This document shows, one piece after another, positions 1 to 64,000 of a stretch of 64,000 nt of DNA. Source of the DNA: Mobula birostris (taxonomy: Eukaryota); NCBI RefSeq assembly GCF_030028105.1, contig NC_092378.1:100863731-100927730 (forward strand), in the 5' to 3' direction. The translations under genes were made by a program, and so were the position numbers. Positions within the stretch are counted from its first letter, which is position 1; every line of letters begins with the position of its first letter. Below the pieces are notes generated by a model. It did not search any database. It saw only the letters and a program-made list of their open reading frames with translations, and was not told the DNA's origin.

Positions 1-2734
1 GCCTCAGTGGAAAAAGCCTGCTTGCATTCACTCTATCAATACCCATCATAATTTTATATACCTCTATCAAATCTCCCCTCATTCTTCTACGCTCCAGGGA
101 ATAAAGTCCTAACCTATTCAACCTTTCTCTGTAACTGAGTTTCTCAAGTCCCGGCAACATCCTTCTAAACCTTCTCTGCACTCTTTCAACCTTATTTATA
201 TCCTTCCTGTAATTTGGTGACCAAAACTGTACACAATACTCCAGATTCAACCTCATCATAACATTCCAGCTCTTATACTCAATACTTTGATTAATAAAGG
301 CCAATGTACCAAAAGCTCTCTTTACAACCTTATCTACCTGTGACACCACTTTTAGGGAATTTTGTATCTGTATTCCCAGATCCCTCTGTTCCACTGCACT
401 CCTCAGTGCCTTACCATTAACCCTGTATGTTCTAGCAACACTCATCAAAGTTGCTGGTGAACGCAGCAGGCCAGGCAGCATCTGTAGGAAGAGGTGCTGC
501 CTGGCCTGCTGCGTTCACCAGCAACTTTGATGTGTGTTGCTTGAATTTCCAGCATCTGTAGAATTCCTGTTGTTTCCTGTATGTTCTACTTTGGTTTGTC
601 CTTCCAATGTGCAATACCTCACACTTGTCTGTATTAAACTCCATCTGCCGTTTTTCAGCCCATTTTTCCAGCTGGTCCAAGTCCCTCTGTAGGCTCTGAA
701 AACCTTCCTCACTGTCTACTACACCTCCAATCTTTGTATCATCAGCAAATTTGCTGATCCAATTTACCACATTATCATCCGGATCATTGACATAGATGAC
801 AAATAACAATGGACCCAGCACTGATCCCTGTGGCACACCACTAGTCACAGGCCTCCACTCGGAGAAGCAATTCTCTACTACCACTCTTTGGCTTCTTCCA
901 TTGAGCCAACGTCTAATCCAATTTACCACCTCTCCATGTATACCTAGCGACTGAATTTTCCTAACTAACCTCCCATGCGGGACCTTGTCAAAGGCCTTAC
1001 TGAAGTCCATGTAGACAATATCCACTGCCTTCCCTTCATCCACTGTCCTGGTAACCTCCTCGAAAAACTCCAATAGATTGGTCAAACATGACCTACCACG
1101 CACAAAGCCATGTTGACTCTCCCTAATAAGTCCCTGTCTATCCAAATGCTTGTAGATTCTGTCTCTTAGTACTCCCTCCAATAACTTACCTACTACCGAC
1201 GTTAAACTTACTGGCCTATAATTTCCTGGATTACTTTTCGATCCTTTTTTAAACAACGGAACAACATGAGCCACTCTCCAATCCTCCGGCACCTCACCTG
1301 TAAACAGTGACATTTTGAATATTTCAGCCAGGGCCCCCACAATTTCAACACTAGTCTCCTTCAAGGTCCGAGGGAACATCCTGTCAGGTCCCGGGGATTT
1401 ATCCACTTTAATTTTCCTCAAGACAGCAAGGACCTCCTCCTTTTCGATCTGTACAGTTTCCATGATCTCACTACTTGTTTCCCTTAATTCCATAGACTTC
1501 ATGCCAGTTTCCTTAGTAAATACAGACACAAAAAACCTATTTAAGATCTCCCCCATTTCCTTTGGTTCCTCACATAGCCGACCACTCTGATCTTCAAGAG
1601 GACCAATTTTATCCCTTACAATCCTTTTGCTCTTAATATACCTGTAAAAGCTCTTTGGATTATCCTTCACTTTGACTGCCAAGGCAACCTCATGTCTTCT
1701 TTTAGCCCTCCTGATTTCTTTCTTAAGTATTTTCTTGCACTTCTTATACTCCTCAAACACCTTATTTACTCCCTGCTTCCTATACATGTCATACAACTCC
1801 CTCTTCTTCTTTATCAGAGTTGCAATATCCCTTGAGAACCAAGGTTCCTTATTCCTATTCACTTTGCCTTTAATCCTGACAGGAACATACAAATTCTGCA
1901 CTCTCAAAATTTCTCCTTTGAAGGCTTCCCACCTACCGATCACATCCTTGCCAGAGAACAACCTGTCCCAATCCACGCTTTTTAGATCCTTTCTCATTTC
2001 TTCAAATTTGGCCGCCTTCCAGTTAAGAACCTCAACCCTAGGACCAGATCTATCCTTGCCCATGATCAAGTTGAAACTAATGGTATTATGATCACTGGAA
2101 CCAAAGTGCTCCCCTACACAGACTTCCGTCACTTGTCCTAACTCGTTTCCTAACAGGAGATCCAATATTACATCCCCTCTAGTTGGTCCCTCTATATATT
2201 GATTTAGAAAACTTTCCTGAACACATTTTACAAACTCTAAACCATCTAGACCCCTAACAGTATGGGAGACCCAATCAATATATGGAAAATTAAAATCCCC
2301 TACCACCACAACTTTATGTTTCCTGCAGTTGCCTGCTATCTCTCTGCAGATTTGCTCTTCCAATTCCCTTTGCCTATTGGGTGGTCTGTAATACAATCCC
2401 ACTAATGTGGCCATACCTTTCCTGTTTCTCAGCTCCACCCACAAGGACTCAGTAGACAAGCCCTCTAATCTGTCCTGCCTGAGCACTGCTGTAATATTTT
2501 CCCTAACAAGCAATGCCACTCCCCCACCTTTCATTCCTCTGCCTCGATCACATCTGAAACATTGGAACCCTGGAATATTAAGCTGCCAGTCCTGCCCCTC
2601 CTGTAGCCAAGTTTCACTATTTGCTACAACGTCATAATTCCACGTGTCAATCCCCGCCCTCAACTCATCCGCCTTCCCCGCAATACTCCTAGCATTGAAA
2701 TATATACACCTCAGAAAATTTTTACCAACACTCA
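1..2734 (-). mobile_element. CR1 LINE copy A, ORF2 (APE endonuclease + reverse transcriptase), interrupted by a 141-bp PLE insert at 435-575; runs off window start
   Basis: ORF 432..2819 has APE motifs (YFNARS, ETWL, GDFN, SDHN) and RT motifs (DFSKAFD, GVPQGSVLGP, FADD). The frame continues below 434 (RVNGKALRSAVEQRDLG...LEYCVQFWSP...ERRRMRGDLIEVYK). The first ~28 aa of the predicted ORF come from the tail of copy B. Confidence 0.95.
435..575. mobile_element. Miniature inverted-pLTR Penelope-like insertion (hairpin)
   Basis: 46-bp arms at 435-480 and 495-540 are near-perfect reverse complements, followed by a 35-nt one-sided extension (541-575). TSD cctgtatgttcta at 422-434 and 576-588. Sequence matches the end of the PLE at 58011-58778. 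Confidence 0.85.
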
Positions 2735-4277
2735 TAGAAAACATAGAAAATAGGTGCAGGAGTAGCCCTTTCGGCCCTTCGAGCCTGCACCGCCATTTAT
2801 TATGATCATGGCTGATCATCCAACTCAGAACCCTGCACCAGCCTTCCCTCCATACCCTCTGATCCCCCTAGCCACAAGGGCCATATCTAACTCCCTCTTA
2901 AATATAGCCAATGAACTGACCTCAACTGTTTCCTGTGGCAGAGAATTCCACAGATTCACCACTCTCTGTGTGAAGAAGTTTTTCCTAATCTCAGTCCTAA
3001 AAGGCTTCACCTTTATCCTCAAACTGTGACCCCTCGTTGTGGACTTCCCCAACATCGGGAACAACCTTCCTGTATCTGGCCTGTCCAATCCCTTTAGGAT
3101 TTTATACGTTTCAATCAGATCCTCCCTCAATCTTCTAAATTCCAACGAGTACAAGCCTAGTTCATTCAGTCTTTCTTCATATGAAAGTCCTGCCATTCCA
3201 GAAATCAATCTGGTGAACCTTCTTTGTACTCCCTCTCTGGCAAGGATGTCTTTCCTCAGATTAGGGGACCAAAACTGCACACAATACTCCAGGTGTGGTC
3301 TCACCAAGGCCTTGTACAACTGCAGTAGTACCTCCCTGCTCCTGTATTCGAATCCTCTTGCTATAAATGCCAGCATACCATTCGCCTTTTTCACTGCCTG
3401 CTGTACCTGCATGCCCACTTTCAATGACTGGTGTATAATGACACCCAGGTCTCGTTGCACCTCCCCTTTTCCTAATCGGCCACCATTCAGATAATAATCT
3501 GTTTTCCTATTTTTGCCACCAAAGTGGATAACTTCACGTTTATCCACATTAAATTGCATCTGCCATGAATTTGCCCACTCACCCAACCTATCCAAGTCAC
3601 CCTGCATCCTCTTAGCATCCTCCTCACAGCTAACACTGCCGCCCAGCTTCGTGTCATCCGCAAACTTGGAGATGCTGCATTTAATTCCCTCATCCAAGTC
3701 ATTAATATATATTGTAAACAACTGGGGTCCCAGCACTGAGCCTTGCGGTACCCCACTAGTCACTGCCTGCCATTCTGAAAAGGTCCCGTTTATTCCCACT
3801 CTTTGCTTCCTGTCTGCTAACCAATTCTCTATCCACATCAATACCTTACCCCCAATACCGTGTGCTTTAAGTTTGCACACTAATCTCCTGTGTGGGACCT
3901 TGTCAAAAGCCTTTTGAAAATCCAAATATACCACATCCACTGGTTCTCCCCTATCCACTCTACTAGTTACATCCTCAAAAAATTCTATGAGATTCGTCGG
4001 ACATGATTTTCCTTTCACAAATCCATGCTGACTTTGTCCGATGATTTCACCGCTTTCCAAATGTGCTGTTATCACATCTTTGATAATTGACTCCAGCAGT
4101 TTCCCCACCACCGACGTTAGGCTAACCGGTCTATAATTCCCCGGTTTCTCTCCCTCCTTTTTTAAAAAGTGGGGTTACATTAGCCACCCTCCAATCCTCA
4201 GGAACTAGTCCAGAATCTAACGAGTTTTGAAAAATTATCACTAATGCATCCACTATTTCTTGGGCTACTTCCTTAAG
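2735..4277 (-). mobile_element. CR1 LINE copy B, 5'-truncated, nested in copy A
   Basis: ORF 2825..4111 is an RT C-terminal half (DFQKAFD, PQGSVLGP, FADD, LEYCVQFWSP). 3' tail (catagaaaa)x2 at ~2733-2750. Flanking cactca at 2729-2734 and 4278-4283; copy A reads through (KVVSVGKNFLRC) when B is removed. Confidence 0.92.
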
Positions 4278-4995
4278 CACTCACAACCTTTCTATCAGTG
4301 GATTTGCTTGAACTTTTAACATAGTTTATTTTCACCCCAGCCACACTGTCAGCTCTGGCACTCTGGTTCCCATCCCACTGCAAATCTAGTTTAAAGCCCC
4401 CCCAATAGCATTAACAAACCTCCCTGAAAGGATATTGGTCCCCCTGTAGTTCAAGTGTAACCCGTCTCTCTTGTACAGGTCCCACCTGCCCCAGAAGAGG
4501 TCCCAATTATCCTGAAATCTGAAACCCTGCTCCCTACACCAGTTCCTCAGCCACTTGTTCATCCTCCAGAGCATCCTATTCCTACCCTCACTGGCATGTA
4601 GCACAGGTAGCAATCCTGAGATTACCACCCTCGAGGTCCTGCTTTTCAACTTCCTACCAAGCTCTCTATACTCACTCTCCAGGGCCTCCTCACTCTTCCT
4701 TGCTATGTCATTGGTACCGATGTGCACCACGACATCTGGCTGATCACTCTCCCACTTCAGAATGTCATGCAATCAATCAGAGACATCCTTGACCTTGGCA
4801 CCCAGGAGGCAACAAACCATCCTGGGTTCTCTGTCACGACCACAGAACCTCCTATCTGCACCTCTAACTATCGAGTCCCCTATCACTACCGCTCTCCTCT
4901 CTCTCCCCCCTCCCTTCTGCACTGCAGAACCAGACTCAGTGCCAGAGATCCGGCTACTGCAGCTTGTCCCAGGTAAGTCATCCCCCCCAACAATC
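4278..4995 (-). mobile_element. CR1 copy A 5' part: ORF1 SGNH-esterase domain with one nonsense codon
   Basis: In-frame ORFs 4773..5003 and 4386..4772 give VIGDSIVR...GAKVKDVSD*LHDIL...HIGTND...DGLHLN, the GDS/GxND/DxxH blocks of CR1 ORF1 esterases. Confidence 0.9.
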
Positions 4996-5177
4996 CCTAA
5001 CAATCCAGTGCGCTTGTTAGGGATTGTTGCTGTATTTTACTTGAAATCTTTTAGATGAAGTTTATCATAATCACGCGAGTGTAGAATATTTGTTTACTCC
5101 GATTAATATTGGAGAAAGTATTACCAAGCAAAATGTTTTGGTTTTCATTACTTGATAGTGTGTTCTGTTATTGCCAG

Positions 5178-5292
5178 ATTGGACAGTATATTATGTCCTT
5201 GCCTCTGCATCTGGAACCCTTTGTGACACAGGAGGATCCAGCACTTGAGTTGGCACTGCATTCTGGAAAACTCCCATACCCTCCAGAGCAAG
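5178..5292 (+). CDS. COG7: COG7 third-to-last coding exon (115 nt)
   Basis: ttgccag|ATT...CAAG|gtaagg; encodes [38 protein letters not shown](G), recognisable as vertebrate COG7. Phase 1 matches the next exon. Confidence 0.95.
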
Positions 5293-6284
5293 GTAAGGAG
5301 AGATGGGTAGCTAACTGTGAGTAAAGTCAGGTAAAGTTAAGTCCAGAACTATCATGATCATGTTAAATGCTGGAACAAGTTGACGAGAAGTTACTGTCCG
5401 ATCCTTTTGCACCTGGGCAAGAAATACATGCTTCTGTTTGGTTCAGAAATTTCACTGCAAAAGCATTTTATCCTGCATAATCAAATCAAAGTCTTTAGTA
5501 TTTGCTCATTATCCATTTCAGATGGGAATTGGTGATGATGTAGGCTCCTGTGACTGCTGTTTGAAGTTGCTTAATTCTCAGTTGTTATGTCTGCATGATA
5601 GAGTTTTTGTTTGAATAAGGATTTGAGTCTTATTCGGGGTCTGGGTTTGAATGGAGTTCTAACGAAGTGGAAGTCCTTCATAACTGCAAATGTTGAGTCA
5701 GTATCCAAATTTCACCAAAATGCAAAAGCTTGCATTTCTGAAGCACCTTTTAAAAATGAAATATTAAACAACAATATGAGAAGTGAGGGAGGGGGAGATA
5801 AGGAAGATGGGCTTGAAGAAGGATTTTGAAAACATCTGATAAAGCAATGAGTGTTCAAGGACAGAATTAGGCAAATTTTGCTAATAATGGTTTTGAAGAA
5901 GGACAGCACTACTTTCAAAGATCATTACAGACTCAGGTTGGGGGGTGGTGTGCAGAGGTGAGAACCAGGCTGTAGCATGAAATCCACATTTAAAACTCAC
6001 AGAGGTAGTTCGATCTTATAAAAGATTTACAAATTACAAATAATTTCTAAAACACACTGGATTTCCAAAATACAGATACAATTCCGATAAGCTAAAAAGA
6101 CACACCAGTGAGTTGTAGACAAACGATTCACATGTCACAGATACTGAAGACAGAGGAACGAATTATAGTCACCCCATCTTTCTGTCATTCTTCTTGTTGT
6201 TCCTTGGCCATTCCTAACAAGGCTGACTGCCTTGTACTGTTTTTGTGCCACTTGTGTGACTTCACACAGATGGTCTAAAATCTT

Positions 6285-7528
6285 CTACCTCTGTTAGATT
6301 GCATGTGGATTGTGAGTGAACAGCCCTTTTTAAGTCCAGCCACAAATACTCATTTGGTTTGAGGTCTGGACTCTGACTTGGCCACTCCAGGACATTAACT
6401 TTGTTGTTTTTAAGCCATTCCTGTATAGCTTTGGCTTTGTGCTTGGGATCATTGTCGTGCTGGAAAACAAATTTCCCAAGTGGCAGTTCTCTTGCATGCT
6501 GCGTCAGTTTTTCCTGCATTTATTTTACCCTCTACCTTCACAAGACTTCCAGAGCCTGCTGCAGTAAAGCATCCCCGCAGCATGATGTAGCCACCACCAT
6601 GCTTCACGGTAGGGGTGGTATGTTTTTGATGTGTGGTGTTCGGCTTATGCCAAACAGTGTTTAGTCTGATGGCCAAAAAGCTCAATTTTGGTTTCATCAG
6701 ACCATATAACCTTCTTCCAGCTGACTTAAGAGGCTCCCACATGCCTTCTGGAAAATGCTATGAGATTTCATGTGAGTTTTTTTCAACAGTGGCTTTCTCT
6801 TTACCATTCTCCCATCTTAGGCACTGAAGCTTGTAACTCCTTCAGAGTTGTCATAGATCTCCTAATGGCCTCCCTCACTAGTCCCTTACTTGCAGGGTCA
6901 CTCAGTTTTTGAGAACAGCCTGCTCTAGGCAGATTTACAGCTGTGCTGTATTCTTTCCATTTCCTGATGATTGACTTGGAAATCAAAGGGATTCCAAGGG
7001 ATAGTCAGTGACTTGGAAATTTTCTTGTATCCATCTCCTGACTTGTGCTTTTCAACAATCTTTTCATGGAGTTGTTTGGAGTGTTCTTTTGTCTTCATGG
7101 TGTAGTTTTTGTCAGGATACTGACTCACCAGCAGTTGGACTTTCCAGATACAGGTCTATCTTTACTACAACCAATTGAAACATCTTGACTGCACACAGGT
7201 CTCCAAACACAGATCTCCATTTAACTAATTATGTGACTTCTAAAACCAAATGGCTGCACCAGTGATGATTTGGTGTATCATATTAAAGGGGAAGGGTGTG
7301 AATACATATGTATGGGGTCTTTCTACACATATGCAATCAATTATTTGGTGTTTTGTTTTGTAATTAATTTAGATCACTTTGTAGTGATCTGTTTTCACTT
7401 TGACATGAAAGTCTTGCTTTGTTGTTCAGTGTCAAAAGAGCCAAATTAAATTCACTGTGATTCAATGTTGTAAAACAACAAAACATGAAAACTTCCAAGG
7501 GAGGGTGAATACTTTCTATAGGCATGTA
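6285..7528 (-). mobile_element. Tc1-like (DD34E) DNA transposon fossil, 3' end missing
   Basis: Frameshifted transposase from ATG 7098: [70 protein letters not shown]. One terminal repeat ~7290-7526 contains two gggtg(tg)aatac motifs and is followed by TA. Confidence 0.92.
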
Positions 7529-7529
7529 C

Positions 7530-8345
7530 TTCATGTTCAAGAAGGTAACAGGGATAATCCATGTAATTATAGGCCAGTTAATGTTGGTGGTCGGAAAATA
7601 ATTAGAACAAGTTTAACCCACACTTGGAAAGACTCTGCTTAGCTAGGAACAATTCACAGATTTGTTGGTGGGAGATTGTCTGAATGATCTAATTGAGTCT
7701 TATGAAGAGGTAACTAAATATTTTAATGAGTCCAATGCAGTTGATGTAACTTACCGTCAAAGGTCTTACTGAAGTACAAGGTGTCACGTGGTAGGCTTGT
7801 CTAAAAAAATTTAGAGCCTATGGGATCCAAGGCAACTTGACAAACTAGATCCAATATTGGCTTGGTAATAGGAAACAGAGAGTGGCAGTGGAGGGTTGCT
7901 TTTGTGCTTTGAAGTTTGTAACCAGCAGCGTATCACAGAGATTGATGCTGGAATCATTATTTGCGATCAACATTAACAACCTGGATGTGAATACCAGTTT
8001 ACAGGTGATACAAAAATGAGTGATGGTGGTGATAATGATGAGTGCTGTCTACAGAATTATATTAATCTGCTGGTAAGATGGGCAGGGCATTGGCAGATAG
8101 ATTTTAACTCTGACAAGTGTAAGATGATGTATTATGTAAGGATAGGACAAATACCATGAATGATAAGTATTGTGGAACAAAGAAATTTACTGTAAAGACC
8201 AAGAATCCTGAAATTGTAGCACAGATGGAGAGGATGGTGAAAAAGGCATATGGAATGCTCATCTTTATTTGCTGGGACATGGGGTATAAGAACAGGGAGG
8301 ACTTGGTATGATATTATCAAACATTGGTTGGGCCACAGTCAGAAT
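7530..8345 (+). mobile_element. Decayed CR1 RT fragment
   Basis: Remnants of DNPCNYRPV, the EEVT region, rvavegcf and KKAYGML, with many stops. Confidence 0.75.
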
Positions 8346-9453
8346 ACCCTGTGGACAGTGACCAGTGTAGTGAGAGCTGTTGTAGATCAGCGAGGAGGTG
8401 TGTGGACGGGGAATGTAGGTGATTTAGCGCAGTAGTCTAATCTGGTGGAGAGAAGTGAGCTGGTTTTGATTGGTATGACATTGAAAATCATCACGGTGAG
8501 GGAGGTCAATGCTGGTCTGTGGGAATGGATTAGAAAGAGACATTATTGGTCGATGGAGTAAGAGAGTACCTAACGTATGTGAGTCAGGAGACAGTTTTAA
8601 ATCGAGAGGTGGGAGAAAAAACAATGTAGTTCTGTGAGATGATAGATACTGCAAATGTAGATGTATAAACAGAAGATAATCCAATTAGATCAGTGCAGCC
8701 AACAGAAGTGTGAAGGTTGCCAAGGTACATGAGTAGATTATAGGAAGAACAAATGTCTTTATTTAGAGAAGTAAGCCACAGTGGGTGAGAGAGTCAGGGA
8801 GGATGGTATTGAAAGTGAATAGGTCAATGAGGTGAGTTGGGATCTAATTTAAATCATTGAGGATAGCATTGTGGCAATGGTAATCACTGGCAAGGGTTAG
8901 TCACTAATAAGAGGCTGTTAATGTTGGCCAGTGTGAGGAGCAGGGAACCAGTACTGGTGTGTGAGGACCCATTGTTAGTCAGTGTGTGAGCAGCTGAGAC
9001 CTGGTGTTTGTCAGGCAGTGTGTGTGAGCAGGTGGGCAGTGTCAGTAATGTTGAGTGCATGGGAAACCAGCTCTGGTCTGTGAAGTGAGCCCTTCGGTGT
9101 AATAGAATGTGTGCTGTTCTCAGTCTTTGACTTCATATTAGAGTCAGTGTAGCTCAGTGCTTTGAAGGAGAAGCCTGTGCAGGTCAGTGTTAAGAGTCAT
9201 GAGGTGGACCCTTCTGTAAAATTGGAATCTGGATAAGCTGAAATTGGTGTGTGGTGTCAGTAGGACCAATGGGATTATTTGTGTTTGCAGAGCGGTGGGT
9301 GAAAGGGTAAGATGAGGTTGCCAGTAGTTTGGGATTCAGACTAATTTGCAAAATAGATTGAAAACACTAATACTTTCATGGGAGCTTTCTGTTGTTCATT
9401 TACTGATGAAATGTGTCTGTTTGCTCAATTTATGTGCTTCAACTCTCTCCTAG

Positions 9454-9597
9454 GAGATGAGGTGCCAGAACTAGACAACATGGCTGATTACTGGCTGGGC
9501 TCCATTGCCAGGGCAACAATGCATACTTACTGTGAATCCATTCTGCAGATCTCGGAGCTTACACCCCACGCAACCAAGCAACTCATCACAGACATTG
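9454..9597 (+). CDS. COG7: COG7 penultimate coding exon (144 nt)
   Basis: ctcctag|GA...ATTG|gtgaga; encodes [47 protein letters not shown]. Confidence 0.95.
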
Positions 9598-9849
9598 GTG
9601 AGAGTCATGTAAACAAGGAGAAGCATCTCTGTTGTATTCATTAAGTTATTATAGCACACAGCTGGCCACTTGGCCCTCGTGCCTTGTGCTGGGTCTTCCA
9701 AGAATTCATTCTGAATAGGAAAGTTTTTCTAAGCTTTCATTTCTTATTTCTTCTAGCATTTAAGTATTCTATCTTATGCTCTCACTGTAATGGTATACCC
9801 CAAACTCAACTATTGAGCTTAGAATCAGGTTTATAATTTTAAAATGTTA

Positions 9850-10118
9850 TTTTATTGAGATACTGTGCAGAACAGGCCCTTCTGGCCCTTCAAGACAGCT
9901 GCCCAGCAATCCCCTAATTTAATCCTAGTCTAATCAGGGGACAATTTACAATGATTAATTAACCTACCAACCGGTACGTCTTTGGACTGTGGGAGGAAAC
10001 CGGAGCACCCGGAGGAAACCCACTCGGGTACAAACTCCTTGCAGGCAGCGGTGGGGATTGAAGCCGGATCTCCTGTACCGTAAAGCATTGTGCTAACCAC
10101 TGCACAACCATGCTGCCC
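9850..10118 (-). mobile_element. HE1-type tRNA-derived V-SINE
   Basis: Reverse strand has a tRNA head (ggcagcatggttgtgcagtggttagc...ggcttcaatccc), a V-domain gggtttcctccgggtgctccggtttcctcccacagtccaaagacg, and a CR1-like 3' tail. Confidence 0.85.
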
Positions 10119-10305
10119 ATTTGTGAACTTTGTTATCTTGTGGCTCATCCTCCAGTCTCCCAGAAGCTTTAGAATTCCAAAGCTAATGTGACTTTGAGTC
10201 TTCATTCAGATCTTTTCTGCCTTGATGTTGCACTGCACTTTGTGCACAGAGTATATGAACAGCTCTGTAATCAATCTTCCTGTATGTATACCTTCCTATT
10301 CCCAG

Positions 10306-10472
10306 ATTACCTCAGCAATGTAATGGACGCTCTTGGCCTGCAGCCATCCCGAACTCTGCAGCAGATTGCAACGGCTCTGAAAGCAAAGCCCGAAGAATTC
10401 AGACAAGCCACAAAGGGGCTTCCACGGAGAATGACGAGTGCAATCACATCCATGAGGAGTATCCAGTACTGA
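10306..10472 (+). CDS. COG7: COG7 last coding exon to TGA
   Basis: ttcccag|AT TAC...; encodes (D)[54 protein letters not shown], matching the COG7 C-terminus. Confidence 0.96.
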
Positions 10473-10490
10473 CCAACAGATAGAATTCTC

Positions 10491-10778
10491 TATTTTTATT
10501 GAATTAGTGACACAGCGTGGAGTTGGCCCCTCTGGCCCTTCGAGCCACGCCGCCCCAAGCAACCCTAACAAACCCAATTAACCCCAACCTAATCACAGGA
10601 CAATTTACAATGACCTTCTAATCTACCCGGTATGTCTTTGGACTGTGGTTAGGAAACCAGAGGACCCAATGAAAACCCACTCATTCCACGGGGAAGACGT
10701 GCAGAGACCCCTGACAGAGCGGTGCTGGAATTGAACTCCATACTCCAGGACACCCCAAGCTACACTACTGTGACGCCC
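10491..10778 (-). mobile_element. HE1-type V-SINE, antisense, just 3' of the COG7 stop
   Basis: Same layout as 9850-10118 (gtctttggactgtgg...aggaaacc...gaaaacccac). Confidence 0.85.
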
Positions 10779-12285
10779 TAGTGATATTTTGGGAACACTA
10801 TTCACAAACACAATCTGTTTCATTCTTATGTGGGAAGACTGTCATTCTGGGTGGCTTACAGACCAATTTTGTGAGTCCCCTATACTGGTACAATGGACCC
10901 TTCATGCTGAGTTGTTTGATACTGAGTATCTGATGTGGGTTCCACACTCCAATCTTCAGACAATTTGAAAAGGCCAGGATTGGTGATTAGAATATTGCAA
11001 GTGTTCTGATAATGGGTCAGGGAGGTTAAAATTAAACAGCACCATGATCACTATCTGTAGACACCTGAACCAAACCAGTGCTGGAGGTATATTTGCCCTT
11101 GGCTGTTCGACCTGGGAGTGTAGTATCTGCACCAGAGCGATCCTGGGTAGCCTCTTAAGCTTGCATGACTGAAAATGAGCCACAGCAGCGCCTTCAAAGG
11201 TAACACAAAGAGCCAAAGTCTTTGTAAATGATGCTAAAGAAACCAGCAAGAAGAGACTGAATGTGGAGGAAACGTTTGAGAGACTAAATGGCAAGAAAAA
11301 GTCTGTGAGCGTGTTTCAAGTAGCTCATGAATACACTTTCTCAGGTGGGACTTCAAAGTCCTCCCGACTGGAATCAATTTACTCATGGCAAATTAATTTA
11401 AGAGAAGTTCCAGAGGCCCTTCTCACAGCCCCACGGAGCAATGGAAGGAAGAGTACACAACCTCACCGAAACTACGCAGGGTAGGAAGACAAACCTGCAT
11501 GATATATTGCAGGCGAGTAGCATAATGAGGCTGTGAACTGCATGGACTGCAGTCATTGGGTAATGAATTGTATCTTGTAGACATTGAGAAATGAAGTAAA
11601 TCATTTTTCCTGAAAATATGTTTAAAATGTATTAATTTATTATAAGGTTGTGTGTCTTTGCAAAGAATATATGGAGAAATATTTTAACTGCAGAATTCCC
11701 TCCTGAAGCCTCTCTAGAATTCTTACTAGTTCATTTTTGGACCGTTCACTGTGCTAAAGGCATTATATAATTGCAAACGTTTTCAATTTCCTGGTGACAG
11801 CTCCTTGCACAGGTTTTTCTGGAATCTCTGGAAGGGATGGTGGTAGCTGGTTTGTCAGGATTGTGTGTGCCTTTTTCCAGCCAATATATATAGCAGTTGT
11901 GCCTGAGTCGTTCAAAAGCCCATTCAGAAAGGAAGGTCTGTTGTTTCTGTGTCAGTTCTAATTCATGCGGTCATTTCAGCTCTTCTTTTTCCATGTTTAC
12001 TCATCAGGTAAAGAGCTTCTAGTGAACCTCTTTCCCTTTATCTTTTCTGGAATGCATGACTAGGATGGTAATGTTGAAAAAAGTAAAAAATATGTGGATG
12101 CCATTTATGGTAAGACTGGGGGCCAATGTCATTGGAAGGGCAGGAACAAGAGCTTTCCTTCTCATTTGATAAAAGCCTTGTCACCTATTTGATGTGGTGA
12201 AAGGTGGTTTCATTTTCGGATCCATCACCATGTGGCTCTTTCCATCTCGCAGGTATGGGATTAGAAAGCCCAAAACACTGAAGAC

Positions 12286-12291
12286 AATAAA
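12286..12291 (+). promoter_or_regulatory. Candidate COG7 polyadenylation signal AATAAA
   Basis: First canonical AATAAA noticed downstream of the stop; an ATTAAA also occurs at 11031. No transcript evidence. Confidence 0.2.
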
Positions 12292-13199
12292 CTGGATACC
12301 AGTCATAGCTCAATGCATAAGAAATTCACCTTGGAAATGTGTATGCAATTAATGCCGAGACTTTAATTGTCTTGCTGAGGTATCAAGTTTTGGATGAGGA
12401 GTTAAATTTAACTCCCACATTGGTGGGAGCAAAAACCAATAGTCCACATGTCAGGAATCAGGACATGAAGGATTCCACTGCATTCCAACAAGGTCACAAG
12501 TGTTACTAATAATCTGTCTGATAACTCCTCATTATCAGACAAAATCTGATGATCTGGCCAGTGCTATATTGTGTTTGCAGGACTTTGCTGTGCACAACTT
12601 GTTCACGGTGTTTCCTGCATTGCACATAGGCACAGCTAATGGAGCTGCTGCCTCAGAGTTCCAGCGACTCAGGTGCAATGCTGACTTCCCCTGTTTGGAG
12701 CTTGCACTCTCCCGCTGTAACCGCAAGGGTGTCCTCTCACATCCCAAAAACATGGTGGGTGGTAGTTTAATTGCTCCAACATACGGTTTGTAAGGACAGT
12801 TTACAGGAATGTGGAGAGAGTAAGTGCTTAATTGAGGTTGCAGACTAGGTTAGCGACAAGACTGTTTCTTTTTGACATTTGTAAGGTATTTCATTGCTAT
12901 TAAACACCTTGCAAATGTCTTCAGGTGCTGAAAGGTACCATTTGAATGTAACTGGGAAAGTACATTTCCTAATGTGAGAATGCCCCAGTGTGAGCACCAG
13001 ATCACTGTAAGTGTAAACAGTTGTGAGCCACCTCAGTAAAGAGATCATGAATTTATTCATTAATGTTATGAGCTGTGCAAATCATCCTGTAGGGGAAGAT
13101 CTTGTTATTTGGGTACTCAGTTTGCTGAAGTGTGTGAGCATTAAGTTTGTAATGATGTGGAGGTCATATGACTGTATTGAGGACTATGATTTAGTAGCT

Positions 13200-13900
13200 T
13201 GAGAAATCTGATTCCCTAGGAGGGAGTGTCTTATGGCCCAGGAAGTCGATGTCTTCTGCCATGAGATGAGGCTTTTGTTGCTTCTCTGGGTCTTTCACCC
13301 ATATTGGTCTTCCCTGCTCCTCTTGTTTCAGCTGCTCTTCATGCTTCACCTCATCATCCTTGTGTGTGTTTCTCTGGCTGTGACTGGTAAGGTTGTGGAC
13401 CAGACAGCACAACATGATAACATCTCTGCACCTACTGGGCGTGTACCCTTGGACTGATGATGGGTCTCACTGTGTGGCACTCAGCCACTATAGAAGGAAA
13501 GTGAATTAATGTGAGAAGCCAGGGAAGTCGAGAGTAGCCCCTGACCCAGAACCCACCACAATGGGCAGTATAAGATGTGATAAATGGCGGACAGTTCAGT
13601 CTCCCTCAAAAGAAGCCATTGTGTGTGTTCCCAGAAATATGGCATTCACCATGAGGATTTTTTTTATGATTTACAACCACCTCCCCTCAAAAATAGAAGG
13701 AGCCTTTTGGAGGAAAGGTCCAGATTATTAGTATTAACCATCATGGGTACGTGTATGCAGTCAGTGACTCCAAACTAGTAGGAAGCCAGTTGTGCCAAGG
13801 AATTCAAGTGCCTGAGATGCCATCTGATCTTCAGAATCTAAATAGCTAAAATCCTTTCCGGATTGCCTCAGAAATAGTGGTAAGCAGTAAAATGGAGATA
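13200..13900 (-). mobile_element. PIF/Harbinger transposase fossil
   Basis: Manual translation across frameshifts gives ordered motifs: ALEFLGTTGF..GVTDCIHV (AGFP..GAIDCTHV), ILMVNA..GNTHNGF.LRE (VNARYPGSSHDAFILR), WVLG.QGYSRLPWLLT (WLLGDxGY..WLLT), YTPSRV..VIMLCCLVHNL (YSP...CCVLHN), then an acidic tail. Confidence 0.75.
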
Positions 13901-14165
13901 GTCATAGAAAGAAACTCCGCACAAGTAATCTGTTCAACCCACTGAGTCTGCACCAACCATCAACCATCTGTTTACACAGACCCTACTCTAATCCTTTTTT
14001 TTCTCCTCATATTTTTTGTCAACTCTCCCTAAATTCCACCACTCACTTACATGTTAGAGGCAATTTACAGTGGACAATTAAACTACCAACCCACACATCT
14101 TTGAGATGTCAGAGCAAACTCACACGGTCACCGGAGAATGTGCAAACTCCACAAAGACAGAGTCC
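13901..14165 (-). mobile_element. Decayed V-SINE
   Basis: caatttacagtggacaattaaactaccaacccacacatctttg...gagaatgtgcaaactccaca motif. Confidence 0.65.
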
Positions 14166-16149
14166 TGGCGTGACCTTTTAAATTACGATAAACGCGAGAA
14201 TCTAGCACTCCCACTTGCACTGTGACCATTCAGTAAAGATTTAATCAAAAAAACTCCAATTTATGTAGGTATAAATGAGATGAAAATAGTGATGTCTTTA
14301 GTAGCATTTTTTTTACACTGGAAAACATCAGATGTACTATTGTGAAAGCACATGCAGTACCCAGTTAATTTTCCAATGAAGGCCATTCACCGGAACGTAA
14401 TCACTAGGGCTTGAAAAACAACAGCCAATTTGTACAGTCATTACCTTTTGTGCCTCTTGTGTTGCTTCCAGCTCAACAATTAATGGGATGATTATAGAAT
14501 GTTTTCCTCCACATCGAACCCTGGTTCATTTTATGGAACAACGTCAGTGGCTTTTACTCTGTCTTACTGTGTTGTACATATTCTGGGTACATTTGAAGGC
14601 ACAGTGCAGAAGAAACTTTACTATGTAAATACCTTGTGTTATATCTGCTTTGGGATTATCTACTTGGATAGTATAAAGAGATCTTTACTCAAGTGGGGTA
14701 GCTTGTCAGGATGGTATAAAATGCATTAGATCTGCTTGTTAGTGTTAGATGTCTGTGTCCATCACGGACTGGGTGTGTTGTTGAGAGAACATTCTTTCTG
14801 CTGAGTAGAACTTTAGGAAAGTAGGACTAACTAGTCTGAGCTATTAGAAGAAACAGGGACAACATTTATATTTTTGTACCTGTAACTTTTAACCTTGAAT
14901 TAATTTTCTTTCTCATCACAAAGGCATGATTCGGACCTTAGTCGAAGTGAGAAAGATGTGCAGCTGAATATGAATTGTAACCAGTGCATGATCATGTCAT
15001 TATCAAACATCGTCGTGCATAAACATTCCAGCACACCTTGATGAGAGTCATGATCTACAATCTGGCTGAGTTGCCTAAATTGGAGCCAGTTAACACCAAA
15101 TGTGGTCTGTATGCTGCAGCTCCACTTCACTAAGCCACTATCACCTTTGGTAACTAATAAATACTATTTTGTCAATACCCCATATGGATTGGAATGAGCA
15201 CAAGGCCATTTGCTCCTTATATGTGTGCAGTCTGTATAATCAGAATGTCTGAACAGTACCACTTCTCTGCTTATTCCCCCCACCCTTGAAATGTTTCCCC
15301 TGCAAATGTTATCTGGCTTCATTTTGAATCTTACTGTGGTATTTGTTTTGATCATTCATTTAGACAATGCAACTTAGAACACAGGACCGAGAAGTTCAAT
15401 ACCCTTAGCTCTTTACTGTCAATTATCTGCTTTCTCTCATCACCAACCGACTTCTTAGGAGAAGCCTTAAATACCTGTTGCCTTTTTGTCTTGAACCCCA
15501 GTTGAGAACAGTGCAGAGTTATTGGAGTTGTACAGGCTGGGAGTTTGATGTATCAACTGGAATTGACTGGAGGGGATAATTCTAGGTTTAGTCTCCATTC
15601 ATTGCTTCAACTTGAGTTCACAGGTGCAGAAATCCCAGACCTCCTGCAAGAGCTTTGTTGCCTGAGTGCCAACTAGCTTGATCCAGGTCAAACCTGCTCT
15701 CACTCAACTCCTTAGTGAGGCTCAGTCACTGGAGTCAAGTGGGTTTGCTTTGGGTGGTCCTTTTAACCTCAGGGCAGAAAGGATGTATTGCTACCTTAAA
15801 GCAGGTTGAACAATTGCCTGATACTGTCAGCATAGGAAGTATGTTGTAATGCTTTGTCTGAAACATACAACAATAACACCAAATTTGCAGATATGGTTTA
15901 AACAGTACCAAACCTGATTCAGTTTGAAGTAAGAGTCAAATTACTATCCTGTGCTGTAGTCCTTTAAAACATTTAATTCAGCCATAGCATAGGAGGTGAT
16001 TCATTGTAAATGAAAGACTTGCTAGGCCACTTTCCAGACTCTAACTGTAACTCACTTGGGCTGTACCTGTTCCAGAGTGCTGGGACAATGTAGCTTTACT
16101 CTGTATTTAACCTTTGCTGTGTTTTGCTGGAAGTTATTTTATTTAAGCT

Positions 16150-16850
16150 TGTTAGGATCTGGGAGTTACTGGGAATATCGACATTAATTGACAAGCTCTA
16201 ATTTTCAGTGAGAATTTGATGGCTAGCTACCTCCTTGATCCATTGCAATCCTGATAAAGGTTGTTCCACGGTGCTGCTGGGCAGGGAGTTTCCAGATTTA
16301 AACTCAGTGACAATGAAGGAAAGGTTAAAATGGTGTTATTAGTGTGGGAACATGTAGGCAGCAGGGATCCCAAGCACCTGAAACGCTTGTCCTTCTAGGT
16401 AGTGCTGATTGCAGATTTGAGAGATGCTCTCCTGGGGCTTAATTCATCTCCAGCAACCATAACTATCTTCCTTTTCACAAAGTATGACCTCAGTCACTTG
16501 AGTGTTTTCACCTTGAGGCCCATTGACGTCAGTTTTGCCAGAGTTTTCTGATGGTGCATTTGGTCAGATGCTGTCTGATGATCGAGAGTAGACTGGTTGG
16601 GTAATAATTAACTGGACTGGATTTACTTTGCTTTTTGTGAACAGAACATTCTTTGGCAATGTTCCACATTGTTGTGCAGATGCTTGGTGTTGTAACCATA
16701 TTGGAAGAGTATGGTTAGAGATACAGCTTGTTCTAGAGAGTAGGTCTTTAGCAGTTCAGATGGAGTATTGTTTAATCCCATAGTCCTTCCTATCTCCACC
16801 GTTCTCATTCAGCTTCTTGATGTTACATGGAATGATTTGAACTGGTTCCA
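16150..16850 (-). mobile_element. Old CR1-group LINE fragment
   Basis: ORF 16623..16808 GLNNTPSELLKTYSLEQAVSLTILFQYGYNT resembles the pre-RT GPDxIP..LK....L..LF segment. Confidence 0.55.
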
Positions 16851-17829
16851 GGTCACTGGTCCAGTATGATAACTCCACTACTGTGGCACCCCATATGTAT
16901 GTGTAAAACTGTTAAAGACCTCAAGAAAAAACTGTAGAAGATTGTATAGTAGTTCAAAAGTATTTGTTCAAATGTGCTTGTGATATGTTGATGTCGATTG
17001 TTACTCTCTACAAGCACAGGCTTTATTGCAATCTTTAAATCTGTAACTGATAACAGATCAATAATTCTGTAATTTATACTTTAATTAATATTGATTGAAG
17101 TTTACTTGTACAAAACTGAAAAGCATCACAGGGATTGTTTACAGAAGTAAATTTTTGATGGATTGCAAGTTCAAAAATGCAGCACAGTGCCTGGCTGTAA
17201 AACAATTTGTACTTTTTTGATTTTATTAGATGGCAGATAAAAATTCCTATTGCTTTATGCATTAACTGAGAAACATGTGGCCTCAGTTTAAATCAATTTG
17301 AACTTTCAAATGAAAATATTTTCATGACTCATTTACTGCGAGACCAAAATCTGTTAATGTGATTGACTGCTTCCACAGCAAGATCTTGACAAGTGTGATG
17401 GAAGAAGAATTACCTCTTGGGATTCAAAGTGCTGGCTTCAACTAGGCTGATCCAGTGAATTCTGGCAGGGCCACAAAGGCAATAGATGGTCAAAGACTTA
17501 GCTCATTTCCATAAAGTTTGAAGTAATTGCAGGGTGGGAGCCCTTAGATTAAGTCATTGTAAAGGCACCGACAATGGTGAGTCTTTGTGATGCAGTTAAT
17601 GCTTTTTACAGAAAGCCATTGCCCAAAGCTTCTTTTGAGACTCCCATCTGATTCAGCATTTATAGTGAGGTGCCTGTTTAACACGATAAAAGGAAGATTG
17701 TAGCTATGTGTATAATTCCGAAATGTGTTTGATACAGAAATGCAACTGCTAGTTTAGACATAGCAAACTCCCACTACCTGTAATGTCATGCTGGCCAAAT
17801 CATCTTGTGATATTACTTCTAATTTCCTT

Positions 17830-17940
17830 TGGAATGCCGACTGTACTTTTTTCCATAGATGCTGCCTAGCCTGCTGAGTTCCTCCAGCATTTTGTGTGTG
17901 TTGCTTGGACTTCCAGCACCTGCAGATTTTCTCTTGTTTG
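17830..17940 (+). mobile_element. PLE terminal fragment (hammerhead mostly lost)
   Basis: gactgtact...gatgctgcctagcctgctgagttcctccagcattttgtgtgtgttgc plus tail ttccagcacctgcagattttctcttgtttg. Confidence 0.75.
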
Positions 17941-18169
17941 AGGTTGGTCTGAAACCCATAACAATGATTCAGGGATGGAAGTATTAACAACTGCACATGA
18001 CAGGGCACCAGTAGGGTGACTACTGGTTCAAAAGGAGTGGCTGTAGTCACATTGAATAGGTAAAGCTGTGAAAAGCATTCTTAATGACTACCTCATGTTT
18101 CTGGAGCATATCAGGCTCAGAATTTATAAACCATGTCTCAAAATCCATAAGTCAAGGATTGGTAATTTT

Positions 18170-18249
18170 TTGTTAAAATGAAGAGGCACTGATTGTCCTG
18201 GATCTTTAAAAAAGGTTTCAGAGCAATCAGTGCCTCTTCATTTTAACAA
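18170..18249. repeat. Perfect 26-bp inverted repeat with a 28-nt partly pairable spacer
   Basis: ttgttaaaatgaagaggcactgattg (18170-18195) / caatcagtgcctcttcattttaacaa (18224-18249). Confidence 0.95.
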
Positions 18250-19134
18250 GCCTTTATCAAGTGAGGCTAAGTAGCAAACATCAGGAATTATAAAGTGGTT
18301 TGAAATAAAAAGGATTAACTAGACTGATAGATTATGAGTTTATAGTTATGTATCTGGGCTTTGGGGGGGGTTTGATAAGGTAGCACAGATGTGGTTATTG
18401 TGTAAAATTAAAATACATGGGATTAAAGATAATATACTGGAATGGATTGAGAATAGTTGGGAGGAAACAAAATTAATGGGCCTTTTTCAGGTAGCAGGCA
18501 TTGCCTAGAATTGGGGAGAAGAGTGGGTGGTGCTGTTTTCAGGGATCAGTGCTTGGGCCCCAGCAATAAGCAATACATATTACTGTTTTGAGTGAGGGAA
18601 CTAATTACCTTCAAGTCTAATTGACACAATGATGGGAGAGTGTGAACTGTGAAGAACATGCAAAGAGGCTCCAATAACATTTAAATAACTTGAGAAAAGG
18701 GGGGGCCGGGAAGGTAGAAGGAGATCTGGGTTCCCACGTGAGACACCGTACGGAGTTTTATGTGCAATTTCTGCCCATTCTCATTTTCCAAGCACGTTCT
18801 AAGCTTATTGTTGCTCAGCTTTATAGTCAAATAAATTATGGGAGTGGTCTGGAAGTGTAGTCGATTTTATAAGGGCATCCTACCAGTGTTACCCAGTGTG
18901 TGTTATGTATTGTAGGATTATGTACCATTTGAGAACTGTAGCAAACAACCAGCTGCTCTGGGCATTGTTATAAGTGTTTCAGGATGAAATTGGGAGAACT
19001 GCTCTGCTTACAGAGAGAAACTCATTTGAAGAAATGCTGCTTGTCTTTCTGTAGGTTCTTTTGTTCATTTAAATTACGAGTTACTCTTCAGTACCTTAGT
19101 GAGTGAACTAGAAATATTGAGACAAGTAGAGTAG

Positions 19135-19475
19135 GTAATCGATCGTGTGGATAGCCAGAGGCTTTTCCCAGGACTGAAATGGCTAACATGAGGGGACGTG
19201 GTTTTAAGGTGCTTGGAATTATGTACAGAGGGGATGTCAGGGCTACATTTTTCACACAGAGTGGTGGGTGCGTGGAATGCACTGCCAATGAAGGTGGTAG
19301 AGGCAGATACAATAGGGTCTTTTAAGAGACCCTTAAATAGGTACATGGAGCTTAGAAAAATAGACGGCTATGCGGTAGGGAAATTCTAGGCAGTTTCTAC
19401 AGTAGGTTACATAGTTGGCACAACATTGTGGGCCGAAAGGCCTGTAATGTGCTTTAGATGTCTATGTTCTATGTT
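19135..19475 (+). mobile_element. CR1 3' fragment with (ttctatg) tail
   Basis: HRVVGAWNALPMKVVEADTIGSFKR; tail tctatgttctatgtt. Confidence 0.85.
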
Positions 19476-19505
19476 ATAACAGCTTGTGTCTGCATACTAA
19501 AGCTA

Positions 19506-19605
19506 AGCAACACACACAAAGTGCTGGAGGAACTGAGCAGGTCAGGCAGCATCTATAGAGGGGAATAAACAGTTGACATTTCAGGCCAAGACTCTTCAAC
19601 AGGAG
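19506..19605 (-). mobile_element. PLE terminal fragment with degenerate hammerhead
   Basis: Reverse strand cctgttgaagagtcttggcctgaaatgtcaactg followed by gatgctgcctgacctgctcagttcctccagc. Confidence 0.75.
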
Positions 19606-19820
19606 TTATTACTGAAGCTAAGTACCTGAGGCAGTTACACACTAAGGAAGCCATAAGGACTGTTTGGGATTGCACATTTTCCAGTGCTAGAAGTTTTTTC
19701 TGTTCAATTAAACTGGTTTAATCATTTAAGAGATCTTTAATTGTGTAGGAGAGGAGTGGGGAGGTGATCTCCAGTAGTCTGGATTAATAACTCCAAGCAA
19801 ATACAGCCACATTTTGGATT

Positions 19821-20815
19821 AACAGAGAACAATACAGCACACTACAGGCCCTTTGGCCTTTGATGATGTACTGACCCTTTAACCTACTCCGAGATCAATT
19901 TCACTCTTCTCTCTTACATAGCCTTCCATTTTTCTTTCATACTTGTGCCTAACTAAGAGTTTATTAAATGTCCCTAATGTATCTGTCCCCGGCAGCGCAT
20001 CCCATGCCCCTGGCACCACCCCAGCAGTCAGTCCCATGCCCCTGGCACCACCCTGGCAGCGCATCCCATGCCCCTGGCACCACCCCGGCAGTCCGTCCCA
20101 TGCCCCTGGCACCACCCCAGCAGCGCATCCCATGCCCTTGGCACCACCCCAGCAGCGCATCCCATGCCCTTGGCACCACCCCGGCAGTCCGTCCCATGCC
20201 CTTGGCACCACCCCAACAGTGCATCCCATGCCCCTGGCACCACCCCGGCAGCGCATCCCATGCCCCTGGCACCACCCCGGCAGTCCGTCCCATGCCCCTG
20301 GCACCACCCCGGCAGTCCGTCCCATGCCCTTGGCACCACCCCGGCAGTCCGTCCCATGCCCCTGGCACCACCCCAGCAGTCCGTCCCATGCCCCTGGCAC
20401 CACCCCGGCAGCGCATCCCATGCCCCTGGCACCACCCCAACAGTGCATCCCATGCCCCTGGCACCACCCCGGCAGCGCATCCCATGCCCTGGCACCACCC
20501 CGACAGTCCGTCCCATGCCCCTGGCACCACCCCGGCAGCACGTCCCATGCCCCTAACACCACCCCGGCAGCACGTCCCATGCCCCTGCTACTTGTGTAAA
20601 AGGCCAACCTCTGACATCCTCCTATGCTTTACTGCCAAACAACTTAAAAGATGTGTCCCCTTGTATTAGCCATTTCCACACTGGAAAAATGGTGCTGGCT
20701 GTTCATTCTATCTGTGCCTGTTATTGTTTTGTACACCTCTATCAAGTCACTTCTCATCTTCCTTCTCTCCAATGAGAAAAGCCCTACCTCACTGAACCTA
20801 TCCTCATAAGATATG
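19821..20815 (-). mobile_element. CR1 3' fragment hosting a minisatellite
   Basis: CR1 tail at ~19821-19985 (DTLGTFNKLLVRH) and RT C-terminal remnant at 20590-20815 flank the array. Confidence 0.8.
19987..20587. repeat. 32-bp GC-rich minisatellite, ~19 copies
   Basis: Unit ccccggcag(cgcat|tccgt)cccatgcccctggcacca; cccatgcc recurs at 20001, 20033, 20065 and onward. Confidence 0.97.
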
Positions 20816-21497
20816 ACTGTCCCAAAATGGTGTTGGTAGCATTGCTGTCCTGAAGACCACTGGATGACCTGTCAGGAGTGTTGTGCTGCTTTCCAGACAC
20901 GTTTTCCTTGGTGTCAACTCACAAATTATAACCTTCAGCAAACACAACCTAGCTAAATCCTATATCCAAAGCTTTGAGAGCCAAGTCCCTCTGAACAATG
21001 ACGCCTTTCAATCACTTTTTTAGTTTAGAAAACGCATTCCATTTAATTAAATAAAGAAATGCAACCATTTCACTTCACTTTGCTCTTTAGGGTAAATTGA
21101 CAACTCTTTTGAAATGAATAGGGCTGCTTGCTGTGCTGATGTAAGTGTACCTGGCCATTTTGAGGGCATCTAAAGAGGTCACATGAGATCAATGTGACCA
21201 CAACTTCTATACTACCATGCTGCAGTGTACAGGAGCATAAGTCCAGACACGTGCACTATGCTGAACAGTGGTTCTCTGTAATCACTGGATTAAAGTTAAT
21301 ATGTTATTTCTGACTACACCATAACTTAATATTGTAGGGAAATTGTCATAGAGTTGCACAGCAAAGAAATATGCCCATGTCCTCATCAGTCATTTATTTA
21401 AAATAATCCTAAACTAGTCCCATATTTTCTCTCCATTCCCCATTTCTCCTCTAATTTATACCTCTCACACATTAGGGACATTTTACAGCGGCTGATT

Positions 21498-24165
21498 AAG
21501 ACCATAAGACATAGGAGCAGAATTAGGCCATCTGGCCCATCAAATCTGCTCCGCCATTCGATCATGGCTGATCCTTTTTTTCTGTCTCCTCCTCAACCCC
21601 AGTTCCTAGCCTTCTCTCCATAACCTGTGATGCCATGTCCAGTCAAGAACCTATCAACCTCTGCCTTAAATACACCCAATGACCTGGCCTCCACAGCTGC
21701 ATGTGGCAACAAATTCCACAGATTCATCACCCTTTGGCTAAAGAAATTTCTCCGCATCTCTGTTTTGAAAGGGCACCTCTCTATCCTGAGGCTGTGCCTC
21801 TTGTCCTAGACTCCTCCACCATGGGAAACATCCTTTTGACATCTACTCTGTCTAGGCATTTCAACATTCAAAAGGTTTCAATGAGATCCCCCCTCATCCT
21901 TCTGAATTATCAAATATTCCTTGTATGATAACCCTTTCATTCCTGACATTATCCTTATGAACCTCGCCTAGACCCTCTCCAATGCCAGCACATCTTTTCT
22001 AAGATGAGAGGCCCAAAACTGTTCACAATACTCAAGGTGAAGCCTCACCAGTTCCTTATAAAGCCTCAGCATCACATCCTTGCTCTTGTATTCTAGACCT
22101 CTTGAAATGAATGCCAACATGGCATTTGCCTTCCTCACCACCGACTCAACCTACAAGTTAACTTCAGGGTGTTCTGCACAAGGACTCTCAAGTCCCTCTG
22201 TGTCTCAGATTCCTGGATTTTCAATAGTCCGCAGATTTATTTCTACTACCAAAGTGCATGACCATGCATTTTCTAACATTGTATTTCATTTGCCACTTGC
22301 TTGCCTATTCTCCTAATCTGTCCAAGTCCTGCATCCTACCTGTTTCCTCAACACTACCTGCCCCTCCACCAATCTTCTTCATATCATCTGTAAACTTGGC
22401 AACAAAGCCATCTGTTCCATCATCTATATCATTTATATACAACATAAAAAGTGCTCCCAACACTGACTCCTGTGGAACACCAGTAGTCACTGGCAGCCAA
22501 CCAGAAAAGGATACCTTTTATTCCCACTTGCTGTCTCCTATCAATCGGTCAATGCTCTAACCATGTTAGTAACTTTCCTGTAATACCATGGGTTCTTAAA
22601 TTGGTAAGCAGCGTCATGTGGCACCTTGTCAAAGGCCTTCTGAAAGACCAAATATACAACATCCACTGCATCCCCTTTATCTATCCTACTTGTAATCTCT
22701 TCAAAGAATTCCAACAGGTTCGTCAGGCAGGATTTTCTCTGAAGGAAATCATGCTGACTTTGTCCTATCTTGTCCTGTGTCACCAATTACTCCATCACCT
22801 CATCCTTTACAATTGACTCCAACATCTTCCCAACCACTGAGGTCAGGCTAACTGGTCTATAATGTCCTTTCTGCTGCCTTCCTCCTTTCTTAAAGACTAG
22901 AGTAACATTTGCAATTTTCCAGTCCTCTGGCACTATGCCAGAGTTCGATGATTTTTGAAAGATCATTTCTAATGCCACCACAATCTCTAAAGCTACCTCT
23001 TTTAGAACCCTAGGGTGCAGTTCCTCTGGTTCAGGTGACTTATGTACCTTTAGGCCTTTCAGCTTTTTGAGTACCTTCTCTCTTGTAGCAGTAACTGCAC
23101 CCACTTCTCTTCCTTCACACACTACAACAGGCATACTGCTCATGTCTTCCACAGTGAAGGCTGATGCAAAATACTAATTTAGTACACCTGCCATCTCCTT
23201 GTCCCCTGTTATTACTTCTCCTGCCTCATTTTCTAGCGGTTCTATATCCACTCTCATTTCTTTTATTTTTAACTTGAAAAAAACTTTTACTATCCACTTT
23301 GATATTATTTGCTAGCTTGCTTTCATATTTCATCTTTTCCCTTTAGTGATTTTTCTTTAGTTGCTTTCTGTAGGTTTTTAAAAACTTCCCAATCCTCTTT
23401 CTTCCCACTAATTTTTGCTTTGTTGTATGCTCTTTCTTTTGCTTTTACAATAGCTTTGACTTCCCTTGTCAGCCACAGTTGTACCATTTTACCATTTGAG
23501 TATTTCTTCATTTTTGGAATACACATGTCCTGCACCTTCCTCATTTTTCCCAGAAACTCACACCATTGCTGCTCTGCTGATGTCCCTGCCAGCAGCTCCT
23601 TCCAATTTACATTGGCCAACTCCTCTTTCATACCACTGTAATTTTCCTTACGCCACTGAAATAGTGCTTCATCAGAGTTTACTTTCTCCCTATCAAGTTT
23701 CAAGTTGAACACAATCATATTGTGATCACTGATTCCCAAGGGTTCTTTTACCTTAAGCTCCCTAATCGCCTCTGGTTCGTTAATAACACCCAATCCAGTA
23801 TAGCTGATTCCCTAGTGGGCTCAATGACAAACTGCTCTAAAAAAAGTATCTCTTAGGCATTCAACAAACTCTCTCTCTTGAGATCCATTGCCAACCTGAT
23901 TTTCCCAATCGACCTGCATGTTAAAATCTCCCATGACTACCATAACACTGCCGTTTTGACTTGCCTTTTCTGTTGTCTGGTGTAACCTGTGGTGCATCTC
24001 CTAGCCACAGCCACTGTTGGGAGGCCTGTATGTAACTGCCATCAACGTCATTTTACCCTTGCAGTTTCTTAACTCAACCAACAAGGATTCAACATCTTCC
24101 GATCCTAAGTCACATCTTTCTAACTGATTTGATGCCATTCTTTACCAGTGGAGCCACACCACACA
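21498..24165 (-). mobile_element. CR1 LINE, decayed ORF2 (APE to RT) with 3' tail
   Basis: Tail taagaccataagacataggagcag; ORF fragments GVPQESVLG/FTDD, FQKAFD, YRPVSLTSVVGK, SDHNMI. Confidence 0.92.
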
Positions 24166-24244
24166 ATCATCTGGAAGTTCATGGTCATCTCAGTAGGGCT
24201 GCTTTTAGAACAGTCCACAATAAATATAATACACTAAATTGGAA

Positions 24245-24630
24245 GAAGTGCAAGTGCATCACTGCTTCACCTGAAAGGGCTATTTGGGTGCCTGGCAGTG
24301 GAAAGGGAAACAGTGAGAGGATAATGCTGATTCTTCTGAGGTTGCATTGGAGAGTGCTGTGAGAAGGGAAATGATTGTTGGAGGTGGGTGAGTGAACAGA
24401 TAGTCTTGAAGGGACTCAGAATGTTGAAAGTGAAGCAAAGTGTCTGTGATGAAATCTTGTTGGAGCCATGGAAAGTGCACAGGATGATCCAGCTAGGGGG
24501 CTGGAAGGTGGGGATCTCTGTCCTTGGACTGTCGGAGGAGAGAGGGTGAGAAGATAGCTTAAACATGCCCAAGAGTTCTATCAACTACAGTAGAGGAGAA
24601 AATGCAATTAAGGAAAAAAGAATTATAACT
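24245..24630 (-). mobile_element. Decayed PLE internal fragment (RT-endonuclease linker)
   Basis: tgcttcacctgaaagggctatttgggtgcc resembles the sequence expected just upstream of the GIY-YIG segment seen at ~58760; adjoins a PLE pLTR pair. Confidence 0.5.
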
Positions 24631-24636
24631 TGGAGG

Positions 24637-24922
24637 AACACACACAAAATGCTGGAGGAACTCTGCAGGCTAGGCAGCATCTATGGAAAAAGGTATAGTC
24701 AACATTTTGGGCCTAGACCCTTCAGCAGGACATAGCTGTGGGACATACTCGTAATGAATATTGGACAATATTTGAAAACTTGCTTTTCCTGATCAGTCCT
24801 ACCAAATGGTCTTGGCCCAAAACATTGACTGTACCTTTTCCCATAGATGCTGCCTGGCCTGCTGAGTTCCTCCAGCATTTTGTGTACGTTGCTTAGATTT
24901 CCAACATCTGCAGACTCTTGTT
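24637..24922. mobile_element. Inverted pair of PLE termini with degenerate hammerheads
   Basis: Minus arm 24637-24732 (cctgctgaagggtctaggcccaaaatgttgac) and plus arm 24794-24922 with tail extension. Confidence 0.8.
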
Positions 24923-25269
24923 TATAACTCAGAGGCAGCTGTAAGGAAAGTATCGTCATTAGAGTTGTTACAATAGAGACTGGAAGAGTGGAATGGAATC
25001 CTTACAAATGGCAGGGTGGAAGGAGGCATAACTACTGAGGTAGCTGTGGGATTCTGTGGACTTGTAATGGATATTGGACAATACTTGATCACTTGTTTTT
25101 CCTGACCAGTTCTGCAGGAAGTTTATTACACCTGTAATAGCAACACATTTCTCCTCTCTCAATTGTTACTACCTGATCAACTGGACTTTCTCAGCATTTT
25201 CCTTTTGGCTTCAGTTCTCTGCAACAATTCTGACCTGTATCTTACTGCTGTTATCCTGTATGTCCTTTT

Positions 25270-27450
25270 ACCTTAGTGTCATAGTCACATCGCATAGAAC
25301 CTCCTTGGCCCAGCTGGTCCACGCCGTACAAGATCCCCATCTAACTTGGTCCCATTTGCCTGCATTTGTAACATATCCCTCTAAATCTTTCCTATTCACA
25401 TACCTAGCCAAGTGCCTCTTGTATGTCATTAATGTACCTACCTCCACCATTTCTCTGGCAGCTCATTTACAAATGTTGCTCCTGCGTTTCCTGTTAAATT
25501 TCTCCCCAATTACCCCAAAACTCCCCGAGGTTTCAATTCTCCAGTTCCAGGGGGAGAAACATGCATTCACCCTACCTTGGCCTTCATGATGTTATGCTCC
25601 AATGAATAAAGTCCTGACCTGTTCAATCTTTCTTCATAATCCAGTCCTTCAAGTCCCAGAAACATCCTCATAAATCTCCACTGTACCCTTTCCAGATTAA
25701 TAGAATTTTTCCTATAGCAGGGTGATCAAAAATGAACTCATTTTCCAAATAGCAACCTCACCAAGGTCTTGCACAGCAGCAACATGACACCCAACTTCTG
25801 TAGTGCCCTGGCTGCTGGAAGCCAGCATGCCAAAGGCTTTCTTCACCGTGTTATTTACCTGTGACGCCAATTTCAGGGAACATGGACTTTTACTCCTAGA
25901 TCCCTCTGTTCTGCCACACTCCCTAAGACTCCACCATTCTAACTTTGTTTGCCTTCCCAATATGCAACATCTAACATTTAGAAACATAGAAAACCTACAG
26001 CACAATACAGGCCTAGAAATTACCTAGGGTTACCCATAGCCCTGTATTTTTCTAAGCTCCATGTACCTATCCAGGAGTTTCTTAAAAGACCCTATCGTAT
26101 CCGCCTTCACCACCGTCACCGGCAGCCCATTCCACGCACTCACCACTCTCTGCATTAAAAAAAAGCTTACCCTGACATCTCCTCTGTACCTACTTCCAAG
26201 CACCTTAAAACTCTTGTCTAGCCATTTCAGCCCTGGGGAAAAGCCTCTGACTATCCACATGATCAGTGCCTCTCATCATCTTACACACTTCTATCAGGTC
26301 ACCGCTCATCCTCTGCCACTCCAAGGAGAAAAGGCCGAGTTCACTCAACCTATTCTCATAGGGCATGCTCCCCAATCCAGGCAACATCCTTGTAAATTTC
26401 CTCTGCACCTTTCCGATAGTTTCCACATCCTGCAGTGAGGTGACCAGAACTGAGCACAGTACTCCAAGTGGTGTCTGACCAGTGTCCTATATAGCTGTAA
26501 CATTACCTCCAGGCTCTTAAACTCAATCCCACGGTTGATGAAGGCCAATGCACCATATGCCTTCTTAACCACAGAGTCAACTTGCACAGCTGCTTTGAAT
26601 GTCCTATGGATTCGGACCCCAAGATCCCTCTGATCCTCCACACTGCCAAGAGTCTTACCATTAATACTATATTCTGCCATCATATTTGACCTACAAAATG
26701 AACCACCTCACATGTATCTGGGTTGCACTTAATCTGCCACTTCTCAGCCCAGTTTTGCATCCTATCACTGTCCCATTGTAACCTCTGGCAGCCCTCCACA
26801 CTATCCACAACAACCCCAATCTTTGTATCATCAGCAAATTTACTAACCCATCCCTCCACTTTCTCCTCCAGGTCATTTTTAAAAATCATGAAGGGGTCCC
26901 AGAACAGATCCCTGAGGGACACCACTGGTCACCGACCTCCATGCAAAACATGATCCGTCTGCGGGCAAGCCAATTCTGGATCCACAAAGCAATGTCCCCT
27001 TGGATTCCATGCCTCCTTACTTTCTCAGAAAGCCTTGCATGGGATACCTTATCAAATGCCTTGCTGAAATCCATATACACTACAACTACTGCTCTACCTT
27101 CATCAATGTGTTTAGTCACATCCTTAAGAAATTCAATCAGGCTCTTCAGGCACGACCTGCCTTTGACAAAGCCATGCTGACTATTCCTAATCATGTTATG
27201 CCTCTCCAAATGTTCATAAATCCTGCCTCTCAGGATCTTTTCCATCAACTTACCAACCACTAAGTACGACTCACTGGGCTATAATTTCCTGGGCTATCCC
27301 TACTCCCTTTCTTGAATAAAGGAACATCTGCAACCCTCCAATCCTCTGAAACTTCTCCTGTCCCCACTGATGATGCAAAGATCATTGCCAGAGGCTCAGT
27401 AATCTCCTCCCTTGCCTCCCACCGTAGCCTGGGGTACATCTCATCCGATC
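25270..27450 (-). mobile_element. Two CR1 fragments (older 25270-25978; younger 25979-27450)
   Basis: Second tail tagaaacatagaaaacctacagc at ~25979; RT motifs DFSKAFD, FADD, LEYCAQFWSP. Confidence 0.88.
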
Positions 27451-28119
27451 CAAATGAAACTCCCTTTGCTAGTCTTCTCTCACTAATTTGTAAACCAGAG
27501 GGCTCCATAGAGAGTGGGATCACCTCAGCACCCACCTTCTCCAGAGGCACTGCCCTTGTCCATCCCATGCACCCTTTACCCAACCTATCAATTTAAAACT
27601 TGTACCCTTAATTTCCCGGTTGTGGTGAAATCTCCAAGCTAATACTGTTGAATGCCTCCAGCATGTTACATCTTCATTTCAGACTTCCAGCATCTGCAGG
27701 GTTTTTTTGATTTTCAATTGTTGTTTCATCCAAATTTCTCATAACTATGGGGGGTTTCTAGAACATTGACATCCAAAAGAAACACGCAACTTCAGACTTC
27801 CTGACATACCCATTTATTTCCATCTTCCAAAGAAAACATTTAAAAAAATATATTTTTATTTCTCCAGAGCAAGTGATGATTTAAACCCCCCCTTATTTTT
27901 AATTAATAACCCTATTAGTTTATTGATCATAATTTGGAGTGTACTTGTGACTAACTTGTATTCCCAACATTTGCCAGTGAGATTAAACCTGATTCTGTAT
28001 TGCAGTTTCAATATTGTCAGCACATTTGCCTTTGAGCGAAGGGTTATTGTTACAGGTTGTCTCCAGGTTCACAGTGTAGTACCAAGAAAGGCCACACGGC
28101 AAAAGATGGTGTCAGTGAG

Positions 28120-28500
28120 CAACATAGGAGTTGCTGGCAAACTTAGCAGGTGAGGCAGCATCTGTGGAGGCATACGGACAATCAATGAGTCCTTTCATCT
28201 GGATTGGAAAGAAAGAGGGGAAAAAGGTGAAGTAAGAACTGGTAGGTGATGGATGAATCCAGACGAGATGAGGGGGTGGTGGGAGAGACTGTGGGAACCA
28301 TGTCAGAAACTGGAAAGAGAAATGTCAAAGAGCTGAAGATGATGGAGTAAAGGTGGGGTTGGGATGGGGAATGAGTGGGTGATGGACAGATGGATATATG
28401 GGGGAAGGAGGTAAAGACAGAGTGATGGGGGGGCAAGTGGGTCAGGAAGGTTCAGAGGAGGATTGGATACTGCAAGTTTGAGCATTTGATGCTGTTGATG
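28120..28500 (-). mobile_element. Decayed PLE 3' end downstream of the SCNN1B stop
   Basis: gttgctggcaaacttagcaggtgaggcagcatctgtgg followed by a purine-rich tract like that at 58150-58450. Confidence 0.6.
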
Positions 28501-28869
28501 AGATGAGGGTAATGGGATATATTAGGTCCCAGAGCACTATCTCCCAAAAAAAAAGTCATTGTAAAAGCTTACCTGCTTGGGTGTTGTAGTGCTCTTTATG
28601 AGAGTGTACTGTGGGCAAATTGTCTGCTGTGCTTTCTGCATTAGATAATTGAATGTTTCATTCTGAAGTGAGTTGAGGCAGCCTGAGACTCTGAAAGATG
28701 CTAATTATTTTTTCCCTGGTCCAGCTATGTGAATATTTAGCGAGATAGCTGTATTATGCCATCCAGATTCAAGCAAGTTTTTTTCTTTTTTTTACCCTCT
28801 GAGGATGTTAGAAGATCCACTACCCATGTCCATGAAATAAAGCCCAAACACAATTCTTTAACTCTAGCT

Positions 28870-29220
28870 TCAGTCCCAAGTGTTGGTGACTTTGCTGATT
28901 GGATAGATCCGGAGTGAGTCATACTGAGGAGGAGGTGTACCCGGGATCGCCAGGGCACAAGGCCTTTCCACCTGGCTTTCCGGCTCCAGCTGGAAACCAC
29001 TGTTGACATGCTCCTCCACTGATTGACTCACGCTTGGTGGAGAGTGCGAGAGGTGTGGTTGAGCTCGGCGAGACCTGCGCACCGCGCACCACTTCACCAC
29101 CTTGATGGCAGTGATCCACAGGCAGTCAATCATGATCTCCATCAACTCAATGATGCACAGAATGGAGCCACCCATCCAGAACCCAAACTGTCCGCCCAAC
29201 TGGGAGGGAAGCCAGTCAAT
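28870..29220 (-). CDS. SCNN1B: SCNN1B (beta-ENaC) last coding exon (exon 13): TM2 and C-tail with PY motif
   Basis: tctttcag|ATT; encodes [45 protein letters not shown]...[36 protein letters not shown] and PGTPPPxYDSL are beta-subunit signatures. Confidence 0.96.
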
Positions 29221-29235
29221 CTGAAAGAGTAGAAA

Positions 29236-29690
29236 CAACACACACACAATATTAGAGAAACTAGCAGGCCAGGCAGCATCTATGGAAATGAATAAACAGA
29301 CAACATTTCAGGCCGAGACCCTTCTTCAGGATTGAGAAGGAAGGGGGAAGAGAGCAGAACAAAAAAGTGGAGAGAGGGGAAGGAGGATAGCTGGAAGGTG
29401 ATAGGTGAAACCAGGTGGATGAGAAAGGTAAAGGGCTGGAGAAGAAAGAATTTGATAGGAGAGGAGAGTGGACCATATGAGAAAAGGGGGGAGGAGGGGA
29501 CCTAGGAGGAAGTGATAAGCAGGTGAGCAGGTAAAGGGTTAGAGTGGGGAATAGAGGAAGAGGGGAGGGGATGGATATTTTTACTGAAAGAAGAAATAGA
29601 TATTCGTACATCAGGTTGCAGGCTACTCAGATGGAATATAAGGTGTTGCTTCTCCACCCTGAAAGTAGCCTCATTGTAGTACACGAGGAG
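29236..29690 (-). mobile_element. PLE 3' end (GIY-YIG C-terminus, UTR, degenerate hammerhead) abutting the SCNN1B exon 13 acceptor
   Basis: NEATFRVEKQHLIFHLSSLQPD; reverse strand cctgaagaagggtctcggcctgaaatgttgtctg at ~29298-29331. Confidence 0.85.
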
Positions 29691-29943
29691 CTTTGTCTTA
29701 GGCTGTAAATACACATGTGCTCCCCAATAATGGACCAGAGCCACCCAACGAAGGTGGTTCCACACCTTCTGAACTATCTGTGAACATCCTTCCCTCTCAT
29801 GGATTCTACCCCAGCAAAAGGATACTCCTTCCAAGCCTGAGTTCTGTACCCTTTGATTGCCTGGAACCAGAATGTAGTGTGAACCTCAACTGTGACAGGT
29901 AGAATGAACATCAAAAAGGATTATATGTACTATGGAAACTTAC

Positions 29944-30019
29944 TGTTAAGGCTGGGTCCTCTTGTATTGTCCTGAAATTAATCTCTTGGAAATACAGGTT
30001 TAGTTTCAGGACACTTGAT
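29944..30019 (-). CDS. SCNN1B: SCNN1B exon 12 (76 nt)
   Basis: ttaacag|A...ACA|gtaagt; encodes (R)SSVLKLNLYFQEINFRTIQEDPALT. Confidence 0.95.
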
Positions 30020-30522
30020 CTGTTAAAAAATTGAGATTACAGTTAAAAGCTTTTTCTGATGGTTTTATTTTCACATTCATTCGACTTTGCCTGTTACCTC
30101 CCTACTTGTCCAACACACTGTTCCAGCTCTCCTTGTTCCGAACTCCTCTGAGTGGTTAGGGTGGGGGACGGTTGGGGATGCACAGTTGAAGTTTCTCTTT
30201 ATTGACCCTATTGATTACTTAATCATTGTAAACATCTTAATTAGATCATCACTCCACCCTCAAAAGAAATTAATTCCTTGGTTGTCAGTTTTTTTTCTAT
30301 TAATAGTCCAATGAATCTCAGTTGTCTCAAGGAAATTCTACTCTGAATTTGTGACATGCAGATGTTCTTTGGACGTTGTATTATTTTAATGGGTCTGCTG
30401 ACTGCAGCCCCATGGCAGGCACCCACAGAATGAAACAAGTTTTAGAAAAATCAAAGACCCCTCCAACCTTCTCCAGCTGTTTTTAAGAACAGATTCCAAT
30501 ACTCAGTCAACCACGAACTTAC

Positions 30523-30584
30523 CTGTTTACAGTAATGGTAGTTGAGTAATCCCTCTCATAAGATAAAACAGAATAAATCCAGTC
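30523..30584 (-). CDS. SCNN1B: SCNN1B exon 11 (62 nt)
   Basis: tttcag|GAC...AACAG|gtaagt; encodes DWIYSVLSYERDYSTTITVN(R). Confidence 0.95.
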
Positions 30585-30669
30585 CTGAAAGTTAAATTGA
30601 GAAACAAGCTCAGACACTAGTATTGTAAGTTTTCCAGAACAAATATCATATTTCCTATTTTAATGCCAT

Positions 30670-30940
30670 GGAGGAGGCCGTTTGGTGCTTTGAGTCCATG
30701 CTGGTTCTCAGAGCAATCCAATCAATTTCATTCCCCCATTTATTTCCACGCCCCCCCCCCCCACAATGGGAGAAATTTACAGTGGCCAATTAACCTCTGA
30801 GATATAGGAAGATTCTGGAACACCTGTGGGAGATCCACAGAGACAACATGCAAACTCCACATGGACAGTAGCAAAGGTCAGGGGTCAGTTCGGTGGCAGG
30901 AGCTGTGAGATAGCAGCACTACTCAGCCATGTTGCTGTGA
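30670..30940 (-). mobile_element. Decayed V-SINE
   Basis: aatttacagtggccaattaacct...acatgcaaactccacatggacag...agctgtgagatagcagcact. Confidence 0.6.
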
Positions 30941-32429
30941 TTGCAACAATATCATCTTCTCTTGCATTGATCAACACTCTAAATACATCTGTGCCACAGT
31001 CCTATAAAATAGATACAATTTTGCCTTTCAGTCCACTTGCCTTGCTGCCAATGTCTGATCTATCTACTGGTTTTTTTCACCTCTGTACCTCCTCTCCAAT
31101 TGTATATCCCACCTCTGTGAGCCATTCCCTGATCAAGTTATCCTTCTCAATAGCAGAAGCAAACTTCTGCAGAGTGAAAATCTATCATTTCACATTGCTC
31201 AGAAATTTCAAGCAGGTTCTTTGTAACTTATCCTTGTAACCCAGGTTATATTTTCACATCAGGGCATTATGCAATGGTGGGCTGGAGAATTGCAGAATTG
31301 CAGAAAAATATGGAACATGTTACCTTGGAGTGCTTGTGCTGTGCATTCCTGGGACAAAGTGGTCTTTAAAGAACCTCTGGCAAACCACAAACTAACTGAA
31401 CAGACTTTGTAACAGTCCATTCCCATCTGGTCCCTGCTCGCAGCAGTTTATATCACTACAACCCTGTCTCCCCATAACATTCATCCTAGCTGAACCTGAT
31501 TTCCCCAGACACATCTCCCTCCAGCTCCACTAGCCACAAGTCTGCTCAAGCCAGTGGCTTATGCCATGCCTTAAGGAAAGACGGGTGTGCTTGCCCATCA
31601 TACCTGTGAAGGTACCCAACGTAGTTATAGCTTATTAATCAATGGTGAGGCAATGATCCAACTAGTCTAGGCTCATAATATTGACATTATTCCAGTCTTC
31701 CCTGATATTGCACTGGAATTTCTAGGTATTGTAACAATATCATAGCCAACCAGAGTGGAAGTGATTGGGTAAATTTCCAAGTAATTAACTTTGATGACTA
31801 TGTTACTTTAAGAGACTGAGCTGATTTTATGCACATAACCTCTGCTCACTGCATTTTATTTTGGAGGAAACAGTGCCGTAGCTTCTGTTCCCTCTGACCT
31901 TTAGATCATTTGTTTTCTTAGTAAATTGCCACTGTTGTACAAGAGACTGCTTGGAGTCACATTCCACCTCCAATCAACTGCTGACAACCTTAAGTGAGAA
32001 AAGGGGAGAAATCAACCCTTGGGACAAACTATTACAAAGAGTTTCCTGTGCACACCTTGGCTGCTGCTTTTCCCGCTGATACTGCATTTCCAAAGTACTT
32101 AAAGCACTAAAGAATGACGGGGGAGGGGGGCAGGTTGTTAGAGGAACGGTCATTAAACATGTCATACAAAATGTAAGCTAATCCTTTGTCCAGTCCCTCT
32201 GCTAGCACAGTGGGCACAGGGTCAACCTCAAATCAGAGAGGAGACGAAGGGAAGAGATGAACGAATCTTCAATTGCAGCTAGTGGAGCCACAGTTTGCAA
32301 TCACTTCAACTGGACATTTCCCTGTTGAAGGAACAGGGTTTCAGGGACAGAATACATAGCTCAATTACACAGATCAGGCTGTGGAGTAGTTCTTTTCAGA
32401 CTGCAAAGGTTTCAGCGTAAAAGCCAGCC

Positions 32430-33200
32430 ATTTGGGTCACTATTAATCCTTTTGCCCTAACATCTGCCCATCCTCTACTCCAATCCCAAATTAATCCTAC
32501 TGCCTTGACCTCGCTGAACATCCATGCGTCAGTTCCAAACTAATCCTGCTGCCCCGATCTATCGATGACTTTAGGAATCCCAAACTAATTTTACCGAGTC
32601 ACTTCTCATAGCCCTCATCAATCCCAGACTAACCTCATTGCAATGACAAAGTACTCCTGTTTCCTCATCTCCCCTCAGTGCCCCCTGCCAATAAGAGTAT
32701 CATTCCAGTGGCACACTCTGACCCCACAACTTACTCAAGTACCTCATGCTCTTGACAGGCTGCTCCAGCAACATGCTCTCCCCCCACTGGGCTGCATCGA
32801 CTAAAAACTAGCCCCTCCTCTCTTTCCAATCTCTATCATGTATTCAAACCTAGCCCCACTGCCTCGGTAAGCTACACAGCCTAGTCCTGTCCCAAATTGA
32901 ACTCATCACACTAATACCTCCACGGACTGTCAAACCCAGTCCAATATTGCTAAATCATTTTGCCATGTATCAGCCAGAAATTAAAAGCAATACTCACTCT
33001 TTCCTCACAGGCTTCTTTAAACCACAATCTAATGCCCCTGCCTTGCCATCTCTCTAAAACACTGCACAAATCTAAAATTACACTTATTGTTTCAGTCGCA
33101 TTCTGCACCCCCATATTAATCCCAAACAAATCCAAATGACTGCTGCTCTGTATCAATCCTGATTCCAGTCATACTATCTCACCACATCTGGACTGTGTTC
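32430..33200. repeat. Cryptic ~45-bp degenerate tandem repeat
   Basis: Core a(a)tcccaaa(c/t)taatcc..ctgcc recurs at ~32482, 32531, 32576 and 32620; weaker at ~32800, 32842, 32888 and 33118. Confidence 0.5.
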
Positions 33201-33269
33201 CAGGTAATCATAGGACCATGTCCTCTCACCTCATTCATAGAGCAAACCCATGTTTTTTTTTCTTGAGAC

Positions 33270-33505
33270 ATTTATTCAGAGATACAGCACAGAAACAGGA
33301 CCTTCCGACCCATCAAGTCCACGCTGCCCACTTACACCCATGAGACCAATTAAACTACTATCCTGTACGTCTTTGGGAAGTAGATGGAAATCTGTGTGGT
33401 CATGGGGGAGAACGTACAGACTCCTTCCAGAAAGCAGTGAAGTTGATCCCGGGTCGCTAGTGCTGTAATTGTGTTTCTCTAACCGCTGTACTACTGTGTC
33501 ACCCA
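33270..33505 (-). mobile_element. HE1-type V-SINE, internally deleted
   Basis: tttattcagagatacagcacagaaacagg...gtacgtctttggga...gagaacgtacagactcctt...ctaaccgctgtactactgtgtcaccc. Confidence 0.7.
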
Positions 33506-34041
33506 TTCACACAAGCACATGAACGGGCAGGGGATGGAGGGATATAGACTATATGCAGGCAGATGGGATTAGCTTAAACTGTCATCATGGTTGTCACAGA
33601 CACTGTGGGCTGAACAGTCAGTTCCTTTCTAGGTTCTGTGTTTTCTGGGTTAATGGATTTGTAGTTTCTCTGAATAAAGGAATATTTCTACCTCAACTAT
33701 TCATTTTTAATGGTAATTTGATATGAAAGTAGAGATTCCATCCTACTTTGCATAGTTGCCAGGTTACCACGAACTCCTATAACCACTTAGCATCCACTCC
33801 AGCAACCCAGAGATCCGTCCCTAATGAGCTGTGTTAATATGGACAGTAAGTAACGTGACCCGTTTTCCTGACCCCGCCAATCACCCATCTTCTCAACCCA
33901 CAGCGGGTAGGGGTCCCCATCCAGTATCAGCACAGGCAAAAGAGAATGAGTCCTGACACTGAGGTACTCAGAAGTCACAAACTAAGCCACTGGGGGTGCC
34001 AGCCAGTTACTCTTCAACAGGCAGTCAGTGCTTGGGCCTAC

Positions 34042-34099
34042 CTCTGAGGATTCCGATGGCCAATCTGCCATAGAGATGGTCAGTCTATATTGGGTCTCA
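34042..34099 (-). CDS. SCNN1B: SCNN1B exon 10 (58 nt)
   Basis: ccctacag|T...GAG|gtaggc; encodes (N)ETQYRLTISMADWPSESSE. Confidence 0.96.
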
Positions 34100-34204
34100 C
34101 TGTAGGGAAAGAAGTTGGTGAGTTGGATTACTTCAAAGACTGTCTCTGACTTAAGACACTTTCTTATGCTTTTCTTCTTGGTCTTCTCTACTCCTCTCAG
34201 AGTT

Positions 34205-34430
34205 TGAGAGACACAAGGGACTCCAGATGCTGGAATCTGGAGCAAAAAACAAAAACAAACTGTTGCAGGAACTTGGAGGGTTAAGCAGCATTTGGGGGTA
34301 AAAGGAATTGTTTACGTTCAGGTCAAAACCCTATTTCGGTCCTGATGTGGCGTCTCAAACTGGAAAATTGACAAATCCTTTCCCTTCACAGATGCTGCTT
34401 AATCCGCAGAGTCCCTCCCAGTGTCTAACT
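34205..34430. mobile_element. Older inverted PLE terminus pair
   Basis: cagatgctggaatctggagc...aagcagcattt / gtcctgatgtggcgtctcaaactggaaaattgac...cagatgctgctt. Confidence 0.6.
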
Positions 34431-34887
34431 GTTCTCTCTGGGAGTCTTTCATGTCCCTCTCCTTGACCCTCAAAATCTCTCCTCTCATTATCTTTTATCC
34501 CACCTCTCCTTCTCCCTCTTCCTCTCCTCTCCCACACCACTCCCCAATTTGCTGTCTCCCTTTTTGTTTTAACCTAATTCATCATCCACTTTTAAAAATT
34601 GGCCTCTTCATATCTGCATAAACATCTCCAAAACACATAGATACCAGAACCCTTCTCAGTGTCCTATCCTCTAGTGATCACCCTCCATTGCCTTGTGTTC
34701 CACTCCTCACCTCCTTTGTCTCCCCCTCCAGTACATTTTTGGACACCTCTATTGTCTTACTGTTTCACCCTTTAGAGTTCTCTCCTCCACTGACTTAGCT
34801 CTGCTTTGTCTTATCCCTGAAATAACTCAGCCCGCATATTGCCCAACCCCTTCGTTCCTTTGCCCTCTCCGACTTCTTCTTGCCATT

Positions 34888-37800
34888 TGTAGTGTATTTA
34901 ATATTTCAATTATATTTGAGTAATACTGTAAAATATTGTTTGATTAAGCACTCTTTGTTTATATAATTCATTATATGTAACAAGTATGTGCACGGCATAT
35001 TTCACATTACACCATCACGTCATATGTGAGTACCTCAATAAAGAAAAGAACTAAGTAGACAATTATCTCAGGCTCCCCTGTTTTTCTTTCGATTAGTTTC
35101 TGAAGTTAAAAAGCATAACAGTGGTGATGAGGAACTTTTAAAATAAACCCGAGATGACTACCTACCTGTTGAAGTGCAGCACATTTTTCTTCAAAAGGGG
35201 AGAGAGACGGTCCAGTTAAAAAAAAAGGCAGGAAACTGATGAAATTAACAAGCAGCGAGAGTGCTGCCACGGGTTCATAAATAGTGAGTACTGGGTGACA
35301 ATAATAAAATTTTAAAAAAGCAGAAATGGCAGGTTACATTGGAAAGATAGACATGTTCAATTGCGCATCAGATAACTGGATAATGTATACTAAATGAATT
35401 GGGAAGTATTTTGAGGCAAATGAAATAGCCAATGAGAAATGAGTACCAGTGTTGCTGAGTGTATTGGGTGGAAGATTATACAGTTTACTTAGAAGTTTAA
35501 CTGCTCCAACCAAACCAGCCAAATTGAGCTTTGCTGGTAAGGTGAATGTAAGGCAGTAACATTTAGAACTGAAACCATTGTTGATTGCAGAAATGTTTAG
35601 GTTTCATAAACAGAATCAAAAGTGAGGGTAGTCCATTGCAGCTAATGTGGCTGAATTTAAGAAATTGTCCCAGCATTGTCAGTTCAGTGATGGGCTTAAA
35701 GATGCACTGATAAACTTTAATTTGTGGAATCTTACAAGAAAATATTAAAAAAATGACCCCTAACCAAAGCACAACTCACATTTAAAAGAGGAGTTGAAAT
35801 TGCTATATCAATGGAAACAACAGCTAGAGTCGCAATTGAGTTGGTCAGGAATGAATGCGAGTGTGAACAAAATTGCAATGTAAAACAGAAACCTTCCTGG
35901 CTGAACAAATTGTGCTACCATTGTGGCAGGGGCTTGCATTCACCAAACCAATGCAGGTTTAAACACAAAACTTTCATAAAATACAACAAAGTAGGTCATA
36001 TACAAAGAGCAAGAGCATGACAAAAATAAATGGACTGCATAGGGAAGAGAAAAACATTAAAAAGTCAAGTTGCAGTTTCTAAAAGAGCACTAATCTACAT
36101 GCTGTTGATGAAAAATCTGGTAATGATGAGAGTGACACAGGACTGAGTAGCCTTGAAATTGACAGTGTGAAAGCACACAAGAGACGAGCAATATGACTTA
36201 CATCAGAAGTGAACGGCAAATTAATTAAAATGGAAATGGACATTGGCTTGGCTGTTGCAGCAATTCCACAAAACACTGCAGTGTTCGAGGGTAACACTGC
36301 AGTGTTCGAGGGTGACACTGAAAAACTCAAACATTTCAAGGGTAAAATAGTGCTAAATGAAAATGCCACACCCAAGTTTTACAAAGCATGTCCAGTTCCT
36401 TATACTCTCCATAATAAAGTAGCCTGTGAGCTAGATTGTATGGAGGCTGAAGGAATTCTTTCCAAGGTTGAGCACACGGGCAATGCCAGTGGTCCCAGTA
36501 GCCAAGAAGAAGAGCCTGTCAGGATCTGTGGTGATTTTAAGGTCACCATCAACCCAGTGCTGAAAATAGATCAATAACCCCTGCCCAGGATAGAGAATAT
36601 CTTTGCAAACCTTTCTGGAAGGAAAACTTCAGCAAATTGGACTTAGCTGAGACCTATCTACAGATGGAGATGGAAAAAGAGCACAAGTTATTTCTCATGA
36701 TAAATACCAAAGGGCTTTATTGCTATAATAGGCTTATTTTTTGTAGCATCTGCACATGCTTTCTGACAGAAAGCTATGGACCAGGTGCTACAAGGCCTCC
36801 CAGGGACTCAGAGTTACCTGGATGACATCGTTGTTTCTGGCAATGATGACAAGGAACATCTCCAAAATTTCAAGACATTGTTAAAAAGATTAGAAGATTA
36901 TGGGTTCAGAGCATGATACAACACGTGTGAATTCTTTAAACCAAGCATCACTTACTGTAGTTACACCACTGACTCACAAGAATTACACAAATGCGTCAAG
37001 AAAAATCAAACAGTGGTGGATGCCTCAAGGCCAAAGAGAGTGTCACAGTTGTGGTTCTTTTTAGGATTTGTCAATTATTCTAAAAGGTTCCTACCAAACC
37101 TGGCTACTGTGCTTTACCCCTTGAAGTCATAAGTACAGATCACAAAGAAATGACAATGGATAAAAACAGAGTGAGGTGGTTTTCAAAAAGGTAAAGGAAA
37201 TAGTGACATCAGACATTGTACTCACACACTGTGATCCACATCGTCCAGTAAAGCTCGCCTGTGACACCTCACCTTATGGTACAGGTGCAGCCATGTCACA
37301 TGTTATGAGTGATAGAAGCAAATGCCCCATAACATTTGCATCTCGTTCCCTTACCACTGCAGAGAAAATTATGCACAGATTGACAGAAAGGCCTTGAGTC
37401 TGGTTTGGGGTGTAAAATATTTCTACCAGTACCATCAACCACTAGTGGCCATTTTCAATCCACAGAAGGGTGTTCCACTAACAGCGGCACCACAAATGCA
37501 GAGATGGGCTCTGTTTCTTGGAGGATACAACTACAAGATCGAATTCAAGAGAACAACTCATCATGGAAATGCTGATGGATTGTCCCATTTACCCTTGGAA
37601 AAGGAAATACCTGAAAAATTGACAAAAGAGGACACTTCTCTAGACATATTCTCCCTAATGGCAAGCCAAAAGTCTTCCTATTACCGCAGAAATGATCTAA
37701 AGGGAAAGCAGAAAAGACCCCAGACTGTCTCAGATTTACATGGCCACCCAAAATAGCTGGAATGTGCAGCGGAACTCCAGTTTCCCTGTTTTTACCAGCG

Positions 37801-38989
37801 CCAGGATGCAGGTTGCCTTATGTGGGGATTGTCAGTTGTTGTACCATGAAAGCTGAGAGCTGAAGTGCTGGAGGAGCTATATGCCTGTCATCTAGGCATG
37901 ATCAAAATGAAAGCATTGGCTCGAAGCTTTGTCTGATGTCCTGGGACAGATCAGCAGATCGAACAGCTTGCCGCGTACTGTTCAGAATGCCAAGAGCAGC
38001 ACCTCTCCATCCCTGGGAATGGCCTGCATTGCCCTGGCAGAGGATTCATGTAGATTTTGCCAGACCTATCATGGGCACAAATTTCTTGGTAGTAATGGAT
38101 GCAGCGACAAAGTGGCCAGAAGTGGTCTCAATTGCCTTGTCTACATCCTTAAACACTGCTGATGCATTGAGAAGACTCTTCTCAAGAACTGGTGTTCCAC
38201 AGTTTTGTGGAACAGTTTCAGGCATTCCTGAAAATGAATGGACTAGGACATACTACATTTGCACCGTACCACCACAACTGGTAGAATGGCCTGGTAGAAA
38301 GGTTTGTCCAGTGTTTAAAGAACACACTGTGAGCAACATCAGCAGAACACACTACACTGTCACTGAATCAGAAGCTCACCAGTTTCTTCCTTGCATATTG
38401 CACTGCAGCACACTCCACAACCAACAACTCAACAGCTATGTTGTTCCTAGGTCATCCTTTGTGTTCACACTTGGATCTCCTCAAACACAATCTTAGATGG
38501 AGTATGCCGCACAAACAGCTGAGACAAATTGAGGGATCCTCAAACAGGGAGGTTTGATGTTTCACTTCTGGACAAGCATTCCTGGTGAGGGATTACAGAG
38601 GTGATCAAACGTGGGTTCTTGGAAAGATTAACGACAGAGCTAGACCACTCTCCTACACAGTGGAGATTGTGTCTGATATCATCTGGAGACAACACCTTGA
38701 TCAGCTGAGGAGAGCACAGTCAATTGTTAGAGAAGAATGATGTCCAGAGCAGTCAGAACCAGTTCCTGCAGTCCCAGAATCAACTCCTTCAACCACCTTG
38801 GAGGAGGCTACAAGTCTTTCCTGCCAAGCAGATTGATTTCTTCCCCCCCCACCCCCCACGTCAAGAAAGATGTTATCCCACAAGAGTAAGAAGTCCTCCA
38901 CAGCAATTAAATCCTTAGGCCAGAATGGGAAAATTAAAACTTACTCTGTTGTGGATGTCAATAAAGTAGTTGTATCATATCATATACTC

Positions 38990-39069
<80 letters not shown>

Positions 39070-39306
39070 TACTAGAGAGCAGAAGGTTACATTTTTGAGT
39101 TGAGATGCTTTCTGTATTCAGTTGGAATTTATAGCTAAGCAGGGAGGTGTGTAGTGTATTCAATATTTCAGTATATTGTTTGATTAAGCATTCTTTGTTT
39201 ACTTACATAATTCATTATGGGTTATATGTAAAAGTACGCAAATGGCATATGTCATTATGCTCCTGTGTTTTTATTTTGATTGGTTTATGAAGCTACAAAC
39301 ATAACA
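34888..39306 (+). mobile_element. Gypsy/Ty3 LTR retrotransposon, full-span but decayed, antisense in SCNN1B intron 9
   Basis: 5' LTR 34888-35120 and 3' LTR 39150-39306 (both tgtagtgtatt...cataaca). PBS-like gtggtgatgagg at 35121, PPT aagcagggagg before the 3' LTR, flanks ccatt/ccagt. Gag CCHC CYHCGRGLHSPNQC, protease MEMDIG, RT ICGDFK and YLDD, RNase H LACDTSPYG, integrase WQRIHVDFA, in Gypsy order. Confidence 0.93.
38990..39069. repeat. Compound microsatellite (TG)n(TA)n(CA)n
   Basis: Read directly; lies in the Gypsy 3' non-coding region. Confidence 0.95.
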
Positions 39307-39334
39307 CCAGTGTATCATCCATTCCCTTACTCCA

Positions 39335-39880
39335 TCATAGAACCATAGAACATTACAGCACAGAAACAGGCCTTTTGGCCCTTCTTGGCTGTGCCGAACC
39401 ATTTTTCTGCCTCGTCCCACTGACCTGCACCTGGACCATATCCCTCCATACACCTCTCATCCATGCACCCGTCCAAGTTTTTCTTAAATGTTAAAAGTGA
39501 GCCCACATTTACCACTTCATCTGGCAGCTCATTCCATACTCCCACCACTCTCTGTGTGAAGAAGCCCCCCCAATGTTCCCTTTAAACTTTTCCCCCTTCA
39601 CCCTTAACCCATGTCCTCTGTTTTTTTCACTCCCAGCCTCAGTGGAAAAAGCCTGCTTGCATTCACTCTATCTATACCCACCATAATTTTATATACCTCT
39701 ATCAAATCTCCCCTCATTCTTCTACGCTCCAGGGAATAAAGTCCTAACCTATTCAACCTTTCTCTGTAACTGAGTTTCTCAAGTCCCGGCAACATCCTTG
39801 TAAACCTTCTCTGCACTCTTTCAACCTTATTAATATCCTTCCTGTAATTTGGTGACCAAAACTGCACACAATACTCCAAA
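39335..39880 (-). mobile_element. CR1 3' fragment, same young family as copy A
   Basis: ~39636-39878 is nearly identical to window 1-243; tail catagaaccatagaac. Confidence 0.92.
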
Positions 39881-40137
39881 TACGAGAATATCAATATTAA
39901 TAAGAGAATTCGAGGTTAAAGACCTGTATCTTGATAACACTGCCTTTGCGATACTTTTTACTCACTCTTGAACCTGTGCTGCCATCTGTCTGAGATCAGC
40001 TGGCATAGATTATGGATGGAATGTGAGATCTTGGTGATCTGTATGACATGGTTTATACACACTTTCTTGAGATCGGTGGTGATCCCAGAAAGACCATTAA
40101 AGTTTGCCCAATGTACGTGCACAATACCATTCTCTTG

Positions 40138-40232
40138 GAGTTCTGCTGAAGGGTCTTGGCCTGAAATGTCGACTGTTTACTCTTTCCCATAGACGCTGCC
40201 TGGCCTGCTGAGTTCCTCCAGCATTCTGTGTA
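40138..40232 (+). mobile_element. PLE terminal fragment with mutated hammerhead core
   Basis: ttctgctgaagggtcttggcctgaaatgtcgactg...gacgctgcctggcctgctgagttcctccagc. Confidence 0.75.
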
Positions 40233-40739
40233 TGCCTCTTGGACCTGTTGTGTAGAGGGGAGGAGGAATATGCTGCCTTCCGCCTCTGACACTTCCCCTG
40301 CCTGCTCCATCCATTTCACATACTTTGGGAAAGTACCGCATGACTCCTGGTGAAGGAGTCTATTTGGAATATTGAGGAGATGGTCTACCAGAGGCAGTTG
40401 ATGGCAGTGGTGGCCACCTTGCCTACATTTCCCCCTCCATCCCATGCATTCAGGTTTTTTGAACACCCTCCTTTTAAAAGTGGGACTGAAAATTTAAATG
40501 TAAGAATTTGTGAGGTGTTTCCAAACTGGAGTGGGGTGGGGGGTGAAGGTGGGGTAACAGTTCACATACTGGATACAGTCAACAGTAGCTGGAATCGGCT
40601 TCAGGACTGCTGAACAAACGTCGGTAGTCATCCCAGGACAGTGTACACTGGAAGGGGAGTGCTGTGAGCTTGTATGGAGATGCTGGCCAAAATGACCTTC
40701 CTGGACAGTATTGACCTTAAGGAGCTGAGCAGTACTCAC

Positions 40740-40818
40740 TTGCAGGGTTGCTTGCATATCTCCAGGCATTTGGAATTCTCCACCTCAATCTGCTCTCTCA
40801 GAGTGTAATAGCAGTAAC
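40740..40818 (-). CDS. SCNN1B: SCNN1B exon 9 (79 nt)
   Basis: ttcaccag|GT...TGCAA|gtgagt; encodes (G)YCYYTLREQIEVENSKCLEICKQPC(N), thumb-domain cysteines. Phases match both neighbours. Confidence 0.94.
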
Positions 40819-41250
40819 CTGGTGAAAGTAACACAGTAGAAGTTGAACTCGACAGCATAAGGAGGTCATTTACCCCCAAGTCAGCAAATTGCACTGCAAA
40901 TTAGAATGTAAATTGCCTTACACCATATCTCTTGATTGCTTTTTCAATCTTTATCTAACTTCCCTTCAAGGGAAATGGACCATAACCTATGAATACAGTG
41001 TGAACAGTCCCTTTCTCCTTTCTATTACAAGCCATACGTAGAATCCTGAGCTTATCCCTCATTTATATGCAAACAATTTTCATTCACGTAATATAAGGAC
41101 ATTGCAAACCAGTTTAACAGAGTGTCTGGATCCATTTTACCTACAAGAAAATGGATCTGAAGGTAGTAAATGGTAACATATACATACTTCGATAATAAAT
41201 TTATTTTGAACCTCTGATGGGACCTTGTCTATTTAATATACTATGTTCTT

Positions 41251-41654
41251 TTTTTATTTATATACACACATTCTTTTTCTCTCTCTCCCTTTTCTCCGTC
41301 TGTCCCTCTCACTATACCCCTTGCCCATCCTCTGGGTTTTCCCCCCTCCCCCCTTTCTTTCTCCCTAGGCCTCCTGTCCCATGATCCTCTCGTATCCCTT
41401 TTGCCAATCAACTGTCCAGCTCTTGGCTCTATCCCTCCCCCTCCTGTCTTCTCCTATCATTTTGGATCTCCCCCTCCCCCTCCCACTTTCAAATCTCTTA
41501 CTAACTCTTCTTTCAGTTAGTCCTGATGAAGGGTCTCGGCCTGAAACGTCAACTGTACCTCTTCCTAGAGATGCTGCCTGGCCTGCTGTGTTCACCAGCA
41601 ACTTTTATGTGTGTTGCTTGAAATTCCAGCATCTGCAGATTTCCTTGTGTTTGC
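41251..41654 (+). mobile_element. Young PLE 3' end with hammerhead motif
   Basis: TSD atactatgttctt at 41238-41250 and 41655-41667; closely matches the reverse complement of 58011-58410. Confidence 0.9.
41519..41555 (+). ncRNA. Minimal type-I hammerhead ribozyme motif (core intact, stem I mismatch)
   Basis: AGUC CUGAUGA AGGGUCUCGGCCU GAAA CG UC AACU; the base after the cleavage site is A rather than G. Confidence 0.65.
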
Positions 41655-42883
41655 ATACTATGTTCTTCAGCAGGATTCTTTAGTTTAACACACTCTGTTT
41701 TTATATGGCCTTTATCTCCAGACCTATGTTCTGAATGTGTTTTGCTTGCTTTGTTCCTTTATATTAAAATATTTTAATTTGAAATTTCACCATTATTTCC
41801 CCAATTGCAGGATGAAATCCATTCCTTGAGGTGTCCAGTAAAATGCCACTTATGAGCCAGCTGGGCTTGTCTCCCAGAGATACCAGGGCTTGAACATAAC
41901 CTGCACTGAAGGGCAGACTGATGGCCCAGTGTTTGGACCAGTGTGTGGTCCAGGAGCAGTCTGACTAGGAGCCCTGACTTGGAGGAACCATGACTGGCTG
42001 AGTTCCTTATGCTCTCTGCTTGCCCCTGTGCCCCATTGGCATGGGGCCAGAATAGAATCAGAACTTATGGAGCAGCTCCTTCAACACTCAAAATGGGGCT
42101 ACAACCTCACATTCTGTAACTCCATAGGACATTGACGGTCCAGGCAGTAGAAATGACTGGCAGCCTCTGAACCAGCACACATCCACATTATAAAGTAGGG
42201 GAATCAATCGCACAAAAATTCTCCTGTTGCTAGATGGCAGAACAGATTTCCATATTGAATTCAGATGCAAGTTTGGGGTGAGGAAGAATGGAAGAGCAGC
42301 CTATCCAGAAATCCCTTCTGTAGGGTACGGAATGACACAGAGGACGTTTCCCAGAGAGGAGATAATGTATGGTACCAGGTTCTGTGGTGGCTTTCAGCTC
42401 TTGGATCTGATGAGCATCTTGGGCCCAGTAGAGGTCAACTCACACAGCATGCAAACAGACCCGTCAGATCATTGAGTCTGCACTAACCATCAATTACCCA
42501 CTTATCTCATGTGAAACCCTTTGCTAATTGTCTCCACATTGCCACCAACTCCCCCTAGATTCCAGTACACGCCACAGACACACATTTTCTTCCTCTCTCA
42601 CAAACACAGTCAGTCTCTCTCTCTCTCTCCCCCCCTTCTCTCTCTCTCACTTCTCATACACATAAACAGCTTCTCTCTCCTCTCTCCTCCCCCCACACAC
42701 AGTCTCTCTCTCCCCCTTCCCCTCTGACACACAATATAGTCAGTTTCTCTCTCTCTATCCCCTTCCCTTGTCCCCACATGCGAGAGAACTTTACAGTGGC
42801 CTGTTAACCTACCAACTCACCCCTTTGATTTTTTAGTCTCAGTAATACTATTCGGTAGGTTTAATACGTACTCTAAATTCTGT

Positions 42884-43393
42884 CACAAACAAGAGAAATC
42901 TGCAGATGCTGGAAATCCAAACAACACACACAAAATGCTGGAGGGACTCAGCTGGTCATGTACATTTATGGAAAAGAGTACAGTCAACATTTTGGGCCAA
43001 GACCTTTTATCAGTTCATCTGGTAATTGCCCCTCCTCCTTCACCATTCCCCATTCCCATTTCCCTTGCTCAGCTTACCTCCTTACTTACCCATTGCCTCC
43101 CTCTGGTGCTGCTCCCCTTTCTTCCATGGCCTTCTGTCCTCTCCTATCAGACGCCCTTCTCCAGCCCTGTATCTCTTTCAACAATCAACTACCAGCTCTT
43201 TACTTTATGCCTCCGGTTTCACCATCACCTGAGACCTTGCACTTCCTCCTCCCCTTACGTCACCTTCTTACTCTGACTTCTCATCATTTTTCACCAGTCC
43301 CGATGAAGGGTCTTGGCCCGAGCGTTGACTGTTTACTCTTTTTCATAAATGCTGCCTGGCCTGCTGAGTTCCTCCAGCATTTTGTGTGTGTTG
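42884..43393. mobile_element. Inverted-pLTR PLE insertion
   Basis: TSD ctctaaattctgt at 42871-42883 and 43394-43406. Left arm (-) carries the tail extension; right arm (+) has cccgatgaagggtcttggcccgagcgttgactg. Confidence 0.88.
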
Positions 43394-45679
43394 CTCTAAA
43401 TTCTGTGATGGGGCAATGCCTGCTAAATAACCACCTGTATTCCGTGATAGGTGCCAGCTGTGATGGGGCAATGCCTGCTAAATAACCACCTGTATTCCGT
43501 GATAGGTGTAATAGGACCCAGCATCCACCATTCCTGATGGGATTAGTAATCTCTGTCATTTGTCTGGGAAACTTTTCAGTTTAAAACACACCCAATAATT
43601 TCGATAGCACCTTGTACAGTTTACAAATGCTCTCAATTCAGTGGGTTTAGTACAGTCTGTAAATTCCAGGATGCAACCTTTAATCATGTTTTCCATCCCC
43701 GTCAAATCAATAAACCCTACACTTTATGTTGGCCTTCCTCAATTTAATAAGATCAGTATAACTGGAACTTCAATAGTTTGATAAACTCTATAATTCGTTA
43801 TAGAAGTACATCAGTTTCACACCTGCTTCATTTGGTGCTTGAGCTGCAGCGGGGCTGAAGAGCTATGCTGTATGACTCTCTGACTGTTCTAAAATCTCTT
43901 TAGTATTCTGTGACGGTACCAGCAATAAATTTCTTCAAATGTAGGATAAGACCTGTCCGTTTAATACACTCTGTGTAATAAATTTAAGATCTTGACAGTT
44001 TATTGAAGTGTCTGTAATCTACTTGGGGGGGGGGGAGGGGTCTAGTCATTTTAGTGCCATACTCTGCATTCAGTAATGTGACCCAATACACTGCTAATGT
44101 GATTCAGTAACAGAACAAATGATTTAATACATCCCGGCTGGGGCACTGTCGGTTTAATACCCTATTCGTATTTGATAACTGGACTATATTTTTAATACAC
44201 TTTCTAAATGTTGCGATGGGACACTGTTTAATTCAATATCAATATTGATAGCCATCGAGTCATACAATGTGGGGGAAGACTCGTGTCCATGTAGCCACCA
44301 ATGACCTAATCGCAGTTTTCAGCTCTCAGATGGATCACTGTCACATTAATACACTCTCCGCAACTTGTATTGGAAACCGGTCATCAATATGATGATCCCT
44401 GCTGTGACCCTGCCAATTGAAAATACTTGCTACAGTTCATGCTCAAAGCCTTGCGTTCAATATATAATCTGTAATCTTTAATGGTACTCTGTTAATCCAA
44501 TATGTGTGATACAGAGCTGACAATATAAGGCCTTCCTTGTATTGTCAAAGTTACCAAATCAGAGTCATATGCTCGAAGTCATTTGCCCTTCAGCCGACTG
44601 TGTAGCAGCTATCAATCACCCATTTCTCATGCTCGAATCGTAGTTTCTTCTGTTTCAATGCACGATGTGTTTGTTAAATTGCATGTTGTGTCTTTGAGAG
44701 TTTCATGCATTTTCTACAATTGTAAGGCATTCTCTCATTTTAGTACACTTTCCATTGTCTGCGACAGGACCTACAGTTAGTTTGTTTAACTACTACAGGG
44801 TATTGAATTACCAATTTAATAAGCTATCTATATTTCATAATAGGATGCTGCCACTTTAATATGCTGTCAGCAATCTGTGACGGATTTCTTTCAGTCTATT
44901 ACGCACTCCATAATTGGGTCTGCAATTCTTGTTGGGTCCCTGTTACTTCAATAGACTGACTAGAGCCATTGGAAGAAACGTCTCAGTCTAATAAATACTC
45001 TACAAATGGTGATAGTAACTTAATATACTCGTTATGATACACGACGGGGCCTTGTGTTTATTAGGCCCTGCAATCCGAGTTGGAGAACTATCGATTAATT
45101 ACAATCTAAATAATCCTTGATGGAAATCTGTCAAGGTAATGCGCTCTCCTCAACCCCCTTTAATGCCCTCCCTATTATTTCTGGCAGGACCCGAACAATT
45201 GAAACCACTCGCTGTGATCTTGATGGAATTCTTTCCCTTAATCAGTTACCATACCTTGTCAGTGTAACACACTCACTGTACAGTAATACATAACAGGACC
45301 CTGTCAATCTATTACACTTCTACAATCATGAAATGAGTCCGTTTCATTTATACAGAGTACAAATAACCCTATTAATTTTTATTTGTGATGGGTCTCTGGC
45401 AAGTTAAAATGCTCCCCATATTACGTTATAGGATCCTGCCATTGATGTACAATCCGTATGAGATCCCTAAGCCATATAGTCTCTATAATTCACGACAGAA
45501 CTGTGCCATTTTATTACATATTTCATACAGGTCCTGGCCAATGTAATGCACTCTCTATAAACTATAATAGAAAGCTAAGAATTTAATACACTCACTATGA
45601 TGAACATCATAGCCTATCAGTTGAACATACTAATTACAAACCTTAAAGAAATGCTCTTGGTTTACACCCATCTCCACGA

Positions 45680-45851
45680 TGCTCAAAGGTCCAGGACACC
45701 TTCAAGCAGCGATGCCTCGAAAAGGTGGCATCCATCATTAAGGACCCCCATCACCCAGGACAGGCTTCTGTATCTGTGCCAACCATCAAACATTAAAACT
45801 ACCTCAACATCTCACGACGTATGCCGGTGACATTAAACCTGATTCTGATTC
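45680..45851 (+). mobile_element. Rex1/Babar-like LINE 3' fragment
   Basis: gcatccatcattaaggacccccatcacccagg...taaacctgattctgattc tail. Confidence 0.55.
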
Positions 45852-46364
45852 CGGTGTCTTAGTCAGTTTAATCCGTGATCAATAATTGTCAATTTATCAC
45901 ACTACCTCCAATCCCTGACCAATTTAATACACGCCATATAATCCGTGATGGAACGCTGCTAATATAACACACTTGGTAATTCACAATGCTACAATAATAC
46001 CCATAATGGAAACCTGTTAATTAAAATGCCCGCTATAATCCGTATCAAGATTGTCATTAAACACTTCTCATTTGATTCAGTGAAGTGGCTGCAAATTATT
46101 ACCCTCTTCTTGACTTTGACATCTCAATCTCAATCTGTGATGGCATCAATAGGCTCACTTGCTGTATAAAGAAATACATCACAATTCGGCCCTCTGTATC
46201 TGTACAAACCATCAAACAGTCACTTACACTCATACAACATCAAAATCTCATCTTATTCTCACAATATTCCTGTCAACACCCCCTAAATTCTACCACTGTT
46301 ACAGTGAGCAGTTAACCTTCCAACCTGCACATCTTTGGGATTAGAAGAAAATCCCCTGCAGTCA

Positions 46365-47150
46365 TGTCACAGAATCACACAGCATGGAATCGATCCCTTG
46401 GCCCATCTCATTCGTCCATGCCCATTGTGTTGCCCAGTGAACTAGTGTCTCCCACCTGCCCACGTTTGGCCTAGAGCTCTCTAAACCTCTCCCATCCAGT
46501 CCATCTAAATGTTTTTTAAATGTTGCTAATGTTTCTGCCCCAAACACTATTTCTAGTAGCTCTTTCCAAATATGTACCACACTTTGCTTGAAGAAGTTGC
46601 CCCTGAAGTCCCTTTTAAATCTCTCACCTCTGTTCTTAAACGTTGGCCCTCTTGTTTTTAGTACCCCCTCCTTAGGAAAAAGTGTATGTGCTTTCACCCT
46701 GCACATCCCCCCCACCCCCATGATCTTATTTACCTCTGTCAGGTCACCCCTACATTTCTATGTTGCAGGGAATAAAGTCTTAGTTCATGCACCCCCCCCC
46801 CGAAGTAATTTAGACCCCAAGTCTGCATTTTCTGCATTCTGTCTCGCACTTTTTCCTACATAAGGGCGGCCAAAACTGTGCACAATACTCTAAGTGTGAC
46901 CTCAACAACATCATATATAACTGCAACATAACATTCCAACTCCTATCCTCACTGATAGAGGCCAGTGTGCCAAGTATCAGCTTCAGCTCTTCACCATTTT
47001 TACCTTTGACGCTGCTTTCAGTGAACACTTGCACTCCTAAGTCCCTCCTCTCATCACATTCGCCAGAGCCCTACTATTTAACAAATAGTCCTACTGTGGA
47101 TTGATCTCCCAAAATGCAGTACCTCACATTTCTCTAGATTGAAAACCATG
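46365..47150 (-). mobile_element. CR1 3' fragment
   Basis: LRSHLEYCAQFWPP; FKRDFRGNFFKQSVVHIWKEL. Confidence 0.85.
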
Positions 47151-47159
47151 TGCTAATCT

Positions 47160-48990
47160 TCAGGACTGTGGTGCTCAAATCAGGTGACCCTGACCCTTAG
47201 AAGAAATCAAGATCAAGCAGTTATCAGGGATGCCAGGAGACAATACCAGACCAAAATCAAGACCCAGACCAGCTGTGAGTTGTACCAGGTTCACATGCTA
47301 TTACAGGCTGCAAAATAAAATTGGGCAGCATCCCAAGTAACAGCACATTCCTTCACATTGAAAGTAATGCATTCTCTGGAATGTTACCACCCACCCTGAG
47401 ACCCTCCATTGTACTTGAACCCACAGCCACTGTTGTGGACGTAAGAGCAGAGAGTGAACCCATGGAAACCTTCTGGCCCAGAAGGCATCCCTGTCCGCAT
47501 CCTTAAATCCTGTTCAGGACATGAGCTGGAGGGTATTCGCAAACATTTTCAATTTCTCCCTGCTTCAGTTTGAGGTTCCTACCTCAAAATAAGCAGGGAG
47601 AGATTAGGAATACCACAATCATTGCAATCCCTCGGAAAAACAAGGGAAAGTGCCTTAATGACTACCACTTGGTAGCTCTGATGTTCACCAATGTGATGTG
47701 CTTCAAGAGGCTGGCCAGAGCACTCATTAACTCCAGCCTCACAGATAATCTCATCCCACTGAAATGCACCTACTGCCAAAACAGGTCCATGGCAAACCGC
47801 AGCTCCCTACACTTCTCTCTGGAGCACCTGGGTAGTGGACACTCACATCAGACTATTGCCTACTGACTACAGCTCTGCCTTCAGTACTATAATTTCAAAC
47901 AAACTCATCTTCAGACTCTTACACCTGGGACTCAGTGCCTCTCTTTTCAGATGGATCCTTGATTTCCTGACCACTGTCAGTAAAGACCGGCAGCAATAGC
48001 TCTGCCATCATTATTTTCAGCACTAGTTCCATGACTGAGTCTTAGCCCCTATTCTACTCCCTATACACTCACGACTGAGCGGCTGCGTTCTGCTCTACAG
48101 GTTTGCAGATGATACCACCATAGTGGGCCGTATCTCACAAAATGATGTGTCAGATTACAGGAAGGAGATGGAGAGCCCAGTGATGTAGTGTTGTATCAAC
48201 AACCTTTCCCTCAACATCAGCAAAACAAAAAAACTGGTCATTGACTTTCAGAGAGTGGGGCAGTGAGCATGTTCCTTCTTACATCAATAATGCTGAGGTC
48301 GACAGGGTTGAGATCAAGTTCTGAGGTGTTAACATCATGAACAGAATGTCATGGTCCATTCTCACACAGATGCCACAGCCAGAAAAGCTCACTAGCTCCT
48401 CTGCTTCCACAGAAGGCTAAATGAATTTGGCATGTCTCCATCAACCCTCAACAATTTTTATTGATGCACCATAGAAAACATTCCATTCAGACGCATCATT
48501 GCCAGGTATGGCAATTGCTCTGCCGATAACTGTAACAAACTGCAGAGAGTTGTAGACAGAGTTCAGCACCCCATGGAAACCAGACTCCACTCCCTGTACT
48601 CTGTCTATCCTTCTCATTGCCTTGGTAAAGCATCAAGTATAATCAAAGACCCCACCCACCCGACCATTCTCTCTCCTTCCTTTACCCCACTGTGTAGAAC
48701 ATGCAAAAGCCTGAAAGCACATAACACCAGCCTCATGTGACAACTTGTAGCCCACGATTATAAGACTATTGAATGTTCCCCTAGCATGATAAAATGGATT
48801 TTGACCTCATAATCTACCTTCTTGTGATCCTGAACATTATCGTCTACCTGTACTGCACTATCTCTGCAAGACTTTATTCTGCATTCTGTTATAGTTTTAA
48901 TTTGAACTACCCCAATGCGTTGTTGTAATGAATTTATCTGTAGGAATAATAAGCAAAACAAGTTTTTCACTGAACATGTGATAATAATAA
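47160..48990 (+). mobile_element. Rex1/Babar-clade LINE, decayed
   Basis: TTIIAIPRK..KCLNDYHLVAL...[37 protein letters not shown]. Confidence 0.8.
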
Positions 48991-49029
48991 ACCCAGTTAC
49001 ACATATAGCCCTCCACATGATGTGCAATA

Positions 49030-49460
49030 CTACTTGTTTTAGTATCATCTGCAAACCTACTAACTATGCCTTATACATTCACATCTAAATAATGTATATA
49101 CATTACAAACAACAAAGGTCCTAGCATTGCCCCGTGTGAAACACACTAGACATAAGCCTCCAGACTGAGAAACAACCCTGGACCAGCACCCTCTGCTTCC
49201 TGCTACTGAGCCAATTATGAATCCTATCGACTGACTCCCCCTGGATGTCATGCAATCCGACCTTCCAGGCTAGTCTACCATGAGAGTCCTTATCAAAGAC
49301 AACATCCACTACTCTACCCTCATCTAGCCTCTTGGTAACCTCCTCAAAGAACTCAAAAAGATTTGTCAGACATGATTTCCCTCACACAGAACATGCTATC
49401 TCAAATAAGAACTTGTCTCTGCAAATGGTAGGAGATTCTGTCCCTCAGAATGCTCAGCAG
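49030..49460 (-). mobile_element. CR1 RT fragment
   Basis: VDVVFDKDSHGRLAWKV.LHDIQGE...NWLSSRKQRV. Confidence 0.75.
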
Positions 49461-50334
49461 CAATTAAACCCCCTCCCATCACAGAGAGAATGCACGAGCT
49501 CCAGACAGAGAGAGGCTGGGATTGAACCCAAGTCCCTAGCACTGTCAGGCAAGTTCTCCACCAGCTGGGCCACTGTGCCGATCCTTACTGGGTCAATTGA
49601 ATAGCATAATCATTGATGGAACTGTTTTCGGATTAATCTTTAAAATATATGACGGAATTCTCTCTTTACAATCTATATCAGAAGACTGTCAATTTAACAG
49701 ACTGATGGAAAATTGTCAGTTTAATATAATATTTGTAATTTGCGATGGGACCCTGTCAAATAAATGAGCTCTGTGCAATCTGCATTGGAAATCTAATAAT
49801 TAAGAGCTCAGTATAATTCGTGATTGATCTTAGTCCAATTGAATACATTTGCAATAATTCTTTTATTTCACCGATTGTATTAAACCAGTGTTCAATCACC
49901 AACTGCGGATAGTGTGTGGTACAGAAGTTGGTTCACTTGATTCACATGACAGGTCGAATCATTATACAGCAGTCAATTGAATGCACTTGCTATAATCCTT
50001 GAAGGATCCCTCTTTGTATTCAGTGATGGAAACCTGTCAATATAATATCCCTTGAATAATACCATTTGAATACTTTTCAACTTAATAGTCTCTTAACGAT
50101 CATTGATGGACCCTTGTTGGTTTAACACACACTAAGTTTACAGTGGAACACAGTAAAAAATGATGCATTCTTTACAACGTGCTTGAAAACTGTTAATTTA
50201 ATTTTGTACACTTTCAACTTTGGTAATGAGTCCCTTACGATTTAATACACTGTGCACAATCCACAATGAGTCACTGGCAATTTAATTCTCCACTGTCTCC
50301 AGCTTAATACCCTCCCTAAAAACACAAGGGTAGC

Positions 50335-52950
50335 TGCTGAATGTTCTGGGGTTTAGATGTTTCAAAAGGGACACCAAGGGAGGTAAAAGAGGTGGGGGTG
50401 GGGAGTTGTATTGCTAATCAAGGACAGTATCACATAAGACCATAAGACAACATATAAGACAAGACCATAAGACAAAGGAGCAGAAGTCAGCCATTCGGCC
50501 CATCGAGTCTGCTCCACCATTTTATCATGAGCTGATCCATTCTCCCATTTAGTCCCACTCCCCCGCATTCTCACCATAACCTTTGATGCCCAGGCTACTC
50601 AGATACCTATCAATCTCTGCCTTAAATACACCCAATGACTTGGCCTCCACTGCCGCCCATGGCAACAAATTCCATAGATTCACCACCCTCTGGCTAAAAA
50701 AATATAACCATAAGATTACAGCTATAAAAAGGGAGAATGTTGTGGAGGGATTGTCTATTGAGTCAGTGAGGGTGGACGTCAGAAACAGGAAGGGAACAAT
50801 CACTCTACCGAGAGTATTCTGTAGACCAACCTCCCACCACACCCCAAACTGCAACAGCGACACTGAGGAGCAGATCATGGGGCAGATTATGGAAAGGTAC
50901 AGAAAATAGGGTTGATGTCATGGGGGACTTCAATTTCCCCAATATTGAATGGCATCTCCTTCGTGCAAAAGGTTTAGATGGGGGCAGAATTGGTTAGGAA
51001 CAATAGTTGACAAGAGATGTGGAACATCTAGTCAAGAGGAGGAAAGAAGCTTACTATAAGGTTGAGGAAGCAAGGATCCGACAGGGTTCCTGAGAGTTGT
51101 AAGATAGCCAGGAAGGAGCTGAAGAATGGACAGGAGAGCTAGAGGAGGCATGTGAAGGCCTTGGCAAGTAGGATTGAGTAAAACCTCAAGGCGTTCTACA
51201 TGATCGTAACAAACAGGAGGAGTAGACTGATCATGTAGAGTAGAGTAAACATGCCTGGAGTTGGAGGAGGTAGTGAAGATCCTTAAGTGAATACTTTGCT
51301 TCAGTATTGACCAGTGATAGGGACTATGACCACTCCAAGTACAGCGTAAAACAGGCTGATGAAGCTAGAACCTGCCAATGTTAAGAAAGATGTGCTGGAA
51401 CTTTTGGAAACTTCAGGTTATATAAGTCCCTGGGTCTAGAAGGGTATATTCAAACTTACTACGGGAAGCAAGGAAAGAGATTGCTGCACCTTTGGTGATG
51501 ATCTTTGCATCCTCACTGTCCACAGCAGTAGTACCAGATGTACCAGGGTGGAAAATATGATTCCTTTGTTCAAGAAAGACAGTAGGGTTATCCCTGGGAA
51601 TTATAAACCAGTGAGTCTTACTTCAGTGGTGGGCAAATTATTGGAGAAGATTTTTACAGACTGGATATACGAACATTTGAAGAAGCATAGTCAGATTAGG
51701 AATAGTCAGCATGGCTTTGTGAGGGACATGTCATGCCTCATGAGCCCGAGTGAATTCTTTGAGGATGTGACAAAGAACATTGAGGAAGGTAAAGCAGTGA
51801 ATGTGAAGTATATGGACTTTAGAAAGGTGTTTGATAAGTTCCCCATGGTGGGCTCATTGAGAAAGTCAGGAGCCACGGATCCAGGGAAACTTGGCTGTAT
51901 GGATATGGAATTGACCTGCCCACAGAAGGCAGAGGGTGGTAGTAGATAGAGAGTATGCTATCTGGATGTTGATGACCATTGGTGTTTCAAAAAGATCTGT
52001 TCTGGGACCCCTGCTTTCTGTGATTTTTATAAATGAATTGGATGAGGAAGTGGTAGGGTTAGTAAGTTTGCTGATGACATGAAGGATGGAGGAGTCGTGG
52101 ATGGTGTGAGAGTCAATGTAGATTGCAACAGGACATTAACAAGATGCAAAGCTGGGTTGTAAACAGGCAGATGGAATTCAACCCAGCAATGAGTGAAGTG
52201 ATTCATTTTAGAAGGTTGAATTTGAAGGCAGAGTACAGGGTTAATGGCAGGATTCCTGACAGTGTGGAGGAAGGGAAGGATCTTGATGTCCATGTCCATA
52301 AAACCTTCAGCGTTGCTGCACAAGATGAGAAGGCTGTTAAGAAGGTGCGTTGGTCATCATTAGTCAAGGGATTGAGGTCAAGGCAGTTAGGTAATGTTGC
52401 AGCTCTATAAAACTGTGGTTAGACCACATTTGCAAGACTGTACTCACTTCTGGTCACCTTATTATAGGAAGGATGTGGAAGCTTTAGACAGGGTGCAGGG
52501 AAGATATACCAGCATGCTTCTTGGACTCAAAGTCATGTCTTATGAAGGTGGGTTGAGCAAACTAAGGCTTTTCTCTTTGGGGTGAAGGAGGATGAGAGGT
52601 GACTTGATAGATGTATACAAGATGATCAAATGAATAGCCAGAGATTTTTTACCAAAGGTGGAAATGGCTAATATCAGGGGGCATAATTTTAAGGTGATTG
52701 ATGGAAAGTACAGAAGGGATGTCAGCGGTAAGTTCTTTACAAAGACAGTGGTGGGTGTGTGGAACGCCCTGCCGGGGGTGATGGTACAGGCAGATGCATT
52801 TGGCCATTTGAGAAACTCTTAGATAGGCACATGGATGACAGAAAAATGGAGGGCTATGTAAGAGGGAAGGTTGATCTTAGAGTAGGTCAAGAGGTTGGCA
52901 GAACATTGTGGACCAAAAGGCCTGTATTGTGCTGTAATTTCTATGTTCTA
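50335..52950 (+). mobile_element. CR1 LINE (APE to tail, decayed) with a nested inverted CR1 3' end at ~50433-50703
   Basis: GGGVVLLIKDSIT|AIKRENVVEGLSIESVRVDVRNRKG, GDFNFP, NYKPVSLTSVVGK, FADD, tail ttctatgttcta. The nested piece has a (cataagac)n tail. Confidence 0.88.
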
Positions 52951-54995
52951 ATCCATGACAGAATCTAGTCAGTTAAGTAATTCCACTGCATATCAGAGGG
53001 GTCATTGTCAATTTAAAATACCATCCAAAATTAGTCAGGGAGCCTTGTCAACTGTGATAGGTAACTGAATTACTGCCCTCTCCTTGAATTCCATACACCC
53101 TCTTAATCCGTGTTGGCATCTTGTCAAGTTCTTGCTCTCCCTACAGTCTGTATTAGAAGCCTCTCAATGGGCTTACTGTAATCCTACCCACCACTCAGTC
53201 ATTTCAAAACATCTTCTGCAATCTGTGATAGGATGCTGTCGATATAGCACACTCAATGACTGTAACCAGTCAATGTACCACATGCACTGCTCTCTGCAAT
53301 CTGTGATGGAACTGTGTCAATGGAGTACATTCAGTACAATCCATATGAATTCAGTATGGACCAAGAGATCTAGCTGTTGTACAATACCCCATTTGCAGTG
53401 GGTGAAGGAACTCTGCTACTTAATACACCTCTCTACAATTGATGATGGTACTATGTTAGTTTAAAATGCACACTGCTGTATGTCAGCAATCAGGGTGGTT
53501 CCCTGTCTGTGCACTTATTTAAATCCTGCTAAGATGATAACCTCTACAATCTCTGATGAAAATGTGCAAACTAATTGCACTTTCTCAATCCATGATGCAT
53601 TAAATCAATATATTCTCTACAGTCTGTATCGGAAACCTGTCAATTAACACATTCACAAAGTAGACCTTGTCAGCTGGATATCATTAATGGAACCTTCTCA
53701 GGTTAATACATTCTCTGCAGTCCAGTAAGTACATGGAGCGCAGTTTGTGATCAAATAACGTGGGGTTAAAACACTGTACTCCACAGCAGGCCTCTGTTAA
53801 TTCAATACTTCTCCCTCTTCATGCTGGTGCACTGTCTGGTGAGTGCAGTCTACATATTCCCTATTGGAAGTAGGTCAATTTATTAGGTGTGCTTTTATCT
53901 TTTCATCAATACATTGTCAAAAATGTGTGACAGAACATCAGCTTAATGTATTCTTTGCAATTGCAATTTGTCTTGGTAAATGTAATACAGTCTGAATAAT
54001 TAGTGATGAGATGCACTGCAGTTAATACAGTGTCAACGGCCTGCATTGGAAACTGGTGGATTCACTAACTATAATCTTCAACGTAATATGCAGTCCGCGA
54101 TGGCGTGATGGAACTCTGTCACGTTAACGTTCTGACAATAATTCAGATTGGAATCCACTACTACAAACTGAAATGCAGCTCTTCTTAATACACTAGCAAT
54201 AATTCCTTGTCATTTTAATACACTTCACATTCCATATTGAAAGCTTGTTAATTAACACAATCATTATAATCTGTGATGTGACCCTGCGAATTGAAGAAAC
54301 TCTACAAATAAAGAACAGCAGGACACGGGAAAAACTCAGTGGGTCAAGCAGCATCTGTGGATGCCTGACATTCTGAGTTCCTCCAGAGTTCTGGTTTTGT
54401 TCTAGGTTCCAGAAAATACAGCCTCTTTTGTTTCTGAGATGGGATAGTGACATTTTAATACATTCTGCACTTGCAGCAATGGGCTTCTGCCAATTAAGTA
54501 CACTTTCTACATTCATTGCTAGCACCCTGTCAGTGAAATGTCTCTCCATAATTCAATAGGGGTCCCCGTCTAGTTAACGTAGTCTTCATAATTCAGTTAG
54601 GAAAGTTGTAAATTTAATAATAGCATTATAATCAATGACAGGACTCTTGTTATTTTAATACACATCGTGCAAGTCCTAATTGTCCCTGTAAGACACTCTC
54701 TGCAATCCATTATGGGACTCTGTCCAGTGAATATATTTTCCAGAGTCCCAATAGTAAACTTTTTAATTCACTACAATGTGTGAGGGCTCTGTCAATTGGA
54801 TGCACTATTTACCATTCTAGATGAAATTATCCTGATGTAAAATTGACAGTCTGTGGTGGAAACTTATCGGTTTATTACTGGGACTACAATCTGTAAAGAC
54901 CTCCTATCAAATTACTGTACAGTCCACTGTCCATGATGGAATCCAATTGGATTAATTCACCCTCCATAATCCTTATAGAAACATATACAAGGATT

Positions 54996-55303
54996 GGGGT
55001 GGCACAACGGCATAGTGGCTGGCACAATGGTTTACAGTGCCAGTGACCGGTGTTCAATTCCTGCCATCGCCTGTAAGGAGTTTGTACGTTCTCCCTGTGA
55101 CAACGTGGGTTTCCTCCGGGTGCTCTGGTTTCCTCCCACAGTCCGAAGACAGACCGGTTGCTAGGTTAATTGGTCAATATAAATTATCTCGTGATTAGGT
55201 TAGGATTAAAAAAAAAAAAATCATCAGGTGATTGCTGGGTGGAATGGCTCGAAGGGCAGGAAGGGTCTATTCTGTGTTGTATCTGAATAATAAATAAATA
55301 AAT
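54996..55303 (+). mobile_element. Full-length HE1-type V-SINE
   Basis: A box (tggcacaacggcatagtgg), B box (gttcaattcc), V-domain, (taaa)n tail. Confidence 0.88.
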
Positions 55304-56709
55304 AGAACAATACTATTATATTAACTATAATGTATTATGAAACCCAATCAATGTATTACAATCACTACAAATCCTTGATGAAAATCTGCTAATTTACTAC
55401 CTTTCATACATCAAAAGCTTATTTTCAGGGTATTTATAGCTGGATATTTATGTGCATAATAATGAACTTGAACATTGCTAATAAAATGTGAGCAGCCCCT
55501 GTCAATTTATAGAGTTATGTATCATCCATGATATGCCCCTTTCAATTTAGCACACACTCTACTGCTAGTGATGGATCCCTGCCAAATGAATACACTTATA
55601 TCCACCCTGTCGATTGAATCTTTGACTCGACTGACCGGGTTTAAGACACTGTTTACAATCCCAGATGGAAACCTGTCAATTTAATATATTCTCCACAATC
55701 CATGGCAGATCCAATTTACTGCACCCTTGATGGAACACCATCAACGTGATGCATTGTCTACCATCCCTGATGGAATCCTGTTGGTTTAATACACATTGAA
55801 CAATGCATGAAGACTCCCTTTCAAATAAATGTGTTAATGCATGCCTACCAACACACTCTGCACTCTGTTTGTATTGGAGACTTGCTCTAATGGATAGTGG
55901 AAGTCTCTCAATTTAATAACCTGACCATATTTCATTACAGTACCCTGTCAATTCATCAGCATCTTTGATGGAATACTACCAATTTGCTATACTGTTTACA
56001 ATCTGTGGTTCAATGCATTCTAATCAGTCCTTGATGGAACACTGACAACTTGATACACTATCTCCAGTCAGTGATGGTAATCTACTGGTTTGATACACTC
56101 TGCAACTTTGATCTACCAATTGATACACCATCAGCAATCCCTGAATGCACTAACTACCATCCTGCATGGAAGTTTTTTGGTTTAGTACACTCTCTACAAT
56201 CCACAAGTCAATCCAACCCTGTGTAATCAAAGTACCATCTGTTATCCGGGATGGAGTAATATAGGTTCAAAACATTCTCTGCAAACGTGGATAGGTTTGT
56301 CCGATTATATACAGTTTCTGTTATCCTAGGTACCCTCTGAATTTAATATCTGTGATAGGACCTTGTCTAATGACTGCACTCTTTGCGTTCAGTTCTGTGA
56401 TAGGACTCTGTCGGCCCCTGCATCCTCTGACATTTTAATGAAGATCAAAAACGGTAGATGATGCAAATACAGCACTGTCTAAAATCCATGATAGAACACT
56501 GCCAAGTAACGTTCTTTGAAATCCATGAATGCATTCACAACATTTGATGGAACCCATTTGTTTACAATCGGTGTCAATATTAGTATACTACCCTGCCAAT
56601 TCTGTTTCCTCTCCATTACTCCTGATGGAATCCTTTTACCTTACAATGGTACATAGGACCTAACCAACTTTATGCCCTGTTCACAAATCATATTGGAATT
56701 TGCTATGAT

Positions 56710-57245
56710 CCTGCAGTTGTCTGTAAGGAGTTTGTACATTCTCCACATGACTCTGAGGGTTTACTCCAGGTACTTCAGTTTTCCACCCTTAGTCCAAAGA
56801 TACACCGGTCGGTAGGTTAATTGGGCATTGTAAATTGTCCCATGATTAGGCTAGGGTTGCCAAGTGGTTAAGGTGTCGGTCTAGTAATCTGAAGGTCACT
56901 AGTTCAAGCCTGAGCTGAGACAATGTGTTGTGTCCTTGAGCAAGGCACTTAACCACACATTGCTCTGTGACGACACCGGTGCCAAGTTGTATCGGCCCTA
57001 GTGCCCTTCCCTAGAACAACATTGGTGTCGTGGAGAGGGGAGACTTGCAGCATGGGCAACTGCTGGTCTTCCATACAACCTTGCCCAGGCCTGCACCCTG
57101 GAAACCTTCCAAGGCACAAGTCCATGGTCTCACGAGACTAACGGATGCCTAATGCCTAAGGCTAGGGTTAAATCGAGGGTTGCTGAGCAGAGTGGTTTGC
57201 AGGGCGGGGAGGGCTATTCCGTGCTGTATCGCAGTAAACAAGTAA
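56710..57245 (+). mobile_element. V-SINE interrupted by a nested tRNA-derived CORE-SINE (56859-57158)
   Basis: TSD aggctagggtt at 56848-56858 and 57159-57169. The insert has gccaagtggttaagg and agttcaagcc boxes and the CORE-like tgtgtccttgagcaaggcacttaacc. Confidence 0.8.
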
Positions 57246-58010
57246 ATTAATTAACGCCCTCATTACAATACTAACATGACCCTATCAATGTACTACTCTG
57301 TCTACCATCCATGGGGTAGAGAAATGCCAATTTAATGTACTGTCTTTAATCCTTGATGGGATCATGTCACTTTACCACACCCTCTACAATCAGCAATAGA
57401 ATGCTGCGAATGTATAACTCCCTTCTACCGGTGATGGAGACCCGTGGAAGAAAAGCTCCTTCTGTACACAACAATGCAACTCTATAAGTTCAATACACTT
57501 TCTACAGTCAGTTTTGCATATTCTATGCAGAATCTGATGGGTCACTTTTGGTTGTGGCACTTTGCGCACACACTGGTCAGCAGCTAAGAGGTTAATGCCC
57601 ACTCCACTCCACAGCCTGCGTTATAAACTTGTTAATTAATACAGTCAATTGTCAATGATGGGACAAAATTAAAAACACTCACTACAATTATTGTATGGTT
57701 CTTGTTAACAGGATGAACTAACAAGTGGTCCTCACGGAATGCTGTGATGAGACGCTGTCAATTAACTTCATTACAGTATTTGCAATCTATAATGAGCAGT
57801 TCATTACAATCTCTGCTGTGCCATTGCATTTCACACAACACACTCTTTACAGAGGGTGACTGAAGCCTGCCAATTTAATAGGCCTGAATTCTGTCAATTT
57901 TGCCCACTCACAGTTAATGGGTAAGTCCACACCATCAGTTGAATGTGCCTTTTCTAATCCGTAGACATGCTCTCTATAATTCGTCAAGTAAATCACCACA
58001 TTGGAAACCT

Positions 58011-58778
58011 CAAACAACAGGAATTCTGCAGATGCTGGAAATTCAAGCAACACACATCAAAGTTGCTGGTGAACGCAGCAGGCCAGGCAGCATCTGTAGG
58101 AAGAGGTGCAGTCGACGTTTCAGGCCGAGACCCTTCGTCAGGACTAACTGAAGGAAGAGTGAGTAAGGGATTTGAAAGTTGGAGGGGGAGGGGGAGATCC
58201 AAAATGATAGGAGAAGACAGGAGGGGGAGGGATAGAGCCAAGAGCTGGACAGGTGATTGGCAAAAGGGGATACGAGAGGATCATGGGACAGGAGGTCTGG
58301 GAAGAAAGACAAGGAGGGGCAGGGGGACCCAGAGGATGGGCAAGAGGTATATTCAGAGGGACAGAGGGAGAAAAAGGAGAGTGAGAGAAAGAATGTGTGC
58401 ATAAAAATAAGTAACAGATGGGGCACGAGGGAGAGGTGGGGCCTTAGCGGAAGTTAGAGAAGTCGATGTTCATGCCATCAGGTTGGAGACTACCCAGACG
58501 GAATATAAGGTGTTGTTCCTCCAACCTGAGTGTGGCTTCATCTTTACAGTAGAGGAGGCCGTGGATAGACATGTCAGAATGGGAATGGGATGTGGAATTA
58601 AAATGTGTGGCCACTGGGAGATCCTGCTTTCTCTGGTGGACAGAGCATAGATGTTCAGCAAAGTGGTCTCCCAGTCTGCGTCGGGTCTCGTCAATATATA
58701 AAAGGCCACATCAGGAGCACCGGACGCAGTATATCACCCCAGTCGACTCACAGGTGAAGTGTTGCCTCAGCTGGAATG
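58011..58778 (-). mobile_element. Penelope-like element (Neptune-type), 5'-truncated: GIY-YIG endonuclease, 3' UTR, hammerhead, tail
   Basis: 58770->58444 translates to LRQHFTCESTGVIYCVRCS*CGLLYIDETRRRLGDHFAEH...VATHFNS...EEQHLIFRLGSLQPDGMNIDFSNFR*. TSD cattggaaacct at 57999-58010 and 58779-58790. Confidence 0.93.
58109..58146 (-). ncRNA. Minimal type-I hammerhead ribozyme, intact consensus
   Basis: U-AGUC CUGACGA AGGGUCUCGGCCU GAAA CG UC^GACU-G: stem I AGUC/GACU, core CUGAnGA and GAAA, GUC triplet, palindromic ACGU in place of stem III. Confidence 0.8.
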
Positions 58779-59429
58779 CATTGGAAACCTGATCATTAAC
58801 ACATTCTCTGTTACCCATGGCGGGGCCCAGCCAATTGAATATAAGATTTTTGATGGGACCCTCACTTTCCCTTTTCCAGTTTAAAACATATTCTACATTC
58901 TGTGACAGTATGACACCAATTTAATGCTCTCTCTAAAATCCATGATGGGATACTGCCAAGTTAATACATTTCCAACGACCAAATTGTGATGGGGTCTTCT
59001 CAATGTAATGCCATATATATTATTCAAGATAAACCTTCTGGGTTTAATATTTCTCTACAATTTACCAATTTAATATTTGAAGAAGGAGCCTCAATTTGAC
59101 ACAGTCGACAGTCTGTAATGGAATACAGTCATCTCAAAGCACTGTCTACAATGGTGATACATAGGGAATCTTGGTCAGTTTAAAGGCTGTGTACGATTTG
59201 TAGTGGGTCACGGGCAATGTATTCATTTCCATTGCCCTTGATGGAACTCTGCTTTTAAAATATTCAGTATAATCTCTCGTGAAATTCACTCTAAATTTGT
59301 GATTGAACGTTGCCAATTTAGTCCACCATATGCACACAGTCGACTTAACACACACTCCATAATTCATGAAGGAACCCAGCCGAGTTAACATAAACTTAAC
59401 CTGCATTGGAAACTCATTAATTCCTCCCA

Positions 59430-60620
59430 ATCTTTTTGAGTTTTTTGAGGTTACCAAGAAGGTTGATAAAGGAAAGGCAGTGGATGGACTTTAACAAGGA
59501 CTTTGACCAAGTCCCACATGGGAGGCTGATCCCGAAGGTTAAATCACTTGACATTCATGATGAAGTAGTCAATTGGATTCAACACTGGCTTAGCAAGAGA
59601 AACCAGAGAGTGGTAGTAGATGGTCGTCTCTCTGACTGGAGGTCTATGACTAGCGGTGGCCACGAGGATCGGTGCTGCATCCATTGTTGTTTGTCATCTA
59701 TATTAATGACTTAGATGATGATGTGGTAAACCAGACCAGCAAGTTTGCAGATGATGTCAAGATTGGGAGCATAATGAACAGTGAGGAAGGCTAGTAAAGC
59801 TTGCTGGGAAAATTGGCTGGAAAATGGCAGACGGAATTTAATGCAGACAAGGGTACTTTGGGAAGACAAACTTGGGTAACACACAGTGAATGGTAAGGCA
59901 TTGAGGTGTATGGTAGAGCAAAAGGATTAATGGGTCAAGTAGTTCATTCATTATGTGCCATGTCATATGATGTGGGCGATCATGGTCTTTCCATGATCAT
60001 GATTATTCTTGGCACATCACAGGTAGATAGGATCACAAAGGCAGCTTTTGGCACGTTGGCCTTCATAAGTCAGGGCACTGAGTTACAGGGGTTGGGATGT
60101 TATGTTGAAGTTGTGTAAGACATAGATGAGGCCAAATTTGGAGTATTGTGTAGTTTGGAGTACCTACATGAAAGATATCAATAAGCATGAAAGAATGCAG
60201 AGAAAACTTACAAGAATGTTGCTGGAACTTGAGGACCGGAGTGATAGGGAAAAATTGAATAGATTTGGACTTTATTCATGGGATTCAATGAGGTGAGATC
60301 TTATAGAAGTATACAAAATTATGAGAGGTCGAGATAGATTGAATGCTTGCAGGCTTTCCCCCTCAGGTTGGCTGAGACCAGTAGAAGTCAAAGGTTTAGG
60401 CTGAAAGGTAAAATATTTAAGGGAAATCTGAGGGTGGTGTGAGCGTGGAACGAGCTGCCAGCAGAAGAGGTAGATGTCATTTCAATTGTAACATTTAAGA
60501 GATGCCTGGGTAGGTAAATGGATGAGAGAGGTATGGTGCAAGTATATGGAACTAGGCCAAAGACCAGACTGGCAAGGTCTATCTGAGGCAAAGAGCCTGT
60601 TTCTGTGCTGTAGTACTCCA
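59430..60620 (+). mobile_element. CR1 RT/3' fragment, decayed
   Basis: MDFNKDFDQVPHGRL, FADD, AAFGTLAFISQG. Confidence 0.85.
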
Positions 60621-61204
60621 TGCCTTTATAATCTGAAATGGAATCTTGCCAGTTTAATATGCTCACCAAATCTGTTAATGGGTTTTGTCAACTTGATATA
60701 CTTTCTACAATTGGTAACAAAACCCATCAGTTAAATAAATTCTCTGACTGTCAGCTTATATACACTCAAATATTTGTGATGGAATTGTACCAGATTAATG
60801 AGCTCTCTTTCATCACTGATGTAATTCTGACAGTTTGACACATTCTTCCTACTGTGTAAAAACTTAGATTAGTACACATTACAATCTCGTTAATCCCTAA
60901 TCAAATTTTGTCAATTTAACACACACCTTATATCTGTGATGGAATCCCACCAGTTCAATAAATACCCTATAATCTATAATAAATGCAGTGTCAGTTGTAT
61001 AAACACACCTAAATATGTTTATATAAATCATCTCAGTATAAACTCTTGATAATCTGATATGGCAAACTGATAATTTGATAGGTCTCTAGACATTTAGTGC
61101 AATCTCCATAATTCATTATGGAATCTTACCAGTTTAATAATATTATTCTTAGCTCACAAACACTTCATAAACATCAATGGATGCCTTTCAATTTAACACA
61201 CACT

Positions 61205-63137
61205 CTAAAATTAGTGGGAAGTTAGAGGATTGGGAAGCTTTTAAATACCAACAAAAGGCAAGTAAAAAAGTCATAAAGAAGGAAAAGATGGAATATGAAG
61301 GTAAGCTAGCCAATTTTAAAGAGGATACAAAAAGTTTCATCAGATATATAAAAGGTAAAAGAGAGGATAGAATAGATATCAGACCACTGGAAAATTATGC
61401 TGCAGAATTAGTAATGGGGAACAAGGAAATGGTGGATGAACTAAATAAGTATTTTGCATCATACTGCACTGTGGAAGATACACGCAGCGTGCCAGAAGTT
61501 CGAAAGTGTTAGAGGGCAGAAGTGTGTGAAATTGCCTTCTTGGGAGAAGGTGCTTGGGTAACTGAAAGGTTTGAAGTTAGATAAATCACATGGACTACAT
61601 TGTCTAAACCCCAGAGTTCTGAAGGAGGTTGAAGAGATTGTGAAGGCATTGGTAATGATCTCTCAAGAATTAATGGATTTGAGCATGGTTCTGGAGGACA
61701 GGAAAATTGCAAAAGTTACTGTTCTGTTCAAGAAGGAAGAGAAGCAGAAGAGAGGAAATTATAGCCCAGTTAGTCTGACCTCAGTGGTTGGGAAGACCTC
61801 AGTCGATTGTTAAGGATGTGGTTTCGGGGTACTTGAAGGCACCTGATAAAATAGGTTGTAGTCAGCTTAGTTTCCTTAAGGGAAAATCTTGCCTGACAAA
61901 TCTGTTGGAATTCTTTGAAGAAATAACAAGTACGATGGACAAAGGAGAATTGGTGGATGTTGTGGATTTTCAGGTGTCCTTTAACAAAGTGCCACACACG
62001 AGGCTGCTTAACAAATTAAGAGCCCATGATATTACAGGAAAGATACTAGCATGGATAGAGCATTGGTTGATTGACAGGTGGCAAATAGTGGGAGTAAAGG
62101 GAGCATTTTCTGGTTGGCTGCTGGTGACTCGTGGTGTCCCAAGAGGTCTGTGCTGGGACATATTCTTTTTATGTTAAATGTAATTGATCTGGATGACAGA
62201 AAAGATGGTTATGTGGCTAAGTTTGTTGATAATTCAAAGATAGGTGGAGTGGTAGGTAGTTTTGAGGGAGCAGGGAGGCTACAGAAAAACTTAGACAGAT
62301 GAGGAGAATGGGCAAAGAAGTGGCAGATGGAATACAGTGTCAGGAAGTGTATGGTCATGCACTTCGGTAGAAGAAATAAAAGCCTAGACTATTTTCTAAC
62401 TGGAGAGAAAGTACAAAAACCTGAGGTGCAAAGGGACTTGGAGGGGGGGTCCTCGTGCAGGATTTCCTAAAAGCGAATCTGCAGGTTGAGTCAGTGATGA
62501 GGAAGATAAATGCAATGTTAGGACTCATTTTAAGAGGAGGAGAGCATAAAAGCAAGGATGTAATGTTGAAACTTTACAAAGCACTGCTGAGGCCTCACTT
62601 GGAGTACTGTGAGCAGTTTTGGGTCCCTTATCTAAGAAAGAATGTACTGACATTGGAGACCGTTCAAAGCAGGTTCACAGAAATGAAAGGCTTATCATAT
62701 GAGGAACGCTTGATGGCTCTGGGCCTGTACTCACTGGAATTCAGAAGAATGAGGGGAGATCTAATTAAAACCTACCGAATGTTGAAAGGCCTCGATAGAG
62801 TGGATGTGGAGAAGGTGTTCTCTATGGTGGGGGAGTCTAAGGTCAGAGGGCACAGCCTCAGAACAGAGGGAAATCCACTTAGAATGAAAATGAGAAATTT
62901 CTTTAGCCGGAGAGTGGTGAATCTGTAAAATTTGTTGCTACCGGCAGCTGTAGAGGCCAGATCATCGGGTATATGTAAGGCAGAGGTTGATAGATTCTTG
63001 ATTAGTCAGGGCTTGAAGGGATACAGAGAGAAGGCAGGAGATTGGGGCTGAGAGGGAAACGGATCAGCCATGATGAAGTGGTAGAGCAGACTCGATGGGC
63101 CAAATGGCCTAATTCTGCTCCTATATCTTATGGTCTA
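61205..63137 (+). mobile_element. CR1 LINE, 5'-truncated, decayed
   Basis: KISGKLEDWEAFK, SCLTNLLEFFEE, LRPHLEYCEQFW; tail ctcctatatcttatggtct. Confidence 0.9.
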
Positions 63138-63487
63138 ATAAATCCATAATGGAAACCGATTGATTTAATTCATTCATGCCAGGACTGTGTCATTTTAATG
63201 CACCGTAAACCCTGAATGAGCCAGTTTACTGCCACCCCAGCATTTCAATAGCCCATGTAGATTCTGTAAAAAGGCCTTTTCAGTGTAATATGCTGTCTTG
63301 ATTCTAGTATGTTTAATATACCCTCTGGATTCCCTGGCCAGACCTGAAGGGTCCCATACTCTCAACATTCCATAACAGTAACCTGCCTGTTTAGTACATG
63401 CTCTGGATCAGCTAACAGAGGTCTGTCAGTATATTATACTCTTTCACTTCTGTAATGGGAACTTGTCAACGTAAGACAGTGACTTAC

Positions 63488-63605
63488 CCCAACTCGGATT
63501 ATCCTGCTGGTTACAGTAGTGTGCTCCCTCAGGTAGAGGGTAAGTTTGATGCCCACATCCACAGTTCTGCACCATCTGATCCTGGAAACAGGAACGCAGG
63601 CAGGT
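63488..63605 (-). CDS. SCNN1B: SCNN1B exon 8 (118 nt); gene continues beyond the window
   Basis: ctattcccag|ACC...TGGG|gtaagt; encodes TCLRSCFQDQMVQNCGCGHQTYPLPEGAHYCNQQDNPSW(G). Not in the ORF track; found by manual translation. Confidence 0.96.
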
Positions 63606-63679
63606 CTGGGAATAGAACGGAATAGAAAAGGCGCATTAGAGGCACAGGAACCACTGTGGCCTATTTTTAAAATTTTCTA

Positions 63680-63960
63680 CCCTTGCAACAATGGCGCATA
63701 GTGAGGACTGCTGAGAACACCATCGGGGTCTCTCTCTCAACCCACCCTCCCCATTTCAGGACATATATCAGAGGTGCTGCATATGCCTCCGGTGTTGTCG
63801 AAGTCCCCTTCACACTACCTCTTTGACCTCCCGCTGTCAGACAGAAGTTGCCGCAGCACAAAAACCAGAAATGCCAGGCTGGGGAACAGCTTCTTCCCCC
63901 AGGCTGTTAGACTTTTTAAAACCTCGCCGCAACTCAGCACATACGTCTAAATGCCTAGCT
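63680..63960 (+). mobile_element. Rex1/Babar-like LINE 3' fragment
   Basis: RIVRTAENTIGVSL...aacagcttcttcccccaggctgttagac. Confidence 0.65.
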
Positions 63961-64000
63961 GCCTACCGCCCCCACAAAATCATGGACACTTTCTCATCCT

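Follow-up and report, generated by a model that had tools for sequence, protein, structure and literature searches.

The window analysed here is a stretch of 64,000 nucleotides of the Mobula birostris genome (assembly GCF_030028105.1, contig NC_092378.1, positions 100,863,731 to 100,927,730 of the forward strand). Searching with the ASC family revealed that the minus strand of this region carries two ENaC-type genes. Exon 2 of the nearer gene matched human ENaC beta with an E-value of 9.6e-39 and human ENaC gamma with 2.4e-16, and because it is far closer to beta the host gene was assigned to SCNN1B. Coding exon 8 (63488-63605, minus strand) has an open frame and AG/GT ends, and exon 9 (40740-40818, minus strand) displays the Cys pattern. 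Since exons 8 (63605-63488) and 9 (40818-40740) join in phase, the intron between them (intron 8, minus strand) covers 40819-63487, i.e. 22,669 bp, with its GT donor at 63487, where an initial annotation of this DNA had placed it. The exon numbers are those of that annotation and presumably correspond to the layout of the human gene.

In intron 8, some 200 units of 40 bp are arranged head-to-tail in a tandem array. Autocorrelation of 6-mers over 41210-63480 gave the peak at lag 40 that had been set beforehand as a check (45 pairs versus a median of 8), together with a harmonic at 78, and no 40-bp peak was present in the control stretch 1-41210. The 2-kb windows at 44-46 kb and 54-56 kb reached lag-40 z values of 5.4 and 6.4. 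A matrix derived from the data by training from six seeds found 123 matches in 41210-63480, all of them plus-strand and in 33 cases spaced exactly 40 apart; on the minus strand it found 5 matches in the whole window. The extent of the array was determined with a circular profile HMM that allows indels, which assigned 7,951 bp to it, in 21 same-strand segments that span 41209 to 63484 and supply about 195 letters for each unit position, versus 0 bp in bases 1-19000, 0 bp in the reversed sequence and 53 bp in the reverse complement. Matrix and HMM returned the consensus already given in the initial annotation, whose statements on the common orientation of the units and on their phasing at 55729/55769/55809, 56033/56073 and 53297/53337 also hold. 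At least 30 matched positions were found in 178 units and at least 20 in 210, and the size, previously put at 10 kb and a few hundred units, is corrected to 8 kb and about 200 units. TRF run at score 30 returned 46 rows, none with period 40, which agrees with the earlier view that the array is too diverged for routine repeat callers. In the neighbouring gamma-type gene, the equivalent intron measures about 5.4 kb and lacks the 40-bp unit.

All array blocks lie on the plus strand. The unit nearest the acceptor is a single HMM segment (41209-41246, 76% identity), followed by a block of seven HMM segments with short gaps (43394-46043), a block of two segments (49592-50286) and the largest block (52949-57880), which consists of seven segments, is broken up by short repeats (near 54304-54432, 54993-55304 and 56709-57151), and has orthologues in four other organisms. 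Further blocks are found at 58782-59422 (by HMM), 60624-61216 (two segments) and, next to the donor, at 63141-63484. This last block keeps a 40-nt register that starts at base +1 of the intron: when the intron is cut into 40-nt pieces, the first three match the unit at 25, 21 and 25 of 40 positions. The array thus reaches the exon 8 donor as had been proposed. The proposals that it makes up most of the intron and that the intron is built from it were too far-reaching: the array accounts for 35% of intron 8 and interspersed repeats for at least 44% (10,025 bp, as detected by BLAST with the window and 490 kb of fetched genome as the database), with a remainder of 4,750 bp outside both, yet the array is the majority of the DNA between the large insertions. 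Growth of elasmobranch introns by repeat accumulation is a known pattern according to bioRxiv 2025.06.08.657570. Intron gigantism by local minisatellite expansion, as suggested in the initial annotation, stands with regard to an old local expansion from the donor but not with regard to the array as the main bulk.

About 13 kb of later insertions split the array. An interspersed repeat at 41250-41657, with 71 matches in the fetched DNA, is bounded by a 13-bp target duplication (41238 / 41655) that derives from the array unit located at 41216 by the matrix. A second interspersed repeat (42871-43403) is flanked by an 11-bp target duplication (42871 / 43394) within the unit that begins at 42844, and a Penelope-like fragment on the minus strand (57999-58790), which contains a broken GIY-YIG-like motif (57990-58790), has a 12-bp target duplication (57999 / 58779) of array sequence. 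Since the target duplications of these three insertions lie inside array units, the array came first, as the initial annotation had argued. LINE fragments with reverse transcriptase were found on the plus strand at 50455-52964 (PF00078, E 2.3e-6; 76 matches in fetched genome DNA, median 71%), 59427-60631 (E 0.0047) and 61207-63146 (E 7.2e-7), these being the 3 of 15 tested frames with a PF00078 match. The LINE fragments and the short repeats showed no target duplications beyond 6-base chance matches. Old nested repeats at 46044-49591 include a broken stretch with reverse transcriptase-like motifs, and Pfam gave no match on four frames of this stretch. Going by the initial annotation and by their motifs, the fragment at 50455-52964 would be CR1-like, the broken stretch within 46044-49591 may be Rex1 and other elements may be SINEs.

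The units differ from each other as if they had decayed singly from a common state. The 178 near-complete units have on average 66.5% identity with the consensus, and the spread among them (0.073) is close to the binomial value (0.078). Mean pairwise identity is 0.508, versus 0.509 expected for a star, and identity stays flat at about 0.51-0.52 over lags 1 to 20, neighbours being no closer than distant units; at lags 1-15 all values fell between 0.506 and 0.521, with no sign of a higher-order repeat. This star-like, distance-independent identity indicates that the units were once alike, froze about together and then mutated singly. No subfamilies were found, a single one of 780 position pairs standing out (the adjacent, CpG-like positions 3-4), and the age of the units showed no gradient along the intron, the eight donor-side units being slightly more decayed (0.59 versus 0.66-0.68). 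The sole identical pair of units is part of a 55-bp stretch duplicated recently at 43403-43508. At the worst-kept positions, 38-39, TG occurs 41 times, CA 34 times and CG 12 times among 184 units, a TG/CA excess that points to CpG decay. Ancestral variants are suspected at positions 6, 16, 32, 33 and 3-4, and the variant positions are interspersed among the units without linkage.

Neutral decay reproduces this pattern. Conservation is uneven among positions of the same base, part of this unevenness having been modelled as ancestral variants taken from these same data, and the best-kept position reaches 85%. In 179 neutral simulations all 40 unit positions were reproduced within 2.9 SD, with a simulated decay of about 0.45 substitutions per site matching the per-position pattern. 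Uniform decay across the unit, named in the initial annotation as an argument against function, is thus largely what is seen, apart from some heterogeneity. The K2P distance of the units to the consensus is 0.39-0.45, and simulations that include indels, CpG decay and ancestral variants need about 0.46 true substitutions per site to match the identity observed.

Comparison with relatives provides a measure of rate. Parts of 53000-57000 are contained in 20 public sequencing runs from nine studies; no RNA run was listed among them, from which nothing follows for expression. Four of the runs (X5, X9, X12 and X19), from four other organisms, yielded orthologous single-copy contigs that span the array, with coverage in 30, 29, 30 and 26 of 30 bins. 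The array rate was taken from long orthologous pieces of 52940-57990 (19 of 32 listed, short high-copy-repeat pieces being dropped) and the control rate from 29690-34200 of the same gene, a stretch with three small exons, using 18 of 32 listed pieces. Array and control differed at 81/4689 versus 54/3869 positions in X5 (1.73 versus 1.40%, ratio 1.24), 179/3407 versus 193/4025 in X9 (5.25 versus 4.80%, ratio 1.10), 322/4426 versus 297/4184 in X12 (7.28 versus 7.10%, ratio 1.02) and 195/2705 versus 259/4077 in X19 (7.21 versus 6.35%, ratio 1.13). The array is never slower than the control intron, none of the four differences being significant (all p > 0.17), and ratios of 1.02-1.24 argue that it is under no constraint, within the reach of a test that extends to 7% divergence and that weak or diffuse selection on the number of sites would escape. 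The initial annotation had linked neutrality to absence from relatives; the array is present in four of them, and its rate is neutral all the same. In the long array pieces, the length of each contig is within 15 bp of its span, and indels between species, among the 12 listed of 46, measure 1-15 bp and never comprise a whole unit; together with neighbours that are not homogenised, this is not the behaviour of an active VNTR.

As the array changes between species as fast as ordinary intron, it is most likely a neutral fossil. We consider it very probable that a minisatellite was born at this locus, has long gone without homogenisation, decayed neutrally and was broken up by retroelements. In the simpler reading, the repeat would have arisen where the intron begins, with the donor setting a limit to its spread; expansion may have proceeded by slippage or unequal exchange, one side being limited by the selected donor. 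The whole array would then have frozen near-simultaneously and would have accumulated about 0.45 substitutions per site, presumably with no selected function since. With the most distant relative compared being 7.3% divergent (about 0.038 for each lineage), the freeze would be about 12 times older than the deepest compared split. The split of two mobulid species is given as roughly 20 million years in bioRxiv 2026.10.27.761883; if the relatives compared here split within about 20 million years, this calibration would place the freeze at some 200 million years ago or more.

The start of the array at the donor also bears on where the unit came from. It may have begun as a duplicated exon 8/intron 8 junction, forming an array of pseudo-donors that later decayed, an origin we regard as possible but unlikely and which concerns origin only, being compatible with neutral decay. 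This origin is favoured by the register, which holds from base +1 of the intron, and by a GT that the sense consensus has one base away from the real donor, but the end of the exon fits the unit matrix no better than 14% of random positions (p 0.14), local alignment of the unit to the exon equals that of shuffles (p 0.41), although age could have erased a likeness, and donor-like words in the array are neither enriched nor depleted (11 versus 13.3 +/- 3.6). As the exon end is not significantly unit-like, a junction-derived unit is possible and no more. The same exact start at the donor counts against the view that the array is left over from a dispersed satellite family or arrived as a tandem tract within a transposon, which we hold to be very improbable even though short satellite arrays are known in euchromatin (PMC5615363). 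Young copies or a second array were not found in the genome by patterns, BLAST, flanks or random samples. BLAST of 341 bp of the array against the genome returned the self-match only. A 26-base degenerate pattern with one mismatch proved too strict, finding no match even in the array; two 26-base patterns with up to three mismatches gave, over 4.0 Gb, 3 matches in the array, 2 elsewhere and 3 for controls, the 2 outside being isolated and without neighbouring units. These pattern searches recover about 1% of units this old, and the assignment to a single euchromatic locus holds at a sensitivity that small old arrays elsewhere could escape. Over 184 kb of window and flanks the matches were confined to intron 8 except for four isolated ones, no second array was found in the 120 kb of flanks, and 370 kb of random genome contained 2 weak matches versus 102 in the intron.

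A functional reading starts from the consensus, which holds TGACAG, a hexamer we take to be a Meis/TALE site, beside TAAT. Homotypic clusters of transcription-factor sites occur in tandem repeats, and the array resembles them in this combination. It might accordingly have been kept as a diffuse, low-affinity TALE (Meis/Pbx) and homeodomain cluster, a candidate intronic enhancer of SCNN1B or SCNN1G. We find this very improbable, and equally so its strongest form, in which the array froze about 200 million years ago or earlier, is ray-wide and retains a weakly selected TALE/homeodomain core, i.e. an ENaC-locus enhancer made from a dead minisatellite. The Meis and TAAT positions are better kept than base-matched ones by 0.036-0.038, the best of 40 rotations, an excess reached by 12 of 179 neutral simulations, and the transversion deficit at these positions was matched by just 3 of 179; moreover, 24 plus-strand hexamers lie in the intron versus 13 in the remaining 40.8 kb of the window. 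The excess and the deficit amount to a weak hint, because the motif was selected after the consensus was known and because positions 8, 9, 28 and 39, maybe unmodelled ancestral variants, raise the background of transversions. Unlike in a selected cluster, there is no conserved core and intact sites are as frequent as expected from independent decay: the hexamer in 17 of 169 units (18.6 expected; 18 versus 18.4 +/- 4.3 in neutral simulations), TAAT in 54 of 182 (59.3 expected) and the 13-mer in 1 of 147 (1.7 expected). The earlier statement that TGACAG lies next to TAAT is hence true of the consensus but not of each unit. Changes between species do not avoid the motif (10 of 37 at motif positions versus 25.3% expected, p 0.85, counted among 40 of 515 rows, 3 of which lie outside matched positions), and the rate of the array is not reduced. 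RNA folding of 321 nt of the sense strand gave a z of -0.07 and Rfam 0 matches. Retention as a binding-site cluster, proposed in the initial annotation, or as structured RNA is unsupported. Poly(A)-signal-like words showed no bias in the array. Among 35 sliding hexamers an excess was seen for two, both at unit positions 1-7; this is also the site of the CpG-like pair and of seed anchoring.

The preferred reading, a decayed local minisatellite, has close counterparts. Intronic minisatellites and VNTRs with units of 10-100 bp are described in euchromatin (PMC5615363), and the array resembles them in its head-to-tail 40-bp units, its single intronic locus and its unlinked variant positions. It differs in that it is no longer homogenised or variable, has fallen to 67% identity to the consensus, is invisible to TRF, is fixed site for site in four relatives and is split by insertions. 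A 37-bp VNTR in intron 7 of human F7 has a first element that straddles the boundary of exon and intron (PMC1557585); it and the present array are alike in unit length and in starting at the 5' splice site and running into the intron, the first element here touching the donor, whereas the F7 repeat has few near-identical units and the present array about 200 decayed ones without detectable exon sequence or a preserved donor.

The array is new as a locus and ordinary in kind, a fossil minisatellite that TRF does not see; no description of it was found in a literature search that was thin on subscription journals and did not extend to bioRxiv supplements. Some apparently unique intron DNA of sharks and rays may accordingly be dead tandem repeat missed by TRF. 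About 200 replicates of one ancestral 40-mer constitute a record of long-term, context-dependent mutation, and, should distant rays share the array, it would serve as a phylogenetic marker. The array offers no evidence for new regulation of ENaC, and greater import would follow only if the core were selected or bound.

Hidden periodicity was flagged in 6 of 37 random 10-kb stretches, a sample too small to estimate how common such fossils are; one of the six is a clear young 75-bp array and the other flags are single and weak, near the false-positive level (2 in 270 windows). The 40-bp unit shows no kinship to nearby 45-bp and 32-bp arrays (p 0.74 and 0.60). The young 45-bp array, of about 92 copies, lies in another intron of SCNN1B and points to an array-forming process at work in this gene.

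Read in the transcribed direction (minus strand, window 41209-63484), the consensus of the 40-bp unit contains ATTAAA, a variant poly(A) signal. Intact copies of this hexamer on the minus strand of the same interval numbered 37, compared with 31.4 +/- 4.8 under neutral decay, and the surviving number thus matches the neutral-decay expectation. A recent, perfect tandem duplication of 55 bp was also observed within the old array at window 43403-43508.

Several further repeats were found in and around SCNN1B. An upstream intron of the gene carries a young 45-bp tandem array of ~92 copies with 91-96% matches, which spans L002:6355-10000 and L003:1-487; sequence comparison of the 45-bp and 40-bp units revealed no relationship between the two. 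Intron 9 harbors what we take to be a decayed LTR-retrotransposon-like element (window ~34900-39250), called by eye on gag/pol motifs, and a long TA/AC microsatellite lies close to its end. Downstream of SCNN1B, a GC-rich 32-bp minisatellite occupies window 19987-20587 (18.8 copies, 87% matches). Elsewhere in the genome, a 75-bp tandem array was detected in one of 37 random 10-kb stretches (L048:1001-3500). SCNN1B is adjoined on the same strand by a second ENaC-type gene, which is gamma-like (contig G000:C11, 100939921-100979921 in contig numbering).

Follow-up and report, generated by a model that had tools for sequence, protein, structure and literature searches.

The locus examined here raises the question of whether a self-cleaving ribozyme motif that lies on the sense strand of an intron can cut, and so regulate, the pre-mRNA in which it is carried. 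The motif is found in SCNN1B of Mobula birostris, within a 64,000-nucleotide stretch of contig NC_092378.1 (positions 100,863,731 to 100,927,730), hereafter the window, to whose first letter all coordinates refer unless they are given for the contig. A first-pass annotation, made from the sequence alone, had proposed that the motif acts as a trans-acting, concentration-dependent switch. Our analysis leaves that proposal unsupported: the motif is one of 22,090 identical copies, its intactness fits its age, its fold is predicted to be masked, the active dimer is predicted to be unfavourable, and splicing is reported to tolerate hammerhead-cut introns. It is very probably an inert passenger that belongs to a known class of Penelope-like element (PLE) ribozymes, and that rarely or never cuts the pre-mRNA.

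A minimal hammerhead of a published class

Sequence and folding define a minimal type I hammerhead motif on the minus strand at 58109-58146, which reads, from 58146 to 58109, UAGUC, CUGACGA, A, GGGU, CUCG, GCCU, GAAA, CG, UC, and GACUG. The outer arms, UAGUC and GACUG (58146-58142 and 58113-58109), form a stem I of four Watson-Crick pairs plus one U.G, so that helix I has the 4-5 bp of type I. They enclose a CUGACGA core of the CUGANGA class (58141-58135); a single extra A between positions 9 and 10.1 (58134); a stem II of GGGU with GCCU (58133-58130 with 58125-58122), closed by the loop CUCG; and GAAA (58121-58118). A GUC triplet is present at the predicted cleavage site, and the hammerhead numbering places the predicted scissile bond, C17 to G1.1, between 58114 and 58113. 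The helix III loop is absent and 15.1-16.1 is palindromic; in the place of helix III stands ACGU (58115-58118), which, on the dimer model of PMC4209133, would pair with its counterpart in a second copy of the motif.

Re-reading the minus strand thus bore out the first-pass annotation as to the complete set of core nucleotides, the paired stem I, the GUC, the predicted cut at 58114/58113, and the palindrome replacing stem III. It had also called stem II G-C-rich, and this was mistaken: the pairs are G.U, G-C, G-C, and U.G, that is, two Watson-Crick pairs between wobbles, and the normally highly conserved G10.1-C11.1 pair, which is not part of the definition used by the minimal hammerhead (min-HHR) descriptor, is here a G.U, at a cost of about 1.9 kcal/mol by nearest-neighbour energies. 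A search of the literature returned no measurement for a G10.1.U11.1 pair.

The motif is a member of the PLE min-HHR class (Cervera and De la Pena 2014, PMC4209133), for which the same architecture was defined and thousands of dispersed single copies were reported in vertebrates. It has the CUGANGA...GAAA...UH core, no helix III loop, the type I arrangement, and a position at a PLE terminus. Rfam models gave no matches at the gathering score in the 64-kb window, and no hammerhead family at E<=10 in 58011-58300. The motif is not a product of chance, since a search of 4.01 Gb with the pattern reversed gives 0 matches. That such motifs need a second copy to form stem III, as the annotation had stated, is a trait described for the class: a single min-HHR did not cleave, and dimers and trimers cleaved at a low level (PMC4209133). 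Relative to the min-HHRs described there, most ray copies have U at 11.1, and helix II is short (4 pairs, 2 wobbles). The passages and two supplementary files of PMC4209133 that were searched do not name cartilaginous fishes (another supplement may list such motifs), and we found no literature on ribozymes of Penelope-like elements in cartilaginous fish, for which bioRxiv supplements may list motifs. Whether PLE hammerheads act in living cells was described as still unclear in PMC8557442.

The insertion and its host gene

The best match of the last SCNN1B exon is SCNN1B of Hemitrygon akajei (89%), and tblastn places exons of the gene, all on the minus strand, both inside the window, where there are six, and in 200 kb of sequence beyond it, where there are another six. 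With tblastn exons on either side and in the sense orientation, the motif lies between coding exons 7 and 8 of 12, in agreement with its first placement in intron 8, a number that we take to follow the human gene and to assume a non-coding exon 1. Two minus-strand exons identified with the Hemitrygon akajei protein delimit the host intron, which has normal borders and a length of about 22.6-22.7 kb: coding exon 7 (exon 8 in human; 63488-63605, with AG/GT borders) and coding exon 8 (exon 9 in human; 40740-40818, also placed by its borders). The motif is 5.3 kb past the former and 17.3 kb ahead of the latter.

The sequence carrying the motif is a 768-bp, 5'-truncated Penelope-like element on the minus strand (58011-58778), made up of the end of the endonuclease (EN) frame, a 3' UTR, the hammerhead, and a terminal tail. 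It is flanked on both sides by a perfect 12-bp target-site duplication (TSD), CATTGGAAACCT, at 57999-58010 on the left and 58779-58790 on the right. The hammerhead lies in the 3' UTR, ~300 nt past the endonuclease stop codon. The annotation had described the 3' UTR of a young GIY-YIG PLE with a perfect TSD, and of this the TSD and the order of frame and 3' UTR stand; the copy itself is a dead fragment, in which the GIY-YIG endonuclease remnant (58447-58778, minus strand) is interrupted by one stop codon and has Asp where YIG has Gly. Pfam returned no GIY-YIG match in this broken frame in the window. When compared with the majority of 11 young copies, the insert differs at 12 of 764 columns (1.6%), including the stop in the endonuclease frame. 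The 768-bp unit could have been a non-autonomous element whose 5' end is fixed, a possibility that we rejected: the 11 hits in 10 loci that extend to its 5' end all continue upstream into linker coding sequence.

The insertion is likely common to the ray and a related species, and older than the split between them. In contigs of this relative (one sample, two runs), 23 of 869 bases differ in one flank and 14 of 670 in the other, and the contigs enter the element by 24 and 28 bases at the two junctions, which is below our bridging standard of 31 bases for a shared insertion, and then break at the same points as do contigs of the species itself. No empty-site joint occurs among the contigs of the relative that were listed. 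One sequencing run, presumed to be of RNA, contains contigs of the family but leaves most of the unique flanks uncovered, which carries no information on whether the SCNN1B locus is expressed.

The same intron also holds an antisense copy of the element (41254-41653, plus strand), 91.3% identical over 403 columns that span the hammerhead and 16.4 kb from the sense copy. This antisense copy has its own 13-bp TSD, sits 0.4 kb ahead of the next SCNN1B exon, and has a hammerhead without the first stem I pair. The other sense copies had been described as decayed, which holds within the window and fails just outside it, where an intron of SCNN1G contains an identical, intact sense motif (contig 100974207-100974244, minus strand), carried by a PLE end of 286 bp and separated from the SCNN1B copy by 52 kb. 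The coding span of SCNN1B has no second intact sense motif. An intact motif with the G10.1-C11.1 pair (contig 100951887-100951924, minus strand) lies in the stretch that separates SCNN1G from the SCNN1B start codon, at a distance of 11.7 kb upstream of that codon and head-to-head with an inverted copy; it may fall within SCNN1B intron 1, if the first exon is beyond the motif. The 263 kb around the window contain 33 family motifs (<=12 mismatches), five of them identical to the SCNN1B copy.

Some further features of the region can be recorded here. At 430-575 a small head-to-head PLE stub (97% identity) ends a CR1-like ORF (432-2867, minus strand, 811 aa open). SCNN1B intron 9 contains decayed Gypsy-like pol fragments recognized by eye (36197-38496, plus strand), with protease, RT, RNase H, and integrase-like stretches. 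A G+C-rich tandem repeat of ~30-bp units (19879-20669) has long open frames on both strands, and in SCNN1G, at about contig position 100970100, or 106041-106373 when the numbering of the window is carried on past its end, two exons are split by a ~90-bp intron through which tblastn reads.

A Neptune/Nematis-type family

Longer copies of the family extend upstream, via a CX4CX2C linker, into a Penelope-type reverse transcriptase (RT). One has a 662-aa open frame with RT motifs (YIDD) and, at its C terminus, GIY-YIG, two carry the linker CKRNKCYTC (CX2-5CxxC between RT and EN), and a less damaged copy matches PF01541 with an E-value of 2.6e-4 and 21.7 bits, just under the cut-off of 22.6. From features given by Craig et al. 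(2021, PMC8557442), the element is assigned to the Neptune/Nematis EN+ type. Features in common with the elements described there are an RT with a GIY-YIG behind it at the C terminus, the motif of which includes two cysteines; a CX4CX2C linker ahead of the GIY-YIG; and heavy 5' truncation, inverted 5' partners, and an optional 30-40-bp tail. Clusters of 3' ends in the ray family fall near element positions 730 and 765, ~35 bp apart. Unlike the Neptune/Nematis elements of PMC8557442, the ray copies have clear 10-14-bp TSDs in ordinary sequence.

Non-LTR retrozymes also have type I hammerheads, related to PLE termini, and in vertebrates these are dimer-dependent (PMC7229834, 10.64898/2026.07.22.740005); eight of nine Xenopus retrozyme dimers did not cleave, and the ninth was very efficient (10.64898/2026.07.22.740005). 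The same two sources describe retrozymes as head-to-tail repeats of 170-400 nt with canonical hammerheads and circular RNAs, whereas the ray insert is a single TSD-flanked, truncated PLE end with an endonuclease coding remnant. We rejected a retrozyme identity because the 768-bp insert is single and there are no short head-to-tail units with a canonical hammerhead.

In an active element, as the literature suggests, two motifs on one RNA, provided by partial-tandem pLTRs, would pair via ACGU, and the resulting double hammerhead would process the element's own transcript. Among nine long copies and five loci with close motif pairs, no partial-tandem pLTR with two hammerheads around an ORF was found; all are separate or truncated insertions. 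Young 5' ends do not accumulate at the cut site among the 57 hits with at least 90% identity, a comparison of low power, and the 5' starts of these hits are spread across element positions 610-720. In a set of 53 copies that were chosen for having a complete motif, 12 start <=3 bases from its front edge and five have a short upstream stretch. Copies that start at the motif front, and so without the upstream masking sequence considered below, may mark the start of the element RNA.

Copy number and age as the probable explanation of the intact motif

The exact 34-nt motif is present in 22,090 copies in the 4.01-Gb genome. If positions 7 and 11.1 are allowed to be C or U the count is 30,596, even on both strands, or one per 131 kb; this copy number is higher than the 4,000 copies of coelacanth and 9,000 of Xenopus (PMC4209133). 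U11.1, which makes the G.U pair, outnumbers C11.1 (G-C) four to one (24,435 of the 30,596 vs. 6,161). U11.1 is a subfamily trait; we rejected CpG decay private to the SCNN1B copy because all 22,090 exact copies share U11.1 while their other CpGs are intact. The subfamily with the predicted weaker stem II is the more successful one.

At the genome density, the chance of a sense copy is 8% for a 22.6-kb intron, 17% for the 47.6-kb SCNN1B coding span, and about 8% for SCNN1G, the last two being higher at the local density. If introns are assumed to make up 30-50% of the genome, they should contain 2,600-7,600 sense copies in all. Each single CpG transition in the motif reaches no more than 6-11% of the exact count; an unchanged motif is therefore nothing unusual in a young copy, and selection is not needed to account for it. 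The intactness of the SCNN1B motif is what the age of the copy predicts: it is young, not kept. The core-breaking change G8A was counted 1,424 times, as against 2,345 for C7U in the same CpG and 2,142 for a loop II change. This deficit hints that source elements kept a working core, and sequence context can also shift CpG rates. When G8A is compared with tolerant sites, disabling changes show no excess genome-wide.

These counts bear on the proposal that the motif was exapted as a trans-acting switch, pairing with a second motif RNA (the nascent SCNN1G transcript or PLE RNA), cutting intron 8, and thereby tuning ENaC beta output. The motif is intact and in the sense orientation, the neighbouring gene, which encodes a further ENaC subunit, has an identical sense copy, and the insertion, being likely common to the ray and a related species, has persisted for a while, all of which speaks for such a switch. 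Yet there is no sign of selection on the SCNN1B copy, and both ENaC copies are explained by chance (~17% and 8%). With the predicted masked fold and unfavourable dimer described in the next section also against it, we consider exaptation highly improbable.

Predicted folding and dimerization

For the bare 38-mer, the predicted probabilities of stem I and stem II are about 0.9. With native flanks of 15-200 nt both fall to <=0.03, a collapse that is attributed, in the predicted structures, to pairing of a pyrimidine-rich stretch immediately upstream (58147-58160, minus strand) with the CUGA core and the 5' side of stem II. Among 36 copies in which the upstream sequence is retained, none exceeds a stem I probability of 0.5, compared with 0.62 without it. 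A hairpin selected as an off switch was considered and is not borne out, because 32% of 200 shuffled upstream sequences mask the motif equally (shuffle mean 0.08); this frequency points to a fragile fold and not to a designed switch. According to these models, with no helix III and a predicted fold probability of <=0.03, the lone motif would fail to fold by itself in its native context.

Pairing with a second copy is not predicted to remedy this. Nearest-neighbour energies, which omit tertiary contacts, Mg2+, and proteins, place the active swapped dimer at -11.5 kcal/mol, a pair of monomers at -23.1, and an inactive duplex at -30.3, so that the active dimer lies ~11.6 kcal/mol higher than the separate monomers.

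The antisense copy at 41254-41653 could, in the same kind of model, also mask the sense motif through a competing duplex of ~400 bp, for which the predicted energy is -714 kcal/mol. It has to be asked whether any effect on the pre-mRNA would come from this double-stranded RNA, through editing or intron looping, and not from catalysis. The identity and predicted stability of the duplex, the presence of both arms in one intron, and the closeness of the antisense arm to the next exon are in keeping with such an effect; the 16.4 kb between the arms and the commonness of inverted pairs in the repeat-rich ray genome weigh against it, and we judge it quite improbable.

Strand bias and consequences for splicing

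If intact sense copies cut nascent RNA they should be depleted from introns, a strand bias that the first-pass annotation had put forward as a check. We looked for it in six giant genes, found by clustered same-strand Laminin G exons, without modelled gene limits, and sampled in eight 200-kb blocks (1.6 Mb). These Laminin G-rich genes are presumably neurexin- and CNTNAP-like. The 1.6 Mb contain 147 family motifs (<=11 mismatches), 14 intact and 133 broken. Of the intact copies, 4 are sense and 10 antisense (binomial p=0.18), a sense share with a 95% interval of 0.08-0.58, and the broken ones are split 65 to 68 (Fisher test against intact, p=0.17); among copies without an inverted neighbour, one intact copy is sense and six are antisense (Fisher p=0.12). 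Two of the 10 antisense copies scored as intact carry a GUU triplet. The check came out in the predicted direction without reaching significance: 4:10 is the trend expected if intact sense copies cut and are purged. Moreover, depletion would mark intact sense copies as mildly harmful and not as switches.

A weakly active, mildly harmful by-product is the reading that such a trend would favour. Intact sense copies would sometimes cut nascent RNA and be slowly purged from introns, the partner being any of thousands of motif-bearing RNAs, perhaps aided by chaperones, and the SCNN1B copy would be tolerated and non-regulatory. The 4:10 ratio set beside 65:68 in broken copies, the G8A deficit, the abundance of potential partners, and the under-representation of retrozymes in Xenopus introns (10.64898/2026.07.22.740005) are all consistent with it. 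On the other hand, none of the three p-values is significant and the interval spans 0.5, two of the 10 antisense copies taken as intact have GUU, both ENaC genes carry intact sense copies, and the 57 young hits have no 5'-end pile-up at the cut site. We regard such by-product cleavage as unlikely.

A cut, if it occurred, would probably have limited consequences. At the human elongation rate of 3.8 kb per minute (PMC2995048), the next SCNN1B exon is reached ~4.5 minutes after the motif. As summarized in PMC2995048, a hammerhead cut left the efficiency of intron splicing unchanged (Dye et al.), and splicing was prevented only by a fast HDV ribozyme (Fong et al.). There is precedent for a regulatory intronic ribozyme in the HDV-like ribozyme of CPEB3, which is proposed to tune its own mRNA (PMC10919898); like this ribozyme and the conserved intronic hammerheads of amniotes (PMC6765202), the SCNN1B motif is of a self-cleaving kind and lies in the sense orientation within an intron of its host gene. 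However, the CPEB3 ribozyme is monomeric, with a half-life of 2-3 min, unlike min-HHRs (PMC10919898), and the CPEB3 and amniote ribozymes are rare and conserved (PMC10919898, PMC6765202), whereas the SCNN1B motif is a young member of a repeat with >20,000 copies, needs a partner, and has no conservation signal.

The inert-passenger reading can then be put as a sequence of steps. A truncated Neptune-type insertion would have brought the motif into SCNN1B intron 8, where, alone and with no intact same-strand partner in the coding span, it would adopt the predicted off hairpin with its own upstream sequence. To cut, it would have to exchange strands with another molecule, an unfavourable step, in the few minutes that pass until the next exon is made, and exon tethering would likely bridge a rare cut.

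Implications for the element family

A more far-reaching idea is that the thousands of intact sense copies form a pool of half-ribozymes that cut in trans, with the SCNN1G and SCNN1B introns cutting one another only when the two genes are co-transcribed. We think this a very long shot. If it were true, two adjacent pre-mRNAs would be coupled via a transposon-derived ribozyme dimer, and trans cleavage between neighbouring pre-mRNAs would be a form of gene-to-gene coupling that we did not meet in the literature consulted.

The SCNN1B locus itself matters little, as it holds one ordinary copy. The family to which that copy belongs, which combines >30,000 nearly identical intact motifs with a far larger number of broken ones of comparable age, is a test bed for whether PLE min-HHRs cut in vivo, and the success of the G10.1.U11.1 subfamily raises the question of whether having a weakened ribozyme helps an element to spread.
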